Position numbers and translations under genes: made by a program
In this document: positions 1 to 64,000 of the stretch, one piece after another
Numbering within the stretch: position 1 is the first letter of the stretch
Layout of the letters: each line of letters opens with the position of its first letter
The notes under the pieces: model-generated
Databases searched by the model: none
The model's input: only the letters and a program-made list of their open reading frames with translations
Told to the model about the DNA's origin: nothing
Source: an uncultured virus (IMG/VR IMGVR_UViG_2711768134_000006)
Taxonomy: Duplodnaviria > Heunggongvirae > Uroviricota > Caudoviricetes
DNA length: 64,000 bases
Strand: one strand, 5' to 3'
IMG/VR virus record: IMGVR_UViG_2711768134_000006

Positions 1-25
1 TCAAGATTTATAATATCTAATGATT

Positions 26-310
26 TTAATATTCAACTTTATACTCACCAGATATTTCAATACCTTCATTTTTTAAAATAATATTTCCATCTACAAAAAC
101 TGTTATTGTAACATTTTCTAATTCTACTTCCCCACTGCTTAATTTACCTTCAATAGAAACACAATACGTTCCCTCTTTAAGTATCTTAAAAACTTTTTTA
201 AGTATTTCTCTTTTATCCTCATTTTCTAGAATTAAGTTAAATTTAACATTATGTTTCTTAGATGGATAAATTATAAGATTAATTCTATCTTCTATTTTAT
301 ATTCAGTCAT
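26..310 (-). CDS. Hypothetical phage protein
   Basis: 94 aa ORF with GGAGG RBS. Confidence 0.7.
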   Translation of the reverse strand: MTEYKIEDRINLIIYPSKKHNVKFNLILENEDKREILKKVFKILKEGTYCVSIEGKLSSGEVELENVTITVFVDGNIILKNEGIEISGEYKVEY

Positions 311-344
311 TCAAACCTCCTTTTGATATAACACTATAGCTATT

Positions 345-713
345 TTATTCATTTATAATATTTAATTTGGATAGATTTATTTTATATTTATCTAAATAAG
401 AATTTCCTTTGACCACATCAACTGCTTCATACCATAAATAATCTATATCTTCTTCAGATATTTTTAATTGTTCAATAGACTCTTCTTTCATTCTATCCAT
501 CCAGTTCTTAGCTTCTTTTTCTGTACAAACCCTATGCATATACACATGTATAAATTCGCCTTTACAAATTAATTCTTCTGCGATGTAATATAACCTTACT
601 TCTTTATCATCTAAATCTTGTTTATTTTCTGATTCTTCCAAAGCTGATATTAGTCTTTCTGCTGCTTTCTCATCTTTTATATCTATATTTTTTAATATAG
701 TTTTTGTAGACAT
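345..713 (-). CDS. Hypothetical phage protein
   Basis: 122 aa ORF with AGGAGAG RBS. Confidence 0.7.
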   Translation of the reverse strand: MSTKTILKNIDIKDEKAAERLISALEESENKQDLDDKEVRLYYIAEELICKGEFIHVYMHRVCTEKEAKNWMDRMKEESIEQLKISEEDIDYLWYEAVDVVKGNSYLDKYKINLSKLNIINE

Positions 714-733
714 GGTTTCTCTCCTTATTATAT

Positions 734-1270
734 TTATTTTTTAATCCAACCTTCTGGATAATCATTTCTTAAAACTCTTAACCCTAATACTTGTTGAGCT
801 TGATGTATAGCATTTTGAAAATCTCTTAACTCAGAAGGATGCTGTCTTTTTAATTTGCAAAATCCATTCCATGCATTTATCAAATTGTCCATAACCACTC
901 CTTCTTCATAATTTAATCCATCAAGTCTTTTTCCTTCTCTATTACCATTCATTGTTATTGTAATCCCATTTAAATCTAAACTATTTTTATTTAAACTTTT
1001 TATGTAATGTATTATGGGTTTTACTACATCTTCAATATCTGCATTTACCTTTCTAAGTAAACTATAATCACCACAATCATATTCAACATAAGCTAATTGG
1101 TTTGTATCACTATCAAAACCTAATGATAATTCTGTTTTACTAGCTATAGGTATTAAATCTCTTTTGCAATTAGGACATACTATTACATCTTCATTTAAGA
1201 AATAATAGTATTCTTGTAATGTTTCTTCTACATTGAAGTATTTATTACAATTCTCACACCAAAACCTCAC
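734..1270 (-). CDS. Zn-ribbon protein, possibly a fusion with an internal start at 892
   Basis: CENC...CPNC; internal GAAGGAG RBS before MDNLINAW. Confidence 0.65.
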   Translation of the reverse strand: MRFWCENCNKYFNVEETLQEYYYFLNEDVIVCPNCKRDLIPIASKTELSLGFDSDTNQLAYVEYDCGDYSLLRKVNADIEDVVKPIIHYIKSLNKNSLDLNGITITMNGNREGKRLDGLNYEEGVVMDNLINAWNGFCKLKRQHPSELRDFQNAIHQAQQVLGLRVLRNDYPEGWIKK

Positions 1271-1289
1271 AGTATCACTCCTTTTATAT

Positions 1290-1685
1290 TTATAACATAG
1301 ACTCTATTTTATTTATCTCTAATTCAACCTTCTTTTCATTAGATAATAATTCCATTAATTTTATTTCCATCTCTTCAAGTTTACTTCTTTCCTCATTTAT
1401 AGTTAATATATCTAATTTACTTTTTATATCATCTATCCAATCTTGTACATCATAACCACTCATTACAAGATTGAAGCCTAAATTTTTAGATGACATATTA
1501 TAAGAATGTAACATAGATGCTAATAATATTAATTCATCTTTTTTTAGTACTTGTATATTAATTTTCTTATTATTCCAATTCAATATACAATTAGTTTTTG
1601 GTGTAAATTTTTTTATTGAATCTAACTTTTCTTTTTTTAATTTTATTTGTTCTTTTAAAGTTATTATTTTATTATCACTATTCAT
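1290..1685 (-). CDS. Hypothetical coiled-coil phage protein
   Basis: 131 aa, co-directional in operon. Confidence 0.7.
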   Translation of the reverse strand: MNSDNKIITLKEQIKLKKEKLDSIKKFTPKTNCILNWNNKKINIQVLKKDELILLASMLHSYNMSSKNLGFNLVMSGYDVQDWIDDIKSKLDILTINEERSKLEEMEIKLMELLSNEKKVELEINKIESML

Positions 1686-1688
1686 TAA

Positions 1689-2699
1689 TTATTTCCCCTC
1701 TCTATATAATCTTCCATTTAATAAATATGTGTTTAAATATTGTGGTCTTATTTTGTTATATAATTCTTCTAAATTGTTATATTTTTCTTCTCTATAACCA
1801 TAAGTATAGAGTGTGCTACGTCCTTTTAAATATTTAATTCTACCATCAGAATATATTCTTACTTTTTCTCTATTTGCATAAAATTCAATTCCCCAACATG
1901 TTTTATCATCTTTCATTTTTTCTTTAAATTCTTCTAATGAATACTCTATATATTCATTTTTGGATTCATCTATTGGTGAATAAAAATAACTTCCTTCCAT
2001 TTTATGAAATATATCAGCGTAATTTTCATGACAATCACTATCTATAATACTTATTAACTTATTTAGTACACTTCTAAATTGTTCAAAATCATCCCTCTCA
2101 ACATTATAAAACCAATGATATTTACCTGTACATTTTTTACCATACAAACTATAATAATCAAATTTCCCAATGTAAATAAAAGTTTGATTTTGTTTAGTTC
2201 TATATGTTGCCCCAATAATTAAATCTTTTGCTTTTATAATTTGTTTATTATGTAATATCTTATTAAATTCGGTGATTTCTTTATAATCTGGAGATGATAT
2301 TGGTATTAGTATTAAATCCTTACCATCCCATCCATATACAAATTCTCCCTCTAATCCTTTTCCTTTTATAGAGCTTGTATTTTCTAATATATATAATAAA
2401 TTTTCTACTGTTATTTCAAATTCAAATCCTCTTGAATCATAAATCCTAACATAAGTTTGTCTATGATTCCATCCTGTATTATAACCACCTATTTTTTTAT
2501 TTAATACAAATCCTGACATTGGAGTATTTTTATATATTAAAGGTTCTATATTTTTATCTCTCCAAGAATTCCAAGATTGTTCTTTTCTCAATTTTCCATT
2601 TTCATCCTTATATATTACATAAGCAAGTTTACCTGTATAAGTCCCATTTCTATTTTGGAATCCTATAATTATTTCTTTAGGTATAAATATATTATTCAT
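1689..2699 (-). CDS. Hypothetical phage protein
   Basis: 336 aa long ORF in operon. Confidence 0.75.
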   Translation of the reverse strand: MNNIFIPKEIIIGFQNRNGTYTGKLAYVIYKDENGKLRKEQSWNSWRDKNIEPLIYKNTPMSGFVLNKKIGGYNTGWNHRQTYVRIYDSRGFEFEITVENLLYILENTSSIKGKGLEGEFVYGWDGKDLILIPISSPDYKEITEFNKILHNKQIIKAKDLIIGATYRTKQNQTFIYIGKFDYYSLYGKKCTGKYHWFYNVERDDFEQFRSVLNKLISIIDSDCHENYADIFHKMEGSYFYSPIDESKNEYIEYSLEEFKEKMKDDKTCWGIEFYANREKVRIYSDGRIKYLKGRSTLYTYGYREEKYNNLEELYNKIRPQYLNTYLLNGRLYREGK

Positions 2700-2710
2700 A
2701 GCATCCCTTT

Positions 2711-2899
2711 CTATATAGAATTACTTAATAATCCTAGTTTTTCTAATATACTTATTCTCGCACTTTCAAGTTCGCATTCTTCACAATCTTTTCTTGAATT
2801 TCGCATTTCATCATAAGCGCATCCTCTCTTGCAAGGGTTTGATGACAGATAAGCATCTATAGCTCTTATTTCGTTTTGATTTAGCTCTATTGTTTTCAT
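2711..2899 (-). CDS. Small Cys-rich protein
   Basis: CKRGC...CEEC; AGGAG RBS. Confidence 0.6.
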   Translation of the reverse strand: MKTIELNQNEIRAIDAYLSSNPCKRGCAYDEMRNSRKDCEECELESARISILEKLGLLSNSI

Positions 2900-2920
2900 A
2901 AATCGCTCCTAAATACTTTT

Positions 2921-3508
2921 TTAATTCATACATTCTAACATTTCTTTTCTATATATACTGCTATAAACTATTTTCTTTGCTATTATCTCCATTTCTGATT
3001 TAGCTTGTTTTTCTTTATAAGAAAATGTATTAATATACTCACTAAGTACTTTTAAACTTTCATTCATAGTATCTAAAGTCTCTTTTAGTGTTTCTATTTC
3101 AGATGTCAATCCTTCTCTTTCAGCTAATAATTTGTCCTTTTCAGATGATATTTCATCCATTATATTAATATATTCTTTTTCGGTTTTGTCTAACTTTTTC
3201 AATAAATTTTCAATTATCATTAAGTCAGTTTCTCTATCAATTCCATATTCAACTCTATACAATGTTATTATTTTTGTATCTCTCAAATCTGTTATTAGTA
3301 TGATATTGTCAACTAGCCTAAAATTTGTTTCAGTATATTTATCATTAAATCTTCCTGTGTAAATCAATCTACTTTGTTCAAACATCTTATTTAAATCTTT
3401 TTGATATTGGTCTTTGTTTAAATTTAGATTCTGCTCTACACAATTTTTCTCACACTCTTTAATTCTCTCTATATATCTTCTTAGTGCATGGTTAGTTACA
3501 TTTATCAT
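2921..3508 (-). CDS. Hypothetical protein (N-terminal TxHAxxRY motif, C-terminal coiled coil)
   Basis: MINVTNHALRRY after GGAG RBS. Confidence 0.65.
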   Translation of the reverse strand: MINVTNHALRRYIERIKECEKNCVEQNLNLNKDQYQKDLNKMFEQSRLIYTGRFNDKYTETNFRLVDNIILITDLRDTKIITLYRVEYGIDRETDLMIIENLLKKLDKTEKEYINIMDEISSEKDKLLAEREGLTSEIETLKETLDTMNESLKVLSEYINTFSYKEKQAKSEMEIIAKKIVYSSIYRKEMLECMN

Positions 3509-3705
3509 TTTATCTTCTCCCAATCTACAAATTTATGAATATTAAAATTTAAATCTATATAATATAAATCATATTGTTCAATATTTTTATTTTTAAGTGT
3601 TAACGAAGCTCTCAAGCCTCCTAATGTCTTGAAACCAATTCTATTACCATTACCTATATAAAAATCTTCCATATCTTTATTTTTCGCAAAATAAATCCTA
3701 TTCAT
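3505..3705 (-). CDS. Hypothetical protein
   Basis: 66 aa with GAGG RBS, overlaps next start. Confidence 0.6.
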   Translation of the reverse strand: MNRIYFAKNKDMEDFYIGNGNRIGFKTLGGLRASLTLKNKNIEQYDLYYIDLNFNIHKFVDWEKIK

Positions 3706-3891
3706 ACATTTATACCTCTATTATTTTGTATTTTATTTAGTTTATATCTTTAACATATTGTATTTAGTTCCTCTTCCTTATTTATAATAATAACATAACT
3801 TTTCATTTATTTCAATAGTTATTTTGTATTTTATTTAGTTTATAATTTTATTATTTATATTCGCATGATTAAATACTTTGTGTATATCTTT

Positions 3892-5175
3892 TTAATAATA
3901 AGAAACTTCTTTACCTTCCTCTCTAACTCTTAGAAAAACAGGAAATCTTAAGGATAGTTCACCTTTTTCATTGTTGGTTTCCTCGAAAAATTTTACTTCT
4001 ATAACTCTTCCTAATATCTTATTTTGGTTAATAAAATAATACTTACGTTGTTCATCTGTAAATCCAGAGCCAACTCCTAATCTATATCCTTTATAATCAC
4101 ATATTATGTTGCCTAACAAATCCTTGTATTTACCATCACCTTCCTCTATATCAATACATCTTATATCACATGTATTAAACACCTTTACTTTAAGTAAACT
4201 TTTTACACGTTTACATTGATATGATTCATCAGATATATTAATCATTACTCCCTCTTCATTATTGGATATCATTTCACTTAAATATTTATTAATCATTGTA
4301 ATATCTCTACCTTGATATAATGGTTCTAAATATTCAATATATTTTAGTTCATTGATAAGTCTTTTAAATATCCTTTCAAGTTTGTTTTTTCTAATATAAC
4401 ATGGTGTTTTATCTTCTCCTGCATAAAAGTCATTTATATTTTGAACATAGTCATAACAAACCATTTTTAATCCTGTTTTAATACCTTTAACTCTACATCT
4501 TTTTAAAGTATCTTTAAATCGCTCTTTAGAATTTTTATAGATACCTTCTGCAAGTAATTCACCATCATAAACTCCTACAGGCATTTTAATAAAATCTTTC
4601 TCTATATCAATTAAATTTTCTATTATCTGTCCTTGTCTGCTAAATATTTTAATGGAGTTTTTATCTTTAACTACTATTATTCTTGTTCCATCCAATTTAG
4701 TTGTTAAAATAAATTCTTTATTACCAAGTTTATCTTTATTTTTATCATAATTTTCTGCTAACATTACCCCAAATTCTCTTACAAGTCCTGGCATTATTTT
4801 ATTTGCAGTTTTTGATGTCAAGCCTAATTTAATTGATTTTGTAGCTAATCCAATTATAAATTTTTTCAATTCTTCATTTTGATTTGCAAATACTTGTATA
4901 GTTTTAATGTCAGTGTCTCTTCCTGTGTTATTTTTAGATAGGTAATCAATCATATCATATACATTATTTAAATTACTATAATTAACACTATTTAATGACT
5001 TAGATATTTTCTTTTTAGATATTCCAGTTACAATATATGTATCTAAAAGAAATTGTAAACATTCAACAAACATTCTATTATTTTTATATTTTTCTAATAT
5101 TCTCTCTTTTTCTTTTCTACTAGATGTAGCTGCTAAAATATCAAATATTTTTTTTATTTCTAAAAGCTCTTTCAT
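3892..5175 (-). CDS. lig: ATP-dependent DNA ligase
   Basis: KLDG adenylation motif, DGEL, EGVM, LLKVK, GVGSGF, SLRFPVF OB-fold end. Confidence 0.95.
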   Translation of the reverse strand: MKELLEIKKIFDILAATSSRKEKERILEKYKNNRMFVECLQFLLDTYIVTGISKKKISKSLNSVNYSNLNNVYDMIDYLSKNNTGRDTDIKTIQVFANQNEELKKFIIGLATKSIKLGLTSKTANKIMPGLVREFGVMLAENYDKNKDKLGNKEFILTTKLDGTRIIVVKDKNSIKIFSRQGQIIENLIDIEKDFIKMPVGVYDGELLAEGIYKNSKERFKDTLKRCRVKGIKTGLKMVCYDYVQNINDFYAGEDKTPCYIRKNKLERIFKRLINELKYIEYLEPLYQGRDITMINKYLSEMISNNEEGVMINISDESYQCKRVKSLLKVKVFNTCDIRCIDIEEGDGKYKDLLGNIICDYKGYRLGVGSGFTDEQRKYYFINQNKILGRVIEVKFFEETNNEKGELSLRFPVFLRVREEGKEVSYY

Positions 5176-5229
5176 TAAAAACCTCCTTGTACCTACTAGG
5201 TAAAATCACATTAAAACTATTGTTTTAAC

Positions 5230-5415
5230 TTAATCTTCAACCTCATACCAATTCCAATCTATAAAATTTTCAAAAACATACTCCCATGCGATTTTATCTA
5301 TATAATCCTCTCTCTCTTCATCAGACATATCTTTTAAATCATCATCATCTATTTCAAACTCTAACTCGCAGTCTGAGCCAACTTTATTAGTTTTAACACA
5401 TACATTTACTCTCAT
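5230..5415 (-). CDS. Small acidic hypothetical protein
   Basis: MRVNVCV... after GGAGG RBS. Confidence 0.6.
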   Translation of the reverse strand: MRVNVCVKTNKVGSDCELEFEIDDDDLKDMSDEEREDYIDKIAWEYVFENFIDWNWYEVED

Positions 5416-5776
5416 ATTTAGCACCCTCCTATTTAAACTAAACTTTTTCCCCAATCAAAACAGACTTTAACTCATTTTCTTTATCTTTAGAATAACAGTA
5501 TCCATTATAATTATTTGCACATGTTAATAATTTACATTTTATTATATACTCATTTATTATCTTACCATTATGATGTATAGACATTATTTCAGCTAGAGTT
5601 TCTCTACAATGTCTACATGCAAAATCATAAGTTTCTTGTTGATTTATTTTTTTTAATCAAACAACAATCTTTATCTTTTAAAAATTTATGCCTAAATATA
5701 CATCTTAAACTTTTAATAAAATATCACTCCTTATATATTTATTATTCTTGTCATACTATTGTCATCATTGAAAACA

Positions 5777-6166
5777 CTAGTTTTCATTAACAACATCTTT
5801 TAGTTTAACTCTTTCTGTATCTGAAACAATAGACCATTTTGGCTTGTACCCAAATTCATCTACCCATTTAGAAAGTACTTCATTTACTCTATTATTTAAT
5901 ATATCTATGTGTTCTTTCTTTATATTAAGTATCCAACCGTCTCCAACTTCTCCATATTCATCATCTATTTCTTCTTGAACATTCCACAATATATTTTCTA
6001 CATCTAAATCTGGAAGACCACCAACCTCTTCCTTTTTTCCAACATAAACATATTTCCCACATTTTTTCATTTTAGCTGCTTTAATCGCTTCTTTTTTACT
6101 TTCATACTCATCACTATTAAAATGTTCGTCATCCCAACTATATAGCCATACATCTTTATTTTGCAT
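5777..6166 (-). CDS. Hypothetical phage protein
   Basis: 129 aa with AGGAG RBS. Confidence 0.7.
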   Translation of the reverse strand: MQNKDVWLYSWDDEHFNSDEYESKKEAIKAAKMKKCGKYVYVGKKEEVGGLPDLDVENILWNVQEEIDDEYGEVGDGWILNIKKEHIDILNNRVNEVLSKWVDEFGYKPKWSIVSDTERVKLKDVVNEN

Positions 6167-6242
6167 TATCTCTCTCTCCTTTTATTTATTTTCTTATATC
6201 TCTCTTAAAGTAATTCTATATTTCCCATATTTAATCTCCCCC

Positions 6243-6569
6243 TTACATGACACCAATTGTGAATCTACAATCCACTATCATAAGAATCTCTCTCAATGTT
6301 TTGCCTATAAATGTATGGTCACTATCATAAATATTTCCTGAAATATTTTCGCATTCAAATTTATATTCTAATAGAAACTCCCTCATTAATTCATTTGAAT
6401 CTAAATCCTTTGGATTCGGAACTTCCAATTCATCCCATCCACATGGATGAATATTACATGGTACATAAATAGTGCCTCCAAATTCCTCATGTGACAACTG
6501 GCAAATTTTTATAATAAAATCATCAGTAAGTTCATCTTTTTCACAAATCTTTCTAAAGTTGAAATCCAT
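6243..6569 (-). CDS. Hypothetical protein
   Basis: 108 aa with GGAGG RBS. Confidence 0.65.
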   Translation of the reverse strand: MDFNFRKICEKDELTDDFIIKICQLSHEEFGGTIYVPCNIHPCGWDELEVPNPKDLDSNELMREFLLEYKFECENISGNIYDSDHTFIGKTLREILMIVDCRFTIGVM

Positions 6570-6603
6570 TCAATAACCTCCTATTTTCTATAATTTGATT
6601 TAA

Positions 6604-7146
6604 CTACTCAAAAATCTCCACATATTTAAATGGTATATACTCACATAACCAAACATTGTTTTCAGATAAGTAAAACTTATAACCATTTTCATACATTTTA
6701 CCTGTATTAATTTTTAAAATTACAGGTGTACCATGTCTTTTACCAACTTTAATAGCAGTATCTATATCCCTTGATAAATGTACATATAGTCTACTTTGTT
6801 TAATAATACCTTCATTTTTAATATTGTCTAAAAATCTAGTAGCTGTTCCATGATAAAGATATTCTGGTGGTTCTAATTCTTTCAATTCAACATCAATATT
6901 AATTGAATGTCCTTGATTTGCTCTAATCTTACTTCTATCCTCATTAAAACTGTACCTTTGCTTATTATCTTCTTTAACTATTTGCTCAAGGATTTCTATA
7001 TTAATATTTCTACCAGTATTATTTATTTTTTCAATCAATTCATTAACATCTGCATATCCATAATCATCTAGTTTAATTCCAATAATTTCTGGTTTATGTC
7101 TTAATATTAAACTTATAAAAATAGATAACTTATCTTTTTTACTCAT
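6604..7146 (-). CDS. kptA: RNA 2'-phosphotransferase, Tpt1/KptA family
   Basis: LRH, KQRY, RANQGHS, YHGT, VHLS, RHG motifs; start moved to MSKKDK behind GAGGTGA RBS. Confidence 0.95.
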   Translation of the reverse strand: MSKKDKLSIFISLILRHKPEIIGIKLDDYGYADVNELIEKINNTGRNINIEILEQIVKEDNKQRYSFNEDRSKIRANQGHSINIDVELKELEPPEYLYHGTATRFLDNIKNEGIIKQSRLYVHLSRDIDTAIKVGKRHGTPVILKINTGKMYENGYKFYLSENNVWLCEYIPFKYVEIFE

Positions 7147-7183
7147 TGACTTCACCTCATCTTCTTTAGCTAATATTTCAGCA

Positions 7184-7300
7184 CTATCTATACATCTCGC
7201 CACAATTTTTACATTGATACATAGTACCTAATTGTGTATTAAGTTCATATATATCTCCACCACAGTCACATTTTTTAATTCTTATTGGATTTTTCTTCAT
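7184..7300 (-). CDS. Small Zn-ribbon protein (38 aa, not in ORF track)
   Basis: MKKNPIRIKKCDCGG...QCKNCGEMYR with GGAGTG RBS. Confidence 0.55.
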   Translation of the reverse strand: MKKNPIRIKKCDCGGDIYELNTQLGTMYQCKNCGEMYR

Positions 7301-7352
7301 TTTTAATCACTCCTTTTCTATTAAAATCTTGATTTTAACTTCATTATTCTTA

Positions 7353-7547
7353 TTAATATTTAATATATTTACCTTTGCATTCTACAATTAACCCTTCACT
7401 ATTCCTATCGTTAATCCAACTTAATTTACATATCTTATTAACCTTAAAACATTTCTCTTCATTAGTTAAACATGTAGTACATTTGATTATCTTTCCTAGT
7501 GTTGGTAATGGTTCTCCCATTTTCACCCTAATTATCATTTCATCCAT
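7353..7547 (-). CDS. Hypothetical protein
   Basis: 64 aa with AGGAG RBS. Confidence 0.55.
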   Translation of the reverse strand: MDEMIIRVKMGEPLPTLGKIIKCTTCLTNEEKCFKVNKICKLSWINDRNSEGLIVECKGKYIKY

Positions 7548-7556
7548 TTTCTTCTC

Positions 7557-7970
7557 CTATTCAATACTAAGATTATATTTTTTGATTACATCTTTATTTT
7601 CATAAAAATTACCTATGATTTCTAATTTCCTATCTTTTGAAAATATTTCACTTAAATTAAAAGTATATTTTCCACCTATACTTTCAAATGTAACTGTTGT
7701 TCCTTTTATTAAAGATAAATCCACTAAGCTTATTTTCCAAACACCATCAAATATGAATTTAATAATATCATATTGAAATATCTTTTTTCCAAAATAATCT
7801 TTTAGTCCTATATATTGCATTACTTTTAAATCTTCCATTCTTGGTATGCAAATATGGTTATGGTATTGTTCAGAATATCCACTTTTTATAAACATATCTT
7901 CTGTTAGTAATCTTAATTCTTCTCCATGTATCATTCTAAATCCATTCCAAATTCTGAAATCTAACTCCAC
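7557..7970 (-). CDS. YopX family protein
   Basis: FRIW start, MQYIGLKD..GKKIF..DI, EIIGNFYEN end. Confidence 0.9.
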   Translation of the reverse strand: MELDFRIWNGFRMIHGEELRLLTEDMFIKSGYSEQYHNHICIPRMEDLKVMQYIGLKDYFGKKIFQYDIIKFIFDGVWKISLVDLSLIKGTTVTFESIGGKYTFNLSEIFSKDRKLEIIGNFYENKDVIKKYNLSIE

Positions 7971-7988
7971 TTAACCAGCTCCTTTGTT

Positions 7989-8222
7989 TTATTCTTCTGT
8001 CGTATCTAACAATCTTGTAACTTTTTTTACAGACCAATCACATGGAAGTAAACCCTTGTCTATTAATTCATATAGCATACAATTATGTTCATCAAGATTT
8101 TTCATATATCCAAGAGGACAATTTTTGCAATGTTTAGATTTTATACAAATATATTTAATAATATTTAAAGCACTTAAAGTGTTCTCTATATCTTTTTCTG
8201 TTAATTCAGTTTGATTTTCCAT
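7989..8222 (-). CDS. Small Cys-rich protein
   Basis: C...CKNCPL...C...PCDW; GGAGG RBS. Confidence 0.65.
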   Translation of the reverse strand: MENQTELTEKDIENTLSALNIIKYICIKSKHCKNCPLGYMKNLDEHNCMLYELIDKGLLPCDWSVKKVTRLLDTTEE

Positions 8223-8232
8223 ATGTACCTCC

Positions 8233-8373
8233 CTATAATTTTTCTAACATCTTACAATTTTTCTTATTACATTTACCTCCACAACCACATTTTTCAATAT
8301 TTCTAAACCAGCCTTTGTGTATTTTTCTTTCAGCACAAAGCTTTTTTATTAAGTTAAACTGATATTCTTCCAC
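8233..8373 (-). CDS. Small Cys-rich protein (46 aa, GTG start)
   Basis: GGAGAGTG RBS; ...CGCGGKCNKKNC... Confidence 0.45.
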   Translation of the reverse strand: MEEYQFNLIKKLCAERKIHKGWFRNIEKCGCGGKCNKKNCKMLEKL

Positions 8374-8518
8374 TTTTCACTCTCCACACATTATGTTTTG
8401 CATTTTATTTATTTGTTAGTTTTATTGAAAATATAAATTTACAATATATTCTATCAGCTATTCTAAGATTTAATAGTGACTTAGAATAGCTTAGTTTCTC
8501 TATAATAAATAATTTTAA

Positions 8519-8857
8519 TCATTGCATTCTTCTAACTAAATAATCCATAGTTCTTCTAAATCCATTCTCTGCCTTTAATATATAGACTTCTTTAAAATCG
8601 TTTTCTATATTTTCATATCCATTTAATTTATTTATGTACTTAATTATTATATCAAATGAAACTATTTCAAAAAACAATATATTTTCTATGACATATTGAA
8701 TTTTTTCTAAATCCTTTTCTTCTATGTACTTTATAAGTTTTTTAATTTTAATTGGCAAATCAGCATCATCTTTTGTTATTTTAATCATTTCAACACGCTG
8801 CTCATTCTTCTCCAATGAATTTCCCTGAAATTTATTTGTCGCTTTTATTATACTCAT
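8519..8857 (-). CDS. Hypothetical protein, NGFRRT(M/I)DY paralog family copy 1
   Basis: Similar over full length to 20238..20585 and 53231..53599. Confidence 0.8.
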   Translation of the reverse strand: MSIIKATNKFQGNSLEKNEQRVEMIKITKDDADLPIKIKKLIKYIEEKDLEKIQYVIENILFFEIVSFDIIIKYINKLNGYENIENDFKEVYILKAENGFRRTMDYLVRRMQ

Positions 8858-8900
8858 CTGCTTCTCCTCTCTAACCCATTATATTTATATTATATCATAT

Positions 8901-8914
8901 CGAACAACCGTTCT
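8901..8914. promoter_or_regulatory. LexA (SOS) box
   Basis: CGAAC-AACC-GTTCT matches Firmicute GAAC-N4-GTTC; adjacent to a TATGAT -10 of the 8519..8857 gene. Confidence 0.6.
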
Positions 8915-9017
8915 GTATATTTTTTCTAAAATTATTTTTATTTTTTTGATTTTTGATTTTATAGATTTGTTGAATCTTTTTATAAATGCACTAACATGCA
9001 CATTTATAAAAAGATTT

Positions 9018-9923
9018 TTATTCTCGATTAGTCTTTAAATTATGATACCTCTGATGATATGCTTTATAGATATTATTTGCATCACCTTTCAAGCATTTTA
9101 ACTCTAAATATTTTTTTATTTCAGGAATAGACCAAGATACACACTCATAAGCTTCTTGTTCATACATATCGTATATTATCCCTGATTTTTGTAAAGTCTT
9201 ACCAGTCAGATGTATGTCTAAATCTGAAAATGCTACTGATAAAGTTTTTAACCTATTTTGTATTCCATTCTTACTAATAGCCTTCATACCATTATCAGTT
9301 AATTTGGTAGGTCTAGTTTTTATTACATATTCACAATCCATGTTAAATTTATATTCTGTTTCTTTACTACTTCCTTTTATTTCACTTTTAGTATAATAAT
9401 CTTCTACAATAACATCTTCTAATATTTCTTTCATATAATCATCACAAATAAATCTTCTATCTGGAAGGTCTATATATGAATAATCTTTTGCTATATCTGA
9501 CACTTTCAAATATCTTAATTCTATATAATCTTTTCCCATTATACCTTCAAAGAGAGCATATACTATAAATTTATCTTGAGCATTTAAAAATGCACTACAT
9601 ATATTTTTTATTTGGTTTCTTGTAAAATATTTATTGGCATTAAATTTTATCATATCTGTATATTTATTAGTATCTATATTTATATTACAATTGTTCTCTT
9701 TTAATATTTCTCTTAAAATTCTTAAATTAGTATATACGGTTGTGGTAGATTCTCCTATCAATCTTCCTTTTATAAAACTATCTATATTTTGTTCATTTAA
9801 ATTACTTATTTTATCTATTTTAGCTTTAGTTATAAACTCTTCTAAATACGCATTTATTCTATTGCGTCTTACTTCTTCTTCTCTTATTGTACTTTCTAAT
9901 TTATTAATCATTTTTTTATCCAC
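9018..9923 (-). CDS. MrpR/YopR-like tyrosine-recombinase-fold repressor
   Basis: LNAQDKFIVYALFEGIMG...EL..LKVSDI; integrase-like fold lacking the catalytic R and HxxR. Confidence 0.7.
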   Translation of the reverse strand: MDKKMINKLESTIREEEVRRNRINAYLEEFITKAKIDKISNLNEQNIDSFIKGRLIGESTTTVYTNLRILREILKENNCNINIDTNKYTDMIKFNANKYFTRNQIKNICSAFLNAQDKFIVYALFEGIMGKDYIELRYLKVSDIAKDYSYIDLPDRRFICDDYMKEILEDVIVEDYYTKSEIKGSSKETEYKFNMDCEYVIKTRPTKLTDNGMKAISKNGIQNRLKTLSVAFSDLDIHLTGKTLQKSGIIYDMYEQEAYECVSWSIPEIKKYLELKCLKGDANNIYKAYHQRYHNLKTNRE

Positions 9924-10029
9924 TCCTTTTTAAGCATATATAATAAATTATAGTACAACATAATCTATAAGTACATATTATTATGTTTTATTTAGCTTAA
10001 TTGTTCTATAATTTTATAATGTAAAAAAT

Positions 10030-11010
10030 TTATCTTTCAATATTAATTAACATCTCCTGTTTTAATGATTGATATATTGGATTATCTTCAGTCATTTTTT
10101 TTGTATTACTATCTTTGTTTTGATGCATATAATGCCTATACATTGTTTCTATACTCTTATTACCTGTAAACTTTCCTATCTCTTCTAATTTTACACCTGT
10201 TTCAGACATTAACGAAACAAAACTATGTTTAAAACTATGTGGGGTAACATGAGGCAATTCAGCTAACTTCAATGCTTTTTCTATAAGTCTTTCAATTGAC
10301 CTTGTTGTTAATCTTGAATTATTTTTAGATAAGAACAAAGCATTGTTGCTATCTTTACTATCTTTTTTGCCTTCAATTTGGTTTCTAAAATATAAAAAAT
10401 CTCTATACATTTTTAATACTTGTTTATTTAAACCTACATTTCTTTTTAATTTTCTTTTCCCTATTACTTCAAAATTTCCATTCAAGAAATTTATATCTTT
10501 TATATTCATTTTTTCTACTTCATGTATTCTCATACCAGTGAAAATAAGTATGTTTATAATCAGATTATCTCTGCAAGTATCATAGCTTTTATTATCAACA
10601 TATAATTTATTCATAGTTTCTAATAACTTAATAATTTCATCTTTAGTTAATATCTTTTTCTCAGATTGAATCTTGTCTCGTAATTTTCTAACGTAATTAA
10701 CTTGATTATCTTTAATTTTACCTTTAGCTCTGAGGAAACCACAATAAGCTTTAAATGATGCTCTTTTTCTATTTATTGTAGATGCTTTCATTCCTTTTTC
10801 TTTTAATAAGATAAGCCATTTTTCTTGTATATCTGTAAAAAGTACTTTATCAAGTTCTTCCATTGTACAATCTTCTTTTTCAAATAAATATCTTATGCCT
10901 TCTTTTACATCAGCCCTATATGCTTTTATTGTTTTTTCATCTCTATCATTATATAACTTTAAATTTAATAAAAATTCTTCTAGGGCTTCTATTGCAGTCA
11001 TATGTATCAC
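10030..11010 (-). CDS. Tyrosine recombinase (XerC/D-like) with divergent catalytic motifs
   Basis: SAM-like N-domain, TGMRIHE, GKRK, TPHSFKHS, FTGN, YRHY. Confidence 0.85.
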   Translation of the reverse strand: MIHMTAIEALEEFLLNLKLYNDRDEKTIKAYRADVKEGIRYLFEKEDCTMEELDKVLFTDIQEKWLILLKEKGMKASTINRKRASFKAYCGFLRAKGKIKDNQVNYVRKLRDKIQSEKKILTKDEIIKLLETMNKLYVDNKSYDTCRDNLIINILIFTGMRIHEVEKMNIKDINFLNGNFEVIGKRKLKRNVGLNKQVLKMYRDFLYFRNQIEGKKDSKDSNNALFLSKNNSRLTTRSIERLIEKALKLAELPHVTPHSFKHSFVSLMSETGVKLEEIGKFTGNKSIETMYRHYMHQNKDSNTKKMTEDNPIYQSLKQEMLINIER

Positions 11011-11032
11011 ATCCTTTTCATTTTATATTTAT

Positions 11033-11061
11033 ATCATATACCTATTTTATTTAGTTGTCAA
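11033..11061 (-). promoter_or_regulatory. SigA promoter of the recombinase gene, with an AACTAAATAAAAT element in its spacer
   Basis: TTGACA-17-TATGAT on minus strand. Confidence 0.75.
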
Positions 11062-11231
11062 CATTTTTCAGTAATTTTATATTTTATTTAGTTTAATTAA
11101 TCTTATCAAAATATAAAAATTTTTTTGATAAGATATTAAATTAAAACTACGATTTTATTGTCATTCTTATTTATATTAAAATAAATTCTTAGATTTATAT
11201 TTACATAACACAAATAACACATTTAATGAGT

Positions 11232-11600
11232 TTATTTTTTATTCCACTTTTTTAACATATTACTCAAATCAGACTCATTTATTTTATTTAAAGCTATTTC
11301 TATAGCTAAATTTTCTTTATCATAATTCACATCTATATTATATTTGTCACAAAGTATTAGCAATGTAGCTAATCCAGTTCTTTTATTTGCATCTATAAAT
11401 ATATGTCCTTGTATAATACCTACTACAATATGAGATATTTTTTCTTCAACTGTAGGATACATAACTCTACCAAATACCTCCTGGTTTATACCGTCAATTA
11501 TACTTATAGCAAGATTTTTATTTCTAATACCTATTCCAGCTCCGCCATATCTTTCAATCATCTTTTTGTTAATTTTACATATATATTCAAGTGTAATCAT
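11232..11600 (-). CDS. doc: Doc/Fic family toxin
   Basis: HIFIDANKRT Doc motif. Confidence 0.9.
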   Translation of the reverse strand: MITLEYICKINKKMIERYGGAGIGIRNKNLAISIIDGINQEVFGRVMYPTVEEKISHIVVGIIQGHIFIDANKRTGLATLLILCDKYNIDVNYDKENLAIEIALNKINESDLSNMLKKWNKK

Positions 11601-11770
11601 TTACTTGCCAACCTTCTGAATACATCATCATTTTCTTCTATACACTTATCTATTTCATTATCAGAAACCGGACAAAGATTATCTAATTCTTTTCTAATTT
11701 CTTGACTATATATATAACCTTTTGATTTTATAAATTCAAGTACTTCATCTATTGTTATTTTATCGACCAT
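11597..11770 (-). CDS. Putative Phd-like antitoxin (57 aa, not in ORF track)
   Basis: GGAGG RBS; ends ...ENDDVFRRLASK; ATGA overlap with doc. Confidence 0.75.
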   Translation of the reverse strand: MVDKITIDEVLEFIKSKGYIYSQEIRKELDNLCPVSDNEIDKCIEENDDVFRRLASK

Positions 11771-11846
11771 AATAATGCCTCCATTTTATATTATAGTTAT
11801 ATTTATATTACCCTAAAATAGTAATAATTACAACAATACAAAAATG

Positions 11847-12419
11847 TTATTTATCATACTTATTTATGTATTCTAATAATGCCATGCTCATCAAATCAGA
11901 TTTATTAAACTCTCTAAATTTTTCACAAAACTCATCAAATAAGTTCCATGCATCTTTATTCAACCTAACTGTAGTCCTTATAGCATCTTTTGAAGGTAAA
12001 TCAATTTTAATACCATCCTGTACAACTTCTATTACATTTGTATCTTCTTTATTCTCAAACCAATTTAATACATCTTGTATTTTATCATAGTCTTTTGCTA
12101 AAGAGATTATATTATTTTTAAATTGGTTGTCAATTACTATATTGTGATTATTGTCATCTTCTATTGTCATATTAAATGTATTATCATTATTACTCTGTTG
12201 TCTATTGTTTACTACCTTTGTCATACTATTGTCACCAATAAACACATACTCATCATTTATACGTTTATAACCTCTTTTAGTAAGATATTTTCTTATGCTA
12301 CTTTCAGACACACCAAGCCCTATAGCAACTTTAGTCAAACTCTTACTATCATTTAACTTATTATTAATATATTTAACTATATATATTATATCATTATTTT
12401 TCAAATCATTCCAAGTCAC
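11847..12419 (-). CDS. DNA-binding protein (N-terminal HTH, C-terminal RHH-like)
   Basis: SLTKVAIGLGVSESSIRKYL; RTTVRLNKDAW...KSDLMSMALLEY. Confidence 0.7.
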   Translation of the reverse strand: MTWNDLKNNDIIYIVKYINNKLNDSKSLTKVAIGLGVSESSIRKYLTKRGYKRINDEYVFIGDNSMTKVVNNRQQSNNDNTFNMTIEDDNNHNIVIDNQFKNNIISLAKDYDKIQDVLNWFENKEDTNVIEVVQDGIKIDLPSKDAIRTTVRLNKDAWNLFDEFCEKFREFNKSDLMSMALLEYINKYDK

Positions 12420-12605
12420 GTAATCACCTCAATTTAAGTATACTACACGAGATTACGATTGTCATACTATGTTAATCTTTTAATTCTACGTTTAATCTAC
12501 ATATCTTTCTAAACTATATCATTTTTTTACAATATTACATCTATTAATAAGTAAACAATAAAGTCAATATGCTGTAATTTAGTATATTGACTTTATATAT
12601 ACTTA

Positions 12606-14966
12606 CTACAAAATTAATCCTAAAGTGCTGTTATACTTTAACTTATTACTAGATTTTAGTACCATATATCCTTCTAATTTATTTATTAATTTCAAGTAAC
12701 ACAATCTATTAAATATAAATCCTGACACTTGAATTGAGTCACGTTGCAAATCTATATCTTCTCGATAAAAATCTTCCTCGAGAATAATTTTACAGTTTGT
12801 ATCAGTAGCTTTAAAAAGCTTAGATGCTTCGCTCTCATTATCAACAATATGTTTATAAGGTTCGAAATTAAATATTAAATCCAAACCATCGAAATTAGCT
12901 TTATACATACCAAAAATATTCTTAATTTCATTATCACAATTTATAAAACTATCTTCAAAATATTTTTTAACTACACTATTATCATAATATTCATTCAAAA
13001 TATTTTTTCTAATACTCATCGTAAAAATAGATTCTGTCTTTAATATTTTATTTAAAATAGATTTAGTTGTATTCTTAAGTTTGTCGTCATAAATTTCATC
13101 TTTACTAGGCAGAATATAAAAATTCCCATATTCACATTTATCATTACTATTACATTTACTCATTCTTTGTATTAAACTATCCATAGTTGCTAAATCACTT
13201 ATTACTATATTGAAATCTATGTCTAATGATATTTCTTGAGTAGATATCCAAACATCACCCTTTTCATCAAATATTTTATTATATTTTTCTTCTTTATCTT
13301 TAAATTTAAACCTATCATGCAAAACATTTATATCTGCATCATTATATTTATTTGATAAGTTTTCTTTTAAAAGCTTATATGTGCTATTAGCTGAGTCAAT
13401 AGTGTTTTTTATTATTAAAATTCTCTGTTTCTTTTCTAAAGCATTTTCAACTATTGATTTGATTTCTTTTTCTTTTATAAAAGAAACCTTTACATTTTTA
13501 CCTTCACAAATATCTTCTTCCTTGTTGCTCTCAATAAAAACTATCTCCCCTTTATCAGTGATATTTTCATTACATTCTTCTTGAAAAATAATTCCCTTGC
13601 TTATCATTTGCTCTTTATATGATTTTGGAAGCATAGTTGCCATTAAGTGAAAATCAACATTTAAATACTTACATGCAAACTGTATAAAATATATTAAAAT
13701 TAAAAACATCTTTGGATTCAATAAATGAACTTCATCAACAGTTATAGATGCATTTTTTACAGATGCAAATATCTTTTCATACCCTGGAAACTTAAACATA
13801 CTTAATAATAATTGGTCAATAGTTGCAATTAAATATGGTTTACAAAGATTCAAACTCAAATCTATATCTCTTAAAGTTACTTCACAATCTTGTTCATTAT
13901 AATTTTCACTATATGAATATAAATTTATATCTCCATTAAGTAATCCAAGATAATCATTTTTAAATATATTTTTTATGTAAAAACTTTCGGATGGAAATTG
14001 ATTTGGAACTAAAAATAATTTTCTTTTAAAATTCTTTCTACAGTCAGCAACTTTTTTCCCTGACCCAGTAAATGCAACAGTCAGAACATTTTTTCCAGAA
14101 AATTCTCTCAGCCTTTTTTGTACAATATTGAACTCTATATTATTATTTTCTAAATTATCATGATTATTATAGATATCATTTAAAATCATTTCATCAATTT
14201 CTTTATCAGTAAAATCGTTATAAAATTTTATATCTTTATTTGTGCCTTGTGCAACATGGTCTATTAAATTCAACATACCTTTATACAAAATATAGTTAGC
14301 TCTTCTTTGATTTAAAACTGAGTCATCTATTTGACCATTACTATAATCACTCTCTATAACCATTTTTTCACTTAATTTGTCTAAGTAATCATAATCTAGC
14401 ACATCCTCATTAAATTTAAAATCTATATTTAAAATTTCACTTATATAATCTTCTATATCTTTCAGATTAAATGATTCTTTGTTTTCTAAAATTCCATTGT
14501 CAATATACTTATAAATTTCTTCTTGTACTTTAGTAGTAGTTAATTTCATATAATCTATATAGCTTCCATGATGCAGCATTATGTTTTTATATATATAGAA
14601 TTCATCTTCTTCTGATAAGTTCATTTTTTCTAATATTGATTTTAAAAATGCTCCAGAAAACACATTGTGTCTTGCTATCTTTTCTAAAGATTTTTTTTCA
14701 AATTCTAATTTTTTTATTTCTTCTTTTGAAGAACTAGATGATATTTTATTATTAATTTCTATTTTTTGTTGTGTAATTAAATTAATTTTCCCTAAATCGT
14801 GCAAGGCACAACACACCTTTAACATTTCTATATCTTTATTTGAATATAAATTTGATTCTGATATAACTTCTAACACTTTAAACAAATTCTCAATATGTTC
14901 AACTAATGTTTGTTCTTGTTGATTAGTAATTAAATTGTATGACTTAGCCAATATTTCTTTTTTCAT
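12606..14966 (-). CDS. cas3: Stand-alone Cas3 (HD nuclease + degenerate SF2 helicase)
   Basis: LAKS start, EH, LHDLGK, RH, LHHG, D; TGSGKK, TIDQLL, DEVH, LHDRF, SLDIDF, DSLIQR. Confidence 0.9.
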   Translation of the reverse strand: MKKEILAKSYNLITNQQEQTLVEHIENLFKVLEVISESNLYSNKDIEMLKVCCALHDLGKINLITQQKIEINNKISSSSSKEEIKKLEFEKKSLEKIARHNVFSGAFLKSILEKMNLSEEDEFYIYKNIMLHHGSYIDYMKLTTTKVQEEIYKYIDNGILENKESFNLKDIEDYISEILNIDFKFNEDVLDYDYLDKLSEKMVIESDYSNGQIDDSVLNQRRANYILYKGMLNLIDHVAQGTNKDIKFYNDFTDKEIDEMILNDIYNNHDNLENNNIEFNIVQKRLREFSGKNVLTVAFTGSGKKVADCRKNFKRKLFLVPNQFPSESFYIKNIFKNDYLGLLNGDINLYSYSENYNEQDCEVTLRDIDLSLNLCKPYLIATIDQLLLSMFKFPGYEKIFASVKNASITVDEVHLLNPKMFLILIYFIQFACKYLNVDFHLMATMLPKSYKEQMISKGIIFQEECNENITDKGEIVFIESNKEEDICEGKNVKVSFIKEKEIKSIVENALEKKQRILIIKNTIDSANSTYKLLKENLSNKYNDADINVLHDRFKFKDKEEKYNKIFDEKGDVWISTQEISLDIDFNIVISDLATMDSLIQRMSKCNSNDKCEYGNFYILPSKDEIYDDKLKNTTKSILNKILKTESIFTMSIRKNILNEYYDNSVVKKYFEDSFINCDNEIKNIFGMYKANFDGLDLIFNFEPYKHIVDNESEASKLFKATDTNCKIILEEDFYREDIDLQRDSIQVSGFIFNRLCYLKLINKLEGYMVLKSSNKLKYNSTLGLIL

Positions 14967-15060
14967 GGTAAACACCCAACTTTCAAGATAATTTAAAAGC
15001 ATATTTTACTATAATTAACATAAAAAATTATCTTTATATATTTGTAACACCAACATATAC

Positions 15061-15603
15061 TTATTTCTCTTTTGATTGTATCATTTTAAAAACATCTGTT
15101 TGCAGTAAGGAAGCATACATCTTTTCTACTATAGGCATGGCCTTTTTTCTAAAATCTTCTGATAAAACATAATTCTCATCAATATAAGATTCTTTATATG
15201 ATATAATATCAAAATTTAATATTTGAAGAGACTCTACATAATAGCTTTCAAATTGCTTAATGTTTTCAACTAAGTCTTTTGAAAAATGTATAACATCATA
15301 TGACTTAACTTTGTTAAAATCAATATATCTATTAGAATCTGTATAAAAATCAATATTTTCAGAAGTAAGTTTTAAAATATTTGCATTACTATGTATATCT
15401 ATATCATAAGGTATTGGGTCTCTAACCAAATCTGGACAAGCTAATGTAATAACAAACCATTCAGAGTAAAATTCATTTTTGGGGCAACACCATAATCCAC
15501 CTTTTATTTTATTTTGCTTACTTACTCCATTAGGTTTTTTAAATTTTTCTTTTGATATTTCTCCTATTCCATATGTAAAATACATGTTTTCCCTCTTTTC
15601 CAT
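15061..15603 (-). CDS. Hypothetical protein
   Basis: 180 aa, KGGLWCCP motif. Confidence 0.65.
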   Translation of the reverse strand: MEKRENMYFTYGIGEISKEKFKKPNGVSKQNKIKGGLWCCPKNEFYSEWFVITLACPDLVRDPIPYDIDIHSNANILKLTSENIDFYTDSNRYIDFNKVKSYDVIHFSKDLVENIKQFESYYVESLQILNFDIISYKESYIDENYVLSEDFRKKAMPIVEKMYASLLQTDVFKMIQSKEK

Positions 15604-15689
15604 AAAAATTAATATTATTAGTTATATTGTACATTACCATATCTTATTTTTCTATTTATATTTTATTGAAATTTAATAAACAAGTTAAA

Positions 15690-16223
15690 TCAATTATTAT
15701 TAAGCAAATTATTAAAAAGAATAATATCATGATAATAATAATTTTCTATACTTCTTTCAACTATTACTTGCAATTCTTGTTTACGATTTTCAATATTCTT
15801 TTTTATTTCTTCTGAAAAATCTGACAAACTATCTTCTAGATTTCTTTCAATTAATTCGTCAAAGCTGTCTTTGTTGAATTTTTTATAACTTTCCCAATCC
15901 AAATCTTCATTTTTAATTTTACACCATTTTTCAAATTCTTCATAATCATTTAAGTAACAAGGTTCTCCTAGTAATTCATTAACACTTATTTTTTCTTTGT
16001 TTAATTCACAAATAAAAATTTCTCTTTCATAAATATCTTCTACATATTTAAGCGAGTTATGAACTGATATAGCTTCAACTTTACCTTCTAAATTTATATA
16101 TATTCTTATAGTATTATCTTCTGCTAAAAAACTTTCCTTATAAACTTTTATAGCTTCTTCTTCTATTTTATCTATATTCTTATCTATTATTTTTAAAAAT
16201 CTTTTTATTTTTTTATAATTCAT
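15690..16223 (-). CDS. Hypothetical acidic protein
   Basis: 177 aa with AGGAGG RBS. Confidence 0.7.
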   Translation of the reverse strand: MNYKKIKRFLKIIDKNIDKIEEEAIKVYKESFLAEDNTIRIYINLEGKVEAISVHNSLKYVEDIYEREIFICELNKEKISVNELLGEPCYLNDYEEFEKWCKIKNEDLDWESYKKFNKDSFDELIERNLEDSLSDFSEEIKKNIENRKQELQVIVERSIENYYYHDIILFNNLLNNN

Positions 16224-16283
16224 CTTAATTCCTCCTATTTTTAAATTCTATTTTATAGTTTTTGAAAATAAATTTAATTACAC

Positions 16284-16616
16284 CTAGTATTCTATTTCTA
16301 TTAATTTATTTTTATCCTTTAGATACTGCTCAATACCTTCTTCAACTTTACCTCTAAGCTCTGATAATTCGTCACAAAATTGGTCACATTCACTAGGCTG
16401 CTCTAAGTCTAAAATTTCATCATACTCTCTTGTAAAAATTTTATGGTTATATGGTATATATATAGTATATTCTATATATCCTTTAAATCTAAAATCTTGA
16501 CTCATTTTCATATCTACCTTTAAATCATTAACTTTAATTGTGCAATTTTCTATATTTTCTATTTTAAATCTAAAATCAGGTATATAATGCCACTCTTCTT
16601 TAAAATATTTCTGCAT
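16284..16616 (-). CDS. Hypothetical protein
   Basis: 110 aa with GAGGTG RBS. Confidence 0.7.
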   Translation of the reverse strand: MQKYFKEEWHYIPDFRFKIENIENCTIKVNDLKVDMKMSQDFRFKGYIEYTIYIPYNHKIFTREYDEILDLEQPSECDQFCDELSELRGKVEEGIEQYLKDKNKLIEIEY

Positions 16617-16630
16617 ATCAATTCACCTCT

Positions 16631-16948
16631 TTATAATTTCTCTATATTTATTATTTTTATTATAGAACTACAAACATCTTCCTCGTTTTTTTCTACCACT
16701 TCAAATTCAATATTTACATCTATATCATAATCTTCACCTAATCCACAATATGTATAATTACAAGCTCTTATATATTCTTCCGTGTCTCCAGATGTGAAGA
16801 AGTCCCAACTATTTGTTCTTTCTACTGTTCTAGCATATAATTCTTGTACCTCATTATCAAATTCAATTATATTAAATTCCCCCTTTTTTAAACTTTCTAT
16901 TTCTTCTAAAAATTCTATTATTTTATTTTCCATTTTAGTCATCTCCAT
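16631..16948 (-). CDS. Hypothetical acidic protein
   Basis: 105 aa in operon. Confidence 0.65.
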   Translation of the reverse strand: MEMTKMENKIIEFLEEIESLKKGEFNIIEFDNEVQELYARTVERTNSWDFFTSGDTEEYIRACNYTYCGLGEDYDIDVNIEFEVVEKNEEDVCSSIIKIINIEKL

Positions 16949-16951
16949 TTT

Positions 16952-17458
16952 TTAATTATTTTTATATACAACAGTTCTTTCGCTCTTTTCAATTTTTGTA
17001 AGATACTCTAAAAATTCTTTAATTTCTTGCTTGTTTATGCCTATAAATTCGTGTCTAATTTCACATTTTTCAATACGTGTAGAATATTTCTCTTCTAATT
17101 TATAAAACCTAGGTCTTATATTAGCTATAAGGTCACTTTCTATATTTTTGCTACATAAGCTATTTACATATATTAAAATGTTTTCTATATTTTCTATGTC
17201 TACTTTGTCACCCTTTGAGTAATAAAATTCAAATTTCAATCTTATTCCTATTCTACTGCTAATTTCACCATGACTCCATGTTTCAATTTTTAAACTCTTT
17301 CCAGATATTTCTTTAACGCACCCCACGTGACCGTTTGCACAATCTTTAAGACTTATATCAAATATATCATTGTTGATTTTATTAATCTCTTTTTCTATCA
17401 TTTTAACATTCTCTTTATTAACTTTTAAATCTAATATTGTACTAAAATCTATATTCAT
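16952..17458 (-). CDS. Hypothetical protein
   Basis: 168 aa with GGAGG RBS. Confidence 0.7.
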   Translation of the reverse strand: MNIDFSTILDLKVNKENVKMIEKEINKINNDIFDISLKDCANGHVGCVKEISGKSLKIETWSHGEISSRIGIRLKFEFYYSKGDKVDIENIENILIYVNSLCSKNIESDLIANIRPRFYKLEEKYSTRIEKCEIRHEFIGINKQEIKEFLEYLTKIEKSERTVVYKNN

Positions 17459-17534
17459 GTTTTAAACCTCCATTTATTTTATATTTTAATTATAACATCT
17501 GTTGGTGAACTATATTTGTACCAATCCAAAATTT

Positions 17535-18617
17535 TTAACAATTTACTCCTCTATAAAATAAATGCCATATTAATTCTATTTTTCTTGATATTTCTTCTAT
17601 TTTTCTAATACTTTCAACTTTAGATTCTTTAATTTCTTTAAATCCATTTATGAAATATCTTGGGTTTTCTTGTATTAATGTCTCTATAATAAGTTCTTTT
17701 GTTTTTTCCGTACTTGCATTAGGAACTTGTTTTATTATTTCATCGAATATTTCAACTATTTTAAGTACATTTTCTTTTATCTCATTAGCCCATGTGTTGT
17801 TAAATTTTATTTCTCTAGCTATCTTCTTAGCTTCTTCATAACTTATGTTATAATCTTTAACCTTTTTTAATTTGTGTGGTACTTGTGTTTCATATTCCAG
17901 TAAGCTCCATATTTTACTTTCTTCTACAAATTGAGAATTTTTTAATGTCTGATTTATATGAAATGCTTTTTGCTCTAAAGAATTATGTTCTAAAATATCT
18001 TTGAAATTATCTATAAAGAATTTAGCACTTTCTATACTTCTCATTCCTTCTTTTATTCTTTTAAACTTTCTTTTACATTTTTCTGTCATTTCTTCTATGC
18101 TCTTGTCTTTTACTTTATGATCTCCGTCTTTTATTTTTTTCATTTTAATCTTTTCTAGTTCGTCAACAAAATTTAAAACATTATCTCTTATTTCATTAGC
18201 CCATTCAACTTGTTTTTCAGAACCATTTAACGTTAATACATTAAATGAATTTTCTTTTATTTCTTGACTGACATTATCTTCCTCATAAATTTCTTTTGAA
18301 TACATTTCAATTATTTCATCAGTAAATAAACCTATAAATTTTTTTAACGTATCAGAGTGTTGTGATATAAAATAAAAATTTTCATCATTGCAATCATAAT
18401 AAATTTTTAATTCAGAAATATTACCTAATTTTTCAACACATTTAGCTCTCTTAGTTACTCCTAGTCCTTTTCCTAATCCAATTCCAAAATCATTGTTTTT
18501 AATAAATTCTTTAAAATTAATTTTGCTTGGAATTTGACTTATATAAATCCTCTTATGATTTCCACCTTGCCATAATTTATATTCTTTAAGTAAATTTTTT
18601 TCTAATAAAATTCCCAT
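17535..18617 (-). CDS. Hypothetical protein with duplicated WANEI domain
   Basis: LNGSEKQVEWANEIR...FFIDNFK and WANEIK...YFINGFK. Confidence 0.75.
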   Translation of the reverse strand: MGILLEKNLLKEYKLWQGGNHKRIYISQIPSKINFKEFIKNNDFGIGLGKGLGVTKRAKCVEKLGNISELKIYYDCNDENFYFISQHSDTLKKFIGLFTDEIIEMYSKEIYEEDNVSQEIKENSFNVLTLNGSEKQVEWANEIRDNVLNFVDELEKIKMKKIKDGDHKVKDKSIEEMTEKCKRKFKRIKEGMRSIESAKFFIDNFKDILEHNSLEQKAFHINQTLKNSQFVEESKIWSLLEYETQVPHKLKKVKDYNISYEEAKKIAREIKFNNTWANEIKENVLKIVEIFDEIIKQVPNASTEKTKELIIETLIQENPRYFINGFKEIKESKVESIRKIEEISRKIELIWHLFYRGVNC

Positions 18618-18799
18618 TTTTATACCTCCTTATAAATATCTAATTGAATGGTGAACTATTTTGTATCAAATAAAGATTTTATATTGTAAAACCTTTTAAT
18701 TTCCCATCTTTAATAATGAACGATAAACCCATTGTAGACCATCTATAAGCATCATACAAACTTATTTTATGTATATCTTTTATATAACATATCATAATA

Positions 18800-19285
18800 T
18801 CATTCTCCTATATAAAATTTTATGCAATTAATTAAATCAATTTTATTATCTAATTTTAAGTACCAATCTCCCATACAAGAAGGATAGAAATAGTACCTAT
18901 TATCCTTATTTATATATGATATTGAACTTCCATCACTTAAAAACACTTTAATGTTTCCATTGTTATTTAACTTATTAATCACGTATATATTACTTAAATG
19001 ATTTATATTACTTGATAGCTCTTTGTAAGTTGCAACTGCATTATCTAAATCTTTTTTATTATCAAAACTATAATTCCAATCGCCTAAACATGTAGGATAG
19101 AAATTATAAACTTGCTCTTTAGTATCATATAAAACTACACTTTCATCTTCTAAAACTTCAATAACTCTATCCGTAGATTCTACATAAAAATTATCTAATT
19201 CAGCAGCCTTAACTTTTGTTACTCCTGCAACTCCTACAATGATTAAACCTAATAACATTCCAATAAGTATATTTTTAAATTTCAT
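18800..19285 (-). CDS. Secreted protein with internal duplication
   Basis: Signal peptide ending VKA; FYPTCLGDW / FYPSCMGDW. Confidence 0.75.
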   Translation of the reverse strand: MKFKNILIGMLLGLIIVGVAGVTKVKAAELDNFYVESTDRVIEVLEDESVVLYDTKEQVYNFYPTCLGDWNYSFDNKKDLDNAVATYKELSSNINHLSNIYVINKLNNNGNIKVFLSDGSSISYINKDNRYYFYPSCMGDWYLKLDNKIDLINCIKFYIGE

Positions 19286-19602
19286 TTTTATATCCTCCTA
19301 GTTTATAATTATGACCCCGTACAAGCCTCTATAAGCTGTTTGAAAATCATCTTAATGTATTTATACCTTTTGATTTTTATAATCTTTAAAATCTTTTTAT
19401 CAAATCACTATCATTATCATTTGAACTATAATACTATAGCTATAATAATAGCGATTTGATAACTCATATATCATATTAAAAATATAATTTTAAACTCTTT
19501 TATTACTTCATGTCCTATATTAAAGATATGACACTCTTTTATATAAAATATAATCCTCATCTATATAAAATTCATTGTCATTAATTCATCGCCTACATAC
19601 AT

Positions 19603-20187
19603 TTATTGCATACTTTTATATAGTTCTTTTAAATCTTCATTTTCATCTAATATTACTTTTAAAGGTTTCATAGTATAACAACTTTTATATTTATATTTGT
19701 TTTTATTGTAATTTTCATCAAATTTACTCATATATTCCTTATACTTGATAAACAAACTGTTTAATATATCTATATCTATCAATCCAGACTTACTAAGTTT
19801 ATTCATTCTCATACAACTATCTATCATACGAGCCAAAGACCAAGCCACTTCCGCAATTGCATCTTCTAACATTTGTTCATTAGATTTATAAGCATAAGAA
19901 CCTTCTTTGTATTTAGTATTATTCTTCACTATTTTATTAAGATTTGTCTCTATATCTAAACCCTTACTGTAGTACTCCATACATTTGTAATGTTTTTTTA
20001 TCTCTCTCGACAATGCTTTGTAAAATGTAACATTCAATTTCATTATTTTTTCTACACATGTTAATCCAACATGAAAAACTTCTCCTGTAACATTATTTTT
20101 TATTGTAGCTATATTTTTTATAGTTCTTCCACAGTGGTCACAAGCTCCTTTACCTTTTGTATAACTTATCAAAATATACTCATTCAT
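19603..20187 (-). CDS. Zn-finger-containing hypothetical protein
   Basis: CDHCGRTIK...VGLTC. Confidence 0.7.
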   Translation of the reverse strand: MNEYILISYTKGKGACDHCGRTIKNIATIKNNVTGEVFHVGLTCVEKIMKLNVTFYKALSREIKKHYKCMEYYSKGLDIETNLNKIVKNNTKYKEGSYAYKSNEQMLEDAIAEVAWSLARMIDSCMRMNKLSKSGLIDIDILNSLFIKYKEYMSKFDENYNKNKYKYKSCYTMKPLKVILDENEDLKELYKSMQ

Positions 20188-20237
20188 GCTTAAACCTCCA
20201 ATTATATTAAAAGTTGAATTTTATTTAGTTTATCTTA

Positions 20238-20585
20238 TCAATAATTTTGATTGATTGAATAATCTATAGTTCTTCTAAAACCATTTTGTGCTTTTAATCT
20301 ATAAATTCTTTCAAAATCATTTTGTATATCTTCAAATATATTAATATATTTTATATACTTATAAATTATGTCAATAGAAACAATTTCATAAAATAACTCA
20401 TTTTCTATTATATATTTTACGCTATATAGATTATACTCTTTTACATTTTCAAAGAACATTTTAATTACATCTGACAAGTTATTATCTTCTTTTATACGTT
20501 TTATCATTTTTATTCTTTGTGTATTTCTTTGTAGTGTATTCCCATCAAATTTTTTTGATGATTTTATTATACTCATTTCCAACAC
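20238..20585 (-). CDS. NGFRRT(M/I)DY paralog family copy 2
   Basis: KAQNGFRRTIDY. Confidence 0.8.
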   Translation of the reverse strand: MLEMSIIKSSKKFDGNTLQRNTQRIKMIKRIKEDNNLSDVIKMFFENVKEYNLYSVKYIIENELFYEIVSIDIIYKYIKYINIFEDIQNDFERIYRLKAQNGFRRTIDYSINQNY

Positions 20586-20588
20586 CTC

Positions 20589-21347
20589 CTAATTATTCCA
20601 ACTATAAATATCTTCCATACTTTCTATTCCATCTATCATTGCATGTATCTCGTTAAATTTATCAATAGGTATATCCTCCCACTTCTCAACATTGTATATT
20701 GAGAATAGTCTTGCAACTACAGTTCTATAGTCGTAGTTATAAGCATTTACATTATATCCTTTTAATTCTGATAATCTTATTTTTAGTAATGTTGACAATG
20801 TTCTTATATTTTTAGTCTTCAAACCTACCATATCTTTCATTTCTTGGAATTGTCTATCTTGTTTTTCATATTTCATATCTAATTTAGTTTCTATCTGATT
20901 AAATCTAGTGTCTATCTTTTTATCATTTTCTATTGATAATTGTTCAAATCCTGCTAACATACCATTTAACATTACTGGCATTAATACGTCTTTTATGTTA
21001 TTAGTATTAATACTAAATGAACCATGTTTACGGATATTTGGTAATACCTCATCAGTAACCCAATCTTGAAATTTTTCGGCCTTTTTCTTTTTAGATGCAA
21101 AAATTAATTTATACACTCCACTTTCTGTTAGAAAATTTTCTCCTCTATTATTTAGTTTTCGGAAATCGTGGTCTCCGATTTCTGAATTAGTCAACTTAAT
21201 TACTTGCTTTTTGTTCATTCTGCTTATGTTATCATTTACATTTTTTATGTCTAAACATTCTGCCACATCTCTTGGATTAAATAAAATCTTCCCATCAAGT
21301 TCAAATATTTCTACCTCTTTACCTTCAAATACCATTAAATTATTCAT
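20589..21347 (-). CDS. BRO-N antirepressor
   Basis: FLTESGVYKLIF..K..AEKFQDWVTDEVLP.IRKHG; paralog of 51294..52007. Confidence 0.9.
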   Translation of the reverse strand: MNNLMVFEGKEVEIFELDGKILFNPRDVAECLDIKNVNDNISRMNKKQVIKLTNSEIGDHDFRKLNNRGENFLTESGVYKLIFASKKKKAEKFQDWVTDEVLPNIRKHGSFSINTNNIKDVLMPVMLNGMLAGFEQLSIENDKKIDTRFNQIETKLDMKYEKQDRQFQEMKDMVGLKTKNIRTLSTLLKIRLSELKGYNVNAYNYDYRTVVARLFSIYNVEKWEDIPIDKFNEIHAMIDGIESMEDIYSWNN

Positions 21348-21388
21348 ATTTTTCCTCCTATAAATTAATTATTTTTTACTTAGATTAT

Positions 21389-21655
21389 TTAAAATTCTTT
21401 ATATTGAATTTTATTTTCATTATCTAAATACATCATATTATTAATATTTTGTATTAATTGCTGTCTCAATTCTTCTCCTTTTAAAGCCCAATCTAATCCG
21501 ATTAAATTTCTTAATCTAGTATTTAAAGAATTATAAGTTCCTGCTTCTCCTATTATTTTATTTTCTAAAAGGTCACATATATTTATTAAATCTGTTGCAG
21601 TCATATATTCAGAATAATTTATCATTTTTAACTCTCCTATTTTATTTACAATCAA
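21389..21655 (-). CDS. Hypothetical protein
   Basis: ORF in operon. Confidence 0.6.
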   Translation of the reverse strand: MIVNKIGELKMINYSEYMTATDLINICDLLENKIIGEAGTYNSLNTRLRNLIGLDWALKGEELRQQLIQNINNMMYLDNENKIQYKEF

Positions 21656-21986
21656 TTGTTTCCTCTATTTCTTTTAAGTTCACAGAAGATATAAAAGATA
21701 GAATTTTCTTCCTATTTAATCTATCAGTTTCAATTATATAATTTTCAAGTTGATGTAAAATTTTAATACTACTTTCCAATAATGATGATATTTCTAAAAA
21801 ACATATATCATTAGATTTTGCTATATCTGTATAATAATCAAACTCTTCTTTTAACTCTTCAAATTTATCCTTGTACCCCTCTGTATCTTGATGTATTTCT
21901 ATCCAATTGTATAAATCATCATCAATTTTGTCTCTTAAATCTTCTAATTTTGTAATATAAATCCCTAGACTTGAAATGTATTTCAT
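21642..21986 (-). CDS. Hypothetical protein
   Basis: 114 aa with GGGGG RBS. Confidence 0.65.
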   Translation of the reverse strand: MKYISSLGIYITKLEDLRDKIDDDLYNWIEIHQDTEGYKDKFEELKEEFDYYTDIAKSNDICFLEISSLLESSIKILHQLENYIIETDRLNRKKILSFISSVNLKEIEETIDCK

Positions 21987-22000
21987 AATTATTGCCCCCT

Positions 22001-22141
22001 TTATAATTTATTAGCCTGTTCCAATAATTCTAATTGATTGCTGTTTCCATATTTTGAAATAATACTTTCTGTAGTACTCCAATAGCTACTATCTAAATCC
22101 TTTTTAAACAATGATTTTATCTTAATTATTAATTTTTTCAT
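22001..22141 (-). CDS. Small hypothetical protein (46 aa)
   Basis: AGGGGA RBS; fills operon gap. Confidence 0.5.
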   Translation of the reverse strand: MKKLIIKIKSLFKKDLDSSYWSTTESIISKYGNSNQLELLEQANKL

Positions 22142-22212
22142 GATTTATTCCCCTTTCAATTTTTTTATTGGAAGTGGCGTTTTTAAAGAACGCCCTAAAA
22201 CTTTTTATTTAG

Positions 22213-22470
22213 TTATTTGATGATAGTATTAGTAGAATTTAAATCTTTTCTATACTTATCATAGTCAAAATATCTTTCAAGTACTTCTTTAGCTAAATAT
22301 TTAATATTTTTTGATTCTCCAATGTAAAGTTTAGCAAATTCAATAGTATCCATATTGTTATAGTATTCTATCTCATCTCCATCTATATAGTCATCAATTA
22401 TCCTGCTTTTGTAAGGTTCTAAATCTCTTGCAAAAGCTTCTAAGTTAAAATAATGGTAAAGATTTTTCAT
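22213..22470 (-). CDS. ArdA-like antirestriction protein (minimal)
   Basis: YFNLEAFARDL and YFDYDKYRKDL resemble the ArdA YFDYEAFARDL motif; acidic centre. Confidence 0.6.
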   Translation of the reverse strand: MKNLYHYFNLEAFARDLEPYKSRIIDDYIDGDEIEYYNNMDTIEFAKLYIGESKNIKYLAKEVLERYFDYDKYRKDLNSTNTIIK

Positions 22471-22495
22471 TTTTATAGTCCTCCTTTTTTTATTT

Positions 22496-22574
22496 GTTCT
22501 GTCCGAATGATTTATTAAAAATTTTTATTTGTTTTGATATTTTTATTATAATGCATTCTGTCCGAATGAGTCAA
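22496..22574 (-). promoter_or_regulatory. Promoter with two operator copies
   Basis: TTGACT-18-TATAAT; CATTC-TGTCC-GAATG palindrome at 22554-22568 with near copy at 22496-22510. Confidence 0.6.
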
Positions 22575-22599
22575 GTGTTTTTTTGAGTAGATTTTGCAT

Positions 22600-22788
22600 C
22601 TACTCAGTTATTTTTTCTATTATTATTTTTTCACCATCAAAAGTTAATGTAACTTCCCTATCTAATTTAGTTATATCCATTTGTTTAACCCAATTAGTAG
22701 GAATTGTTATTCTATTTGTGACTGAGCCTTTACTTGCAGTTCCTCCACTTGTAGTAAATAATACTTTTGCTTTTCTCTGCTCATACAT
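22600..22788 (-). CDS. AbrB/MazE-like DNA-binding protein
   Basis: RITIPTNWVKQMDI...VTLTFDGEKIIIEK. Confidence 0.8.
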   Translation of the reverse strand: MYEQRKAKVLFTTSGGTASKGSVTNRITIPTNWVKQMDITKLDREVTLTFDGEKIIIEKITE

Positions 22789-22882
22789 TCGTTATACCTC
22801 CAATGATATTATTGTTTAATAATACCATACTAAGAGCTTGTAGAAAAGACACTCAATAATTCAAGTGTCTTTTTATGTATTA

Positions 22883-23215
22883 CTATTTAATTGATTTTAA
22901 CTTTGCTATTTCATTCCAATTTTTAGATGTAGCCATTTCTACAAAGTTCATGTCATTTTTTAAAGTGTCTATTTTTTCTCCAACTTCTGTTATGCCTTCC
23001 ATGTTTCTAGCAACTTGATTATAAGTTAAGTCTAGTTTCTTTTTAATTTCTTCTTGCCCTTCTTTTAAATCACTAAGTTGGTTTTCAATCCCATCAAAAC
23101 GACCATCCATACTATCTAGTCTAGTATTAATCCATTTTATTTCTCCTTGTATATCATTAATACTAGTATCCATTTTTTGTAATAATTCTAATATTTTTTC
23201 ATCCATGCCGTTCAC
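22883..23215 (-). CDS. Coiled-coil protein, paralog of 24537..24914
   Basis: MDEKILELLQKMD, heptad RLD/RFD repeats, QVARNME. Confidence 0.75.
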   Translation of the reverse strand: MNGMDEKILELLQKMDTSINDIQGEIKWINTRLDSMDGRFDGIENQLSDLKEGQEEIKKKLDLTYNQVARNMEGITEVGEKIDTLKNDMNFVEMATSKNWNEIAKLKSIK

Positions 23216-23259
23216 ACTCCTATTTTATTATTATATCATAATTTAAGTGTTGTATTCTA

Positions 23260-23781
23260 ACACTTACTAAAATAATCTAATAAATAGTTTAAATTATACT
23301 AGTAAATATTAGATAGTTTATAACCATGTAGGTGTCAAGCAGTACAAACTATAATTTTAATGCTCAATCTTTAGTACTTTTTATAACGCAGTACCTCACA
23401 ACTGCTATGTCATATTAAATTGTATTGAGTGCCATTATAGAAGCAACTAAGTTGATACCTCAATTTTTTGTAGGCTTTAATTGGAAACCTTTATTAATTT
23501 TATTTACTTAATTACTTAATGTTGGGAACACCTCACCAACTGGTATGACTAATTCATTTTTGTAGTTAAAAAATGAAGAAAAAACTATGTGTAATATTTG
23601 TGTTGTGTGCCTTTCACCATTCACACCATTAAAAGGTCAACTTAAAGGTAGTAATTTTTTAATAGTAGTTTAATATTTTTTAATAGAACCCTTTAAGATA
23701 TTAGCTAGAGTTTTAAGAAGGTTCTTTGCCTGTTACTTCATTTGAGAGGTGGCTTTGTGTTTTCTTGTTCTCCCTTGCTAT
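23260..23781 (-). ncRNA. Candidate large structured ncRNA or leader RNA
   Basis: ORF-free ~520 nt behind a consensus promoter; multiple hairpins, three carrying UGAGGU at the loop. Confidence 0.55.
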
Positions 23782-23787
23782 GATTTA

Positions 23788-23895
23788 ATTATATATCCAA
23801 ACGGATATATTGTCAATATTTATTTTTATAATTTAATAAAAAATATATCTAAACGGATGTTAATATATTTAGATATACGACCGATTGGATATATA
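23788..23895 (-). promoter_or_regulatory. Consensus SigA promoter plus three Xre-type operators
   Basis: TTGACA(23811-16)-17-TATAAT(23788-93); ATATATCC-AAAC-GGATATAT at 23791-23810 and two variants. Confidence 0.8.
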
Positions 23896-23952
23896 ACTGA
23901 TTGTTCTTAATAAATATATATGATATTATAATAAATATAAAGAGGTGATAAA

Positions 23953-24270
23953 ATGATTAGTGATAGATTAAGAGAACTAAGAAAAGAAAAAGGCTACACA
24001 ATTAAAGAGTTAGCACAAATTATAAATGTTTCAGATATTTCAATCAGTAGATATGAAAACAACAAAAGGGATGCAGATATAAAAACATTGAAAGAGTTAG
24101 CAAAATTATATGATGTATCATTAGACTATATAACTTGTCTTACAGATAATAGAGAAAATATACAACTTGAAGAAGAAGAAGTCAAACTATTAGATAATTA
24201 TAGAGAGTTAGACACTAAAAGTAAAACAATAGTACAAGAACAAATAAATACATTAAAAAAACTACTGTAA
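23953..24270 (+). CDS. Xre-family HTH repressor
   Basis: RLRELRKEKGYTIKELA...ISRYENN...VSLDY. Confidence 0.95.
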   Translation: MISDRLRELRKEKGYTIKELAQIINVSDISISRYENNKRDADIKTLKELAKLYDVSLDYITCLTDNRENIQLEEEEVKLLDNYRELDTKSKTIVQEQINTLKKLL

Positions 24271-24442
24271 GCTAGACATATATATTCTAGCTTATTTTTA
24301 TATTCAATTTTAAAAACTAAAGGTATAAACATAAGGCAATCATATTACAATACGCTTAAAATGGCATATAATAGCTTGTATAATATATTATATTGTGTAG
24401 AATGTATTATAATATAACCATATCAAAAAAATCCGACAACCT

Positions 24443-24474
24443 GCATACTTATATAGATATATATATCAATATGC
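24443..24474. repeat. 13-6-13 palindromic site, copy A (inverted copy at 32070-32101)
   Basis: GCATACTTATATA-GATATA-TATATCAATATGC. Confidence 0.75.
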
Positions 24475-24536
24475 GAGTCATCGGAAAAATTAAAAATATA
24501 AAAGTACTTAACAAAATGTCAAGTACTTTTTATGTA

Positions 24537-24914
24537 TTATTGTAATTTTATTTTTATTTCTTCTAATTGTTCCATATTTCTAGCGACTTGGTCGGTTGCT
24601 CCATTTAGCTTTCTATTAATCTTAATTACTCTAGTTTCTATTGCATTTAACTTAATGTCAACCACATCAAAGTTATCTTTAATAGAAGTCATTTCCTCTG
24701 CTGTTGAAATAGATTGATTATATAGTATATCTTGTTTCTTTTCAATACTGTCAAGCCTATTTTCTATACTATCAAATCGCTTGTCCATGTTATCAAGTCT
24801 GTTGTTAGTTTCAACCTGTCCAATTTTTAAATCATTGATGTCCTGTTTCATTTCAGTAATATTACTATCCATTTTCTGTAATAATTCTAGTATCTTTTCA
24901 TCCATCACGACCAC
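24537..24914 (-). CDS. Coiled-coil protein, paralog of 22883..23215
   Basis: MDEKILELLQKMD...QVARNME. Confidence 0.75.
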   Translation of the reverse strand: MVVMDEKILELLQKMDSNITEMKQDINDLKIGQVETNNRLDNMDKRFDSIENRLDSIEKKQDILYNQSISTAEEMTSIKDNFDVVDIKLNAIETRVIKINRKLNGATDQVARNMEQLEEIKIKLQ

Positions 24915-25449
24915 GCTCCTTTTATTATTATAACATAATAGTTAATGTTATATACAGCTAATTGTCGTATTCTAATCAACTTGTGTCATTATAAGTTTTC
25001 ATTTGTCACACTTCCTTTTGATTTTATTTAATTAATGATTTAATAATACATTACTTTCCAATTTTTGTCAATACGTTCTATTATATTTATATATTTTATT
25101 TAGTTATTGTCCTTGTAAAAATATTGCTTATCATATTGATATCACTAGCTTATGAGTACATAATTGTGTGAATTATTTTTTATATCTACTATAGTATGCG
25201 AATTTGATTAATGATTAAGAAATGTAGTGATTATGTGATAGATGCTAATAATGTAATGATAATATTAAGCTAATAATGTAAGAGTTCTATTTCTATAAAC
25301 TTTTTTATTTAATAATGAACACAAAAAAAATAATAACTCATGCTATCATCTTTAAAATAACATAAATTATTATTTCTAATAAAAAGTAAGATTTAGTACC
25401 TTTTTATTCGTTTTTAACAAAGTAATTTCTTTTCTTAACATACATTAAT

Positions 25450-25481
25450 AACGTCGTATAATAAGATGATTATGCGACGTT
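25450..25481. other. dif/cer-like recombination site candidate
   Basis: AACGTCGTATAA-TAAGATGA-TTATGCGACGTT palindrome. Confidence 0.55.
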
Positions 25482-25527
25482 GACCCTAAAAATAGAAGAA
25501 AGGGGGCTATTTTTAGACTTTAGTATC

Positions 25528-25548
25528 AAATGATATTCATTATCATTT
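25528..25548. promoter_or_regulatory. Fur-family box candidate
   Basis: AAA-TGATATTCATTATCA-TTT; one mismatch to TGATAATNATTATCA. Confidence 0.5.
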
Positions 25549-26377
25549 TGTAGTCCTTTTTCTTCTACATCCCAAATTCCATTCAGCCCTTAAAATAAAC
25601 ATTTATACAAAATTACACCATTAATTCAAATTTTTAAACATACACTCATGAACAATTTCAAACCGTCTCCGAGTATTATAAAACAGTGTTAATTCAATAC
25701 TTATTTTTCATTAATCATGATAAAAAATAGCCCCATCTATGTTTTGAACCTATGTTATAAGGCTAAAGCATGAACATGGGGTGTATGTTTTATTTTAATT
25801 TATATGAACTATATAAAATATATATTATATCCTATAAATCAACTATAATTGTTATAAAATAATTTTAAATAGTGTATGTTTTAAATTTGAACATCTCAAA
25901 ATCCTATAGACAAAATTTTAATTCTATCAAGTTATCATTTTTTACTTAAAATTCAATACAATTCAAACAAAATATACTTCATGCAATTTATTCAAGATTA
26001 AAACATATAAATATGCCTATTTTATAGAAAAATATATAGTAATTTATATAATTTTTCATATCAATTTTCGTAGACACTATACTCCAGAAAATCAATCTAA
26101 AATGATAAGTTTTATAAAATAATTTTCAAACTTAAGTAGTGTATGTATGGTTTTTATAAAAATTATTAATATTTAATATGCAATTGCATATAAATTATAT
26201 TAAAATTTATAATTAAATGTAAAACAAATTGTAATATAACTTTCTTTACGATTGTAGTATATGTTGTATTACAATTATAGTTTAATAGTATATATAATTT
26301 ATATTAAATTCGCATTGTAATTATATACCAATTGAAATATAATTAAACTAAATGAGCTATAAAAGGAGGGGATTTTT

Positions 26378-26611
26378 ATAAAAAAGGATACTTATAATTT
26401 ACAGATACCTATTCCAATAGAATTAGCTGATAAATTAAAATCACTAGCTGAAAAGGATGAAAGAAGTTTAAGATTGTATTGTAAAAGAGTACTACAATTA
26501 CATGCAAATGAAATTTATAATAATAATAATGATATTGACGAAGCTAATACTAATAATCAAAATGAAACAGCTAAAAAAAGAAAAGTAGGAGCTTTAAAAC
26601 CACAAAAATAA
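26378..26611 (+). CDS. RHH/Arc-like partition adaptor (ParR-like), ATA start, not in ORF track
   Basis: AAAGGAGG RBS; YNLQIPIPIELADKLKSLAEKDERSL; directly upstream of parM. Confidence 0.75.
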   Translation: MKKDTYNLQIPIPIELADKLKSLAEKDERSLRLYCKRVLQLHANEIYNNNNDIDEANTNNQNETAKKRKVGALKPQK

Positions 26612-26628
26612 TTTAGGGGGATTTACTT

Positions 26629-27573
26629 ATGAAAAAAGAAAAAGTAAAAGTTGCAGTAGACTTAGGTAATAGTATGCTTAATTCAGCAGCATATATTGAA
26701 AAAGAATTAATTTTAAAAAAGTTACCAAATAAACTTCAATTTGAAAAAACAATATCACCAAAAGCACGTGTTATGAAAAAAGATGGTAAGGTAATCTACC
26801 TAGGTGTAGGAGATTTAAATAATAATGTTCTTAAACATACTAGAAAAAATTTATTAGAACAAGTTTTAGTCATGATTTATGAAATATTTCCTGATGAGGA
26901 TAATCTTTCTGTGGAATTGATAACCGGATTACCACCAACTCAAATGTTTAATGAAAAATATTTGAAATTATTTCAAGATATTTTTATTCAACCTGGAGAA
27001 ATAAAAATTACTATTGATGGAAAACAAAAGACTTTTGAAATACTTAATGTTGATGTTAAAGCAGAAGGATATTCAGGATTTATTTCACTTGTAGACAAGA
27101 TTACTACTAAACAGAATATTCTAGGAATAGATGTTGGAGGCAGTACTACAGATTTATGTAATTATGAATATGATTATGAGGATGATATGTACTATCCTAA
27201 TGTAACAGACACTATAGAAAAAGGAATCATAGACTTTGAAACAGCAATAGCAAATAAATTTAATAGTAAAAATGGTGCAGATATAAAAATAAGTCAAATA
27301 GATGTAATATTAAGAAACGATATTGATGTTATAGAGTATGAGGGTTCTAAATATAAATTAGATGATTATATTGATGCCATGTACCCTATTATTGATGATA
27401 TGATTAATAAAATCACTAATAAATTTGGTCAGCTAGATGGATATTATGTTGTTGGTATTGGAGGGGGCTATAAAACATTTAATAAATATGCTAATCAATT
27501 TATAAGTAAACAACTAGAAGTCGATGATGATTCTCGTTTCTATGCAAATGTAATTGGATACCTTGAACAATAA
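26629..27573 (+). CDS. parM: ParM/StbA actin-like segregation ATPase
   Basis: VDLGNS, AEG, GIDVGGSTTD, GIGGG. Confidence 0.9.
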   Translation: MKKEKVKVAVDLGNSMLNSAAYIEKELILKKLPNKLQFEKTISPKARVMKKDGKVIYLGVGDLNNNVLKHTRKNLLEQVLVMIYEIFPDEDNLSVELITGLPPTQMFNEKYLKLFQDIFIQPGEIKITIDGKQKTFEILNVDVKAEGYSGFISLVDKITTKQNILGIDVGGSTTDLCNYEYDYEDDMYYPNVTDTIEKGIIDFETAIANKFNSKNGADIKISQIDVILRNDIDVIEYEGSKYKLDDYIDAMYPIIDDMINKITNKFGQLDGYYVVGIGGGYKTFNKYANQFISKQLEVDDDSRFYANVIGYLEQ

Positions 27574-27699
27574 TACTAAAAATATTTAATGAGAGCCATT
27601 TTAAGACAGTTCCATGCCCGTCCATGATAATTAATTCATATTCAGAAATAAAATCGCTTAGAATAGATTTTAAAGGTCACTAATTTAGTGACCTTTTTA

Positions 27700-28326
27700 T
27701 TATTTCTTTTGTTGTTTTTTTATTATCTCTCTCATCTTACTCGCACCTGATGCAATTTCTTTTTCAGACATAGAATATATTTCTAATTCAGTAAATCCAT
27801 TTTCTTTTAGTACTTGTATATCTTTTTCTTTTTGTGTTATAATATTATTATCATTAATTGAATTTAAAGTTTTTCGTTTCGAGTCATCTGTTGAAGCTGC
27901 TACTTCATCAGGTGACTTTTTACTTTTCTTCTTTTCCCTTTTCGTCTTCATGTAACTCTCTGCATTTTCTCGAATTTTTGACTTAGACATTGCAATTTCA
28001 TACACGTTATTTCCATATAAATTATTTTCATTTTGGATTCTATAAACCTTAATAAATCCATTTTCCTTTAAGACCTCAACATATTTTATAAAAGCATTTT
28101 TACTTATGTTCAACTCTCCATAGATTGTTTCCATTCTTGGATGACAGTATTTTTTATTACCTGCGAAACTAGCCAGATAAGCGTAAATAGCTTTTGAGTA
28201 AATAGGTATGTCTTTATTTCTCATAAGAAATTTTGGAGATATACCATAACCATCCGAAAGAATACTATCTTCCTCTAGTCTAACATCTAAAACCTCACCA
28301 TCTTTAATTTTTATTATATTATTCAT
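27700..28326 (-). CDS. wHTH replication-initiator-like protein
   Basis: SKAIYAYLASFAG...P.METI..ELNISKN...L.ENGFI; beside origin. Confidence 0.7.
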   Translation of the reverse strand: MNNIIKIKDGEVLDVRLEEDSILSDGYGISPKFLMRNKDIPIYSKAIYAYLASFAGNKKYCHPRMETIYGELNISKNAFIKYVEVLKENGFIKVYRIQNENNLYGNNVYEIAMSKSKIRENAESYMKTKREKKKSKKSPDEVAASTDDSKRKTLNSINDNNIITQKEKDIQVLKENGFTELEIYSMSEKEIASGASKMREIIKKQQKK

Positions 28327-28335
28327 AAGTTACTC

Positions 28336-28575
28336 CTAGTGCAATTTGTATTCATATACAAATATTCCATTTTCAAATTTTTTATTAACTTCAAGATAGC
28401 CTCTGTCTTTCAATTCGTTCCATGCCATTCTAAACGAATATGCTCCCAAATCTAAATAGTCCATCAAAAATTGTTTAGAGAAGTAAGGTTCGTTTTTAAA
28501 TGCTGAGATAGTTCCATAAAGACCTTTAGCTTTTAAGCTAATACTTTTACTTTTGAATATATCTTCTTTTACCAT
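28336..28575 (-). CDS. Small wHTH protein (initiator N-terminal-like)
   Basis: SLKAKGLY...AWNELKDRGYL. Confidence 0.65.
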   Translation of the reverse strand: MVKEDIFKSKSISLKAKGLYGTISAFKNEPYFSKQFLMDYLDLGAYSFRMAWNELKDRGYLEVNKKFENGIFVYEYKLH

Positions 28576-28710
28576 AGTCTAATTTTTACACCCTCCTATT
28601 TTTTTATTTTAAACTTATTATAATTTATAATTCCCATTTTTTCAAGGTAATTTTTCCCTTTACATAAACAAATAAATACAAAAACAAATATATTAAAGAC
28701 TGTTTATATT

Positions 28711-28970
28711 AATATACCATCTCATGGTACGCCCATAGCATGGGATATCGAAAAATTCGATGTACCACGAGATGGTATATCGAAAGAATCGCTATATTTC
28801 AACGTTTTTTCGATTTTTGCCTCGATATACCACGAGATGGTACATCGAAAAATTAAAGTATCTGAAATAATTTAAAAATTATATAGTTATGCACAGATGA
28901 AAATACAAATTGTTAATAAAATTGCAACTTATCAACATGTTATCAACAACTTACTAACAACTTATCAACA
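28711..28970. other. Putative replication origin: palindromic iterons plus DnaA-like boxes
   Basis: TCGATRTACCACGAGATGGTAYATCGA at 28757 and 28822 plus two variants; TTATGCACA at 28887; TTATCAACA-type boxes at 28929, 28940, 28951, 28962. Confidence 0.75.
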
Positions 28971-29184
28971 GGGAATAAAACTAAATAAAATACTAAATTG
29001 ACAAAAATAATATAAAATGTTAATATATAATTATAGATAAAATTAAGATAAAATATTAAATTAATAGGAGGAAATTTATATATGAAAAACATTTAACAAC
29101 TAAATAAAATTAAAAAACAAAATTGAAATGGAGGTTAAAATATGAAGAAAAGTAAAGAATACAAAAAGATGAAAGGACTAGAAG

Positions 29185-29379
29185 ATGGTAAACAAAAATA
29201 TAAAAATATTAAGAGAGGATTATAGTGAATTTTTAGATGACTGGAATATAATTGGGAAAAGAAATATATATAAATGTCCAGAATGTCAATATCATGGTAA
29301 TAAATGTGATAGACATAACAATGATGAGGGGGTGGCTTATGGCTTTAGTAAATGGCAATTTCAAAGGGAAAATAGATAA
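29185..29379 (+). CDS. Small Zn-binding protein
   Basis: CPEC...C..H. Confidence 0.45.
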   Translation: MVNKNIKILREDYSEFLDDWNIIGKRNIYKCPECQYHGNKCDRHNNDEGVAYGFSKWQFQRENR

Positions 29380-30541
29380 TAAAAATATTTGGGACTACAT
29401 ATCTAAATTAAAAACATTAGATAGAAAAGAAGAATTTATTGATGAGATATTAAATTTGAAAGAAATAGGAGGAGTTAAATTTAGTGAAGATAAATTCTGG
29501 CAAGAAATATTTGATTTAGGGATATGTAAAGCTAATCTAAATACAACAGATATATTATGGTCAAATACTAATATAAGTTATTTTTTAGAAAGATTAGGTA
29601 CATATTTGTTATCAAAAGATGATAAAAATGAAGAAAAAGAAAGCATAAAAGTATATGATACTTATACAGAATTTAAAAGGAGTATGCAGCAAGAAAAAAA
29701 AATAAGAAAACATGGAGAAGTAGTAGAATATGAAAGTGGAGATGGGGAACATTTAAAAGGGAAACCAGTAAAAATATTAAAAAATCAGAAGAATTTTAAA
29801 CTAGCTCCAGATGTAAAAATAACTAAAAAAGATAGAGTAAAGTATCCTGAAATAGAAGATTATTATAGATATAAACAGTATCTATTAGATTTAAAAAACA
29901 ATAAAGAGCATAGAAAAAAACTAGCAAAAGATAAAAATATAAATAATAAAGAACTCAAAATTACAAAAGGTGGTGATGTTTATAAATTTGCATTGAGACA
30001 AATGGCTATGGTTACAGATGATATGTTACAAGTAAAATTACAAAAAGATAAAAATATAGTATGGAAAGCTCCATTAAAAGATAGTGGTAATAATATTATT
30101 ATGGATTGTGATTTAATAGATTTGTTTGACCCAGTACATGTAAAAGCATTATTACAAATTCCTTACAATGAAAACTTAATAGATGAGATAGCATTAAGTA
30201 AGCAAGATATATTAAATAAAATAGAATTAACTGATACACAAAAAAATATATTGTCATCATGGGAGAAGGGAGTTACTCAAAATGAAATAGCTAAGCAATT
30301 AGGTATAGCACAAAAAAATGTAAATTTACATATTGATAGAATAGTAAATAAATTTATAGACAAATATACTGAAATATATGAAGATGAATATTATTATGTT
30401 TATTTAGTAAAAGGAAAATATAAAAAATGTAGCAAATGTGGAGAAATTAAGCTAATACAAAGGTTTGATAAAAATGGAAAAAAGGGACATAAATCAATTT
30501 GCAAAGCCTGTAGGCAAGATGGTGTCCAAAATAGGGTATAA
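29339..30541 (+). CDS. Sigma70-r4-like HTH plus C-terminal Zn-ribbon transcription factor
   Basis: GVTQNEIAKQLGIAQKNV; CSKC...CKAC; start at MALVNG after a G-rich RBS. Confidence 0.7.
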   Translation: MALVNGNFKGKIDNKNIWDYISKLKTLDRKEEFIDEILNLKEIGGVKFSEDKFWQEIFDLGICKANLNTTDILWSNTNISYFLERLGTYLLSKDDKNEEKESIKVYDTYTEFKRSMQQEKKIRKHGEVVEYESGDGEHLKGKPVKILKNQKNFKLAPDVKITKKDRVKYPEIEDYYRYKQYLLDLKNNKEHRKKLAKDKNINNKELKITKGGDVYKFALRQMAMVTDDMLQVKLQKDKNIVWKAPLKDSGNNIIMDCDLIDLFDPVHVKALLQIPYNENLIDEIALSKQDILNKIELTDTQKNILSSWEKGVTQNEIAKQLGIAQKNVNLHIDRIVNKFIDKYTEIYEDEYYYVYLVKGKYKKCSKCGEIKLIQRFDKNGKKGHKSICKACRQDGVQNRV

Positions 30542-30633
30542 AATCGGCTGGAAAAGATATTAATATATGTAGGGGTAATTAATACTGCTGCATATAAATA
30601 AAATATATAATAAAGGTCGAGGAGAGATTGAAA

Positions 30634-30939
30634 ATGAGAAAAAATGAATATGTAAAATTATTTCAAGAGAAACTAAAGGAAGAAGGATTAGAACTAAAAC
30701 AAAAAGAAGTAGATGTAGTATTAGATGCATTTAAAGAATTAGTCGTAGATATATTTAAATCAGGTGAAGACGCTACTATAGGTGGATTTCTAAAAATAGG
30801 AAGAAAAGAAATAGAAGCATGTGAAAAAACACATACTTTACCAGGAAAAGAAGGAGAAAAATATATTGTACCAGCGAGTACTAAACCAACAGTTAAATTT
30901 ATAACTTCTTTTGTAAAAGAACACATGATATTAAAATAG
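30634..30939 (+). CDS. HU-family DNA-binding protein
   Basis: GEDATIGGFLK...IVPASTKPTVKF. Confidence 0.85.
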   Translation: MRKNEYVKLFQEKLKEEGLELKQKEVDVVLDAFKELVVDIFKSGEDATIGGFLKIGRKEIEACEKTHTLPGKEGEKYIVPASTKPTVKFITSFVKEHMILK

Positions 30940-30999
30940 TTATAAACTAAATAAAATACAAAATTAAATAAATAAGCCTTAAATTAGGCTTATTATTAT

Positions 31000-31043
31000 G
31001 GAGATATAGGAGATTATTAATGGTTCGATTCCATTAATCTCCA
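31000..31043 (+). pseudogene. tRNA-like minihelix (acceptor stem and T arm only)
   Basis: GGAGATT-att-AATGG-TTCGATT-CCATT-AATCTCC-A. Confidence 0.55.
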
Positions 31044-31053
31044 TCTTTTAAGC

Positions 31054-31098
31054 AAAAAGAAAGCACATGTCGTGAGATAGCAGTAAGTCTTTCTTTTT
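31054..31098 (+). ncRNA. Repeated structured RNA motif, copy 1
   Basis: AGAAAG-CACATGTCGTGAGATAGCAGTAAGT-CTTTCT; second copy at 33055. Confidence 0.6.
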
Positions 31099-31127
31099 CT
31101 TTTTATTAAGAAAGAGAGGATGATATC

Positions 31128-32054
31128 ATAGAAGAAATAAATATAAAAGAAGTAAGCAAGATAATATGTGTTAGTGAAAATACGTTATATAAAGATTTTA
31201 AAAAATATGCTTCTAAATTAGAAGAAAATAATATTTTTTATGATGGAAAAGGTAAAAAAAGAAAGTTTTATAGAAAAAAAATAAAAGACAGTGAATATAT
31301 AGCATATGATATTTTTAAACAAATTGCTTATAATGTCTGGAAATTTGATAGTAAAGTAGATATAAATAAATTATTATATTACATGGCTGTGATTCTAACT
31401 ATGCAAGATATAAAGGGGAATATGAGTATATTATCATCAAATCAAATTGCAAATATAGTAGGAGTGGACAAAAATACCATATCAAGATATAAAAATAAAT
31501 TAATTAAAAATAATATCTTTATGCCCTCTAATCTATCTAAAACAGTTACATATGCTACATTTAAAGATATAGATGTCTTAAGTATTAAAAGTGAATTAAT
31601 TCCACATAAAGAAAATTGTAAAAATAGAGTAAATCAAGATAAAGAATTAGATAATTTTAGATATCAGGTGAGACTGGTAGCAGATAAAAATATAAACTTT
31701 AAAAGAAAAGACAATATTATAGTTGATAACAGTTTATATGAAGATTATCTAAATGCATGTAGAATTATAGCAAATACACCATTTTTAAAAGATAGAGAAA
31801 ATTATAATAGAGTAGTAAATATGGTAAAACATAATAAACATGAATTAAATGTAACTCAAAAAGATAAATACATAGCATTTAATGAATTTACAAGAGAAAT
31901 AGGATTGGTTAAATTATATCAAGTACATAAGACAGAATATAGAATCAATGTAATGAAAAATAAAGAGCTGTTAGATATAATTATCAAAGCTTTTAAGTAT
32001 AGAAATAATAATAGCAATATCAATAATAAACTAGTAAAATACAATTCATATTAA
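31128..32054 (+). CDS. Two-HTH DNA-binding protein (ATA-start extension of 31383..32054)
   Basis: Frame open from ATA 31128 behind AGAGGATGAT; IKEVSKIICVSENTLYK and SNQIANIVGVDKNTISRY. Confidence 0.65.
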   Translation: MEEINIKEVSKIICVSENTLYKDFKKYASKLEENNIFYDGKGKKRKFYRKKIKDSEYIAYDIFKQIAYNVWKFDSKVDINKLLYYMAVILTMQDIKGNMSILSSNQIANIVGVDKNTISRYKNKLIKNNIFMPSNLSKTVTYATFKDIDVLSIKSELIPHKENCKNRVNQDKELDNFRYQVRLVADKNINFKRKDNIIVDNSLYEDYLNACRIIANTPFLKDRENYNRVVNMVKHNKHELNVTQKDKYIAFNEFTREIGLVKLYQVHKTEYRINVMKNKELLDIIIKAFKYRNNNSNINNKLVKYNSY

Positions 32055-32069
32055 TTTTTCCCCTCACTC

Positions 32070-32101
32070 GCGTATTGATATATATATTTATATAAGTATG
32101 C
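32070..32101. repeat. 13-6-13 palindromic site, copy B (inverted vs 24443-24474)
   Basis: GCGTATTGATATA-TATATT-TATATAAGTATGC. Confidence 0.75.
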
Positions 32102-32145
32102 AGGTGAGGGGATTTTTTGAAAGATATATTTTAAAGGTGACTATT

Positions 32146-32700
32146 ATGAATTTACAATACTTTGAAAAGGATAAATATTATGTTTATAAACATTACATTA
32201 TAGACCATGATGGTAAAGAGAATGTCTTTTATATTGGTAAAGGAATAGGAGACAGAATTTATAATCAAATCAGAAATGAAAAGTGGGATAACATAGTAAA
32301 GAGTAATAACAATAATTATAATGTTGATATTATTAAATATTTTGAAAATGAAAAAGATGCATTAGATTATGAGGTAAAATTGCAATTATATTATTGGAAT
32401 AATGGACAATGTAAAGGTTGTGCTGATATAGATGCAGCAATAGGTAAAGAAAAAATAAAGAAACAAAATAAATTATTAAAAGAAGGATTGGTTATACAAG
32501 ATGACTATTTAAATAAATGGTTATTTAAATATGAATTGGAAAATATCATCAATACATATGAGTTAAAAGATAATAAAAGAAGAGTAATGTCTGCTAATAA
32601 ATTCATTAATTATTTAAAAGAATGTAATTATAGGATTGAAAAAATTAGAAAAAGAACAAAAAAGAAACAAGAAACATTATATAAAATATGTAATAAGTAG
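32146..32700 (+). CDS. GIY-YIG-like endonuclease
   Basis: YYVYKH...VFYIGKG..DR...E..ALDYE. Confidence 0.7.
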   Translation: MNLQYFEKDKYYVYKHYIIDHDGKENVFYIGKGIGDRIYNQIRNEKWDNIVKSNNNNYNVDIIKYFENEKDALDYEVKLQLYYWNNGQCKGCADIDAAIGKEKIKKQNKLLKEGLVIQDDYLNKWLFKYELENIINTYELKDNKRRVMSANKFINYLKECNYRIEKIRKRTKKKQETLYKICNK

Positions 32701-32720
32701 GATTTTATAATTATAATAAT

Positions 32721-33097
32721 AAATCACAAGGCTTTAGCCGAAGTGATACCAAAGAACGTGAGTGATGCGGTAGATATTACTAACGCCTTCACTTCGTTCA
32801 GTTGTTATCCTCAGCTAAAGCTTCGGATTTACTATTTTTAATTTAATACATATGGGTTAAAAGCCCCTTCATATGGTGACATATGGTAGCAAACCTAGAA
32901 TATGCTAAAAGTTAATACAATTAGCAGAGATAGCTCGTTTTGAGAAGCTCTGGTGACTAATAATAGGTATCTTACAATATAAGATGATGATGTCACTAAA
33001 AATATTAAACTACAACGTGAAATTTGTGGGATAATTACTCACCATTTCAGAACTGGAAGAAAGCACATGTCGTGAGATAGCAATAAGTCTTTCTTCC
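32721..33097 (+). ncRNA. Hairpin-dense intergenic region ending in motif copy 2 (33055-33097)
   Basis: ~110 nt nested hairpin 32721-32830 plus several further stems. Confidence 0.45.
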
Positions 33098-33134
33098 TTT
33101 TAAATAATATTTTAATTAAAAGGGAGATGTTTTT

Positions 33135-33752
33135 ATGGTTAAATATAATGTTCATAAAGCTTTAGCAGAAAAGAAGTTATTAGAAGATAAGATAGATAGA
33201 TGCATTAGTAATTTTAAAATTGTAGGTACTAAAAAAGGCTCTGATAAAAATGTATATGAAACAAAAACAAGTGTAGAAGATTTTAATGTAGAAGTTTCAA
33301 GTAAATACCAACAAATAGAAGATTTAATATATAATTATAACGCATTAGATAAAGCAATTAATATCTCTAATGCTATAACAAATGTTCAAATTGGTAATAA
33401 AAATTATACAGTTTTAGAAGCAATAAAAAGAAAAAATAGTATAGAATTAGATAAATCCTTGTTGAGACAAATGGTTAGTAACTATGATTGTATGATGTCT
33501 GAAGTAAATCGTAGAAATGAAGAAGTACAAAGAAATACAGATAAAATGTTTGAGGAAAAAGAAAAAAGTAAAGATGGAGCAGAATTTATTTCATTTTATA
33601 AAAAACAACAAGAATGGTCTTTAGTAGACCCTTTAAAAGTAAGAGAGAAAATAGAAAAGTTAAGGGATGAAATAGAAGAATTTGAAAAAGAAGTTGATTT
33701 TGCATTGAGTACATCAAATGCACTTACAATTATAGATGTAGATTTAAAATAG
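33135..33752 (+). CDS. DIP1984-like coiled-coil protein
   Basis: Two halves: VHKALAEKKLL/TVLEAIKRK and INISNAITNV/LSTSNALTII. Confidence 0.6.
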   Translation: MVKYNVHKALAEKKLLEDKIDRCISNFKIVGTKKGSDKNVYETKTSVEDFNVEVSSKYQQIEDLIYNYNALDKAINISNAITNVQIGNKNYTVLEAIKRKNSIELDKSLLRQMVSNYDCMMSEVNRRNEEVQRNTDKMFEEKEKSKDGAEFISFYKKQQEWSLVDPLKVREKIEKLRDEIEEFEKEVDFALSTSNALTIIDVDLK

Positions 33753-33774
33753 TCCTTAATTGGGCTATTTTTTA

Positions 33775-34072
33775 ATTTGCAGGTTAGGCGAATAACATAA
33801 ATTATAAGTTCCCATTTGATTTTGGGTTAAAAATCAAACTGCTTATATAAAAGTGATGGGTACATACAAACGAAACGATTGTACTGTATAAAAGAGAACA
33901 ATAGATATAAAGCTTAAAGTTAAAAATTCAAATATAAAATCTCAAGGATAAAAGATTAAATTATTAAAATAGTAAAAATAAAATAAAAAAGTTATAGAAA
34001 ATCCTTGATAAATGCTAAATGCGTTAACTTATATTAGCTATTGTTAGCTACAAGGCTGCCTAATTTGCAAAT
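33775..34072 (+). ncRNA. Candidate ~300 nt structured RNA with heptamer repeats
   Basis: 15 bp closing stem ATTTGCAGGTTAGGC/GCCTAATTTGCAAAT, nested helices, eight 7-nt units. Confidence 0.7.
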
Positions 34073-34124
34073 AAATATATTCCCAGTAGAGATATAGATA
34101 ACATAAAAATAAAGGAGAAAATAT

Positions 34125-34313
34125 ATGAAAAATAATAAAGGAACGATTTTAGAAAAATGTGAAGTAATAAAACAAGAAGATGGTACTTATAAATTTATAG
34201 AGCATACAAAAAATGGCGATAATGAAGTGTTATCTAGTGATGTTTTTGACCAGTATATTGGAAAAACAGATTTAAATATAACGATAAGATTAAGTGAAAC
34301 AATAGTCCAATAA
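34125..34313 (+). CDS. Small hypothetical protein
   Basis: AAGGAG RBS, 62 aa. Confidence 0.65.
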   Translation: MKNNKGTILEKCEVIKQEDGTYKFIEHTKNGDNEVLSSDVFDQYIGKTDLNITIRLSETIVQ

Positions 34314-34390
34314 ATCAATATTAGACTATTTATTTTTTTACTTAATATATTGATAATGATATTTATGTGATAAACAGGGAGATATTAAAT

Positions 34391-35584
34391 ATGGAAGACA
34401 TATTGAAGAAAAAAGAAGATGAGTCACTAGTTGACTATAGGATTAGAATACGACTGGCAAAGGTTAATAAAGAGATAGATTTGGATTGGGGAGAGATAGT
34501 TGAACTATTGGGGTTAGAATGTTCTCCAGACCATTGTAGGAAGGTTTCTTATGGGTTGAAAGAGGCTTTTGATTATCTTAATTCTAAAGTACAAGATAAT
34601 TCTGCTCAAGAAGAGATTGATAAAATAAATGAGAAAATATTAGAGCTGAAAAAGATAAAAGTACAGTTATCTGATGAAAGGTCATTAGTAAATAAGAAAA
34701 TAAGAGAATATTCAAGAATAGATAATATAATTGATTTATTTAATAATAAAATAGATGATATATCGCTCCATAAGCCATTTCTAAACGATTCTAGTTACAA
34801 ATGCTATGAATCTTCAAATCAAGAGGCTATTATGCTAATTTCAGACATACACTATGGATTAGAGACTATTAATGCATTTAATAGATATAATTCAGAAATA
34901 TTCAAGATAAGAATACAATATTTAAAAGATAAAATTATTGAATATAGTAAGTTGCATAAGATTAATAGACTGCATGTAATGCTACTTGGAGATTTAATCT
35001 CTGGCCACATACATAATTCTATAAGATTAGAAAATAGAGAAAATATAGTTGAACAAATTATAGAAGTATCTGAAATACTTAGTGAATTTATATATGAATT
35101 ATCTAAAGAAATTGATAAAATTATTGTTTATTCAGTTGGTGGAAATCATGATAGGGTTCTTCCTAAAAAAGATGAAAATTTAGATAAAGATAATTTTACA
35201 CTATTAATAGATGAATATATAAAACTAAGAATTAAAAGTTTAGATAATGTAATATTTCAAGAGAACATATATGATAATGACATAATAGTAACTAGAATAT
35301 GTGGAAATACATGTTTCGCAGTACATGGAGATAAAGATAAAATGTTTACAGCCATTCCTAAACTGACCTCTCTTATAAAATCAATTCCTGATTATATTTT
35401 CATAGCTCATCTACACAATTGTAAAGAAGATAGTTATGGAGAAAGTGAAATTATTGTAAATGGAAGTTTTTCTGGAACAGATACATATGCTAAGAATCTA
35501 AGATTAAGTTCATATGCAATGCAAAAATTAATGATATTTAATGATGATGGAAGATTATGTACTTATAATATTAAGCTTAAATAG
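34391..35584 (+). CDS. Calcineurin-like metallophosphoesterase
   Basis: SDIH, GD, GNHD, HGD, HLH. Confidence 0.9.
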   Translation: MEDILKKKEDESLVDYRIRIRLAKVNKEIDLDWGEIVELLGLECSPDHCRKVSYGLKEAFDYLNSKVQDNSAQEEIDKINEKILELKKIKVQLSDERSLVNKKIREYSRIDNIIDLFNNKIDDISLHKPFLNDSSYKCYESSNQEAIMLISDIHYGLETINAFNRYNSEIFKIRIQYLKDKIIEYSKLHKINRLHVMLLGDLISGHIHNSIRLENRENIVEQIIEVSEILSEFIYELSKEIDKIIVYSVGGNHDRVLPKKDENLDKDNFTLLIDEYIKLRIKSLDNVIFQENIYDNDIIVTRICGNTCFAVHGDKDKMFTAIPKLTSLIKSIPDYIFIAHLHNCKEDSYGESEIIVNGSFSGTDTYAKNLRLSSYAMQKLMIFNDDGRLCTYNIKLK

Positions 35585-35726
35585 AGCTAATTATTAAAGG
35601 ACTAATACGATAATATTCCATCATTATGATATGGTATTAGTCCTTTAATGGGCTAAATTCAATCTCCCTTCTGAGGTCAGTTTCATGCTGACCTCTCTTT
35701 TTTCATCTCAAAAGGAGAGTGATAAA

Positions 35727-36587
35727 ATGGCTAGAAAAGGTAAAATTAAATGTTCTTGTTGTGGAGAAGAAAAGTCAGCAGCAAGAGATTTTTATAGTAG
35801 CTCTAGTAAATTACATAAGAGCTTAAGTACTTTTCCCATGTGTAAAAATTGCGTTGAAGAATTATATGATGAGTTAGTTTACAAGTATGCTGGGGATAAA
35901 AAAATAGCAGCAAAGAGACTATTTGTAATGTTAGATGTTTATTATGATGAAGACTTATATAATACATGTATTAACAAAGAAAACAAAGGAAAGTCTAAAT
36001 GGTTAGGCGAGTACATGAAAACTAAAGCAAATGCTAGATATGTAAGTAAATCAAGTCTTGATAATATTAATTCAAAAAATCTAGTTGAAGATGATATTGA
36101 TTCTGATTTTAAATTAAATGAAACAAAAATAAATAATGATATGGTCGAAAGATGGGGAGCAGGACTAAGAAAAGAAGATTATATGTTTTTAGAAAATAAA
36201 TTTAATGAGTTTTCTATGGCATATCAATGTAAAAGACCTGCTGAAAAAATGTTGTTAGAACAAATTTCTAAATGTTTATTAAAGAGTGATGAAGCACTAA
36301 GAAATGGTGATGCTACAGGGTTTGAAAAAATGAATACCTTAATATCAAAACTTATGAATGATGCAAATATAAAACCTATTCAAGAAGCCAGTTTAGCAGA
36401 AAATGAAACGATTACATGGGGTACATGGATTGATAAAATAGAAAATTACAGACCTATAGGAGAGCCTTCAGAACAATTCAAAGATGTAGATAAAATAAAA
36501 ACATATATTAATAAGTGGTTTATAGGACAAATGAGAAAAGTATTCGATTTAGCTAGTGAGGATAATCCAAATGATGACCAAGACTAG
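35727..36587 (+). CDS. Probable terminase small subunit
   Basis: N-terminal Zn finger; immediately upstream of TerL. Confidence 0.6.
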   Translation: MARKGKIKCSCCGEEKSAARDFYSSSSKLHKSLSTFPMCKNCVEELYDELVYKYAGDKKIAAKRLFVMLDVYYDEDLYNTCINKENKGKSKWLGEYMKTKANARYVSKSSLDNINSKNLVEDDIDSDFKLNETKINNDMVERWGAGLRKEDYMFLENKFNEFSMAYQCKRPAEKMLLEQISKCLLKSDEALRNGDATGFEKMNTLISKLMNDANIKPIQEASLAENETITWGTWIDKIENYRPIGEPSEQFKDVDKIKTYINKWFIGQMRKVFDLASEDNPNDDQD

Positions 36588-38346
36588 AAAGCTAAATAAT
36601 AACGAAATTAACTCAGATAAAAATAAAGCTCTTGAAGAAGGAATAATTGAATGGACTAAGTTCTATAGAGAAAATCCACATAGATTTTGTATTGATTATT
36701 TTGGTCTTAATTTATATTTAGTTCAAATTATTCTTATATATATGTTTGATAAATGTAATTATGCGATGCTTATATGTGCCAGAGGGTTTGCAAAGAGCTG
36801 GATTGCTGCTGTATATGCATGTTGTAGAGCTGTTTTATATCCAAATTCTAAAATTGGTATAGCTGCATTTACTAAATCACAAGCAGAACTTATTATAAGA
36901 GAAAAGATAGAAAAAGAATTAGTAAAACAATCTCCTATGTTAGCTAGAGAGATTAAAAAGATAGAGTATAATAATAAATTTTCTAAAGTAACATTTCATA
37001 ATGGAAGCACTATAGAAGCTATAGTCTCAAATGAGCAATCAAGAGGTTTCCGTTTCAATATTCTTATTGTAGATGAATTTAGATTAGTAAAAAAAGAAAT
37101 ACAAGATAGGATTCTTAAGCCATTTCTAAATGTAAGTAGAAATCTAAAGTTTAAAAAAGATGGAAAATATGAAGATTACCCTCCGGAGCCTAATAAAGAA
37201 TTATATTTAAGTAGTGCATGGTTTAGGATGCATGAAGCATATGACAAATTTAAATTGTATGTGAAAGATATGGTAGATGGTAGAGATAAATTTGTACTTA
37301 ATTGTAATTATAAACTTTCTCTTCATCATGGAATATTAGATAAAGAAAGAGCAGATGAAATGAAAAGAGAAATGGATGCTGTTTCTTGGATTATGGAGAT
37401 GGAATCACTTTTCTTTGGGGAAAATGAAGATGCTATATTTAAATCATCTTATGTGAATCCATGTAGAACATTAAAAAATCCATTTTATCCTCCAACAGAT
37501 TTAGAAATATTATCTGCTAAAAATGGAAAAGTTAAGTGTAATTTACAAAAAAGAAAAGGTGAGTTGAGGATAATTTCTGCTGACATTGCTGTTGCAGAAG
37601 GAGACAATAATGATAACTCAGTGTATACATGTTGGAGGTTATTGCCTGAAAAAGATTATTATGAAAGAATGGTTGTTCATATAGAATCTCATAATGGTAT
37701 GAAGCCAGACAAACAAGCAATAAGATTAAAACAATTATTCTTTGATTTTGAAACTGATTTCTTAGTTATAGATACTCAAGGGGTAGGCCAAAGTGTTTTA
37801 TCTGATTTACTTAGGGTTAATTATGATGATGCTAGAAATAAAGAATATAATGCGTTTTCTCATGCTAATACAAATCATTTACATAATAATTTTATTACAA
37901 AAGAGAATTATCCAGTTATATTTGAGATTAAGGCATATGGACAAATAAATCATGATTGTATAATTGGCTTACTTGATGTATTTCTAAAAAATAGAATAAA
38001 GTTACCAATAAATGATGTAGAGGCTAATGACATGTTAAGTAGTACATCTGGATATGCAAAGAAAAATTATACAGACCAAGCGAGAATGATATTACCATAC
38101 AAACAAACTACACTACTTGTAAACGAATTAATAAACTTAGAAACTGTTAAAAATGATGGTCAAAAGTGGCTTAAGGTCAAAGAAAAGGGAAAAGCAAGAA
38201 AAGATAGATATTCTTCCTTAGCATATGGAAATTATCTAGCAAATTTACTAGATGGAGAATTAAAAAAGAGAAATAGTAAGAACAGTGGACAAATAATTTC
38301 ATTCTGGTCAGGAGGTGGAAACCATAATAGAACTCAAAGGAGATAA
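36571..38346 (+). CDS. Terminase large subunit
   Basis: ARGFAKS Walker A, ILIVDE Walker B, ADIA/IDTQGVG/KDRYS nuclease motifs. Confidence 0.9.
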   Translation: MMTKTRKLNNNEINSDKNKALEEGIIEWTKFYRENPHRFCIDYFGLNLYLVQIILIYMFDKCNYAMLICARGFAKSWIAAVYACCRAVLYPNSKIGIAAFTKSQAELIIREKIEKELVKQSPMLAREIKKIEYNNKFSKVTFHNGSTIEAIVSNEQSRGFRFNILIVDEFRLVKKEIQDRILKPFLNVSRNLKFKKDGKYEDYPPEPNKELYLSSAWFRMHEAYDKFKLYVKDMVDGRDKFVLNCNYKLSLHHGILDKERADEMKREMDAVSWIMEMESLFFGENEDAIFKSSYVNPCRTLKNPFYPPTDLEILSAKNGKVKCNLQKRKGELRIISADIAVAEGDNNDNSVYTCWRLLPEKDYYERMVVHIESHNGMKPDKQAIRLKQLFFDFETDFLVIDTQGVGQSVLSDLLRVNYDDARNKEYNAFSHANTNHLHNNFITKENYPVIFEIKAYGQINHDCIIGLLDVFLKNRIKLPINDVEANDMLSSTSGYAKKNYTDQARMILPYKQTTLLVNELINLETVKNDGQKWLKVKEKGKARKDRYSSLAYGNYLANLLDGELKKRNSKNSGQIISFWSGGGNHNRTQRR

Positions 38347-39799
38347 AAAAGATTATACTTTAGACCAAATAAAGTACTTAAATGAACAATTAAGACAAAG
38401 AAATTATGCAATGATAGAAAACACTATAAATCTATCAAATGAAATGTATAAGATAAGAAATATAAGTAGAGACCAAGTAAGAAAAGCTATGACAGACCCT
38501 TACAAAAACGTAGAATTACTACAAAAGGTAAGTCTTTTGCTTAAAGAAACATCCGGTACATATAAAAGAATTCTAAATATGATTTCAACCATGAATACAT
38601 TTGACCATTATATTATACCAATAAATATTTCTAAATTTAAAGATAAAAATGATTATGTCAACTCTTTTTTTAAGTCAGCTGCACTTCTAAAAAAATATCA
38701 ACTTAAACATATTTGTCCTTGGATAACTGAAAAAGTGTTAGAACAAGGAGAAATATATCTATATAAAATTGAAGATTCAAAATGCATAATGATGCAACAA
38801 ATACCAGCCTCTTATTGTACAATAACATCTAAAGTAAATGGAGTATTAAGGTATGGAATTGATTTACGAAAAATAAATAAAAAGACTCTATCAGCATTTC
38901 CAATAGAAGTTCAAGAAGCATATAAAAAATTGAATGATGGAAGATTAAAAAAAGAAGACTTAATAGAAAATAAGTATTATGAATTAAGTGATAATGCTGT
39001 GGCATTTAATATAGATATTGATTCGACAAAAGGAATACCATTTTTTAGTTTTTTATTTGATGATATCCTGGAACTCGAAGATATGAAAGATTTAAAGGGT
39101 TCTAATGCTATCATTGAAAGCATTAAGTTAATACATGGGAAAGTTCCTTATGGTAAAGATGGTGAGCCACTAGTTGCTTTTGATTTATTAAGTGCTTACT
39201 ACCATGATATAAAATCAAACTTACCAGCTGGTACATCTGTAGCAGTAACCCCACTAGATATGGAAGGAATTAATCTAAGTGATGGAAAATCAAAGATTAA
39301 TGATTATGTTAAAGAAGCAAAAGAATTTATATTTGATAACGCTGGAATTAATACAGCTCTTTTTAACTCAGATAAAATAAATACAGAATCAATTGCAGAT
39401 GGTGTTATAGCAGATAGTTTAATACCAATGAGGATTCAAAATGAAATAGAGACATGGATAAATTATGAACTAAATAAAAAGAACTCATCAAAAGCATTCC
39501 AACTTTACTTTGTTGGTACAACTCATTTTAACCAATCTAAAATATCACAACAACTTAGAGAAAATATAAATAGTGTAGGAGATAGTAGAACAGTATATTT
39601 AGCTAGTACTGGAAAAGAGCCAATTGAAATTGCTAATTTATATAAGGCAGAACAATTAATGGAAATAGATGATTTATTGCCAGTTAAACAGGCTTCATAT
39701 ACATTTTCAAATAATGATGTTGGAAGACCTACTAATGAAGACAAAGGTGATGGTGGTACAAATGGAAATAAAACAGATAGAAAAGATGAAAACAAATAA
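38315..39799 (+). CDS. Portal protein
   Basis: 494 aa following TerL; GGAGG RBS; GRP C-terminal tail. Confidence 0.75.
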   Translation: METIIELKGDKKDYTLDQIKYLNEQLRQRNYAMIENTINLSNEMYKIRNISRDQVRKAMTDPYKNVELLQKVSLLLKETSGTYKRILNMISTMNTFDHYIIPINISKFKDKNDYVNSFFKSAALLKKYQLKHICPWITEKVLEQGEIYLYKIEDSKCIMMQQIPASYCTITSKVNGVLRYGIDLRKINKKTLSAFPIEVQEAYKKLNDGRLKKEDLIENKYYELSDNAVAFNIDIDSTKGIPFFSFLFDDILELEDMKDLKGSNAIIESIKLIHGKVPYGKDGEPLVAFDLLSAYYHDIKSNLPAGTSVAVTPLDMEGINLSDGKSKINDYVKEAKEFIFDNAGINTALFNSDKINTESIADGVIADSLIPMRIQNEIETWINYELNKKNSSKAFQLYFVGTTHFNQSKISQQLRENINSVGDSRTVYLASTGKEPIEIANLYKAEQLMEIDDLLPVKQASYTFSNNDVGRPTNEDKGDGGTNGNKTDRKDENK

Positions 39800-39989
39800 T
39801 AAAAGGTTTATTATTGCATTTACAAGTGATAAAAAAGACGAATTAATGAAAAAAGGATTTGCTTTTATTAACAAAAATAAATGTGGAGAAGAATCATTTT
39901 ATTTATTTGAAAATAAGCCTGATGAGATACTTAATTTTAGTAAGGAAGATTTTAAAGATATAGGTTTTAGCGATGTAATGTTTGTTTAA
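39786..39989 (+). CDS. Small hypothetical protein
   Basis: MKTNNKRFIIAF...; between portal and protease. Confidence 0.6.
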   Translation: MKTNNKRFIIAFTSDKKDELMKKGFAFINKNKCGEESFYLFENKPDEILNFSKEDFKDIGFSDVMFV

Positions 39990-40001
39990 GGAGGTGAGAG
40001 A

Positions 40002-41384
40002 TTGAAAGTAGTTAGTATTCCATGTGGATTTGAGACATTTTCTAATGAAGAGGATGATAGAAAATTAAATGTAAAATTAAAGATTTTACATGAAGGTAAA
40101 AATTTAAATAAAACTAAGTTTAATTTGTCAACTATAAATGAAGCGGAATCAACTTTATCAGATATACCAATACTTGGATATATAAAATATGATGAAGAAC
40201 AAAATGTGGTAGATTTTGATGAGCATAATATGATAACTAAAGTTGTAAAGGATGATAATGGTTATTCTATAGAGTATAAATTCTTAGAAAGACCACTTGG
40301 TGTAATTCCAAATAATACAGAGATAACTTATACAGAAGAAGATGGAAAGACATATTTAAACTGTACAGGACTTATTTGGAAGCATTATTCTAATTCAGCA
40401 TATCAATTATTGACAGAGTCAAAGTCAAAAAGTGTAAGTATGGAAATAGCAGTTGAAGATGGAGAAGTTGATAAAGCTGATGGTTATTATAATATTAAAA
40501 AATTTAGTTTTTTAGGAATTACTATTTTAGGAGATGATGTTGCTCCTGGAATTGAAGGGGCATCTATAAATACATATAGTAATTTTTCAAAATATAAAAA
40601 AGCAATCTATGATATTTGCAAAGAAATGTATTCATTTAAAGGGAAGGAGGAAAATGTATTGGATAAAAAGAAAAATGATTTATTATCAATAGAAGAAATA
40701 GATACTTCTATTAATAGTCAATTAAAAAATAAGATGGTTGAGGTTGAAGACCCTTACTGGGGAGGTAAATACACAGCTAGAGAATATTATTTAAGAACTA
40801 TTCTCCCTGAAGAAAAAATAGCTATATTAGAAGACAATATAAATTATTGTAATTATTATGGTGTACCATATTCTATAGATGGAGATGATGTTGTTTTAGA
40901 TTATGAAAACAGAAAATCATATATAGAAGAATGGAGAGAGAAAAAAGAAGGAGAAGTTATAGAAACTTTTTCTAAAGAAGATACTTTAAAAGAATTAGTT
41001 CTTGAAAAGTTTAATGAAAAAGAGATTGAAATAAAAAATCTGACTGAAGAGTTGGAAAGTTTAAGAAAATTTAAGGCTGACAAAGAAATGGAAGAATATA
41101 AAGTAGAAGTTTCTAGTGTTATCTCAGAATTTAATTCTTTAACAGAAGAGGAAGTTAAGACTTTTAAAGAATCTGCTATAAAGAAAGAGATATCTTTAGA
41201 AGATTTAAGAAAAGAGTTGAGTTTACTTGATTATGCTAAGTTAAAAGAAAATACAAAGAAATTTAATTCTGATAAGGAACTTATAGTTGAAGAAGCAAAA
41301 ATAAATTATTCATCTACATTAGAAGATGAAAATAAAGATACAAAATCATATGAACAAATATTAAGAAAACACTCAAATAAGTAG
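40002..41384 (+). CDS. Prohead protease / scaffold
   Basis: HEGKNLN, SVSMEI, GITILG..V.PG; acidic coiled-coil C-terminus. Confidence 0.7.
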   Translation: MKVVSIPCGFETFSNEEDDRKLNVKLKILHEGKNLNKTKFNLSTINEAESTLSDIPILGYIKYDEEQNVVDFDEHNMITKVVKDDNGYSIEYKFLERPLGVIPNNTEITYTEEDGKTYLNCTGLIWKHYSNSAYQLLTESKSKSVSMEIAVEDGEVDKADGYYNIKKFSFLGITILGDDVAPGIEGASINTYSNFSKYKKAIYDICKEMYSFKGKEENVLDKKKNDLLSIEEIDTSINSQLKNKMVEVEDPYWGGKYTAREYYLRTILPEEKIAILEDNINYCNYYGVPYSIDGDDVVLDYENRKSYIEEWREKKEGEVIETFSKEDTLKELVLEKFNEKEIEIKNLTEELESLRKFKADKEMEEYKVEVSSVISEFNSLTEEEVKTFKESAIKKEISLEDLRKELSLLDYAKLKENTKKFNSDKELIVEEAKINYSSTLEDENKDTKSYEQILRKHSNK

Positions 41385-41425
41385 TGTTTATTTTTATGAA
41401 AAAAAATAAAAAAGGAGATATAAAA

Positions 41426-41884
41426 ATGGCAGATAAAGCGATATTAAATTGTGATATAGATAAATATCCAGATGTTGTAACAGCAAAGAATGGAAGTGAT
41501 GTACTAGAAAATGGCGCAATAGTTGCATTAGGTGGCTTAGTCGATTCAGAGCTAGGAAACGATTGTTATAAAATAGAAAGATTATCAGAAGGATGTAGAT
41601 TTGGAATTTTAGATAGTGTTGCACTTCAATATGATGAAAGATTGGATGAAAGAGATTATGAATTAAAAGCAAGTGAAATAGATAGAGTTAGATTACCTCA
41701 TAAGGGGTTATGTATGACATTAGCTAAAAAACATTTTGATGGTGTAGTAGCTGTTGGTGATGAATTGGAACTTAAGGCAGATACCTATAAGTTGACAAAA
41801 AAAACTACAGGTTTAGTAGTTGCAAGAGTTGAAGAGTTATATAACTTTAATGGACAAGATTCTGTATATGTATCTTTTATGTAA
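41426..41884 (+). CDS. Head decoration/cement-like protein
   Basis: LENG motif; position before MCP. Confidence 0.6.
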   Translation: MADKAILNCDIDKYPDVVTAKNGSDVLENGAIVALGGLVDSELGNDCYKIERLSEGCRFGILDSVALQYDERLDERDYELKASEIDRVRLPHKGLCMTLAKKHFDGVVAVGDELELKADTYKLTKKTTGLVVARVEELYNFNGQDSVYVSFM

Positions 41885-41953
41885 TAACAAGTAGATGAAC
41901 TGGAAACAGTTCTTTTTTTATGCAAAAAATGACTAATGAAAGGTGGAAAAAAG

Positions 41954-42925
41954 ATGGCTATAGATATAATAGCATTAAAAGATTTATCAAATGATATATT
42001 AAATAGAAAAGTAAAAAATTATTCTCAATGCGAAGATGCATTAAGAAAAGAAATAATAGATATATGTGGAGGTGAATGGGGACAATATACGTTCTTTGAA
42101 AATAAATATAAGATATTCCAGATATTATCTGAAACAATAACTGATAAAGTAAATAGATTAACTGAAGAAGCATTTTCAGATTTTTGTGATGTAGAAAACT
42201 TTGATTTGGGTAATAAAAAAGAATTTACAGTTAAAAATACTGATTTATTAAGGATTGCAAATATAGCTGAAGGTAAAAACAGTACAAGAAGACAAAGATT
42301 ATTAGGAAAAAAAGTTCCTACATCTGTATTTAAATTAGCAATTGCTATATATGAAGAATTTGATAGATTTATAACTGGAAGAATAGACTGGTCTGAAATG
42401 GTAGATAGAGTATCTTCTACATTCCAACATCATATAGCAGAGGCAATAGCATCTACTATGGAAGGAGCTTATACATCTGTACATACTAATTTAAAAACTA
42501 GTGCTGCTTATTCAGATAAGGATTTAAAGAAAATAGTTAATAAAGTAAAAGGTGCTACTGGACAGTCTGTTGCTATATATGGAACTCCAGAGGCAGTAGG
42601 AAACATAGAAGGTGTTGGAGCTGATTTAGATAAAGATGACAAGAGAAACTTTGGATATGTTAAAAACTTTAGTGGAACACCAGTAATAGAATTACCTAAT
42701 TATTATGATGTTGAAAGAGATAAATGGGCATTAAGCAATAATATTTTATATGTTATACCAAATGATGAGAAGATAATTAAATTAGGTTTTGAAGGTAATA
42801 CATTAATAATAGAAAACACTGATGGAACAATTAGAGATGACCAACAAATAGAAATGTTCATGTCAAGAAAAATGCATCTAGGAGTTGTTGTGGCATCTAA
42901 ATTTGGCATGTATAAGATACAATAA
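41954..42925 (+). CDS. Major capsid protein
   Basis: ~323 aa; synteny; GTPVIELP-like motif. Confidence 0.75.
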   Translation: MAIDIIALKDLSNDILNRKVKNYSQCEDALRKEIIDICGGEWGQYTFFENKYKIFQILSETITDKVNRLTEEAFSDFCDVENFDLGNKKEFTVKNTDLLRIANIAEGKNSTRRQRLLGKKVPTSVFKLAIAIYEEFDRFITGRIDWSEMVDRVSSTFQHHIAEAIASTMEGAYTSVHTNLKTSAAYSDKDLKKIVNKVKGATGQSVAIYGTPEAVGNIEGVGADLDKDDKRNFGYVKNFSGTPVIELPNYYDVERDKWALSNNILYVIPNDEKIIKLGFEGNTLIIENTDGTIRDDQQIEMFMSRKMHLGVVVASKFGMYKIQ

Positions 42926-42951
42926 CATTATAATTAGAAGGGAGATTAAAA

Positions 42952-43545
42952 ATGGCTGGAAAAGCAAAAAAAGAGGTTTCAAATGAAATTGAACAAATTA
43001 ATGAAAATAAAATATTGCAAAAGAAGAGTTCAAGAAAAACATATAAACAATTGAGAAGTGAATTAAGGAAACTTAAAGATGAAATAGAAGTTGAGATAAT
43101 GAACTTAGATACTGGTACTGTTCTTTATAGAGATAGAGATGAAAGACTAATATTTGAAATGAATAAAGCTGGAGAAAAAACATTTATATTATTGTCTGAT
43201 TTATATGAGATATCAAATAAACATAGAGGGTATTTTGAAAACTATCTTATAACTATAATTGATGTTGATAGTGATGATTATACTGTTGAAGATATATTAG
43301 AATATTTAAACTTAAAGGATATGTATGAGTATTTAGATGAATATGATTTAGACTATATAAATCATATATTATTAAAATTAGATAATGATAAGTTTGTTAA
43401 TCTAGTAGAAAAAGCTAATTATGGTTTGATAGAGTGCTTAGGTTCAAGGGTAATCGAATTATATAAAAAGGGTAAATTTGATTCTCACTATAAAGAACGT
43501 TTAATAGCTACTAGACTAGGTTTACAAAGCTTATTTGAGGACTAA
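42952..43545 (+). CDS. Hypothetical protein (head module)
   Basis: Synteny. Confidence 0.6.
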   Translation: MAGKAKKEVSNEIEQINENKILQKKSSRKTYKQLRSELRKLKDEIEVEIMNLDTGTVLYRDRDERLIFEMNKAGEKTFILLSDLYEISNKHRGYFENYLITIIDVDSDDYTVEDILEYLNLKDMYEYLDEYDLDYINHILLKLDNDKFVNLVEKANYGLIECLGSRVIELYKKGKFDSHYKERLIATRLGLQSLFED

Positions 43546-43591
43546 GGTGGTGTTATAACATCACCTATTTTGTTGAAAGAGTGGTGATGAT

Positions 43592-44227
43592 ATGGCTACA
43601 CCAGTAAAAGATATATATAAACAATTTCTTTCTTTAATAAATGATGAGGAGATGCTATTACTTGAAGAAGAAATAATTGAGGATATGATGTATTCATATC
43701 TTCAAAAGGCTACATTTGATTTTTATGAGTGTAGAAAAGATTTATCTATAATAGGGCAAAAAGAATATTGTATTACAATTCCAATAAATCAATCAGAATA
43801 TGTTGTTAATCAAGTTAATAAAAACCATGATATTTATTTAGTTGGTAAATCTACAAATAAAGAATATGAAGTCAATAGAGATTATACTGTAGAGTTTAAA
43901 GAAGAAGACTGTATAATAACCTTTGAAACAGAAACAGAGGAAGAAATCTTATTTAAGAGTAAATATCTAGGAGAAATAATTTCAGACCTTAATTTAGATG
44001 AAATAATTATATTAGCTTATGGAATGATGGTTTGGTGGCTTCAACCTAAGATTCTTAGAGAAGAAAATTTAAAACAGATGTTAACTGACTCAGATTATAA
44101 TACTAAGTCTGGTGCTAATATGTTAGCAAAACTTTGTTTATTAGAAGTTCAAATTAGAGAGCAACTTGCTAAATACAAGACAAGATATGTATATAAAGGT
44201 TTTAAAGGTTGGGATAAAATTGAGTAG
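43592..44227 (+). CDS. Putative head-tail adaptor
   Basis: Synteny; size. Confidence 0.5.
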   Translation: MATPVKDIYKQFLSLINDEEMLLLEEEIIEDMMYSYLQKATFDFYECRKDLSIIGQKEYCITIPINQSEYVVNQVNKNHDIYLVGKSTNKEYEVNRDYTVEFKEEDCIITFETETEEEILFKSKYLGEIISDLNLDEIIILAYGMMVWWLQPKILREENLKQMLTDSDYNTKSGANMLAKLCLLEVQIREQLAKYKTRYVYKGFKGWDKIE

Positions 44228-45212
44228 TTATATTAATAATTATAAAAAAAGAATTGGACTAGGATGTTCAACACCTAAAAAAAAAAGAATATTACAACTA
44301 AGATTAAGTTTTAAGAAATATTTAAAAGAAACACCAACCTGTATTGAAGTTCCTATAACTGATATAGATGAAGTTTGTATAACAGAAGATACTAAAAAAG
44401 CTGTAGTTTCAATTAATGATATAACTAATAATGATAAAAGAGCTTTAGATGAAAAAAATCTATTAGTTGAATCTGATTTAAATGTAGATGTGGGTTGCTA
44501 TCTTTTCTATGATAATTGTTATTGGTTAACTATATTTAAAGAACATAAAGAAATGGATACATATAAACATTTCATAATAAAAAGATGCAATCAATTCTTT
44601 AATTATAAATATAAAGGTCAGATGTATAAAATCCCTATAGCTGTTGAAAATTTAACCTTATATTCTGATGGTATGGCAGATAATAAATATACTTCTATCT
44701 CAGATACAAAAAGACAACTTTATTTTGGAAGTAATCCTGTCACTAAAACTATAGATATTGACACTAGAATAATGTTAACTGGTAAAACTGTATTTAGAGT
44801 TACTAGTATTAATGACTTTGAGTATAATGGCAGAGAAACAGGAGCAGATGGTCTTATTAAAGCTATTTGTTTACAAGATGCATTGATTTCAAAAGATGAT
44901 ACAGTAAATAATATAGCTTGGAATGATTTATCTGAAAATGATAGTGTAATTATTCCTTTCAGTAAGATTATAGGGGATGGATTTATTAATCTAGGTGAAG
45001 AAAATGAATACAGAATAGACCATTCTCAAGGAGTTAAATGGCTCTTAGACAAGCAATACAGATATTGTGATATAATTTATCAAGATGAGAAAAGATGTGT
45101 CATACAGGCTAATACATTGGCTAAGTATTCTGGCTTAGAAGCCTTGCTATTGGCTAAAGATAAAGATACAAATGAAATAATAGATACTAAAAAAATAACA
45201 ATAAGGGGGTAA
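44220..45212 (+). CDS. Putative head-closure/neck protein
   Basis: Synteny; TTG start overlapping the previous stop. Confidence 0.5.
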   Translation: MSSYINNYKKRIGLGCSTPKKKRILQLRLSFKKYLKETPTCIEVPITDIDEVCITEDTKKAVVSINDITNNDKRALDEKNLLVESDLNVDVGCYLFYDNCYWLTIFKEHKEMDTYKHFIIKRCNQFFNYKYKGQMYKIPIAVENLTLYSDGMADNKYTSISDTKRQLYFGSNPVTKTIDIDTRIMLTGKTVFRVTSINDFEYNGRETGADGLIKAICLQDALISKDDTVNNIAWNDLSENDSVIIPFSKIIGDGFINLGEENEYRIDHSQGVKWLLDKQYRYCDIIYQDEKRCVIQANTLAKYSGLEALLLAKDKDTNEIIDTKKITIRG

Positions 45213-45226
45213 ATATATGGGTCTAT

Positions 45227-45721
45227 ATGGCTTTCCCTAACAAGATGATAAGTAATATAGGAACAACTCTAATGTCAAATCAAGACTTTGCTAAATTTAT
45301 GATTTATAATGATGAATCCCAAAAAGATATTTTGTCCATGCCTGATATAAAAAATCCTGTTAAAGAGCTTAGAAATAAAAAAGTATTTCTAAATAGAAGA
45401 GTAGAAAAAGTATTAAAAGAAGCAGATATTTCAGTTTTTATAATAATGGCAGAGTATAGACCATGTACTACTGGAAGTAGAGAAATTAAAAAAACAAAGA
45501 TAGAAATTGGTGTTGTTTGTCATGATGAATGTCAAGATACAGCAAATGGCTTAAGAGATGTTGCATTAGTATGTTGTATAGTTGATATTATAACTCAAAA
45601 TGAGGAAATAGCTGGTATAGGTAAGATTAAGTTAGAAAATGTATATCAAATGTATAATTTAAGTACTGATTATAACGGATTTGTTATAACTGTATCTGCT
45701 GAAAGTTTTGGTGATATGTAA
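45227..45721 (+). CDS. Putative tail terminator/neck protein
   Basis: Synteny. Confidence 0.45.
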   Translation: MAFPNKMISNIGTTLMSNQDFAKFMIYNDESQKDILSMPDIKNPVKELRNKKVFLNRRVEKVLKEADISVFIIMAEYRPCTTGSREIKKTKIEIGVVCHDECQDTANGLRDVALVCCIVDIITQNEEIAGIGKIKLENVYQMYNLSTDYNGFVITVSAESFGDM

Positions 45722-46524
45722 TGTTAGAGAATTATTATATTACAGGATTACCAATTAAACTAAGTGAAATATTAGGAACTGTATATCAACCCACTATTGA
45801 AGAGCTTATTAAACTGGATATGGCTAATTTAGAAATGGTAAATCCATTTTTAGTACTTGAAAAGAGCTATTCTCAGTTATGTAACGAGGAATCCTTTGAA
45901 TTAAAATGTAAATATGACACTATACCCATATTGGATTTAATGATGTTGACATCAAGAAAAGATTCTTCAGAGAAAGTTGAATTACTTAGTGATAAGATAA
46001 AAAAATCTTTATCTATATTATATAAAACTGATATTAGAAATATTGAGTATATGAATAATATTAAAATTGGTATTTTAATTAAATTTGATGATAAAAAGAA
46101 AAATGCTTTTATAAGTAGAGAGGATTTTGGACTAGTATCAGATTTGATTTTAGAGATGTTTTGTATTGATAAAAAGAATTTATTTAAAGATGATGAAGAT
46201 AAGTGGATTGAAAATACTGGCTCTGAAAGAGAAAAACAGTTGATTGCACACTTTAAAGAGAAGGAAAGAAAGAAAAGAGAAAAAGAAGCATACCATTTAT
46301 GTGATTATATAAATATAGTTCAAAATATAAATGGATATATAGAAATAGATGTGATTTTAAAAATGACTTATTGGCAATTAATTAATGTTTATAAGACTAA
46401 GATACAATTTAAAAACTATAATGAAAGTTTAGGCTATGCATGGTCATTTAAATATCAAACAGATATGGATAAAATGAAGCATTGGTCTAAAGAGATAAAA
46501 ATACCACTTAGCACTGTTAAATAG
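45721..46524 (+). CDS. Hypothetical tail-module protein
   Basis: Synteny; ILKMTYWQL chaperone-like end. Confidence 0.5.
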   Translation: MLENYYITGLPIKLSEILGTVYQPTIEELIKLDMANLEMVNPFLVLEKSYSQLCNEESFELKCKYDTIPILDLMMLTSRKDSSEKVELLSDKIKKSLSILYKTDIRNIEYMNNIKIGILIKFDDKKKNAFISREDFGLVSDLILEMFCIDKKNLFKDDEDKWIENTGSEREKQLIAHFKEKERKKREKEAYHLCDYINIVQNINGYIEIDVILKMTYWQLINVYKTKIQFKNYNESLGYAWSFKYQTDMDKMKHWSKEIKIPLSTVK

Positions 46525-46568
46525 CAGTGCTATTTTTTATGCAAAAAATGAGAGGATGATTTTATAAT

Positions 46569-47387
46569 ATGAAAAGATTTGCAGTGAAAGATGCAGGTAA
46601 TGTAATAGTAAAAAATAAAGTAACAGGAGAAGTATTGTTTTATTCACAGGATTTAAATGCTTTTAATTTTAAGATGGATTCAGAATCAGTTTATGCAAAA
46701 GCTAAAGGTGCAAATACAATAGCTTTTGATGGAGCAATAACAGCAAGTTTAACAATGGAACAAGAAGTAATACAAATGGCACAATTAGCGATGTTATTAT
46801 CTTCTGATATAGATGAGAAAACTGCAAAGGTTGGGAAAAGAAAAGTATTAACATCTGATAGTACTAAGAAAGTTACTTTAGAAAATATAAAGCCAGTTGC
46901 AAATAGCATATCTGTATATAGTATAGAAAGTGATGGAATATCTATAATTAAAAAATTACAATTCACTTCATCAGTTACAGGAGCTAATACAGAAATAACA
47001 ATATCTACAGCCGATTTTAATGCGGGAGATAAAGTAGCAGTATTCTATTTAGAAGAAATACCAAAAGCAAAAGTTGTAAAAATAAAAGAAGAATCTACTG
47101 CACCAAATTACGTTGTAGAAGCTGAGGTAATGGTTAAAACTGTGGATGGTGAATATATGGTTTTATACATGAGTGTTCCAAATGCAAAAGCACAAAGAAG
47201 TATAGAGTTAAATCTTACTGCTGAGAATCCATCTGGATTTAATATGACATTAGATGTTTTACCAGATGAAAATAAAGAGTATGCTACATTCACATTTATA
47301 GGAGATGAAAATCTTAATCCTGCTAGAATGGCTTCAATGCTAGGTGTTGAATTAGAAGATGAAAAAGATACTAAACCTAAGAAATAG
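46569..47387 (+). CDS. Major tail tube protein
   Basis: Beta-rich 272 aa flanked by terminators; ...LTAENPSGFNMTLDVL. Confidence 0.7.
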   Translation: MKRFAVKDAGNVIVKNKVTGEVLFYSQDLNAFNFKMDSESVYAKAKGANTIAFDGAITASLTMEQEVIQMAQLAMLLSSDIDEKTAKVGKRKVLTSDSTKKVTLENIKPVANSISVYSIESDGISIIKKLQFTSSVTGANTEITISTADFNAGDKVAVFYLEEIPKAKVVKIKEESTAPNYVVEAEVMVKTVDGEYMVLYMSVPNAKAQRSIELNLTAENPSGFNMTLDVLPDENKEYATFTFIGDENLNPARMASMLGVELEDEKDTKPKK

Positions 47388-47389
47388 TA

Positions 47390-47425
47390 AAATGCCCTAC
47401 TCAAAAGAGTAGGGGTTATTTTTTT
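47390..47425 (+). terminator. Intrinsic terminator
   Basis: CCCTACTC-AAAA-GAGTAGGG followed by T run. Confidence 0.8.
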
Positions 47426-47484
47426 ACGTTTAAATCTGGTTTTAATCGGATTTGAACTTAAAAAAAATGAAAGAAGGTGATAAA

Positions 47485-48270
47485 GTGGTATTTTTAGATG
47501 ATAAGTTTTTATTTGATAATATTTCAAGTGAATCCATGAACATTAAATTAGTTACTTTAGGTGATGATGAAATACTAAATGAATATGGATTGCCCTACGA
47601 AGAAGCGATTAAATCTGATAGTACTTTTAATAAAAATCCTTGTTACTCAGAGGATGAAACTACTATTGAACCTATAACACTACAATTCTGTTTGTGTAGC
47701 GAACATGGGGAGGCTTATGAGTGGGATGACTATACGCTAGAAAACATATGTAATTGGTTTTGGCAGAGAGAATTTAAACCTTTTATCAGTTATGACAATA
47801 TAGAAGAAATATACTATCTCAAAGCGAGAAAGATAATAAAAAGATATACAAAAGATAAAAAAGGTGTATTAGAAATAGAGTTTCAACCATATACAAATTA
47901 TGCTTATAGAAGCTTTCAAAAAGTTATAACTGTCAAGGATACAAGGGAAATTAAACTAAATAATGTGTCTAATGTAGATGAAGAATATGCTCCAGTAATT
48001 GATATTGAATGTCTAAAAGAAGGAGATATAACTATTAGAAATTCTACTATCAGCGATAATGAAGAAGACAATTTAGTTATAAGTGGATTAGAATTAAATG
48101 AAAAAATAACAATAGATAATTTATACTATACTGTTTTAAATAGTTCTGGTGAGAATAGGTTTAATATTGTTAATAGAAAGTGGATTAGGTTAAGAAGAGG
48201 TGTAAATATATTGAAGTTTACTGGAAACTGTAAAGTTTCTATTAAGTGTAAATATCCAATAATAAAATAA
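47485..48270 (+). CDS. Distal tail (Dit)-like protein
   Basis: FQPY..Y...P.IDI...ITID...LRRGVN.LKF pattern. Confidence 0.6.
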   Translation: MVFLDDKFLFDNISSESMNIKLVTLGDDEILNEYGLPYEEAIKSDSTFNKNPCYSEDETTIEPITLQFCLCSEHGEAYEWDDYTLENICNWFWQREFKPFISYDNIEEIYYLKARKIIKRYTKDKKGVLEIEFQPYTNYAYRSFQKVITVKDTREIKLNNVSNVDEEYAPVIDIECLKEGDITIRNSTISDNEEDNLVISGLELNEKITIDNLYYTVLNSSGENRFNIVNRKWIRLRRGVNILKFTGNCKVSIKCKYPIIK

Positions 48271-48283
48271 GGGAGAGATAGAT

Positions 48284-48733
48284 ATGAATAAAATACAAGT
48301 AGATAAATTAATACAAGATGAAGTTAGGGCTATAATACCAATTATAGATGAGAATGGTAAAGAGGAATATATAGAAGTTAGAAATCCTGATAAGGAGACT
48401 AAAGAAGAGATATTAAATAAAATATGGGTTGGTATGGAGAATCCAGATTTAGCATTATCTCAAGAAGATATTCTTAAAATGTTAGTTGATAAGTTAACTA
48501 ATATAGAGTTAAATATTGATATACAAGATGTGATAGATGGTAATATATCTAGTGAGTTAGAAACTACGATGTATTACATAGGTCAAATAGAAAATGAATT
48601 AACTGCATCTTTATTAATGAACACTGATGTTAAGTTAGGTCAGATGAAGAATGAGATATTACAGGATAGAGTTTTAAAAGAAACTGAAGAAATTGAAAAG
48701 ATGAATAATATTAAAGATAAGGTAGTGAATTAG
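48284..48733 (+). CDS. Hypothetical protein (tail assembly chaperone?)
   Basis: Synteny. Confidence 0.5.
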   Translation: MNKIQVDKLIQDEVRAIIPIIDENGKEEYIEVRNPDKETKEEILNKIWVGMENPDLALSQEDILKMLVDKLTNIELNIDIQDVIDGNISSELETTMYYIGQIENELTASLLMNTDVKLGQMKNEILQDRVLKETEEIEKMNNIKDKVVN

Positions 48734-49171
48734 ATGGAATTTAAATCATTAGATGAACTAGTTGCCTATACAAAAAATAAGATTGCTGCATCTATGCCAG
48801 AAGTTGGAAAAGAAATGAAAGAGATAGTAAAAGGAGAAGTAAACAAACAAGTTTATTCTAATTACGCTCCATCACTTTATGATAGGACTTATGAATTGCT
48901 TAATGCAATAGATGTGTCTGAAATAACATCAAATTCTGTAGCTACAGAAATTAAAGATAGTGGGAGTTGGTTTGATATATATAGCAAAGCACATGCTTTT
49001 CCAATGGAGCGATTTGAAAATGGAGGCGTGTGGGGACATGGAAGTACTAAATATAACCCTGTATTTAGACCTAGAACAAATATAATGGAGGAAAGTAATT
49101 CTAAGGCACAAGAGAGAGTACCTAAGTGTTTTAAATCAACTATGAATAGATTGGGAGTGCCAATAGAATAG
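48734..49171 (+). CDS. HK97 gp10-like neck/tail-completion protein
   Basis: YDRTYELLNAI...E.GG...PRTNIME. Confidence 0.55.
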   Translation: MEFKSLDELVAYTKNKIAASMPEVGKEMKEIVKGEVNKQVYSNYAPSLYDRTYELLNAIDVSEITSNSVATEIKDSGSWFDIYSKAHAFPMERFENGGVWGHGSTKYNPVFRPRTNIMEESNSKAQERVPKCFKSTMNRLGVPIE

Positions 49172-49394
49172 TATAAAAGATTTCCTATGCACATTTTCTT
49201 AAAATAAATAAAATTTAAAAATATATTGTAAAAGATGAAAAAGTATGATACTATTTAAAAATAGAGAATTAATATGCTAATCATATTTTTAATGTATAAA
49301 TTATTGTGTTGATTCTAACAACTAAATAAAATGCAAAACAATAATTAAAAATATGAAAAATGATGGTTAAATTTTAGAAAAAGGAGATGTGCAT

Positions 49395-50224
49395 ATGGAA
49401 AATGAAAAAAGAAATGAAGTATTTTCAAATGAAGAGCTGGGGTAAATGTTAGGACTATAAGTTACGAAGATGGAAGTATAGGTATTAATGCTGAAGATAC
49501 AGCGATTGGATTTGGTTGGTGCAAGATAGAGAAAAAAGGAGAAAAAGAATATAAGTCAGTAAGATGGAAAAGAATGAATGAATTTTCTAAGGAGTTTGGT
49601 TTCGACCACTTGTGGTCGAAAGATGATTACATATCAGAATCACTTTTCTATATGTTAGGTATGAAAGCTAAAAATGAAGCAGCAGTAAAATTTCAAAAAT
49701 GGTTAGCAATAGATATAATTCCAACCATTCGTAAGCATGGAGCTTATATGACTGATACAAAGATAGAAGAAATACTATCTAATCCAGATACAATTATTAA
49801 ATTAGCAACTGACTTAAAAAAAGAGAGAGAAAAGAGAAAAGCTTTAGAAATAACAAATAATAAACAACAACAAATCATAGGTGAACTTAAACCAAAAGCA
49901 GACTATACATATTTGATACTTAGAAATGAAGGATTAGTAACCATAACTCAAATAGCTAAAGATTATGGGATGAGTGGTAAAGCTATGAATAACAAACTGA
50001 ATGAGTTAGGAATACAGTTCAAACAGAGTGGACAATGGTTATTGTATAGTGACCATCAGGCTAAAGGATATACCCATTCTGACACAATAGATATTGTAAG
50101 AGCTGATGGAACACATGATGTTAAGATGAATACTAAATGGACTCAAAAAGGAAGATTAATGATATATAAGAAACTTAAATCAATAGGCATATTGCCTGTC
50201 ATAGAACTTAGTGAAGTTTGCTAG
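49395..50224 (+). pseudogene. Antirepressor (C-terminal ANT/KilAC) frameshifted at a G run
   Basis: MENEKRNEVFSNEELG-stop; one extra G at 49439-42 would join it to VNVRTIS... and the 49574 ORF ending TKWTQKGRLMIY. Confidence 0.75.
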
Positions 50225-50379
50225 GTCGTCTCAAAATACATGTTAAGGTTTAATAAAAAGAATTCAAAGATATAAGATAATATTGATAACTACATAATAA
50301 GAATATTGCTAGAGAGATTAGCATGCAGAATCAATATTATTCTAATCTCTCTAGTTAAAATAAATAGGGAGATGTGTAT

Positions 50380-51165
50380 ATGGAAAATGAAATGAAAGTA
50401 GAAGTCTTTAAAAATGAGCAGTTTGGTGAAATTAGAGTGTTAGAAAAAGGTGGAGAACCTTGGTTTGTGGGAAAAGATGTAGCTGAAATGTTAGGATATT
50501 CCAATTCAAGAGATGCCTTAAAAAAGCATATCGACGAAGAGGATAAGGGGGTAGCGAAATGCGACACCCTTAGAGGAAGACAAATTTTAACAATTATTAA
50601 TGAAAGTGGATTATATAGTTTAATCTTAAGTTCTAAGTTGGCAGAAGCTAAAAAATTCAAAAGATGGGTGACAAATGAAGTATTACCTACAATAAGGAGA
50701 CATGGAGCATACCTGACAGATGATAAGATAGAGGAAATATTATCCAATCCAGATACAATTATAAAACTGGCTACAGAATTAAAAGAAAAGAGAGAAAAAA
50801 TAAAACAATTAGAAACAGAAGTTGTCCATAAAGAAGATGTGATAATTGGATTAGTTGAAGATATAAGTTTAGCAGAGAAAAGACAAAGAATTAATCAGAT
50901 AGTTAAATATAAGGTAGAGCCTAAGAATTTCAGTAAGAGATGGAATTTGTTATATGACGAATTTGAGAAAAAATATCATCTTGATTTGAAAAGAAGAATT
51001 AATAATTGTGATATAAAACCTAAAATTAGAAATAAGATAGATTATATAGATAGAGAAATGAGTATGATTCCTCAATTGTATGAGATAACATGTAAACTGT
51101 TTGAAAATGATGTGGAAGAATTAAAAAATGAATGGATTTCTGTTATAGAAGAAAAAGTTTGTTAG
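50380..51165 (+). CDS. BRO-N antirepressor
   Basis: FGEIR...PWFVGKDVA...INESGLYSLI...FKRWVTNEVLP. Confidence 0.9.
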   Translation: MENEMKVEVFKNEQFGEIRVLEKGGEPWFVGKDVAEMLGYSNSRDALKKHIDEEDKGVAKCDTLRGRQILTIINESGLYSLILSSKLAEAKKFKRWVTNEVLPTIRRHGAYLTDDKIEEILSNPDTIIKLATELKEKREKIKQLETEVVHKEDVIIGLVEDISLAEKRQRINQIVKYKVEPKNFSKRWNLLYDEFEKKYHLDLKRRINNCDIKPKIRNKIDYIDREMSMIPQLYEITCKLFENDVEELKNEWISVIEEKVC

Positions 51166-51293
51166 ATTTAGATGTGACAAATAGTCACTTATGAGATAGC
51201 ATTGATAATTGAATAATAAGGCTAGAGAGATTAGTCTAATATCATTGTTATTCTAATCTCTTAAACTAAATAAAATGAAAAGGAGATTGGAAT

Positions 51294-52007
51294 ATGGGAA
51301 ATTTAATGGTGTTTGAAGGTAAAGAAGTTGAAGTATTTGAGTTTGAAGGAAAGATTTTATTCAATCCTAAACATGTGGCAGAATGTTTAGAGATTTCAGA
51401 TGTTAACAGCAGTATTAGAAAATTTAATGATAATCAGGTAGTTAAACTGACTAATTCAGATATGCACAATATGCATATCCGAAAATTAAATAATGCAGGA
51501 GAGAAATTTCTTACAGAAAGTGGAGTATACAAACTAATATTTAAGTCTAAAAAGAAAGAAGCAGAAAAATTTCAAGATTGGGTAATGGATGAGGTATTGC
51601 CATCTATTCGTAAAACAGGTACATATAATATAAATCAAAATTATCTATTAGAAATGATACAAGGTGGTATTATGGGAGGTCTTAAATCTGTAGCACAATA
51701 TGTAGATGACAGATTTAATGGAATTGAAGAAAGTAATAATCGAAAAATTAATGAGATAGAAAGTCTAATTGGACTTAGAGCCAAGAATGTAACCATGTTA
51801 TCAAAATTATTAAAATTAAAATTGTCTTATATTAGAGGATACAATGTTAAGGCAAATGATTATGATTATAAGGCTACAACAACTAAAATATTCTTCAGAT
51901 ATAATGTGAATAAGTGGGAGGATATACCAGCATCTAAATTTAATGAAGTTTATGACATAATTAATAATTTAGAAAACATTGATGATGTATATACATGGAA
52001 AAATTAG
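51294..52007 (+). CDS. BRO-N antirepressor (ORF6C-like C-terminus)
   Basis: Paralog of 20589..21347. Confidence 0.9.
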   Translation: MGNLMVFEGKEVEVFEFEGKILFNPKHVAECLEISDVNSSIRKFNDNQVVKLTNSDMHNMHIRKLNNAGEKFLTESGVYKLIFKSKKKEAEKFQDWVMDEVLPSIRKTGTYNINQNYLLEMIQGGIMGGLKSVAQYVDDRFNGIEESNNRKINEIESLIGLRAKNVTMLSKLLKLKLSYIRGYNVKANDYDYKATTTKIFFRYNVNKWEDIPASKFNEVYDIINNLENIDDVYTWKN

Positions 52008-52044
52008 AAAATACCCACAGTTGGGGATTTTGGAAATATGACAT

Positions 52045-52113
52045 AAATATAATAAGATTAGTAGCTCTTATAGATTTTTAAATAAAATAAGAGCTACTAA
52101 TCTTATTATATTT
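52045..52113. repeat. 27 bp perfect inverted repeat
   Basis: AAATATAATAAGATTAGTAGCTCTTAT-15 nt-ATAAGAGCTACTAATCTTATTATATTT. Confidence 0.9.
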
Positions 52114-52299
52114 GTAGAATATAGAATATTATATATAAATTTATAAAAAACAAATAAAATGATAAAAAACAAAAATAAATAACATATTATTACATATTTT
52201 TCCATTTTAATTATTTTGAAAAAGTGTTAGAATTTGTATAACAAATAATAATTCCGGAAAGACTTGTTTGAACTTTATAGCAATATTGGAGGTATTATT

Positions 52300-53004
52300 A
52301 TGTTTAAAATAATTATATGTGAAGATGAAGAAATTCAAAGAAAAATAATGTTTGAATATATAGAGATTTTCTTTAAAAAAGATATTGAATATGAAATTAT
52401 TTGTTTTAATAATGGAGAAGAATTAATAAATAATTATATTAAAGCAGATATAATTTTTATGGACATAGGATTTAAAGGTATGAATGGCTTAGAAGCAGCA
52501 AAAGAAATAAGAAAAATAGATAAGGATGTTGTTATAATATTTGCAACAGCTTTCGTATCGTATGCTACAGAAGGTTATGATGTTAGAGCTTTTAGCTATT
52601 TACTAAAACCTATAGCATATAATTCTTTTGAAAAAATAATGTCAAAATATTTCATTGAGAGGTCTGAAGAAAAGAAATTAATAGAATTTAAAATAAAAGA
52701 TGAAACAAAAGTAATAAAATTAGAAGAGATAATATGTATAGAGAGTTTAGGTAAATATATAAAGATTCATACTAAGACTGAAAGTTTTTTTACTGCAATT
52801 AAAATCAAAAGGATTGAAGAGAAACTTTCTAGTAAAATATTCTTTCGATGTCATAAAAGTTTTTTAATAAATTTATTAGAAGTTAGAAATTATAACAGGA
52901 AAGAAGTTATTTTAGGTGATAGAAAGATAAAAGCTACAATTTCTTATAGAAAATATAACAATTTTAAAAAGAGTCTCACTTCTTTTCTATGTGATAGATT
53001 TTGA
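52300..53004 (+). CDS. LytTR-family response regulator (AgrA/VirR-like)
   Basis: CEDE, FMDI, ATAF, LKP receiver motifs; FFRCHKSFLINL. Confidence 0.95.
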   Translation: MFKIIICEDEEIQRKIMFEYIEIFFKKDIEYEIICFNNGEELINNYIKADIIFMDIGFKGMNGLEAAKEIRKIDKDVVIIFATAFVSYATEGYDVRAFSYLLKPIAYNSFEKIMSKYFIERSEEKKLIEFKIKDETKVIKLEEIICIESLGKYIKIHTKTESFFTAIKIKRIEEKLSSKIFFRCHKSFLINLLEVRNYNRKEVILGDRKIKATISYRKYNNFKKSLTSFLCDRF

Positions 53005-53054
53005 ATAAAATAAATTATTTATAATTATAAAATGAATAAAATTATTCTTGAAAT

Positions 53055-53123
53055 TGCGTTTATACCGTTTTCCTATGCGTTCATTCCTTTTCACTTGATT
53101 TTCTACTGAAAAGAAATTATTAT
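53055..53123 (+). promoter_or_regulatory. LytTR boxes and promoter
   Basis: TGCGTTTAT (53055) and TGCGTTCAT (53076) at 21 bp period; TTGATT-17-TATTAT. Confidence 0.65.
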
Positions 53124-53230
53124 ATAATTAAAAGATACGTATCCTATTTAAAAGAGAAACTTATCAAAAATAAATTATTAAAGATAAGTTTCGAGATTAT
53201 TTAGTATTTTTAAGTACATTTTATAGGGGG

Positions 53231-53599
53231 ATGACGTATATGGAAAATTTTAAAAAAGATTTTGTGAAAAGTATGGGTATAATTAAATCATCTGAAATAT
53301 TTCAAGGAAATATATTAGAGAAAAATGAGCAAAGACTTGAGATGATTGAATATACGAAGCGAGATATTAATTTACTGACTAAAATTAAACATCTTTTTGA
53401 AAATATAAATGAATGTAATTTACAAGATGCACAATACATAATAGAAAATGAATTGTTTTATGAAAGAGTTTCAATTCATACAATAAATAAATATATAAAT
53501 AAATTTGGTGATATAAATGATTTTAAATATGCATATAGATTGAAAGCAAAAAACGGGTTTAGGAGGACTATGGATTATTTAGTTAGAAAAAAGCATTAA
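53231..53599 (+). CDS. NGFRRT(M/I)DY paralog family copy 3
   Basis: KAKNGFRRTMDYLVR. Confidence 0.8.
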   Translation: MTYMENFKKDFVKSMGIIKSSEIFQGNILEKNEQRLEMIEYTKRDINLLTKIKHLFENINECNLQDAQYIIENELFYERVSIHTINKYINKFGDINDFKYAYRLKAKNGFRRTMDYLVRKKH

Positions 53600-53745
53600 G
53601 ATAATTAAATTTGTATATATTAGAGGCAATCTAAATTGATTGTCTTTTTTTTATTAAATAATTTATGTTGCAGTTATTTAAATGATGACAGAGATATGAC
53701 AAGGATAATTATAAGCATAAATATTTTGTTTTACATTAAGGAGGT

Positions 53746-54039
53746 GTGAATATGGAGTTAATATTTAAATTTAAGGATGTTCATGAATGTGTAGATTTTA
53801 CTAAGGAGTTTAATCGTATTTATGCAAATAAAGAAAACTTCAAAAATAGATTGTTATTCAATAAAGTCAATATTCCAAAACATTTAATATATAATTATGA
53901 TGATGATATTTGGACTGGAGATATAATTAAAATGGCTAATCAGGCAAAGAAAAATGATTATAGCTTCTTTATGTTTAACAATATAATTTATTTTATAGAT
54001 GATGAATGTATAAGTTATAAGATAGGTTTTAGAGATTAA
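53746..54039 (+). CDS. Hypothetical protein
   Basis: AAGGAGGT RBS, 97 aa. Confidence 0.65.
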   Translation: MNMELIFKFKDVHECVDFTKEFNRIYANKENFKNRLLFNKVNIPKHLIYNYDDDIWTGDIIKMANQAKKNDYSFFMFNNIIYFIDDECISYKIGFRD

Positions 54040-54406
54040 ATTGTAAAATTTATAAGACGTTTATTATTATATTAATATAGATAAGGCGAGTGGCCATAGT
54101 ACACCTTTAAGGTGTGGAGATAGAATAAACCTTTTATTATTATAAGATAATAGAAGGTTTATTCTATTGTAATATAAATATCAAGATGTATTAATAAATA
54201 TTAAAGATAATCAATTTAGATTGTTTTTTAAATTGAATCATTTATGTTGTAGTTATTTCAATGATGACATGTGTATGACAAGTATAAGATACTTGGAAAT
54301 ATTGAAGGACATATAATACTAGATATTATTAAAAGTAATAAATAGTCGTTGCTATTGGCGACTTTGAGAAGTATAATTTTCTTTTATTAATTATGGAGGT
54401 GAAAAT

Positions 54407-54565
54407 ATGAGTCAACATAAAATAAAACCAATTCAGGCAACACCTGAATTATCAGGTAAAGACGCTGAATTATTTATAAGGCAAGTATTCAGTAAACCAA
54501 GTCAAAAGGAAATAGAAAGAAATGAAAGACTTTTAAACATTATAACCTCGTGTAAGACTCTTTAA
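54407..54565 (+). CDS. Small antitoxin-like protein (52 aa, not in ORF track)
   Basis: GGAGGTG RBS; KPIQATPELSGKDAELF resembles proteins found upstream of GNAT toxins. Confidence 0.5.
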   Translation: MSQHKIKPIQATPELSGKDAELFIRQVFSKPSQKEIERNERLLNIITSCKTL

Positions 54566-54848
54566 GGCTTTGCAAAAATTATCACTTGTGTTTATGCCTT
54601 GATTACTTAGAATCGAACATAAGAGGTTAATTTTTATGACTGAAAGTATTAGAATTCCAACAAGTGTTCCTGAGAGGAACATTTTGTTTGGTGTTTAGCT
54701 ACTATAAGAGCTTATTTTAATTTTGAGTGTGATGGGATTGAGGAGCTATTACTTGAGAGTAGATGATTTACTGGAATGGTTTATCATGTGAATTAAATTC
54801 CGTAGCTTCTAACTAGCCTTAAGTTTAAGGGTTACCTATTTATAAAAA

Positions 54849-54960
54849 ATGACAGATAATGAGATTTAATATGTAGTCAAAGATGTAGTAGAAAAAATAG
54901 GATATAAAGATGTATCTGACACCTTGAAAAACATATTGATGAAAAAGTTAAAAATATTAA
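54849..54960 (+). pseudogene. BRO-N remnant
   Basis: VVKDVVEKIGYKDVSDTL / KHIDEK (frameshifted) vs VGKDVAEMLGYSNSRDALKKHIDE. Confidence 0.6.
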
Positions 54961-55197
54961 GGCAGCTTATATAGCTGTCTTTTTTGTATAGAATAAAAAA
55001 GTTTATTATAACAGATAGTTATTATTTTATTAGTGTGTTACCAAGAATAAATTCCTTTTATCTAATATTTATTACAAATAATATATATTTTTATCTAATG
55101 AATGATTTTATATTTTAGTGTAAATTGGTATATTTTACCATTTACACTTGATATAATAAAAAATATAAACTATTTAAATAGAATTAGGGGGAATTGT

Positions 55198-58100
55198 ATG
55201 GAAAAGTATCTTTTTAATCAAAAACTATTAAAAGAAAAATATAATATGGAAATAGACCTAGACTTATATGACTATAAACAAAGACGATTAATTTTAGAAA
55301 AATGGAGAGATATAATTGATAATAAATCTATTGATAAATTAAATGAAATTCAACTTAAGGAAATATTTGTATCGGATATTTTAAACAAAGTTCTTAGGTA
55401 TAAAAGTCTTACGGACAATATAATGGATTATAATATAAAACCAGAAGAAAAAACTAAGATTGATGGAACAAGAGCTGATATTGTACTAGGCTATTTTTCT
55501 AATGAAGAAAGTGACTATAGAGTAGCAATAGAATTAAAAAAACCAACAACTAATTTAGATGCAAAACAACTAAGAAAAAACAATCATAATACACCAGTAG
55601 AACAAGGGTTTTCTTACTTGCCTAAATATGGAAGAAATTGCACATGGCTTATTGTCTCTAACTTCAAGGAAATTAGATTGTATAATGCTAATGATGCTAC
55701 AGAGTATGAATTTTTTTCTATTAAAGATATATATGAAAAAGATGATGTATTTAAAAAATTTTTATATCTTTTGTCATCTAAATCTTTAATGACCAAACAT
55801 GGAAAATCTAGGGTTGAAGTACTTTGGGAAGAGAATATAAAGCAAGAGGAAGCCATAGAAAAAGGTTTTTATGACCTATATAAAAATACTAGATTAAATT
55901 TATTTAATGATATACTTTTAAATAATAAAGATATTTTGGATGTAAAAACTTGTTTAACAAAGACACAAAAAATATTAGATAGAGTTATATTTGTTTGTTT
56001 TGCAGAACATAAAGGATTAATACCAGAGAATATCTTTGAAACATGTATTCAAGTAGGGAAAAAAAGTGTATCTAGGTTTGGAGTCTGGGAACAAGTAAAG
56101 GGTCTGTTTGAATCTATAGATTTAGGTAATCAGGAAAAGGGCATAAATCAATTTAATGGAGGTTTATTTGCAGAAGATTATATTTTGAATAATCTAAAGA
56201 TACCAAATAAATGTTTCGAGAATTTATACAAGTTATCTTTATATGATTTTAACAGTGATTTAAATGAAAATATATTAGGGCATATATTTGAAAAATCTAT
56301 ATCTGACTTAGAAGAACTAAAACTAGAAATAAATCAAGTTAATATTAAGAAAAAAGATAGTAAGAGAAACAAAGATGGGATATTTTATACTCCCAAATAC
56401 ATAACGAAACATATTGTTAATAACACCATAAGAAGATATTTAGATGAGAAGAAAAAAGAATTAGGCGAAGATAAACTTCCAGAACTAAAAGAAGAAGATT
56501 ATGAAACAGTTGTGGTTGGTAGGAATATACAGCATAAGCGTGTACAAGTTGTAGAATATAAAACTGATAAAATTCAAAAATATATAAACTTTTGGAAAAA
56601 TTATAGAGACGTTGTAAAAAATATAAAAATTTTAGACCCAGCTTGTGGAAGTGGAGCTTTTTTGAATGAGGCTTTTTCTATGTTAAAAAAAGAAGCTGAA
56701 TCAGTAAACGAAATACTTCGTGATTTAACCGATGGTGAGATATCATTTTTTGACTTAGATGCTAATATATTAAAAAATAATTTATATGGAGTTGATTTGA
56801 ATGAAGAATCTGTGGAAATAACTAAATTGTCTTTATGGCTTAAAACAGCTAACAAGTATAGTTTATTAACTAGCTTAGATAATAATATAAAATGTGGAAA
56901 TTCTATTATTGATAACAAAGAGGTTGATTGTGCTAAAGCTTTTGATTGGAATGTTGAATTTGAAGATGTAATGATGTCAGGAGGGTTTGATATTATTATT
57001 GGAAATCCTCCATATGTTTCAACTAAAATGATTCCAGAAAAGCACAGAGAATATTATTGGAAAAAATATAAAGATTTACTAATTAGTGAAATGGATTTAT
57101 ATGAATTATTTTTATATGAGTTTTGCGAAAATAAATTAAAGCAAGATGGATTTTTGGGATTTATAACACCTAATACGTATTTCACAAATAAAAGCTTTGA
57201 AAATTTAAGAAAATATTTACTTAAAAATGTATGTGTTGATACTATTTTAGACTTTCCATATAGATTTTTTCCTTTTGAGGATGTAAACAAGGAAACCGCT
57301 ATAATTATAATTAATAAAAAATTGCCGAATATTAAAAATAATATAAATCTTATAAGTATAAATAAAGAAAATATGAAAAAGATTAAGATTTTCAATAGTA
57401 ATACATACAACTCTGAAAATAAAATTACTATAAAAAGTATTATAAATGATTTGGATAATAAAATTGTGATACAAAGCAACCCAATAATATTAAAAATGCT
57501 CAAATGTAAGCATAAATTAGGGGATTATTTAAATTTACATAAAGGTTGGATGAGTGTCCCTAATAAAACAATTTGTGATGGAATTATATATGATAAGAAA
57601 ATATTAAGTAGTAATGATATAAAAGATAATAACCAATTAAATGGAATTTTAAATAAATGTTTGGAAGGTAAGGATATACATAGATACTATATTGATAAAG
57701 TAGATAAATTTGTAAATATTGAAAACATGGATGACAAAACTATGAGGTGGCACAAATCACCTAAGATAATAACACAAAGAATAGTTGGTCAAAATCAAAA
57801 TAAGATAATTGCAACAGTAGATATTGAAGGTACTATAATATTCCCTAGTGGAAATATCATAAATTTAATTAAAGAAGATAATTTGGAAGATATATATTTT
57901 TATATAGGAGTTATAAATTCTAGTTTAATAAATTACTTTTATAATAAATTTTATGGAGAATCAAATACCAACTTGACAGCAGATGCAGTAAAAAATATAC
58001 CAATACCAAATTTAAAAAATGTTGATAAATCAATTATTATAAATAATAGTAAAATACTAATAAATAAATATGGTAAATTATACTTATACACTAATAAATT

Positions 58101-58425
58101 TTTGAAAAATGTATTTAAGATATTGAGCATAGATAATAATCCATCTAATAAATTATATAATTTTTATTTATTAGATTTTGATGAATTTTACAATGAACTT
58201 AGCAAAAAAAAGAAGCTTTATTTTAAGAATATTGATGAGTTAGAGGAATATTTTAATAAGTACAAAGATGCTATTAATAGAATCATATACGATATAAATG
58301 TATGCGAAAATACAATCAATACTTTTGTATATGATTTGTATGGTATAATTGAGCTAGAAAGTAAATCTATAGAAGATATATGTAAGACAACAAAAGACAC
58401 TGTGGTTACAAGTTTAGCTTATTAA
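55198..58425 (+). CDS. Type IIG restriction-modification enzyme (Eco57I-like, m6A MTase fused to nuclease)
   Basis: AD...IELK nuclease, FYTP, LDPACGSGAFL, GNPPY, C-terminal TRD. Confidence 0.9.
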   Translation: MEKYLFNQKLLKEKYNMEIDLDLYDYKQRRLILEKWRDIIDNKSIDKLNEIQLKEIFVSDILNKVLRYKSLTDNIMDYNIKPEEKTKIDGTRADIVLGYFSNEESDYRVAIELKKPTTNLDAKQLRKNNHNTPVEQGFSYLPKYGRNCTWLIVSNFKEIRLYNANDATEYEFFSIKDIYEKDDVFKKFLYLLSSKSLMTKHGKSRVEVLWEENIKQEEAIEKGFYDLYKNTRLNLFNDILLNNKDILDVKTCLTKTQKILDRVIFVCFAEHKGLIPENIFETCIQVGKKSVSRFGVWEQVKGLFESIDLGNQEKGINQFNGGLFAEDYILNNLKIPNKCFENLYKLSLYDFNSDLNENILGHIFEKSISDLEELKLEINQVNIKKKDSKRNKDGIFYTPKYITKHIVNNTIRRYLDEKKKELGEDKLPELKEEDYETVVVGRNIQHKRVQVVEYKTDKIQKYINFWKNYRDVVKNIKILDPACGSGAFLNEAFSMLKKEAESVNEILRDLTDGEISFFDLDANILKNNLYGVDLNEESVEITKLSLWLKTANKYSLLTSLDNNIKCGNSIIDNKEVDCAKAFDWNVEFEDVMMSGGFDIIIGNPPYVSTKMIPEKHREYYWKKYKDLLISEMDLYELFLYEFCENKLKQDGFLGFITPNTYFTNKSFENLRKYLLKNVCVDTILDFPYRFFPFEDVNKETAIIIINKKLPNIKNNINLISINKENMKKIKIFNSNTYNSENKITIKSIINDLDNKIVIQSNPIILKMLKCKHKLGDYLNLHKGWMSVPNKTICDGIIYDKKILSSNDIKDNNQLNGILNKCLEGKDIHRYYIDKVDKFVNIENMDDKTMRWHKSPKIITQRIVGQNQNKIIATVDIEGTIIFPSGNIINLIKEDNLEDIYFYIGVINSSLINYFYNKFYGESNTNLTADAVKNIPIPNLKNVDKSIIINNSKILINKYGKLYLYTNKFLKNVFKILSIDNNPSNKLYNFYLLDFDEFYNELSKKKKLYFKNIDELEEYFNKYKDAINRIIYDINVCENTINTFVYDLYGIIELESKSIEDICKTTKDTVVTSLAY

Positions 58426-58520
58426 TGAACAATTAGAAGGTCTACTTAAAGTAGGCTTTTTTTGTTATAATTCAATGATGACAGAGGTATGACAAGTATA
58501 ATTTAAAAAAGAGGTGTATA

Positions 58521-58970
58521 TTAATTATCCTCTTTTAGTCGTTCATATGCATTATCTATCATTCTCTCTATAGCTTTTCTATCCATTTCATCTAGTTGCA
58601 TATATTTTTTAAGAACTTCTTTGACTTCATTATTGTAATCAGTATTTTCTAAGAATTTATTCATATCTTCTAAAGATTTAATGTCTTTTTTCCCATCAAG
58701 TATATCATAGATGGAATTATCTTCACATACGATTGATGGCATACCAGGTATATTTGCACTGACTGAATAGTTGGTTTTTGTATGACCTAAAAGATAATCT
58801 GTAGTGACATTAAAGTATTCAGCTAGTTTAACTATAGACTCTGCTGGTGGAGTTCTTTGGTCGTTTTCATACATACCTATAGTGCTTTGTGATACATTTA
58901 ATATTTCAGCTAATTCATGTTGCTTTAATCCAAACTTAATTCTAAGTTTTTTTAATCTTTCTCCAAACAT
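58521..58970 (-). CDS. Xre-family repressor
   Basis: FGERLKKLR...QSTIGMYE...TDYLLG. Confidence 0.95.
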   Translation of the reverse strand: MFGERLKKLRIKFGLKQHELAEILNVSQSTIGMYENDQRTPPAESIVKLAEYFNVTTDYLLGHTKTNYSVSANIPGMPSIVCEDNSIYDILDGKKDIKSLEDMNKFLENTDYNNEVKEVLKKYMQLDEMDRKAIERMIDNAYERLKEDN

Positions 58971-59002
58971 TTTTCACCTCCAAGATATCTTTATAATTAT
59001 TA

Positions 59003-59103
59003 TACCACATAAAGTAATAAAATATTATACTTGACATTACATTATGTGGAGTGTATTATAAAAATATAAATTACTTTAAGTGATAAAATTACTTTTAGTA
59101 ATT
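59003..59103. promoter_or_regulatory. Divergent promoter region with four operator-like repeats
   Basis: TTGACA(59031)-17-TATTAT; ATTACWTTWWGTRR-like units at ~59003 (inverted), 59036, 59070, 59087. Confidence 0.65.
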
Positions 59104-59230
59104 AAAAAGAAGCCTTACAAACTTTGGACGGCGAGTAAGACTTCTTAAATAGCTGATATAATTATCAACTTGAATAGAATGATTATATCAGCTTCTTATA
59201 AAAAATACAACTTATAAGGAGGGATTAATT

Positions 59231-60274
59231 ATGGAGATAATTAATAGAGAAAATGAAAAAAGAATAATAAGCTTTAACAATGAATTATTTGGAGAAATAA
59301 GAACAATTAGAATTGAAAATGAACCCTATTTTGTCGCAACAGATATTGCAAAAGCTCTTGGGTATAAGGACACAACAAATGCAATTAAACAACATTGTAG
59401 GTGGGTGGTGAAACACCACATACCTCACCCACAAAGTAAAACTAAAACTTTGGAAGTGAATATAATACCAGAAGGTGATATGTATAGATTAATTATAAAT
59501 AGCGAATTACCAAGTGCTGAAAAATTTGAGCGTTGGGTATTTGATGAAGTTCTTCCATCAATAAGAGAACATGGAGCTTATATGACTAATGAAGCATTAG
59601 AGAAGGCAATCAATGACCCAGATTGGACTATAAAATTACTTACAGAACTAAAGAAAGAGAGAGCTACTAAAGAAAAGTTAAAAGTAGAGCAAGAGAAAAA
59701 TAAACCTAAACTTGAACTAGCTAATGCTATAGAAAGTTCATCAAGCTCAATACTAATTGCTCAACTATCTAAGATATTAAATCAGAATGGAGTAGATATA
59801 GGGCAGAATAGATTGTTTGAGTGGATGAGAAATAATGAATATCTAATTAGGAAGAAAAGAGCTGACCATAATACTCCAACTCAAAAGTCAATGGATTTGA
59901 AAGTATTAGAGGTTTCTGAGAGTACTGGGATAGATAAAGATGGAAATACTGTAATAAGACAAACTCCTGTTGTAACTGGAAAAGGACAAATATATTTTGT
60001 AAATAAGATATTGAAAGAGAATAACAAAGTACTTAAGAGATTCATGATAAATAATGATTACATAAGAGGAGTTATGGTTGAGATAGGTAAAACATATGCT
60101 ATATATGACCATGAGTACTATGGATTTATTGGTATATTAAAGAGTGTAAGAAATGAGAAAATAAGAGTAGAAAAAATAGGAGATGTTTCTAGCAGTAGGG
60201 ATATTCCAATCTGTATGATAGATTACATAGAAGAAGCTAGTAAAGAAGATATTAATAAATATTTGAGTAAATGA
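59231..60274 (+). CDS. BRO-N plus ANT/KilAC antirepressor with extra C-terminal domain
   Basis: IPEGDMYRLI...FERWVFDEVLP; GQNRLFEWMR...TGKGQIYF. Confidence 0.9.
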   Translation: MEIINRENEKRIISFNNELFGEIRTIRIENEPYFVATDIAKALGYKDTTNAIKQHCRWVVKHHIPHPQSKTKTLEVNIIPEGDMYRLIINSELPSAEKFERWVFDEVLPSIREHGAYMTNEALEKAINDPDWTIKLLTELKKERATKEKLKVEQEKNKPKLELANAIESSSSSILIAQLSKILNQNGVDIGQNRLFEWMRNNEYLIRKKRADHNTPTQKSMDLKVLEVSESTGIDKDGNTVIRQTPVVTGKGQIYFVNKILKENNKVLKRFMINNDYIRGVMVEIGKTYAIYDHEYYGFIGILKSVRNEKIRVEKIGDVSSSRDIPICMIDYIEEASKEDINKYLSK

Positions 60275-60374
60275 TTTTGTGGAAATAGGAGTTTTGGCTT
60301 CTATTTCCTTTTGTAGTATAAATTTTCCTTTAGAATTGATACAATTAATGTATCAGAATAAAGGAGATAATGTT

Positions 60375-61535
60375 ATGTTAATAAGTGAATATATTAAAGA
60401 TAATAGATGTGGGAAAAAAAGTAAATTATATTTCAAAAAGCTTGAAGAAATAAAACAAGAATTTATTAATAGAGATTTAGAATATTTGTTGTTAACAACT
60501 TGGGACGAAGAAATCTCATGTATGATGAAAACTGGAAGAGATTTGGATAAGTTAAAATATAGGGATGGATTTAAGGAAATAAACAATTTATTTGATAGCA
60601 TATCAGAAGAAATAAGAGATGAATATAAAGAAAAAGATACATATACAATGTTTTTTAGCAGTTGCTCTAAAGAAAAATATTATATAGCTTGTGAGTTAGC
60701 CAATAGTGCTTATAAACATATAATACTTCCTAATATATTTGAAGATGACAAAAGTGTAAATCACAAAGTTGTGTTTAAAAAAGAACAAAAAAAAGAAATA
60801 GCATTAATGTTGAAACTTATTTCTAGCTATATGCAACATGGGTTTTCAGGTTATAAAATTTATGATACAGATATAAAATTTATAGAAAATCTATGTTTGT
60901 TTGAGGGTAAAAAGGTTTGTTATCCAAAACCAAATAATTTAACACATTTTTTAGGAGATATTTCTAGGTCTGATAATGACCCAATAGAAATACTTCATGC
61001 TAGAAATGTAATAAACAAAATAATGGAAAAAGGGTATTTTGATAATGAATTTGAACTAGTGTATTTTTTAAGAGGGAAAATAATGACTCCAATGCAAAAT
61101 AAGTATGAGAAAATTGATACATCATCATTAGAAAAAATAAATTATTTAGAAGAAAAAGCGCTTATCCAGAAAAAAATGATTTTAAATGATGAAATGGCTT
61201 ATAAATGGAAAAGTGAGATTAATATGTTTAAAGTAATTTGTAAAAAGTTTAAAGATGCAACACATCAATATAGACCTGAGTGGTTAAATGGTCAAACTTT
61301 AGATGTATTTGTTCCCTCTATTAATTTGGCTTTTGAGTATCAAGGACAACAACATTTTAAGAGTGTAGATTTTTTTGGAGGGGAAGAAACTCTTGAAAAA
61401 AATAAATTAAGAGATAAAAAAAAGAAAAGGCTATGTGATGAAAATAATGTTAAATTAATTTATTGGAATTATGATGAACCAATAACTACTATAGTATTAA
61501 AGAAAAAATTAAAAGAAAATAATGTCGAATTGTAA
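60375..61535 (+). CDS. Protein with C-terminal Vsr/DUF559-like PD-(D/E)xK nuclease
   Basis: LDVFVPSINLAFEYQGQQH...RD..K...C. Confidence 0.7.
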   Translation: MLISEYIKDNRCGKKSKLYFKKLEEIKQEFINRDLEYLLLTTWDEEISCMMKTGRDLDKLKYRDGFKEINNLFDSISEEIRDEYKEKDTYTMFFSSCSKEKYYIACELANSAYKHIILPNIFEDDKSVNHKVVFKKEQKKEIALMLKLISSYMQHGFSGYKIYDTDIKFIENLCLFEGKKVCYPKPNNLTHFLGDISRSDNDPIEILHARNVINKIMEKGYFDNEFELVYFLRGKIMTPMQNKYEKIDTSSLEKINYLEEKALIQKKMILNDEMAYKWKSEINMFKVICKKFKDATHQYRPEWLNGQTLDVFVPSINLAFEYQGQQHFKSVDFFGGEETLEKNKLRDKKKKRLCDENNVKLIYWNYDEPITTIVLKKKLKENNVEL

Positions 61536-61594
61536 TAATTTTCCTAATAGTATATTCTTGATATAATTGAAGTATCAGGATAGGGGGAGATGTT

Positions 61595-62305
61595 ATGGAA
61601 GAATATTTAGGTCATTTTATTTTAATAGGGCTAGGTGTAGGATATATTATTGTTTATTGCTTTATAAGAAACGTAATGGATAATGCTAAAGAAAAAGAAG
61701 CTAGATTAGAAAGAATAGCAGAAAGAAATAGAGAAAAAACAAAGGTGGAAAAGGCTATACAAAAAAATATTTCAATGGCTAAATGTCAAGCTTTTGGTAA
61801 TTCAAACAGTGACAGTGTGATATTAAGCAATAATGGTAAAATATCTATCATTCATGCTGGATTTAAGACAGCAGTTAAAAAAAATATAGAAGATTTAGTA
61901 AGCATTAAGTTTAGCATGCAAGTTAGTGAAAAAAATCAGATGAGGATAATATCTATAGTTCCTACATATGATAAATATACTTTTGTAGAAAAAATATATT
62001 TAACTTTGATATTTGAACTTAATACTTATGAAGTATTTTATATTCCAGAACATAAAAATATAAATAATGCAGATATTCAAGAAAAAATAAAAGAAATGGA
62101 AAGATTTAAATTAGTTGTAGAGAATGAAGCAGCTAAATTTAAAAATGCTAAAATAGAAAGCAATAATGATATAAAAAAAGATGATGATGATATATCAAAA
62201 ATTTCAAATTCATTAAAAGAATTACACAGTTTGAAAGACCAAGAGATATTAACAGAAGAAGAATTTAATGAAAAGAAAAAAGTATTATTAGAGAAAATTA
62301 AATAA
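61595..62305 (+). CDS. Membrane-anchored SHOCT-domain protein (moron)
   Basis: N-terminal TM; LKELHSLKDQEILTEEEFNEKKKVLL. Confidence 0.8.
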   Translation: MEEYLGHFILIGLGVGYIIVYCFIRNVMDNAKEKEARLERIAERNREKTKVEKAIQKNISMAKCQAFGNSNSDSVILSNNGKISIIHAGFKTAVKKNIEDLVSIKFSMQVSEKNQMRIISIVPTYDKYTFVEKIYLTLIFELNTYEVFYIPEHKNINNADIQEKIKEMERFKLVVENEAAKFKNAKIESNNDIKKDDDDISKISNSLKELHSLKDQEILTEEEFNEKKKVLLEKIK

Positions 62306-62363
62306 AAATATTAAGACAGTATACTAACTGTCTTTTTTTATGCTTTAAAAAGGAGTTGGTTAA

Positions 62364-62474
62364 ATGGCAGAAGAATTTAAGATTAAGACCAGTATAGAAC
62401 TTGATGATAAAAAAGCTAGACAACAATTAGCATCATTACAAGCGTCAGCAAAAGAAAATAATGTCGAATTGTAA
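62364..62474 (+). pseudogene. Truncated copy of the tape-measure N-terminus (36 aa)
   Basis: MAEEFKIKTSIELDDKKAR vs MVEEFKIKTSIELDDKEAR at 63580. Confidence 0.8.
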
Positions 62475-62534
62475 TAATTTTCCTAATCGTATATTCTTGA
62501 TATAATTAATGTATCAGAATATAAGGGGGATGTT

Positions 62535-63518
62535 ATGTTTAAGAAGATATTATTGATTGGGATTGTGAGTATATTAGGATTTGGAGTTGTAGGATGTAGT
62601 GATAGTAATAAAAATGAAGTAGTAAAAAAAGAAAAAAAAGAGGTATCATTAGAAGGGCTTACTCATATTATGAAAAACTATGATAAAATGACAGATTATT
62701 CTATAGATAAATTTTCTAATGAAGAGGAAAATGATTTTAATAAAGAGAATTGCATAATAGATGACAATGATGAAAAAACAAAAGAGGCATTAGAAATTAC
62801 AGATAAAACATCTAAAGATATGAATGAATTGATTGCTTTATCTAAAGAATACAAAAAGAATGATTTAAATGACACAAAAAAGAAATTTGAAGATAGAATG
62901 GATGAATTCAAATCAGATATTAATTCTTATATGGTAGATATAACTCCATTTGAAACACCTGAAAGTTTGTTAAAAGAACTTGAAGAAAAGGAAAATGAGA
63001 AGATTATTTGGAAGGAGAGAAAATTTTTTATCATTGATAAAAAATTAGATAGTAAATTTATGGACTCGGAAAACAGGCCAATAAATAGTTGGTTTAAAAG
63101 TAATTATGACTTAAGAAAATTTCAGATAGATTTTCAAAATACAGTATTAACAGGAAATGAACAGTTGAAAAAAAACTTTGATAACATAAAAATGAATATT
63201 GATGATAATAACTCTCATGAATTATTAAAGAATCAGACTAAATTAAAAAAAATTATAAAATATTGGGGTTCAGAATTATATGCTATGAATTCATATATTA
63301 GAAGTAATGAAATTACTTTGAGTGGGAATATGAATATACTTCTTTCTAAATTTGAAGAAGAAATTAGGTGTTATAGGACTATAGAATCTTCATTCTCACA
63401 TGATTTAAAATCGACAAAACAGAATTTAGATAATGATAGTACAATGATGCCTTCTTATATAGAAAGTGCAGAAAAATATTATAATGACATAAAAGAAATG
63501 GAAACTTATTGGAATTAA
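62535..63518 (+). CDS. Lipoprotein (moron)
   Basis: Signal peptide with VVGC lipobox. Confidence 0.85.
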   Translation: MFKKILLIGIVSILGFGVVGCSDSNKNEVVKKEKKEVSLEGLTHIMKNYDKMTDYSIDKFSNEEENDFNKENCIIDDNDEKTKEALEITDKTSKDMNELIALSKEYKKNDLNDTKKKFEDRMDEFKSDINSYMVDITPFETPESLLKELEEKENEKIIWKERKFFIIDKKLDSKFMDSENRPINSWFKSNYDLRKFQIDFQNTVLTGNEQLKKNFDNIKMNIDDNNSHELLKNQTKLKKIIKYWGSELYAMNSYIRSNEITLSGNMNILLSKFEEEIRCYRTIESSFSHDLKSTKQNLDNDSTMMPSYIESAEKYYNDIKEMETYWN

Positions 63519-63579
63519 ATAAAAACATTAAGGCAGTCAATTGACTGTCTTTTTTTATACAAAAAAAGGAGTTGAGTAG

Positions 63580-64000
63580 ATGGTTGAAGAGTTTAAAATT
63601 AAAACCAGTATTGAACTTGATGACAAAGAAGCTAGAGAAAAATTAGAAAAGTTAAAAAATAGTGGTCAAGATAAGCCTATTAAATTAAATTTGAAAATAG
63701 GTGAATTAGATAAGTTATCACAGCAAGCAGAACAACTAAAAGGCATATTTAATAAAGCTTTCAAGATTGATAGTACTGCTTTAAGTAATTTAAAGCAAAT
63801 TGAATCTACTATGAAAGAAATAAATAAACTAAGTAGAAGAAGTCAAGATAGTTTACTTGGTGGTGGCTCTGGAAATACAGGAAATATAAATAATGAACAA
63901 CAAGATTTAATAAGACAATATAAAGAAATTTCAAATGTTGTGTCTAGGCTTCAAAATCAGATGAGGACAGGTTTAGGGGATAGTTCAATTGAAAGAACAA
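63580..64000 (+). CDS. Probable tail tape-measure protein, 5' part (runs off window)
   Basis: AAGGAG RBS; open helical frame to window end; a TMP is otherwise missing from the tail module. Confidence 0.6.
   Translation, partial: MVEEFKIKTSIELDDKEAREKLEKLKNSGQDKPIKLNLKIGELDKLSQQAEQLKGIFNKAFKIDSTALSNLKQIESTMKEINKLSRRSQDSLLGGGSGNTGNINNEQQDLIRQYKEISNVVSRLQNQMRTGLGDSSIERT

Follow-up and report, generated by a model that had tools for sequence, protein, structure and literature searches.

A Cas3 protein captured by phiCD211-like phages of Clostridioides is probably a host immune part turned against host immunity

Koonin and Makarova (2024, PMC11656645) describe as an enigma that viruses have widely recruited pieces of CRISPR RNA as inhibitors, while Cas proteins appear to have been recruited rarely. 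Katz et al. (bioRxiv 10.1101/2023.06.24.545427) report 358 orphan viral cas genes and found anti-CRISPR activity for homologs of Cas5, Cas8b and Cas3. The authors describe AcrIB3 (a Cas5 homolog) and AcrIB4 (a Cas8b homolog) as faulty type I-B subunits, co-opted by MGEs, that enter Cascade and prevent DNA binding. AcrVIA2 and AcrVIA2.1, from Listeria elements, are Cas3 homologs encoded outside cas operons, within anti-defence clusters and in a clade of their own; by the same description, they share about 24% identity with Cas3, have no HD domain and need their DEAD box. Both block type VI immunity at the level of the crRNA, and AcrVIA2.1 also acts on types I-B and II-A. A dominant-negative Cas look-alike acting at the Cas3 recruitment step is AcrIF3, a helical-bundle mimic of Cas8f that imitates the Cascade side and sequesters Cas2/3 (PMC11656645). 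In Clostridioides difficile, phage phiCD38-2 encodes AcrIB2, which is small and acidic and, in the proposal of Muzyukina et al. (2023, PMC10732046), mimics DNA and binds Cas3.

The window analyzed here, a stretch of 64,000 nucleotides, belongs to the Clostridioides phage LIBA6276, a large C. difficile phage with a full genome of 134 kb. It contains an orphan cas3 gene (hereafter cas3*, with product Cas3*) at 12606..14966 on the (-) strand, annotated as an ATP-dependent helicase (LIBA6276_00141) and encoding 786 aa counted from the MKKE methionine. This methionine (14966), the start given in the earlier note, is the start position common to all homologs; an in-frame ATG upstream, at 15002, would lengthen the product by 12 aa, to 798. 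The frame is open throughout 12606..15002(-), and the reading of the gene as uninterrupted was correct. Cas3* is full length, with the domain order HD, helicase and C-terminal domain (the last at 12609..13082(-), residues 641-798). The PADLOC Cas3b model PDLC01760 gave 1102 bits, the Cas3 helicase-core model TIGR01587 132.5 bits (curated cut-off, 102.45) and the Cas3 HD model TIGR01596 72.2 bits (curated cut-off, 43.45). An AF2 model (pLDDT 80, pTM 0.79) had as its best Foldseek matches the Cas3 proteins of T. fusca, T. terrenum and type I-C (E values of 1e-18 to 1e-17, TM 0.5-0.6), and Cas3* is accordingly modeled as a full-length Cas3 fold. Membership in the AcrVIA2 family, as described by Katz et al., was rejected on the grounds of the complete HD domain.

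Cas3* is 75-77% identical in amino acids to the Cas3 of the host "partial" type I-B operon (locus L010, protein P0007; CD2455-CD2451 type), in which cas6-cas8b-cas7-cas5-cas3 are followed by prmA and which Muzyukina et al. (PMC10732046) describe as the sole interference-proficient cas operon of C. difficile. At the nucleotide level, the match (83-84% identity) is limited to a segment from about 25 nt before the start through about 15 nt past the stop. The two proteins are alike in length, domain order, HD ligands and DEVH motif, but the host protein is encoded together with cas5-8, while the phage that encodes Cas3* has neither cas5-8 nor an array. Queries with the host Cas5, Cas6, Cas7 and Cas8b gave zero tblastn matches in the 134-kb genome, and PADLOC detected no Cas protein among the 65 other ORFs of at least 90 aa in the window (78 were listed, 12 of which, overlapping a longer ORF, were left out). 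Neither the window nor the whole genome yielded a CRISPR-like array (a 29-nt repeat pair at 28757/28822 was rejected as an array, being palindromic and present in two copies only), and an Rfam search of the window gave no match. The earlier claim that cas3* has no other cas gene or array around it thus held for the window and for the complete phage genome. At the level of sequence, we consider it established that phiCD211-like plasmid-prophages took cas3, and no other cas gene, from the partial type I-B operon of Clostridioides.

We then compared six orphan proteins with 31 canonical Cas3b relatives, down to 32% identity. Each HD and helicase motif string quoted in the earlier note was found at the position given there, and the deviations were borne out against these canonical type I-B proteins. 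Motif I (Walker A; 14052..14075(-)) reads AFTGSGKK, against the canonical GSGKT, keeping the Lys, and the Thr is replaced by Lys in five of the six orphan proteins. The motif reads N-S-V-K-T in the sixth lineage and N-S-V-K-M in a related plasmid copy; Walker A was altered in two lineages independently. The motif Ia region (13980..14012(-)) is LVPNQFPSESF rather than LVPNKISAESF, and the conserved GLLHGD (motif Ib; 13929..13946(-)) has become GLLNGD, with K335Q, I336F/L and H356N/D present in all six orphans. While motif II (TVDEVH, 13725..13742(-)) is the same as the canonical one, motif III (13626..13649(-)) is HLMATMLP in place of HLMTATLP, motif IV (13308..13322(-)) is LHDRF in place of LHSRF, and motif V (13212..13250(-)) is WISTQEISLDIDF, two residues shorter than the canonical STQxVExSLD segment in all 31 relatives. 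Motif VI (13143..13172(-)), IQRMSKCNSN against IQRMGRCNRH, has lost both distal arginines (R616K, R619S/I). Cas3* therefore lacks the intact set of SF2 NTPase motifs I, II, III, V and VI, of which motif II alone is unchanged. Relative to the host Cas3 in particular, the changes affect the Walker A Thr, motifs Ia, Ib, III and IV, the two motif VI arginines, one Ser of the HD domain and the length of motif V; a 10-residue Clostridioides-specific insert of the host protein is also missing from most orphan copies. Since Q295, K316, DEVH, T588-Q589 and Q612-R613 are kept, residual ATP binding is possible. In view of the residues retained, the earlier description of the motifs as dismantled goes too far.

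Twelve of 134 ultra-conserved columns were changed in all six orphans, ten of them in the helicase core, although the five classical motif windows were not significantly enriched in changes (7/37 versus 8/97 for the other ultra-conserved columns; Fisher p = 0.12). In a leave-one-out control, 30 of the 31 canonical proteins broke 0-4 of about 98-102 invariant columns and a single outlier (39% identity) broke 14, while the six orphan proteins broke 14-20 of 98 despite their identity of 76-78% to the host Cas3. Judged by this control, the orphan motif pattern exceeds chance. A still-active Cas3 with unusual motifs, adding to the low amount of host Cas3 and strengthening the CRISPR immunity of the lysogen, would fit the kept Walker A lysine, DEVH, TQ and QR residues, the scarcity of the host protein (Cas proteins gave low spectrum counts in cell lysates; PMC10732046) and the protective stage of newly captured viral cas genes discussed by Katz et al. 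We give this explanation very little chance, given that the Walker A Thr, the distal motif VI arginines and motifs III and V, all altered here, do not vary among 31 relatives with identities as low as 32%, that the second lineage has its Walker A destroyed further, and that an inhibitor of that same pathway is encoded in the same operon-like block.

The orphan Cas3 proteins of phiCD211-like phages and plasmids formed one clade beside the host Cas3 (SH-aLRT 100 in a quick IQ-TREE search). The omega values of cas3* were 0.18-0.23 overall and 0.21-0.26 for the helicase core, with upper 95% limits of ≤0.42, and 0.12-0.24 for the HD domain; the frame was open in all eight full-length copies, across dS values of up to 0.47-0.48. 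With a dN/dS of about 0.2 in every domain, the divergence of cas3* is not decay, so that the per-domain comparison envisaged in the earlier note argues against neutral drift of the gene. Purifying selection has thus maintained cas3* since the helicase-motif substitutions arose. Copies were found in IMG/VR (L003-L005), and the presence of cas3 in phiCD211-like phages, reported by Ramirez-Vargas et al. (2018, PMC5786514) and mentioned in the earlier note, proved right in substance, although phiCD211 itself has only a 3' remnant. Five of the seven phage records with a nucleotide match to cas3* (phiCD211 and four others) keep only the last 117 nt, indicating that the gene is dispensable, and two loci have additional 121-nt fragments from the 3' end of cas3 farther downstream. 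A captured cas3 that has lost its activity and is being eliminated would leave such remnants and fragments, and relaxed selection on ATPase activity would yield motif changes of the kind seen; with open frames in every full-length copy over the dS range above and upper confidence limits of omega far below 1 in each domain, we find a functionless gene highly unlikely.

The HD nuclease domain (14241..14921(-), about residues 28-254 of the Cas3* product, P0001) has the ligand pairs EH (14895-14900), HD (14796-14801), RH (14667-14672), HH (14568-14573) and DH (14256-14261), all on the (-) strand. The eight positions H36, H68, D69, H112, H144, H145, D248 and H249 were invariant in alignments of 18 and 37 sequences and were also kept in further cas3* copies beyond the six orphan proteins, in agreement with the earlier reading of a complete ligand set. 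S252, a conserved Ser near the ligands, is Gln in all six orphans. With a divergence of about 10-20% within the clade, ligand retention is weak evidence either way. The invariant ligands and the low omega of the HD domain could indicate a repurposed nuclease with an active HD site, that is, an ATP-independent, Cascade-guided nickase or a free ssDNA nuclease, directed against competing elements or serving the prophage's own DNA transactions instead of blocking host immunity, and superinfection immunity by phage Cas3 was suggested by Ramirez-Vargas et al. (PMC5786514). We think this unlikely: LIBA6276 itself carries no array, and the array-bearing relatives are those that lost cas3* (phiCD211 carries a small array, yet the full gene is gone). 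Besides, constraint on the helicase and C-terminal domains equals that on the HD domain, and a free nuclease would have no use for either; eight residues would be kept by chance alone in a considerable fraction of cases at such divergence, and cas3* has an anti-CRISPR gene as a neighbor.

This gene (15690..16223(-), 177 aa) is two genes upstream of cas3*, ending 723 nt upstream, and its product is 57% identical (E 6e-58) to gp27 of phiCD38-2, the fused homolog of gp28-29 whose identity as AcrIB2 was validated (PMC10732046). The acrIB2-like gene occupies this position in six of the eight full-length cas3* loci; in the other two, CD160 and pHSJD-312, none was found within 10 kb of cas3*. In 29 phage records of C. 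difficile, acrIB2 has next to it a 99-aa look-alike of the Cas8b C terminus (phiCDHM13 gp30 type). The ORF that separates the acrIB2-like gene from cas3*, orf180 (15061..15603(-), 180 aa), occupies a variable slot, which in plasmid pCd18_2 is filled by an unrelated 173-aa ORF. For orf180 there was no Pfam match even at an E value of 10 and no PDB match (best E 1.4); it has only seven close homologs, related phages of the phage collection lack it, and its AF2 model had a pLDDT of 48.7. An Atlas lead to AcrIF11-type ADP-ribosyltransferases scored 0.88, which is under the tool's reliable level. The ORF directly downstream of cas3* (11847..12419(-), 190 aa) is conserved at 88-96% identity throughout the related elements, even where cas3* has been lost. 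In four RNA-seq libraries of a single study, contigs belonging to a related prophage include portions of cas3* and the acrIB2-like gene, with DNA carry-over being possible. They leave 15010-15343 uncovered, a gap that says nothing about expression because orf180 is absent from related phages. A promoter scan of 11000-19500 returned 99 promoter-like sites versus 79 expected, a difference that says nothing about co-transcription in DNA this rich in AT, and a terminator scan of the same region found none.

Because of the altered ATP-motor residues and the adjacent known anti-CRISPR gene, we regard Cas3* as probably a stolen host immune part turned against host immunity. The gene resembles Cas-derived anti-CRISPRs in its location on a virus/MGE away from arrays and cas operons, in lying beside a known acr and in forming a separate clade. 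Our literature search found no published experiment on CRISPR inhibition by cas3*. The earlier note had proposed a decoy on host Cascade; its anti-CRISPR part has gained circumstantial support (origin from the interference operon, purifying selection, the AcrIB2 homolog and viral orphan cas precedents), while the decoy itself is still inferred. We give somewhat under an even chance to a captured Cas3* that, without translocation, docks on Cascade and competes with the host Cas3 as a Cas-derived anti-CRISPR. In such a mechanism, Cas3* would have lost the coupling between ATP hydrolysis and translocation and, being 75-77% identical to the host enzyme, might still dock on target-bound host Cascade. 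It would then take the place of a recruited Cas3 but not degrade DNA processively, producing at most a repairable nick, and would compete with the scarce host Cas3 alongside the neighboring AcrIB2 homolog. An SF2 arginine-finger mutant reported to lose ATPase activity and to be dominant has been published (PMC2248767).

The proposed mode of action shares the logic of AcrIB3 and AcrIB4, one interaction being kept and the function lost, but these act before DNA binding, and a Cas3 look-alike would act after R-loop formation. Unlike AcrIF3, Cas3* would mimic Cas3 itself, and it would target the same host system as AcrIB2 of phiCD38-2, to which it is unrelated. Since AcrIB2 co-purifies with both host Cas3 proteins in pulldowns (PMC10732046), the AcrIB2-like protein could bind Cas3* too, complicating joint action, and with all HD ligands kept, a docked Cas3* might nick the phage's own DNA. 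Standing against the decoy are the acrIB2-like gene missing from two of eight loci, the nonsignificant motif-window enrichment (p = 0.12), possible residual ATP binding, the dispensability of the gene and the carrier CD160, whose assembly has no partial-type cas3 or cas7 and hence no cognate Cascade. The last observation would also suit another anti-CRISPR or anti-defence route, in which Cas3* sequesters crRNA or Cascade subunits, binds target DNA, or serves as partner or platform of the AcrIB2-like protein. The Cas3-derived AcrVIA2 and AcrVIA2.1, which according to Katz et al. act on crRNA loading or stability and not by Cas3 mimicry on Cascade, and the copurification of AcrIB2 with Cas3 point the same way. 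Such a route nevertheless seems decidedly unlikely to us, with the HD domain and 75% identity to host Cas3 retained, versus about 24% for AcrVIA2, and no evidence found for RNA binding by Cas3*.

Returning to competition on Cascade, we hold its most specific form to be possible but doubtful. Here, a full-length Cas3 would have been made an inhibitor of its own pathway by about a dozen substitutions, mostly in the ATP motor; it would stall on the target-bound Cascade of the interference-proficient operon, nick at most and exclude the scarce host Cas3. Together with the Cas8b look-alike, the acrIB2 neighborhood would then be a site of several converted Cas parts, and Cas3* the first Cas3 mimic at the recruitment step.

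Viral orphan cas anti-CRISPRs, including Cas3 homologs, have already been published by Katz et al., and cas3* would thus be a further variant of them. If the anti-CRISPR reading is true, it would be a very young and legible one: as Cas3* has kept 75% identity with the host enzyme, the few important changes can be read directly. The host and the partner anti-CRISPR are already established, as is an assay, with a self-targeting plasmid in 630 delta-erm. Were Cas3* inert or active instead, the rate of change in a captured cas gene would still have been dated. The CRISPR immunity of C. difficile is a practical obstacle to phage-based approaches, and it would therefore be useful to know which large prophages disarm it.

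The orphan cas3 gene of the window (cas3*, encoding Cas3*) lies in an ORF at 12606..15002 (-) that is open over 798 codons, in agreement with the uninterrupted frame described in the earlier note. Homologs begin at the MKKE methionine, so that the start at 14966 assumed there was appropriate (786 aa). The 2,397-nt ORF is 100% identical to one in Clostridioides phage LIBA6276 (MF547662.1; circular, 134 kb), where it is annotated as an "ATP-dependent helicase." LIBA6276 is one of the large phiCD211-like siphophages, which persist as plasmids. Cas3* scored 132.5 bits against TIGR01587 cas3_core (cut-off, 102.45), 72.2 bits against TIGR01596 cas3_HD (cut-off, 43.45), and 1102 bits against the PADLOC Cas3b profile. 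The top PDB matches to its AlphaFold model (pLDDT, 80; pTM, 0.79) were the T. fusca, T. terrenum, and type I-C Cas3 proteins (E, ~1e-18; TM, 0.5 to 0.6).

A database search with Cas3* returned 47 proteins. The motif strings quoted in the earlier note were all located at their positions, and the odd motifs are common to five C. difficile proteins, P0002 to P0005 (88 to 95% identity) and P0006 (78%), while canonical motifs are seen in the common host Cas3 (P0007; cluster of 734 sequences), which shares 75% identity with Cas3*. The six odd proteins were aligned with 31 canonical relatives, excluding P0009, P0030, and P0039 (partial or short) and P0041 to P0048 (only ~25% identical), and a column was considered conserved if no more than one of the 31 canonical proteins deviated. 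Twelve of these 134 columns were altered in all six odd proteins: S252Q (HD domain), K335Q, I336F/L, H356N/D, A456T, T457M/I, S563D/N, the deletion of one motif V residue, R616K, R619S/I, H620N, and R731K. Five of the six carry Lys in place of the Walker A Thr, and the sixth has instead lost two Walker glycines; in the copy of plasmid pHSJD-312, Walker A reads N-S-V-K-M, degraded further than in the other orphans. All eight HD ligand positions are kept, as had been claimed. The parallel description of the helicase motifs as dismantled holds for positions in Walker A and motifs III, IV, V, and VI, but not for Q295, the Walker lysine, DEVH, T588-Q589, and Q612-R613, which the orphans retain.

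In a leave-one-out control, 30 of the 31 canonical proteins broke 0 to 4 of ca. 98 to 102 invariant columns, even at 52% identity to the nearest relative, and a single outlier (P0040) broke 14. The orphans broke 14 to 20 of 98 at 76 to 78% identity to the host protein. The alteration of the motifs is thus real and beyond chance, and what stands out in Cas3* is which residues are changed. Enrichment within five predefined motif windows was not significant (7/37 versus 8/97; p = 0.12), and the signal is therefore one of changed invariant positions; a concentration at the ATP site is not statistically established. Given such changes, and despite the retained residues, we regard it as very improbable that Cas3* is still an active Cas3.

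The frame was open in all eight full-length copies. The Nei-Gojobori omega among orphan copies was 0.18 to 0.25 overall, and the per-domain comparison across homologs proposed in the earlier note gave values of ca. 0.12 to 0.26 throughout (bootstrapped pairs: HD domain, 0.12 to 0.24; helicase core, 0.21 to 0.26; C-terminal domain, 0.16 to 0.25), at a maximum synonymous divergence of 0.48. Since the bootstrap upper limits were <0.6 everywhere and ≤0.42 in the helicase core, neutral decay is rejected. The helicase fold is being maintained despite the altered motor motifs, and low omega and open frames make a functionless relic improbable. In some pairs, dS varied as much as tenfold from one domain to another (window versus the IMG/VR contig L003: HD domain, 0.28; RecA2, 0.02), which indicates intragenic recombination and makes cas3* a recombination mosaic.

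The nucleotide match between phage and host chromosome covers cas3 only (83 to 84% identity), from ca. 25 nt upstream of the start to ca. 15 nt beyond the stop; Cas5, Cas6, Cas7, and Cas8b had no match in the phage genome. The host locus (cas6-cas8b-cas7-cas5-cas3-prmA) is termed a "partial" operon because it is without adaptation genes. In a quick maximum-likelihood tree search, the six orphans formed a single clade (SH-aLRT, 100) nested within a Clostridioides clade (100) with the host proteins P0007 and P0008. Full-length copies were found in eight places: the window, phage ES-S-0107-01 (L087), three IMG/VR contigs (L003 to L005), plasmid pCd18_2 (L088), a CD160 contig (L008), and pHSJD-312 (L089:10034-12424), a 145-kb plasmid with an annotated tcdB (NZ_MG973074.1). 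Two more (L006 and L007) are broken off by contig ends, and of the seven phage records that match at the nucleotide level, five (two of phiCD211, phiCDIF1296T, LIBA2945, and AR1086-1) keep the last 117 nt alone. A second, 121-nt fragment like the cas3 3' end (82% to the host gene) lies ca. 2.4 kb downstream of the full cas3* at two loci (L008:14839-14959 and L089:14892-15012), which hints at repeated recombination there. In phiCD211, an annotated 4-spacer CRISPR adjoins the 117-nt remnant (L002:7264-7555 and 8001-8118); its 66- to 68-nt units, "spacers" included, are 76 to 82% alike from end to end, so that a degenerate tandem repeat seems likelier here than a normal array.

The cas3* block is followed closely downstream by a Fic/Doc toxin ORF (11232-11770, -), which has a small partner ORF upstream of it, and by a XerC-like tyrosine recombinase (10030-11010, -). 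Farther along, a 1,107-aa ORF (55102-58425, +) is hit by profiles of type IIG restriction-methyltransferases (PADLOC, 335 bits), so that the phage bears a defence-type enzyme of its own. Two 29-nt palindromic repeats 65 nt apart (28757 and 28822), with two stretches of 11-nt tandem repeats after them (28925-28970 and 29003-29054), lie between genes where gene orientation and GC skew switch, an arrangement suggestive of an origin or operator.

The main new finding on the context of cas3* is its acrIB2-like neighbor. According to Muzyukina et al. (2023, PMC10732046), who validated AcrIB2, this phiCD38-2 protein is a fused counterpart of phiCDHM13 gp28-29, Cas3 co-purifies with it, only the partial operon performs interference, and phiCD211 has an acrIB2-like gene that neighbors a short piece of Cas3 and a small array. 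We found that this phiCD211 gene (161 aa) matches phiCDHM13 gp28 and gp29, phiCD38-2 gp27, and also LIBA6276 at the place of a 177-aa window ORF (15690-16223, -), itself 57% identical to phiCD38-2 gp27 (E, 6e-58). On the minus strand, the order is therefore acrIB2-like gene, a variable 180-aa ORF (orf180; 15061-15603, -), and cas3*. The acrIB2-like gene holds the same place in six of the eight full-length loci, four of which are near-identical elements, and none was found within 10 kb of cas3* in CD160 or pHSJD-312. RNA-seq contigs of a related prophage (four libraries, one study), which may be DNA, cover parts of both genes, a weak hint of expression. For orf180, there are seven close homologs, all from Clostridioides; among named Atlas clusters, AcrIF11-type ADP-ribosyltransferases come nearest (score, 0.88), which is no more than a lead; Pfam and PDB gave no match, and the predicted model was of poor quality. 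Adjoining acrIB2 homologs in other phages, and absent from LIBA6276, is a 99-aa "conserved unknown" gene (29 phage records; PHICD211_20147, L002:7597-7896, -; phiCDHM13 gp30; phiCD38-2 gp28). Its product aligns to the last ca. 85 residues of the host partial-operon Cas8b (406-487 of 491; 36% identity; E, 2e-12), which suggests that this phage gene encodes a look-alike of the small-subunit-like C-terminal domain of Cas8b.

Our preferred reading, held tentatively and at slightly less than even confidence, is that Cas3* is an ATPase-defective derivative kept as an anti-CRISPR: it would be ATPase-dead, bind Cascade, and inhibit by competing with host Cas3 at target-bound Cascade. Against it stand the kept HD ligands. 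The CD160 assembly also speaks against this reading, as it has only a distant full-type operon (cas3, 30% identity to P0007; cas7, 33 to 36% to partial-operon Cas7). Partial-type cas3 and cas7 were not found, leaving the orphan without a cognate Cascade, at least in this draft. Further counterpoints are the two loci without a nearby acrIB2-like gene and the repeated loss of cas3* in relatives. Among the rival readings, a nick-only or free nuclease role is unlikely in our estimation, and another anti-defence mechanism seems somewhat less likely still.

In Ramirez-Vargas et al. (2018, PMC5786514), Cas3 was noted in two big phage genomes and superinfection immunity was proposed. Katz et al. (bioRxiv 10.1101/2023.06.24.545427) reported Cas5, Cas8b, and Cas3 homologs of Listeria elements as anti-CRISPRs, 358 orphan viral cas genes in IMG/VR, often near acr genes, and Cas3-derived AcrVIA2 and AcrVIA2.1, which need their DEAD box. 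As described there, these two are without an HD domain and ca. 24% identical to Cas3, whereas Cas3* keeps all HD ligands and is 75% identical to host Cas3. No account of eroded motifs in the C. difficile phage Cas3, or of an experiment on them, came up in the literature searched (the supplement to Katz et al. and the paper of Garneau et al. 2018 aside). The anti-CRISPR interpretation advanced in the earlier note is now better grounded, plausible though unproven, and Cas3* represents a further variant of a published class, the Cas-derived viral anti-CRISPR candidates.

Follow-up and report, generated by a model that had tools for sequence, protein, structure and literature searches.

The question raised by this locus is what a stretch of more than half a kilobase without genes does at the head of the leftward operon of a phage-plasmid. 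The window, by which we mean the whole 64,000-nucleotide stretch of DNA analysed (IMG/VR record IMGVR_UViG_2711768134_000006), is from a phiCD211-like C. difficile phage-plasmid and is 100% identical to phage LIBA6276 across the 901 bases searched (23100–24000). Such phage-plasmids are common in C. difficile and their lysis–lysogeny control is undescribed; within the switch region no non-coding DNA is better conserved than this gene-free stretch. A preliminary description, made from the sequence alone, proposed that it encodes a large phage non-coding RNA, a protein sponge displaying Shine-Dalgarno (SD)-like loops, or an antitermination leader. Our analysis indicates that it probably serves as a regulatory leader, in which one RNA hairpin is well supported, rather than encoding a new giant structured RNA.

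Genome context and distribution

The leader region matches phiCD211 at 92%, and is intergenic there also, lying between a hypothetical protein gene and RepR. The genes and signals around it in the window are as follows.

23953–24270, plus strand: divergent HTH_3 (XRE/cI-type) regulator gene (PF01381, E 7.9e-18)
22883–23206, minus strand: first operon gene, encoding a 107-aa coiled-coil protein (annotated CDS in MF547662)
23221–23217 and 23206, minus strand: start signals of the first gene, SD AGGAG and ATG respectively
20589–21347, minus strand: Bro-N protein gene (PF02498, E 7.5e-20), 1.9 kb downstream of the leader; 'antirepressor' is an annotation

The phiCD211 counterpart of the regulator is annotated as 'putative repressor RepR' (LN681537). 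The early-left operon contains the coiled-coil gene, an AbrB-like gene and, further downstream, the Bro-N antirepressor-like gene; a small ORF before parM has no Pfam family. The first-gene product has only sub-threshold Pfam matches (coiled-coil/XhlA-like), there is a paralogue of its gene at 24537–24905, and the N-terminus MDEKILELLQ is kept among 11 paralogues.

The leader is restricted to one phage family among 2.9 million viral contigs searched, and a protein-anchored search of 185,579 species genomes gave four loci, of which two are distant (L068 and L069) and do not have the long leader. There is no second copy in its own genome, the sole match being weak and 29 nt long, and a scan by gene-start pattern gave no additional leader types with hairpin 3 (below). 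A 19-mer promoter pattern also matched seven loci (six distinct) in unrelated viral contigs, but these sequences diverge immediately after it and are, by an order-of-magnitude estimate, chance promoter matches. In a study of phiCD211-like phages (PMC5786514) a term search finds no mention of 'non-coding', 'intergenic' or 'promoter', and our search of the literature otherwise found nothing on this leader element.

The early-left promoter and the extent of the leader

The perfect leftward TTGACA-17-TATAAT promoter noted in the preliminary description is present, and we refer to it as PL. It is the sole perfect promoter match in 22700–24400, where the 14 promoter-like sites found are, as a class, no more than chance would give (13.6 expected).

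23788–23816, minus strand: promoter PL, with TTGACA at 23816–23811, a 17-nt spacer, and TATAAT at 23793–23788 (12/12 match to consensus)
23792–23809: predicted operator O1, the palindrome TATATCC-AAAC-GGATATA in the PL spacer, from reading of the sequence
23845–23860: O1-related copy ATATCT-AAAC-GGATGT, towards the HTH gene
23873–23892: degenerate O1-related copy, towards the HTH gene

PL looks to be repressor-controlled, as had been proposed, and the repressor would bind at O1: relatives with other regulator genes have different palindromes at the same position between the –35 and –10 boxes, such that each immunity type has its own. Transcription is predicted to start at about 23781. The onset of conservation coincides exactly with the TATAAT of PL, and the –10 box and the next 12 bases are invariant in all 18 related versions. 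Mean pairwise identity among 13 distinct relatives rises from 37% over the 60 nt that precede the –10 box to 91% over the promoter-proximal (5') unit, and stands at 93% over the 3' 300 nt of the leader; in the first gene it is 85% for codons 1–20 and 55% for positions 61–260.

From the predicted start to the first-gene ATG at 23206 there are about 575 nt with no credible ORF, and the description of a non-coding, promoter-headed leader of approximately 550 nt is thus borne out. The longest minus-strand ORF is 38 aa long (23624–23508) with a GTG start and, by reading, no SD, in a segment that is missing in half of the relatives; no plus-strand ORF exceeds 28 aa.

Modular composition of the leader

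The leader is modular, its modules being gained and lost through indels and short tandem duplications, and one functional-looking version (245 nt) is reduced to the 5' unit plus hairpin 3 and the long hairpin described below. The upstream components are listed here.

23701–23781, minus strand: conserved 5' unit, about 81 nt, in 18/18 leader versions of any immunity type
23555–23699, minus strand: dispensable middle module, about 145 nt, absent from 9/18 versions
23553–23577, minus strand: hairpin TTCATTTTT/AAAAATGAA, listed with the middle module
23521–23540, minus strand: hairpin 1, GUUGG-UGAGGUGUUC-CCAAC (z –1.13, 27/200 shuffles as good)
23472–23490, minus strand: small hairpin AGGUUU/AAGCCU, with a U-G pair valid only on this strand
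23452–23463, minus strand: hairpin 2, UUGA-GGUA-UCAA, 4 bp (z –1.63, 13/200)
23388–23405, minus strand: hairpin 3, GCAGU-UGUGAGGU-ACUGC (z –2.68, 4/200)

The 5' unit carries the SD-like AAGGGAG and also GCCACCUCUC, and the ACCTC that had been noted near the 5' end of the leader corresponds to GCCACCTCTC (about 23753–23744). Its fold is not significant on either strand (z –1.6) and there are no compensatory changes. A mini-ORF in this unit, AUG-AAG-UAA, was rejected, its ATG being lost in 7/15 versions. The middle module contains a 21-nt tandem repeat (CTATTAAAAAAT...) present twice, or three times in L025.

The three minus-strand TGAGGT copies are exactly at the positions reported previously (23530–35, 23457–62 and 23393–98), within 143 nt and with spacings of 73 and 64 bp. 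The hexamer occurs 19 times in the window on both strands (16.8 expected), 12 of these on the minus strand, and the Poisson probability of the cluster is about 2e-4 per leader-length, or about 0.02 when corrected for window positions. All of the stems described around them exist in the sequence, although they are weak singly and show no covariation in relatives. The stems of hairpins 1 and 3 never vary, apart from one G-C to G-U change in hairpin 3 of L099, and are uninformative in this respect. Hairpin 1 is found in 14/18 versions (it is missing from L004, L005, L032 and the second copy in L003), with CGAGGU as its loop in three. Hairpin 2 is not supported as a structure, since in L003 and L012 a C replaces its first stem base and the pair is lost; it can also be read as the –35 of a promoter-like site, TTGAGG-18-TATAAT. 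Hairpin 3 is the core of a module of about 40 nt that is present also in the 'type 2' leaders of paralogous genes, and its loop is variable (GAAG, AAGG, GAGA, UAAG); a scan with its pattern found 26 loci, all in one phage family. The AGGUUU/AAGCCU hairpin is kept in the consensus fold of 11 versions, with 64/66 cells paired. Two further pairings were discarded, namely the CTCAAT/ATTGAG stem, which is broken in relatives, and an extension of the hairpin 3 stem (UAUGAC/GUUAUA), which is broken in several versions.

Four SD-like motifs in the leader (AAGGGAG at +8 and three GAGGU(G/A)) pair with the 16S 3' tail, taken from L072, at –11.2, –9.4, –9.2 and –7.0 kcal/mol, and the GAGGUG of hairpin 1 (–11.2 kcal/mol) is as strong as real SDs. 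In a scan of 17 gene starts with the same tail, 13 are at –10.2 to –12.5, two are at –7.9 and –6.2, and three have no SD (+0.6 to +1.5). No ATG, GTG or TTG lies 5–9 nt after any of the leader motifs; hairpin 2 is followed at 10 nt by a UUG that opens a frame of three codons only. GAGG is lost in 3/18 PL-type versions and in 4/8 type-2 leaders (L003 3284–3528 being counted in both), and this imperfect conservation weakens a ribosome-binding role and argues against the proposed protein sponge, for which the loop motif would be the displayed element.

A strand-specific hairpin and a second promoter ahead of the first gene

The strongest element of the leader was missed in the preliminary description, and lies close to the first gene.

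23256–23313, minus strand: long RNA hairpin of 22–24 bp, 5' arm CUAAUAUUUACUAG..., 3' arm ...UUAGUAAGUGUUAG
23245–23265: palindrome AAGTGTT-N7-AACACTT, which shares sequence with the long hairpin's 3' arm and with the –35 region of P2
23238–23230, minus strand: gene-proximal promoter P2, extended –10 TGATATAAT
23262–23254, minus strand: second candidate for P2, TGTTAGAAT

The long hairpin has a folding energy of –21.5 kcal/mol on the minus strand (z –5.41, 0/200 shuffles as good) versus –9.2 kcal/mol on the plus strand (z –1.96), and it contains many G-U pairs, which would be A-C on the plus strand. Across 17 distinct sequences its 22 pairs are formed in 97.9% of 374 cells, compared with 31–53% in slid controls, and three pairs have changed on both sides. 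The covariation score is 0.266 versus 0.167 (0/500); the three hairpins noted earlier show no such covariation. This covariation is mostly between two clades (type 1 and type 2) and represents few independent events (about four). The plus-strand consensus fold does not recover the hairpin, and a strand-specific covarying structure supports minus-strand transcription over the 3' part of the leader.

The 5' arm of the hairpin is upstream of P2, and it can therefore be formed only by transcripts starting further upstream. The TGnTATAAT of P2 is kept in 17/17 type-1 and type-2 versions, and the distant homologues, neither of which has the long leader, have TGTTATAAT (L068) and TGCTATAAT (L069) just upstream of the gene. 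The palindrome at 23245–23265 shows two compensatory pairs between type 1 and type 2 (AAGTACT/AGTACTT) and may be either an alternative RNA hairpin or a DNA operator. Masking of the SD by sequence after the long hairpin was considered and rejected; in type 1 an ACACUU/GAGUGU pairing is possible but has z +0.35, and the type 2 partner is different and non-conserved.

RNA-library contigs

Contigs from RNA libraries of three studies cover 23331–23793; they are unstranded and may contain DNA, and depth is given as a single figure per contig. In two runs, X1 and X2, one contig spans leader and gene (22871/23059–23793), whereas in X4 and X8 the contigs end at 23331/23333 and at 23214/23252, and the continuity of leader and gene is consequently seen in only two of four runs, both from one study. 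A further contig end is at 23765 (X8), and the ends at 23331, 23333 and 23765 are only a weak hint of RNA termini. Gene contigs are 4–10 times deeper than leader contigs in three of the four runs examined (4296 versus 419 in X2, 520 versus 52 in X4, and 71 versus 17–18 in X8). In cultures that were presumably uninduced, leader and repressor-gene contigs have equal depth. The parts without coverage at 23856–23946 and 24402–24856 reflect sequence divergence of the strains and are uninformative.

A proposed cis-acting leader for the early-left operon

The reading that we favour, at about even confidence, takes 23207–23781 as the early-left operon's untranslated 5' leader, acting in cis to control the stability or processing of the mRNA. 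Transcription would proceed from the putatively repressor-controlled PL leftward through the leader into the first gene, with the start at 23781 and the direction of the RNA over 23331–23781 both predicted, and the leader would consist of successive modules that influence what becomes of the mRNA, rather than a single large fold. The long hairpin, just upstream of the ribosome-binding site, is likely to be a site of processing by a double-strand RNase or a 5'-stabilising element, and would define the 5' end of the mature early mRNA; purely by inference, RNase III or RNase J could be involved. In the lysogen, the first gene would be expressed mainly from its own extended –10 promoter P2 within the 3' end of the leader, as suggested by the contig depths and by the conservation of P2 in the distant homologues.

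The phage lambda PL leader contains nutL and an RNase III-sensitive hairpin before N, and there are RNase III sites in Bacillus phage early mRNAs. The layout here is similar: the early-left promoter is putatively repressor-controlled, the leader is untranslated, and a long hairpin with near-perfect pairing stands just before the ribosome-binding site of the first gene. It differs in that no boxA/boxB was found and no N-like protein identified, and in that the hairpin overlaps an internal promoter; cleavage is putative.

A second comparison is with STAB-SD, a 5' mRNA stabiliser in the 558-nt untranslated cry3A leader of Bacillus thuringiensis (PMC4113751). As in that system, 30S subunits could bind to the four SD-strength motifs, none of which has a start codon placed after it, and could thereby block 5'-to-3' decay. 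The two share a long untranslated Firmicute leader (about 575 nt here versus 558 nt), sequences of SD strength that are complementary to the 16S 3' end and lack a following start codon, and, plausibly here, a shorter and more abundant downstream RNA. Unlike the cry3A leader with its single motif, this one has four, of which three are in hairpin loops; the motifs are not strictly conserved, and a processed 5' end and a stabilising effect are putative here. A real second promoter, P2, may account for the deeper downstream coverage.

Besides the interrupted contigs of X4 and X8, the loss of GAGG motifs and the small number of independent covariation events, three observations count against the favoured reading. 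A repressed PL should be silent in a lysogen, yet leader contigs are as deep as those of the repressor gene; the 5' unit folds better on the plus strand (99.2% versus 78.8% of cells paired); and the fold of the whole leader barely beats shuffles (z –1.77). Because the leader is common to phages with unrelated repressors and operators, it provides a good handle for mapping of early promoters, for induction reporters, and for post-transcriptional control of early mRNA in a clostridial phage.

Alternative readings

The main rival, which we regard as unlikely but the best of the alternatives, is a sense/antisense pair in which the lysogen produces a plus-strand countertranscript of about 400–435 nt (from about 23331 or 23363 to 23765) that ends at a plus-strand terminator adjoining PL, and in which the GC-rich ACCUCA loops of this RNA kiss the UGAGGU loops of any PL transcript, leading to decay, attenuation or interference. 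This would constitute a second layer of immunity, as in pCF10 Anti-Q/Qs, P22 sar and ColE1 RNA I/II, which are countertranscript systems. The likeness lies in hairpins with GC-rich loops in an AT-rich leader beside a divergent repressor gene, and in an opposite-strand terminator within the leader:

23732–23763, plus strand: terminator-like hairpin GUUACUUC-AUUUGA-GAGGUGGC followed by UUUGUGUUUU, inside the 5' unit

This is the only terminator-like site in 22700–24400 (hairpin at 23732–23753 plus the U-run; –10.8 kcal/mol, z –1.72), and the extended fold around it, which accounts for the plus-strand advantage of the 5' unit over its minus-strand mirror, includes four invariant G-U pairs with no valid counterpart on the minus strand; one match versus 0.3 expected is nonetheless not significant, and z values of the plus-strand fold are –0.10 (region) and –1.6 to –1.7 (terminator unit). 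The contig ends at 23331 (X4), 23333 (X8) and 23765 (X8), which leave no loose ends, are compatible with such a molecule, as is a leader depth equal to that of the repressor gene in presumably uninduced cultures, but the gap between contigs (23253–23330) is a very AT-rich and strongly paired stretch that is perhaps just poorly covered. Candidate plus-strand promoter elements are boxes at 23319–23324 (TATAAC) and 23351–23356 (TATAAT), which have no –35 or TG motif, and the best full match, TTCACA-17-TATCAT at 23211–23239 (10/12); none of these is convincing, a difference from the countertranscript systems named above, and the antisense RNA is putative. Invariant stems with freely varying loops are what one would expect of partners encoded by one and the same DNA, whereas the best-supported structure of the region is specific to the minus strand.

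A composite of this and the favoured reading, a two-strand RNA switch, is somewhat less probable still. Here the leader and an antisense RNA of about 400 nt would form a second immunity layer of the phiCD211-like phage-plasmids, the antisense RNA kissing the GC-rich loops of PL transcripts that escape repression and the long minus-strand hairpin then deciding whether the early mRNA is processed to a stable form. If true, loop mutations would create new immunity specificities at the RNA level with the protein repressor unchanged.

We place at a similarly low level the view that conservation acts on the DNA, the region being a recombination 'linker' between mosaic modules together with promoter and operator DNA, including the initial region of PL, P2, the palindrome at the P2 –35, and repeated TTGNTGAGGT motifs as protein sites, and its RNA having no function of its own. 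A sharp island of identity amid hypervariable flanks is typical of mosaic junctions, and modules that come and go through indels and short tandem duplications are in keeping with this view. So are the co-variation of AAGTGTT/AACACTT as a palindrome, the CAGTTG(G)TGAGGT shared by hairpins 1 and 3 in different stem registers, and the 73- and 64-bp spacing of the TGAGGT copies. For a DNA palindrome, however, the G-U pairs and strand asymmetry of the long hairpin (z –5.41 versus –1.96, and a consensus fold on the minus strand only) are unexpected, and the 93% identity across 300 nt of non-coding sequence exceeds that of the adjacent coding sequence.

A processed trans-acting immunity RNA is improbable. 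P1 c4, N15 CA RNA and P4 CI are leader-encoded immunity RNAs, and an RNA of this type would be cut from the leader and pair downstream on the same transcript, stopping translation or transcription of the antirepressor. The layout matches, with a phage-plasmid, a prophage repressor-controlled promoter, and a non-coding leader heading an operon of small genes and a Bro-N antirepressor-type gene, but the leader is several times longer than those RNAs, it has no Rfam match, and its pairing with nine downstream ribosome-binding sites is at chance (best duplex –19.4 kcal/mol; shuffled leaders –19.1 ± 1.7, 44/100 as good). The loop complement ACCTCA is absent from the minus strand in 1–23200, all plus-strand TGAGGT copies lying beyond 32000.

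Equally improbable is a processive antitermination leader (nut/put/EAR-like), which would provide terminator-resistant polymerase for the 23-kb left arm. The leader immediately follows the early promoter of a long operon on the same strand, and the promoter-proximal 81 nt is its most constant module (18/18 versions). Against it, a simple scan for intrinsic sites found no minus-strand terminator in 3400–23300, the only match being on the plus strand, and the 5' unit has neither a significant fold nor compensatory change (0/19 pairs). A boxA-like similarity of this unit was rejected as chance, since the boxA-like rrn-leader motif of a family relative (L070–L073) scores 8 there and 1351 of 12792 window positions also score 8, with about 1000 scoring higher.

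A large autonomous structured RNA of the ROOL/GOLLD/OLE size class is largely refuted: about 570 nt without ORFs, high conservation and a phage location invite the comparison, but there is no Rfam match to the whole window at gathering score (and in 22800–24400 at E ≤ 10 only six chance-level matches, all far under the cut-offs), the minus-strand fold of –106 kcal/mol is hardly better than shuffles (z –1.77, 4/100 as good; plus strand z –0.10), half of the versions lack 150 nt or more with the smallest functional-looking one being 245 nt, the occurrence is in one phage family among 2.9 million viral contigs, and there is no global covarying fold, covariation being confined to one hairpin with no compensatory change in 76 pairs of the 3' 300 nt. 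SD-like hairpin loops, even in a neat set, are not necessarily the mark of a new RNA class, and the real comparative support at this locus comes from a different hairpin.

A conserved leader behind the early-left promoter

Between the early-left promoter, P_L, and the first gene of the left arm lies an interval of roughly 575 nt, a genuine untranslated leader that is conserved and family-specific, and of a known kind rather than a new RNA class. The TTGACA-17-TATAAT promoter of the preliminary description is confirmed, and is the sole site matching at 12 of 12 positions in 22700-24400, a region where promoter-like sites as a class occur at chance frequency (14, with 13.6 expected). The interval had also been called ORF-free, and indeed between the predicted transcription start (~23781) and the annotated ATG at 23206 the transcript strand contains no ORF longer than 38 aa.

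Features of the leader and its surroundings
23816..23788, minus strand: P_L
23701..23781, minus strand: 5' unit of the leader
23521..23540, 23452..23463 and 23388..23405, minus strand: hairpins 1, 2 and 3
23313..23256, minus strand: long hairpin
23262..23254, minus strand: further candidate for the gene's own promoter, TGTTAGAAT
23238..23230, minus strand: extended -10 box of a second promoter, that of the first gene itself, TGATATAAT, with TGnTATAAT kept in 17/17 versions
22883..23206, minus strand: first gene, coiled-coil protein
23953..24270, plus strand: divergent gene, HTH_3 protein (E 7.9e-18)
Left arm, minus strand: Bro-N 'antirepressor'-type protein (PF02498, E 7.5e-20)
Left arm, minus strand: AbrB/MazE-like protein (weak match)

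The left arm is a long series of minus-strand genes, and the viral record containing it is 134,311 bases long with terminal repeats. A query of 901 bases around the leader has 100% identity to Clostridioides phages LIBA6276 and LIBA2945 and ~92% to phiCD211/phiCDIF1296T and several C. difficile plasmid records; matching records comprise nine from phages (seven at ≥80% query coverage) and seven from plasmids (six at ≥80%). In annotated relatives the interval is intergenic, with a 'putative transcriptional regulator / repressor RepR' on one side and a hypothetical protein on the other, and a term search of an article on phiCD211-like phages (PMC5786514) found no mention of it. The leader offers a way into the unstudied switch that these C. 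difficile phage-plasmids carry.

The P_L spacer is occupied by a palindrome, TATATCC-AAAC-GGATATA, with two related copies toward the HTH gene, and relatives carrying different regulator genes have different palindromes in the same spacer. Judged from sequence, such a pattern is expected of a promoter under repressor control whose immunity specificity can be swapped.

Comparison across relatives

Relatives were collected from GenBank and PLSDB (L002-L009, the window being L001) and by scanning IMG/VR with a 19-mer across the -10 box, which gave 28 loci; seven of these (six distinct sequences) diverge straight after the 19-mer and were excluded, leaving 18 distinct related versions. The excluded loci (L014, L022/L037, L023, L031, L035 and L039) are six unrelated viral contigs that match the 19-mer, TATAATTNAATCATAGCAA, exactly; several have TTGAC at -35, and beyond the 19-mer all are totally divergent. 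We judge this a putative chance match among promoters.

Conservation begins precisely at the TATAAT of P_L. Mean pairwise identity, calculated over 13 distinct relatives, is 37% in the 60 nt ahead of the -10 box, 91% in the first 81 transcribed nt and 93% in the leader's final 300 nt; within the gene it is 85% for the first 60 nt and 55% for positions 61-260. The leader is modular, and nine of the 18 versions have its full form. Five do not have ~145 nt (23555-23699), two are additionally without hairpin 1, one is without still more, and one (L003 3284-3528, 245 nt) is reduced to the 5' unit plus hairpin 3 plus the promoter-proximal part. Short tandem duplications vary, with a 21-nt unit present two or three times and TTAAGTAA two to four times.

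Paralogous coiled-coil genes have leaders of a second type, each with its own promoter and operator repeats, which share with the window's (type 1) nothing beyond the hairpin-3 module and the final ~110 nt. In L041, L042, L057, L058, L062, L063 and L005 540-1000, immunity-specific direct repeats (AAATCCGAAAAA; TCGTAAAATCG; ATTCGTAACGAG) lie upstream of -35 and at ~+45, which suggests that operators lie on either side of every such promoter and that one phage has several repressor/operator pairs independent of one another. A third type of leader, ~135 nt long and lacking hairpin 3, starts from TTGACA-17-TATTAT at 25042-25070 (minus strand) and belongs to the paralogue 24537..24905, sharing with the leader studied only TTAGAATAC and the TGTTATAAT/RBS part. 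The coiled-coil family (22883..23206, 24537..24905 and L040-L064; 86-128 aa) has an invariant N-terminus, MDEKILELLQ, highly mosaic, repeat-rich bodies, and only sub-threshold XhlA-like matches in Pfam; its genes are frequently tandem, each at the head of a promoter/operator module beside an HTH gene. Anchoring a scan of species genomes on the protein yielded four loci, of which the two distant homologues (a Peptostreptococcaceae genome and a Clostridium MAG; 30-31% identity) are without a long leader and have TGTTATAAT and TGCTATAAT immediately upstream.

RNA structure

TGAGGT is present on the minus strand at 23530, 23457 and 23393, as previously described, and by our own arithmetic these three of 12 minus-strand copies in 64 kb form a significant local cluster. 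All of the listed stems were likewise found, and singly the hairpins are weak relative to shuffles (z -1.13, -1.63 and -2.68 for hairpins 1, 2 and 3); for the fold of the whole leader, z is -1.77 on the minus and -0.10 on the plus strand. The loops vary: hairpin 1 has CGAGGU in three versions, and GAGG of hairpin 3 is GAAG, AAGG or GAGA in 3/18 versions and altered in 4/8 type-2 leaders, the L003 copy 3284-3528 belonging to both counts. Two versions have a disrupted first stem pair in hairpin 2, and 3/11 have a disrupted CTCAAT/ATTGAG stem. The covariation looked for did not appear on consensus folding of type-1 leaders alone, with compensatory change at 0/19 pairs of the 5' unit and 0/76 of the 3' 300 nt.

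An alignment of the last ~110 nt in nine type-1 and eight type-2 versions contains a 22-pair hairpin (23313..23256) with 97.9% of 374 cells paired, against 31-53% in slid controls. Three pairs are altered on both sides (U-A/A-U; A-U/G-C; C-G/G-U/U-A) and seven on just one, in most cases by gain or loss of a G-U pair; covariation scores 0.266 versus 0.167 in shuffles (0/500), the changes coming mostly from two clades, so that independent events are few (about four). The window sequence folds at -21.5 kcal/mol (z -5.41, 0/200 shuffles) versus -9.2 (z -1.96) for the opposite strand, whose consensus fold lacks the hairpin entirely; the one structure it contains is an 8-bp palindrome, AAGUGUU/AACACUU, in which two pairs are compensatory. 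Despite the small number of events, the evidence for an RNA structure on the minus strand is good. Because the 5' arm of the hairpin is upstream of the promoter belonging to the gene itself, the hairpin can form only in transcripts that began further upstream, at P_L.

RNA-library contigs came from four of 24 listed runs (three studies); being unstranded and possibly including DNA, they show presence rather than direction or ends. In three of the four runs the gene is 4-10x deeper than the leader (4296 vs 419 in X2, 520 vs 52 in X4, 71 vs 17-18 in X8). Contigs covering 23331..23793 are present in all three studies, and they join leader and gene in X1 and X2, and leader and regulator gene in X1, X2 and X4. 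These data agree with a leader and a second promoter. A contig gap at 23253-23330 coincides with the long hairpin, in a stretch that is also extremely AT-rich.

Possible roles of the leader

We see about an even chance that the leader acts in cis and sets the fate of the early-left mRNA. Four of its motifs pair with the 16S 3' tail at -11.2, -9.4, -9.2 and -7.0 kcal/mol, about as strongly as real ribosome-binding sites (among 17 gene starts scanned, 13 at -10.2 to -12.5, two at -7.9 and -6.2, and three without an SD), and none has a start codon behind it. Long near-perfect hairpins are double-strand RNase substrates in phage early leaders; the nearly perfect one here lies 35 nt ahead of the SD and, by analogy, might be cut by such an enzyme. 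According to PMC4113751, in Firmicutes the STAB-SD sequence of the 558-nt cry3A leader binds 30S subunits and halts RNase J1. The SD-like motifs without start codons resemble it, and could bind 30S subunits and stop RNase J1 in the same way.

The main rival, a sense/antisense RNA pair, we consider unlikely. In its favour, the region has a single terminator-like site, a plus-strand one inside the 5' unit (23732-23753 plus a U-run), and the fold around it pairs 99.2% of cells on the plus strand versus 78.8% when mirrored; RNA contigs ending at 23331, 23333 and 23765 would be compatible with a plus-strand RNA, and a partner encoded in cis allows loops to vary freely on invariant stems. However, no plus-strand promoter is convincing and the plus-strand fold is not significant. 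Slightly less probable still is a role at the DNA level only, as mosaic linker and operators, which could apply to much of the block but leaves the strand-specific hairpin unexplained. The layout fits a c4/CA-type immunity RNA, yet leader-to-RBS complementarity is at chance (-19.4 vs -19.1 +/- 1.7), making this quite improbable. The antitermination leader proposed earlier is equally doubtful: a simple scan of 3400-23300 found no minus-strand intrinsic terminators to override, and boxA similarity is not above chance. An Rfam search found no match of any kind, and the suggested ROOL/GOLLD class is ruled out for practical purposes.

Other observations

A second plus-strand terminator-like hairpin (22583-22617; 10 pairs plus a T-run) lies inside an operon whose genes are all on the minus strand, immediately upstream of a minus-strand promoter (22574..22545) that matches at 11 of 12 positions. 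This hairpin and the one at 23732-23763 are a hint that antisense transcription is being contained.

Upstream of a ParM/Alp-like actin gene (26629..27573; PF21522, E 3e-07), an ORF-poor 1.7-kb stretch (24915-26628) contains two copies of a ~35-nt repeat (25845 and 26105) as well as numerous AT-rich inverted repeats, and may be a plasmid partition or replication region. The frame preceding parM (26378-26611, plus strand; IKKDTYNLQIPIPIELADKLKSLAEKDERSLRLYCKRVL..., 77 codons) has a GGAGGGG SD and a head without a canonical start codon, and a relative's annotation retains only its last 45 aa. No Pfam family was assigned to the product, which gives the impression of a ParR/ribbon-helix-helix-type protein.

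Follow-up and report, generated by a model that had tools for sequence, protein, structure and literature searches.

In a phage of Clostridioides difficile, the gene for a 205-residue helical protein is followed on the same strand by a structured RNA with a strictly phased array of seven A-rich heptamers, and this RNA and the protein gene are inherited together as a unit in phages, Bacilli and cyanobacteria. Their sequences suggest a widespread two-part protein-RNA module that is apparently undescribed; what has been catalogued so far is limited to the 5' portion of some members, the Rfam motif RAGATH-27. An elaborate RNA lies after the gene in nearly every locus examined, from a family with 2582 cluster representatives at E ≤ 1e-10, and the module may reveal a new ribonucleoprotein concerned with tRNA supply, RNA repair or evasion of defenses that target tRNAs. 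The analysis also turns an orphan Rfam motif into part of a complete RNA and corrects the widely copied annotation of the protein as a "tail fiber protein"; because the pair is present in T5-like phages, it is directly testable in E. coli.

The locus in the phage

The window, i.e., the whole stretch of 64,000 nucleotides that was analyzed, belongs to a virus record that has 134,311 bases and direct terminal repeats. Regarding its origin, the window region matches Clostridioides phage LIBA6276 at 100% identity, and phiCD211, phiCDIF1296T and related C. difficile phages of ~131-134 kb at 94-98%; judged by these identities, the window is a phiCD211-like C. difficile phage. At the 5' side of the 205-residue protein gene there are a sigma/LuxR-like gene and an HU gene, and at its 3' side a gap of 372 nt holds the structured RNA (Table 1). 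This gap is followed by an ORF of 62 residues, a metallophosphoesterase gene ("exonuclease"), and then the terminase and portal genes. The 62-residue ORF was considered as a third partner and rejected, having no homologue in 138 divergent loci. The accessible part of PMC5786514 makes no mention of a non-coding or intergenic feature at the RNA locus. RNA runs of two studies contain a fraction of 0.58-0.63 of the sampled words as contigs, a share that is not taken as evidence for transcription of the RNA.

Table 1. Features of the gene and RNA in the window, with their coordinates, strand and supporting evidence
Feature	Coordinates	Strand	Evidence
Gene of the 205-residue helical protein (phrog_1491; remotely DIP1984/3KDQ-like), the constant partner of the RNA	33135..33752	+	ORF, profile and fold match
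Terminator-like hairpin overlapping the stop codon, just 5' of the RNA	33746..33771	+	10 pairs, then a T run
Whole structured RNA, 304 nt	33772..34075	+	Bounds of the closing helix; aligned with 86 relatives in A2; fold z -3.85
Closing helix P1, 5' arm	33772..33790	+	Pairs with 34057-34075; two-sided changes in the family at each of the 12 aligned P1 pairs
Conserved 5' strand GAAUAACAUAAAUUAUAAG, degenerate counterpart of the RAGATH-27 core GAAAACUUUAAACUAUAA	33790..33808	+	Alignment A2
Variable domain with two lineage-specific hairpins, UUUGAUUUU/AAAAUCAAA and UACAUACAA/UUGUACUGUA	33811..33889	+	Fold, repeat search
Heptamer block 1, seven AAAGNUY units in strict phase	33909..33957	+	A2 column counts; lag-7 test
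Linker, then a looser second run of A-rich heptamers up to GAAAAUCC	33958..34002	+	A2; TRF period 8 at 33949-33985
Conserved 3' domain: Pa (CCUUG 34003-34007/CAAGG 34051-34055) and inner helices Pb and Pc	33989..34072	+	R1 49 bits, E 2.3e-7 (window within the R1 training alignment)
Closing helix P1, 3' arm	34057..34075	+	Pairs with 33772-33790

Structure of the RNA

The original prediction had read the gap as a closed structured RNA on the + strand, and both the folding energy and the covarying helices described below bear this out. The + strand of the 372-nt gap folds with -71.0 kcal/mol (z -3.85), a stability reached by none of 100 shuffles, while the z of the - strand is -1.95. As for the closing helix, the pairing first noticed at 33775-33789/34058-34072 is present and extends further on both sides, to the limits of P1 given in Table 1. 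Its arms in the window are UUAAUUUGCAGGUUAGGCG/UGCCUAAUUUGCAAAUAAA; the helix finder counted 19 positions, 18 of them paired (three as G-U) and one mismatched, and the repeat search returned complementary arms at 33767-33789/34058-34080.

All the complementarities proposed earlier as nested inner helices do occur in the sequence, but two of them are lineage-specific or contradicted by covariation in the family. The repeat search recovered TTTGATTTT/AAAATCAAA with 9/9 matches, and AACAATAGATA/TAGCTATTGTT and TCAAGGAT/ATCCTTGA with 8/8 each; in the single-sequence minimum free energy fold, UAUAAGU/GCUUAUA is paired rather than CCCAT/ATGGG. The pairing TCAAGGAT/ATCCTTGA competes with the covarying helix Pa, whose 5' strand it uses, and a comparable pairing was found in only 7 of 87 aligned rows; it was therefore rejected as a family feature and is lineage-specific at best. 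The variable domain is unalignable among relatives, which have other hairpins or tRNA-like inserts in its place: in many phages it holds the hairpin modeled by RAGATH-27, and in 8 of 103 loci a predicted tRNA. The close phiCD211-like relatives differ at 16 of 304 columns, too few to test the hairpins specific to the window.

Conservation and covariation in the family

Through homologues of the protein, 78 viral and 80 genome loci were gathered, and 137 downstream stretches, window included, were searched for the RNA. In the relatives, an ORF-poor stretch of a few hundred bases follows the gene, and these stretches are alike in nucleotides even where the proteins are only ~35% identical. An iterated nhmmer profile of the 3' part of the RNA matched 124 of the 137, always on the + strand and 170-450 nt past the stop codon. 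R1, a covariance model of the same part, was applied to the other 13 loci, where it recovered eight at E ≤ 6e-4 and three more at E 0.05-0.14; the 3' domain was not found by either method in L127 and in the short contig L148. A gene of this family is thus followed by the RNA in 132 of 137 loci at significance, or 135 counting the weak matches. R1 also gave 50 bits on phiCD211 (L001), which was outside its training alignment.

The RNA is 232-472 nt long in the family and is closed by a helix of 9-20 positions that runs from just after the stop codon to just past a conserved GGCUG motif. The letters of this helix vary by lineage, being UGCUGGUCACUCG/UGAGUGGUCAGCA in cyanobacteria and UUGUUAGUUAGUCG/UGACUAGCUAACAA in Bacillus. 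For the alignment of the complete RNA, named A2, six cyanobacterial loci were dropped because the helix finder failed on them, and near-duplicates were thinned from 104 to 87 rows. Over 20 pairs of A2, 83.4% of the cells are paired, compared with 64.7% in shuffles, and the covariation score is 0.501, compared with 0.183; none of 500 shuffles scored as high, and the slid controls stayed at or below 0.19. The conserved, covarying structure that the original prediction presupposed downstream of the homologues is present.

Within the 3' domain, the five base pairs of Pa (CC-N-N-G with C-N-N-GG) are paired in 99.8% of the cells, and four of the five have changed on both sides; the central positions show four pair types, which at one of the positions of Pa number AU 45, UA 27, CG 9 and GC 6. 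Pb covaries in three pairs, and Pc consists of well-paired column pairs with several pair types, its final columns lying outside the pair-count test. G-U pairs occupy 158 of 1691 helix cells, as would be expected if the + strand is the one read as RNA. When all column pairs were screened for additional covariation, such as that of a pseudoknot involving the 5' strand, nothing above noise emerged outside the helices already known.

The heptamer array

The most conserved part of the RNA is the heptamer block. The original prediction had described eight phased heptamers at 33906-33961; the strict phase proved real, and the block as defined in the family has seven units, at the narrower limits of Table 1. 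The identity at lag 7 over this block is 0.64, a value reached by none of 5000 dinucleotide shuffles, or by two of 5000 if each shuffle may take its best lag between 4 and 12; TRF reported only periods of 14 and 8, with low scores. All 87 rows of A2 are free of indels in the block. Six units have their first A in every row and one has it in 86; the second A is kept in 73-87 rows, depending on the unit, and the U at position 6 in 74-86. Ahead of the 3' domain, four to six further units form a second and looser run. The seven-unit rule is limited to the 87 aligned rows, because the phase is interrupted in the proteobacterial phages described below, T5-like ones included, and in some Bacillus phages, BCP8-2 among them.

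Linkage of the RNA to the gene, and distribution

The association also holds in the opposite direction, from the RNA to the gene. The phage genome has one copy of the RNA, and five host genomes have one copy each, at the gene; a blind scan of 151 Bacilli genomes found the RNA in four, with three new loci. All nine of these loci have the gene immediately before the RNA, on its strand. When viral contigs were scanned for a DNA pattern, at least 117 matches were obtained, of which 80 loci were taken: 19 pass R1 at E ≤ 1e-3, all 19 with the gene upstream; two have the gene, with the RNA below threshold; and 59 have neither gene nor RNA and look like chance pattern matches. The orientation of the RNA relative to the gene is constant at all loci examined.

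Regarding its spread among phages, tblastn with a member of the protein family retrieved 481 phage records. An unannotated gap of 389-504 nt comes after the gene in four of these phages (T5_ev219, 4MG, Bacillus phage BCP8-2 and Lactococcus phage AM4); the gaps have closing helices of 13-21 positions, and heptamer runs are present in both gaps that were read out. R1 placed the RNA where expected in each, with E 1.3e-7 for BCP8-2, 3.9e-5 for AM4, 0.056 for 4MG and 0.33 for T5_ev219; in 4MG, 4 nt separate its end from a tRNA-Thr gene. The T5-type gene and RNA are kept in 441 T5-like records, in 438 of them over at least 80% of the length, and the pair also occurs in rV5-like, Bacillus and Lactococcus phages, in Bacilli and in cyanobacteria. 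As the RNA is tied to its upstream gene over such large evolutionary distances, a two-part protein-RNA system is the natural reading. The earlier proposal of such a system stands as far as the structured RNA and its linkage to the gene in both directions are concerned, while its oligomer that binds one heptamer per subunit is hypothetical and its suggestion of an RNA antitoxin has no support from Pfam or PADLOC.

The partner protein

The 205-residue protein matches the phrog_1491 profile over residues 1-203 with E 3.2e-72, and its homologues reach down to ~30% identity, with a mean column identity of 53% in their alignment. An exhaustive profile search returned 3357 cluster representatives at E ≤ 1e-3, the 2582 mentioned above being those at the stricter threshold; nearly all are 203-228 residues long. 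The label attached to phrog_1491 is "tail fiber protein", and it is without support here: the tRNA-array setting described below, the stand-alone chromosomal copies and the lack of a fiber-like fold match disfavor this identity.

As predicted from the translation, the protein is helical: its AlphaFold model (pLDDT 88.5) consists of long helices with a small four-stranded sheet at one end, which is formed by the N-terminus and by the strands after two conserved SNAxTxV motifs. These motifs are the sole detectable internal repeat, an 18-residue unit (residues 70-87 against 186-203, hhalign probability 22%); the internal duplication claimed earlier reduces to this motif, with nothing beyond it.

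The resemblance to DIP1984 is real but remote, in line with the first reading. The NCBIfam model NF038048 scored 16.9 bits (E 0.0055), short of its curated cutoff of 70. The top whole-chain fold match is 3kdq, a protein of Corynebacterium diphtheriae of unknown function that we take to be the DIP1984 protein (Foldseek E 8e-3, rank 1); VIA gave it a Z of 11.1, with 150 of 152 residues aligned, compared with 7.7 for the next row, although for a helical model a VIA Z below about 13 calls for caution. The two proteins also have a weak profile match (E 0.08) and share an SN-x-x-T motif, the phage protein being ~50 residues longer. Pfam gave no family at E ≤ 0.01 apart from a sub-threshold DUF3450, PADLOC no defense family, and the ESM Atlas only "hypothetical" clusters with no functional lead.

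Genomic setting

The gene is commonly found inside tRNA arrays, on the same strand. Counted over 103 distinct loci, 64 have at least one tRNA within about 4 kb and 51 have three or more, while 39 have no tRNA nearby; a same-strand tRNA lies at most 200 nt upstream of the gene in 28 loci, and at most 200 nt after the RNA in 35, ten of these within 2-13 nt. In the window, ARAGORN found no tRNA or tmRNA gene. Neighboring genes encode RtcB, a kinase-phosphatase-RNA ligase fusion, KptA, Macro, NADAR, PARG, PhoH, PemK/MazF, SPFH and ClpP. The cyanobacterial module is part of tRNA arrays with 20-30 genes, and PARG follows it directly. The chromosomal copies of Bacillus, Metabacillus, Exiguobacterium and Psychrobacillus are instead stand-alone amid unrelated genes, so the tRNA and RNA-repair setting is not universal. 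According to the accessible part of PMC8421152, cyanobacterial tRNA arrays contain embedded hypothetical genes and are induced by translation inhibitors, and the long tRNA operons of these organisms are linked to survival under translational stress; no description of the RNA was found in that part.

Relation to known RNAs

In relatives, the first ~86 nt of the RNA, right after the stop codon, correspond to RAGATH-27 (RF03100); one of them, L099, reaches 90.3 bits, where the gathering score is 76.1. A 5' profile of the RAGATH-27 type was found in 57 of 137 loci, none of them cyanobacterial. The window itself has no RF03100 match at E ≤ 10, i.e., it remains below the 76.1-bit threshold; its strand at 33790-33808 aligns in A2 with the GAAAAC..UAAAC core of RAGATH-27, right after the phrog_1491 gene stop. 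The Rfam model covers a short hairpin and conserved single strands, without the closing helix, the heptamer array and the 3' domain. Searched against Rfam, the relatives matched only tRNA, RAGATH-27, int-alpA and one rRNA fragment. Over positions 31000-37000 of the window nothing relevant was found, the only match over the RNA being a chance-level one to sbrA at 33709-33777 (E 0.75, 21.2 bits, gathering score 45). A literature search that did not extend to the founding paper of the motif returned nothing on the whole RNA, the heptamer array or a protein partner.

Proteins that read phased short RNA repeats include TRAP with the trp leader, HutP with the hut mRNA and CsrA with CsrB. In the phage RNA, as in these systems, short and evenly spaced single-stranded repeats lie beside structured RNA, an analogy that suggests multivalent protein binding. 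Unlike them, the RNA follows its partner gene and has a long helix that closes it, its repeat is the 7-nt AAAGNUY in a fixed number of seven, and the protein matches none of their families. TRAP in particular binds (G/U)AG triplets spaced by 2-3 nt, and a search with Pfam found no TRAP-family protein here. The operator of T4 gene 32 combines a structured element with an unstructured A/U-rich tract bearing repeated UAAA-like motifs, which a protein has coated cooperatively with a site of ~7 nt; that operator lies in the 5' leader of its own mRNA and regulates translation, whereas the present array is downstream, in a large closed RNA.

ROOL and GOLLD often adjoin tRNA genes. In the accessible parts of the literature, they are large structured phage-carried RNAs of unknown function, a likeness to the RNA of this study, which differs in being smaller and in having a repeat array and an obligate protein-gene partner. 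ROOL, GOLLD, Y RNA and the other families of Rfam 15 gave no match in the RNA beyond the sbrA hit above.

Proposed mode of action and alternatives

The reading that we prefer, with a probability of about 0.5, is a ribonucleoprotein module in which the RNA would be co-transcribed with the gene, the protein would coat the heptamers, and the resulting particle would act in RNA or translation stress. The RNA would be made by read-through of the transcript of the protein and, in arrays, trimmed at the neighboring tRNAs. The terminator-like hairpin of the window, which could uncouple gene and RNA, speaks against a joint transcript; it is not general in the family, since the closing helix of most relatives begins 1-30 nt past the stop codon. 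The protein would then bind the single-stranded array repetitively, with one or two units per protein, and the closing helix and the 3' domain would hold the array and may nucleate binding, leading to a defined particle. Such binding is plausible, although Pfam and NCBIfam found no recognized RNA-binding domain in the protein, which counts against it, as does the interrupted heptamer phase of T5-like and some Bacillus phages. Lastly, the particle may act on RNA or translation in phage-host conflict or translational stress, as suggested by the position of the module amid tRNA genes and genes for RNA repair or ADP-ribose removal; the 39 loci with no tRNA nearby and the stand-alone copies of Bacilli speak against this.

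It is possible, if a good deal less probable, that the RNA is a decoy or sponge for a host or phage factor (a ribonuclease or an enzyme binding anticodon loops, for instance) whose targets are A-rich units of 7 nt, or else an RNA-only particle, with the protein as a helper or as a member of the same pathway that leaves the heptamers uncoated. The array is more conserved than the protein, its first A being near-invariant over 87 rows against the 53% identity of the protein, and the surroundings of tRNA and RNA-repair genes would suit such a role. Moreover, the unit read as N-U-Y-A-A-A-G resembles the anticodon loop of 7 nt by tRNA numbering, and of 49 loci, 12 have Leu(YAA) as their nearest downstream tRNA, compared with 55 of 633 tRNAs overall, a difference confounded by shared ancestry and synteny. 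The strict two-way linkage of RNA and gene is, however, most simply explained by a direct interaction of protein and RNA, and no third partner is conserved next to the module.

The interpretation of the RNA as a cis-acting 3' UTR, which would serve the stability or autoregulation of the protein mRNA and have no independent function, is unlikely. It agrees with the short distance from stop codon to closing helix in most loci, where no promoter would be required, and with the promoter-like consensus sites, which number 11 and are not in excess of the shuffled mean of 12.2. A length of 230-470 nt, an invariant seven-unit array and a covarying 3' domain, found from cyanobacteria to coliphages, nonetheless far exceed known 3' stabilizers, and bacterial translational control works at the 5' end.

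In type III toxin-antitoxin systems, a ToxN/AbiQ-like toxin is encoded downstream of tandem repeats of ~34-45 nt. A system of this type, with the repeats neutralizing a toxic protein, would account for the stand-alone chromosomal copies, such as those of Bacilli, and for those on mobile elements; as in ToxIN, a repeat-bearing RNA adjoins a small protein gene, and in the window a hairpin separates the two. It is very unlikely here: the unit has 7 nt and lies downstream, the protein has no toxin or defense family match in Pfam or PADLOC, and its predicted fold, a helical bundle with a small sheet, differs from that of the toxin and has no nuclease-like match.

An element acting as DNA, i.e., origin iterons, a packaging site or a recombination site with flanking inverted repeats, is hardly credible, even if AT-rich repeats lie inside an inverted repeat upstream of the terminase genes, given the G-U pairs in the helices, the better folding of the + strand, the fixed orientation relative to the gene and the occurrence in tRNA operons and chromosomes.

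Returning to a role in which RNA and protein act together, a more specific version, distinctly unlikely as it stands, would have the heptamers as a string of stem-less mimics of the anticodon loop, and the RNA with its protein as a decoy or sensor against nucleases or other enzymes that attack this loop, carried to counter tRNA-targeting immunity. The tRNA islands of phages, those of T5-like coliphages included, and the stress-induced tRNA operons of cyanobacteria would then carry the module as a countermeasure. When the unit is read as N-U-Y-A-A-A-G, the universal U33, a YAA anticodon (that of tRNA-Leu for UUR codons) and A37 all fall in the right places.

Variable domain of the RNA and neighboring tRNAs

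In three relatives (L054, L128 and L156), the variable domain of the RNA contains T-arm-like sequences (GGTTCGAnTCC) followed by D-arm-like ones (TAGCTCAGnnGGTAGAGCA); this order is reversed, which suggests tRNA-like inserts that are either permuted or anchored by the anticodon stem. As for the surroundings of the module, suppressor-type tRNAs are predicted in phage tRNA arrays at two loci, L063 and L079. In phiCD211 (L001), a tRNA-Ser(GCU) lies 55 nt 5' of the gene (L001:6133-6223), whereas no tRNA occurs in the window phage, the region compared upstream of the gene being 32900-33134; similarity between the two phages starts only at ∼33090 of the window. Within a cyanobacterial tRNA array, the 56 nt at L152:6746-6801 match positions 1093-1148 of the bacterial 23S rRNA model above the gathering score (52.1 bits); this is a lone look-alike of an rRNA fragment amid tRNA genes.

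Coordinates of features in and around the module
Feature	Location	Remark
GC-rich hairpin, stop to closing helix	L311:2636-2668; L140, first 40 nt past stop; window 33746-33771	
tRNA-like arms in variable domain	A2 (87-row RNA alignment), columns ~100-340	L054, L128, L156
Predicted suppressor-type tRNAs in phage arrays	L063:6286-6360; L079:3829-3900	Anticodons CUA (called tRNA-Pyl), UUA (called tRNA-Stop)
PemK/MazF-type toxin gene	L064:1838-2251	
PemK/MazF-type toxin gene	L070:2378-2791	

Hairpins and neighboring genes

Regarding the gene itself, its family carries along the product name "tail fiber protein" in many phage records, but none of the material examined, which comprised the gene at window 33135-33752 together with 481 phage records, lends support to a tail-fiber role. 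In several lineages, a short GC-rich hairpin separates the stop codon from the closing helix, and it might set how much protein message is made relative to the RNA. Further upstream, a hairpin that is strong, palindromic and rich in GC (window 32045-32121; UCCCCUCAC...GUGAGGGGA) is placed between an ORF ending at 32054 and one starting at 32098; its Rfam matches were limited to microRNA families at chance level, and its role is probably that of a terminator or a regulatory element. Finally, the two phage contigs L064 and L070 have PemK/MazF-type toxin genes 1.2-1.8 kb 5' of the module, and L070 also encodes a kinase-phosphatase-RNA ligase fusion downstream of it.
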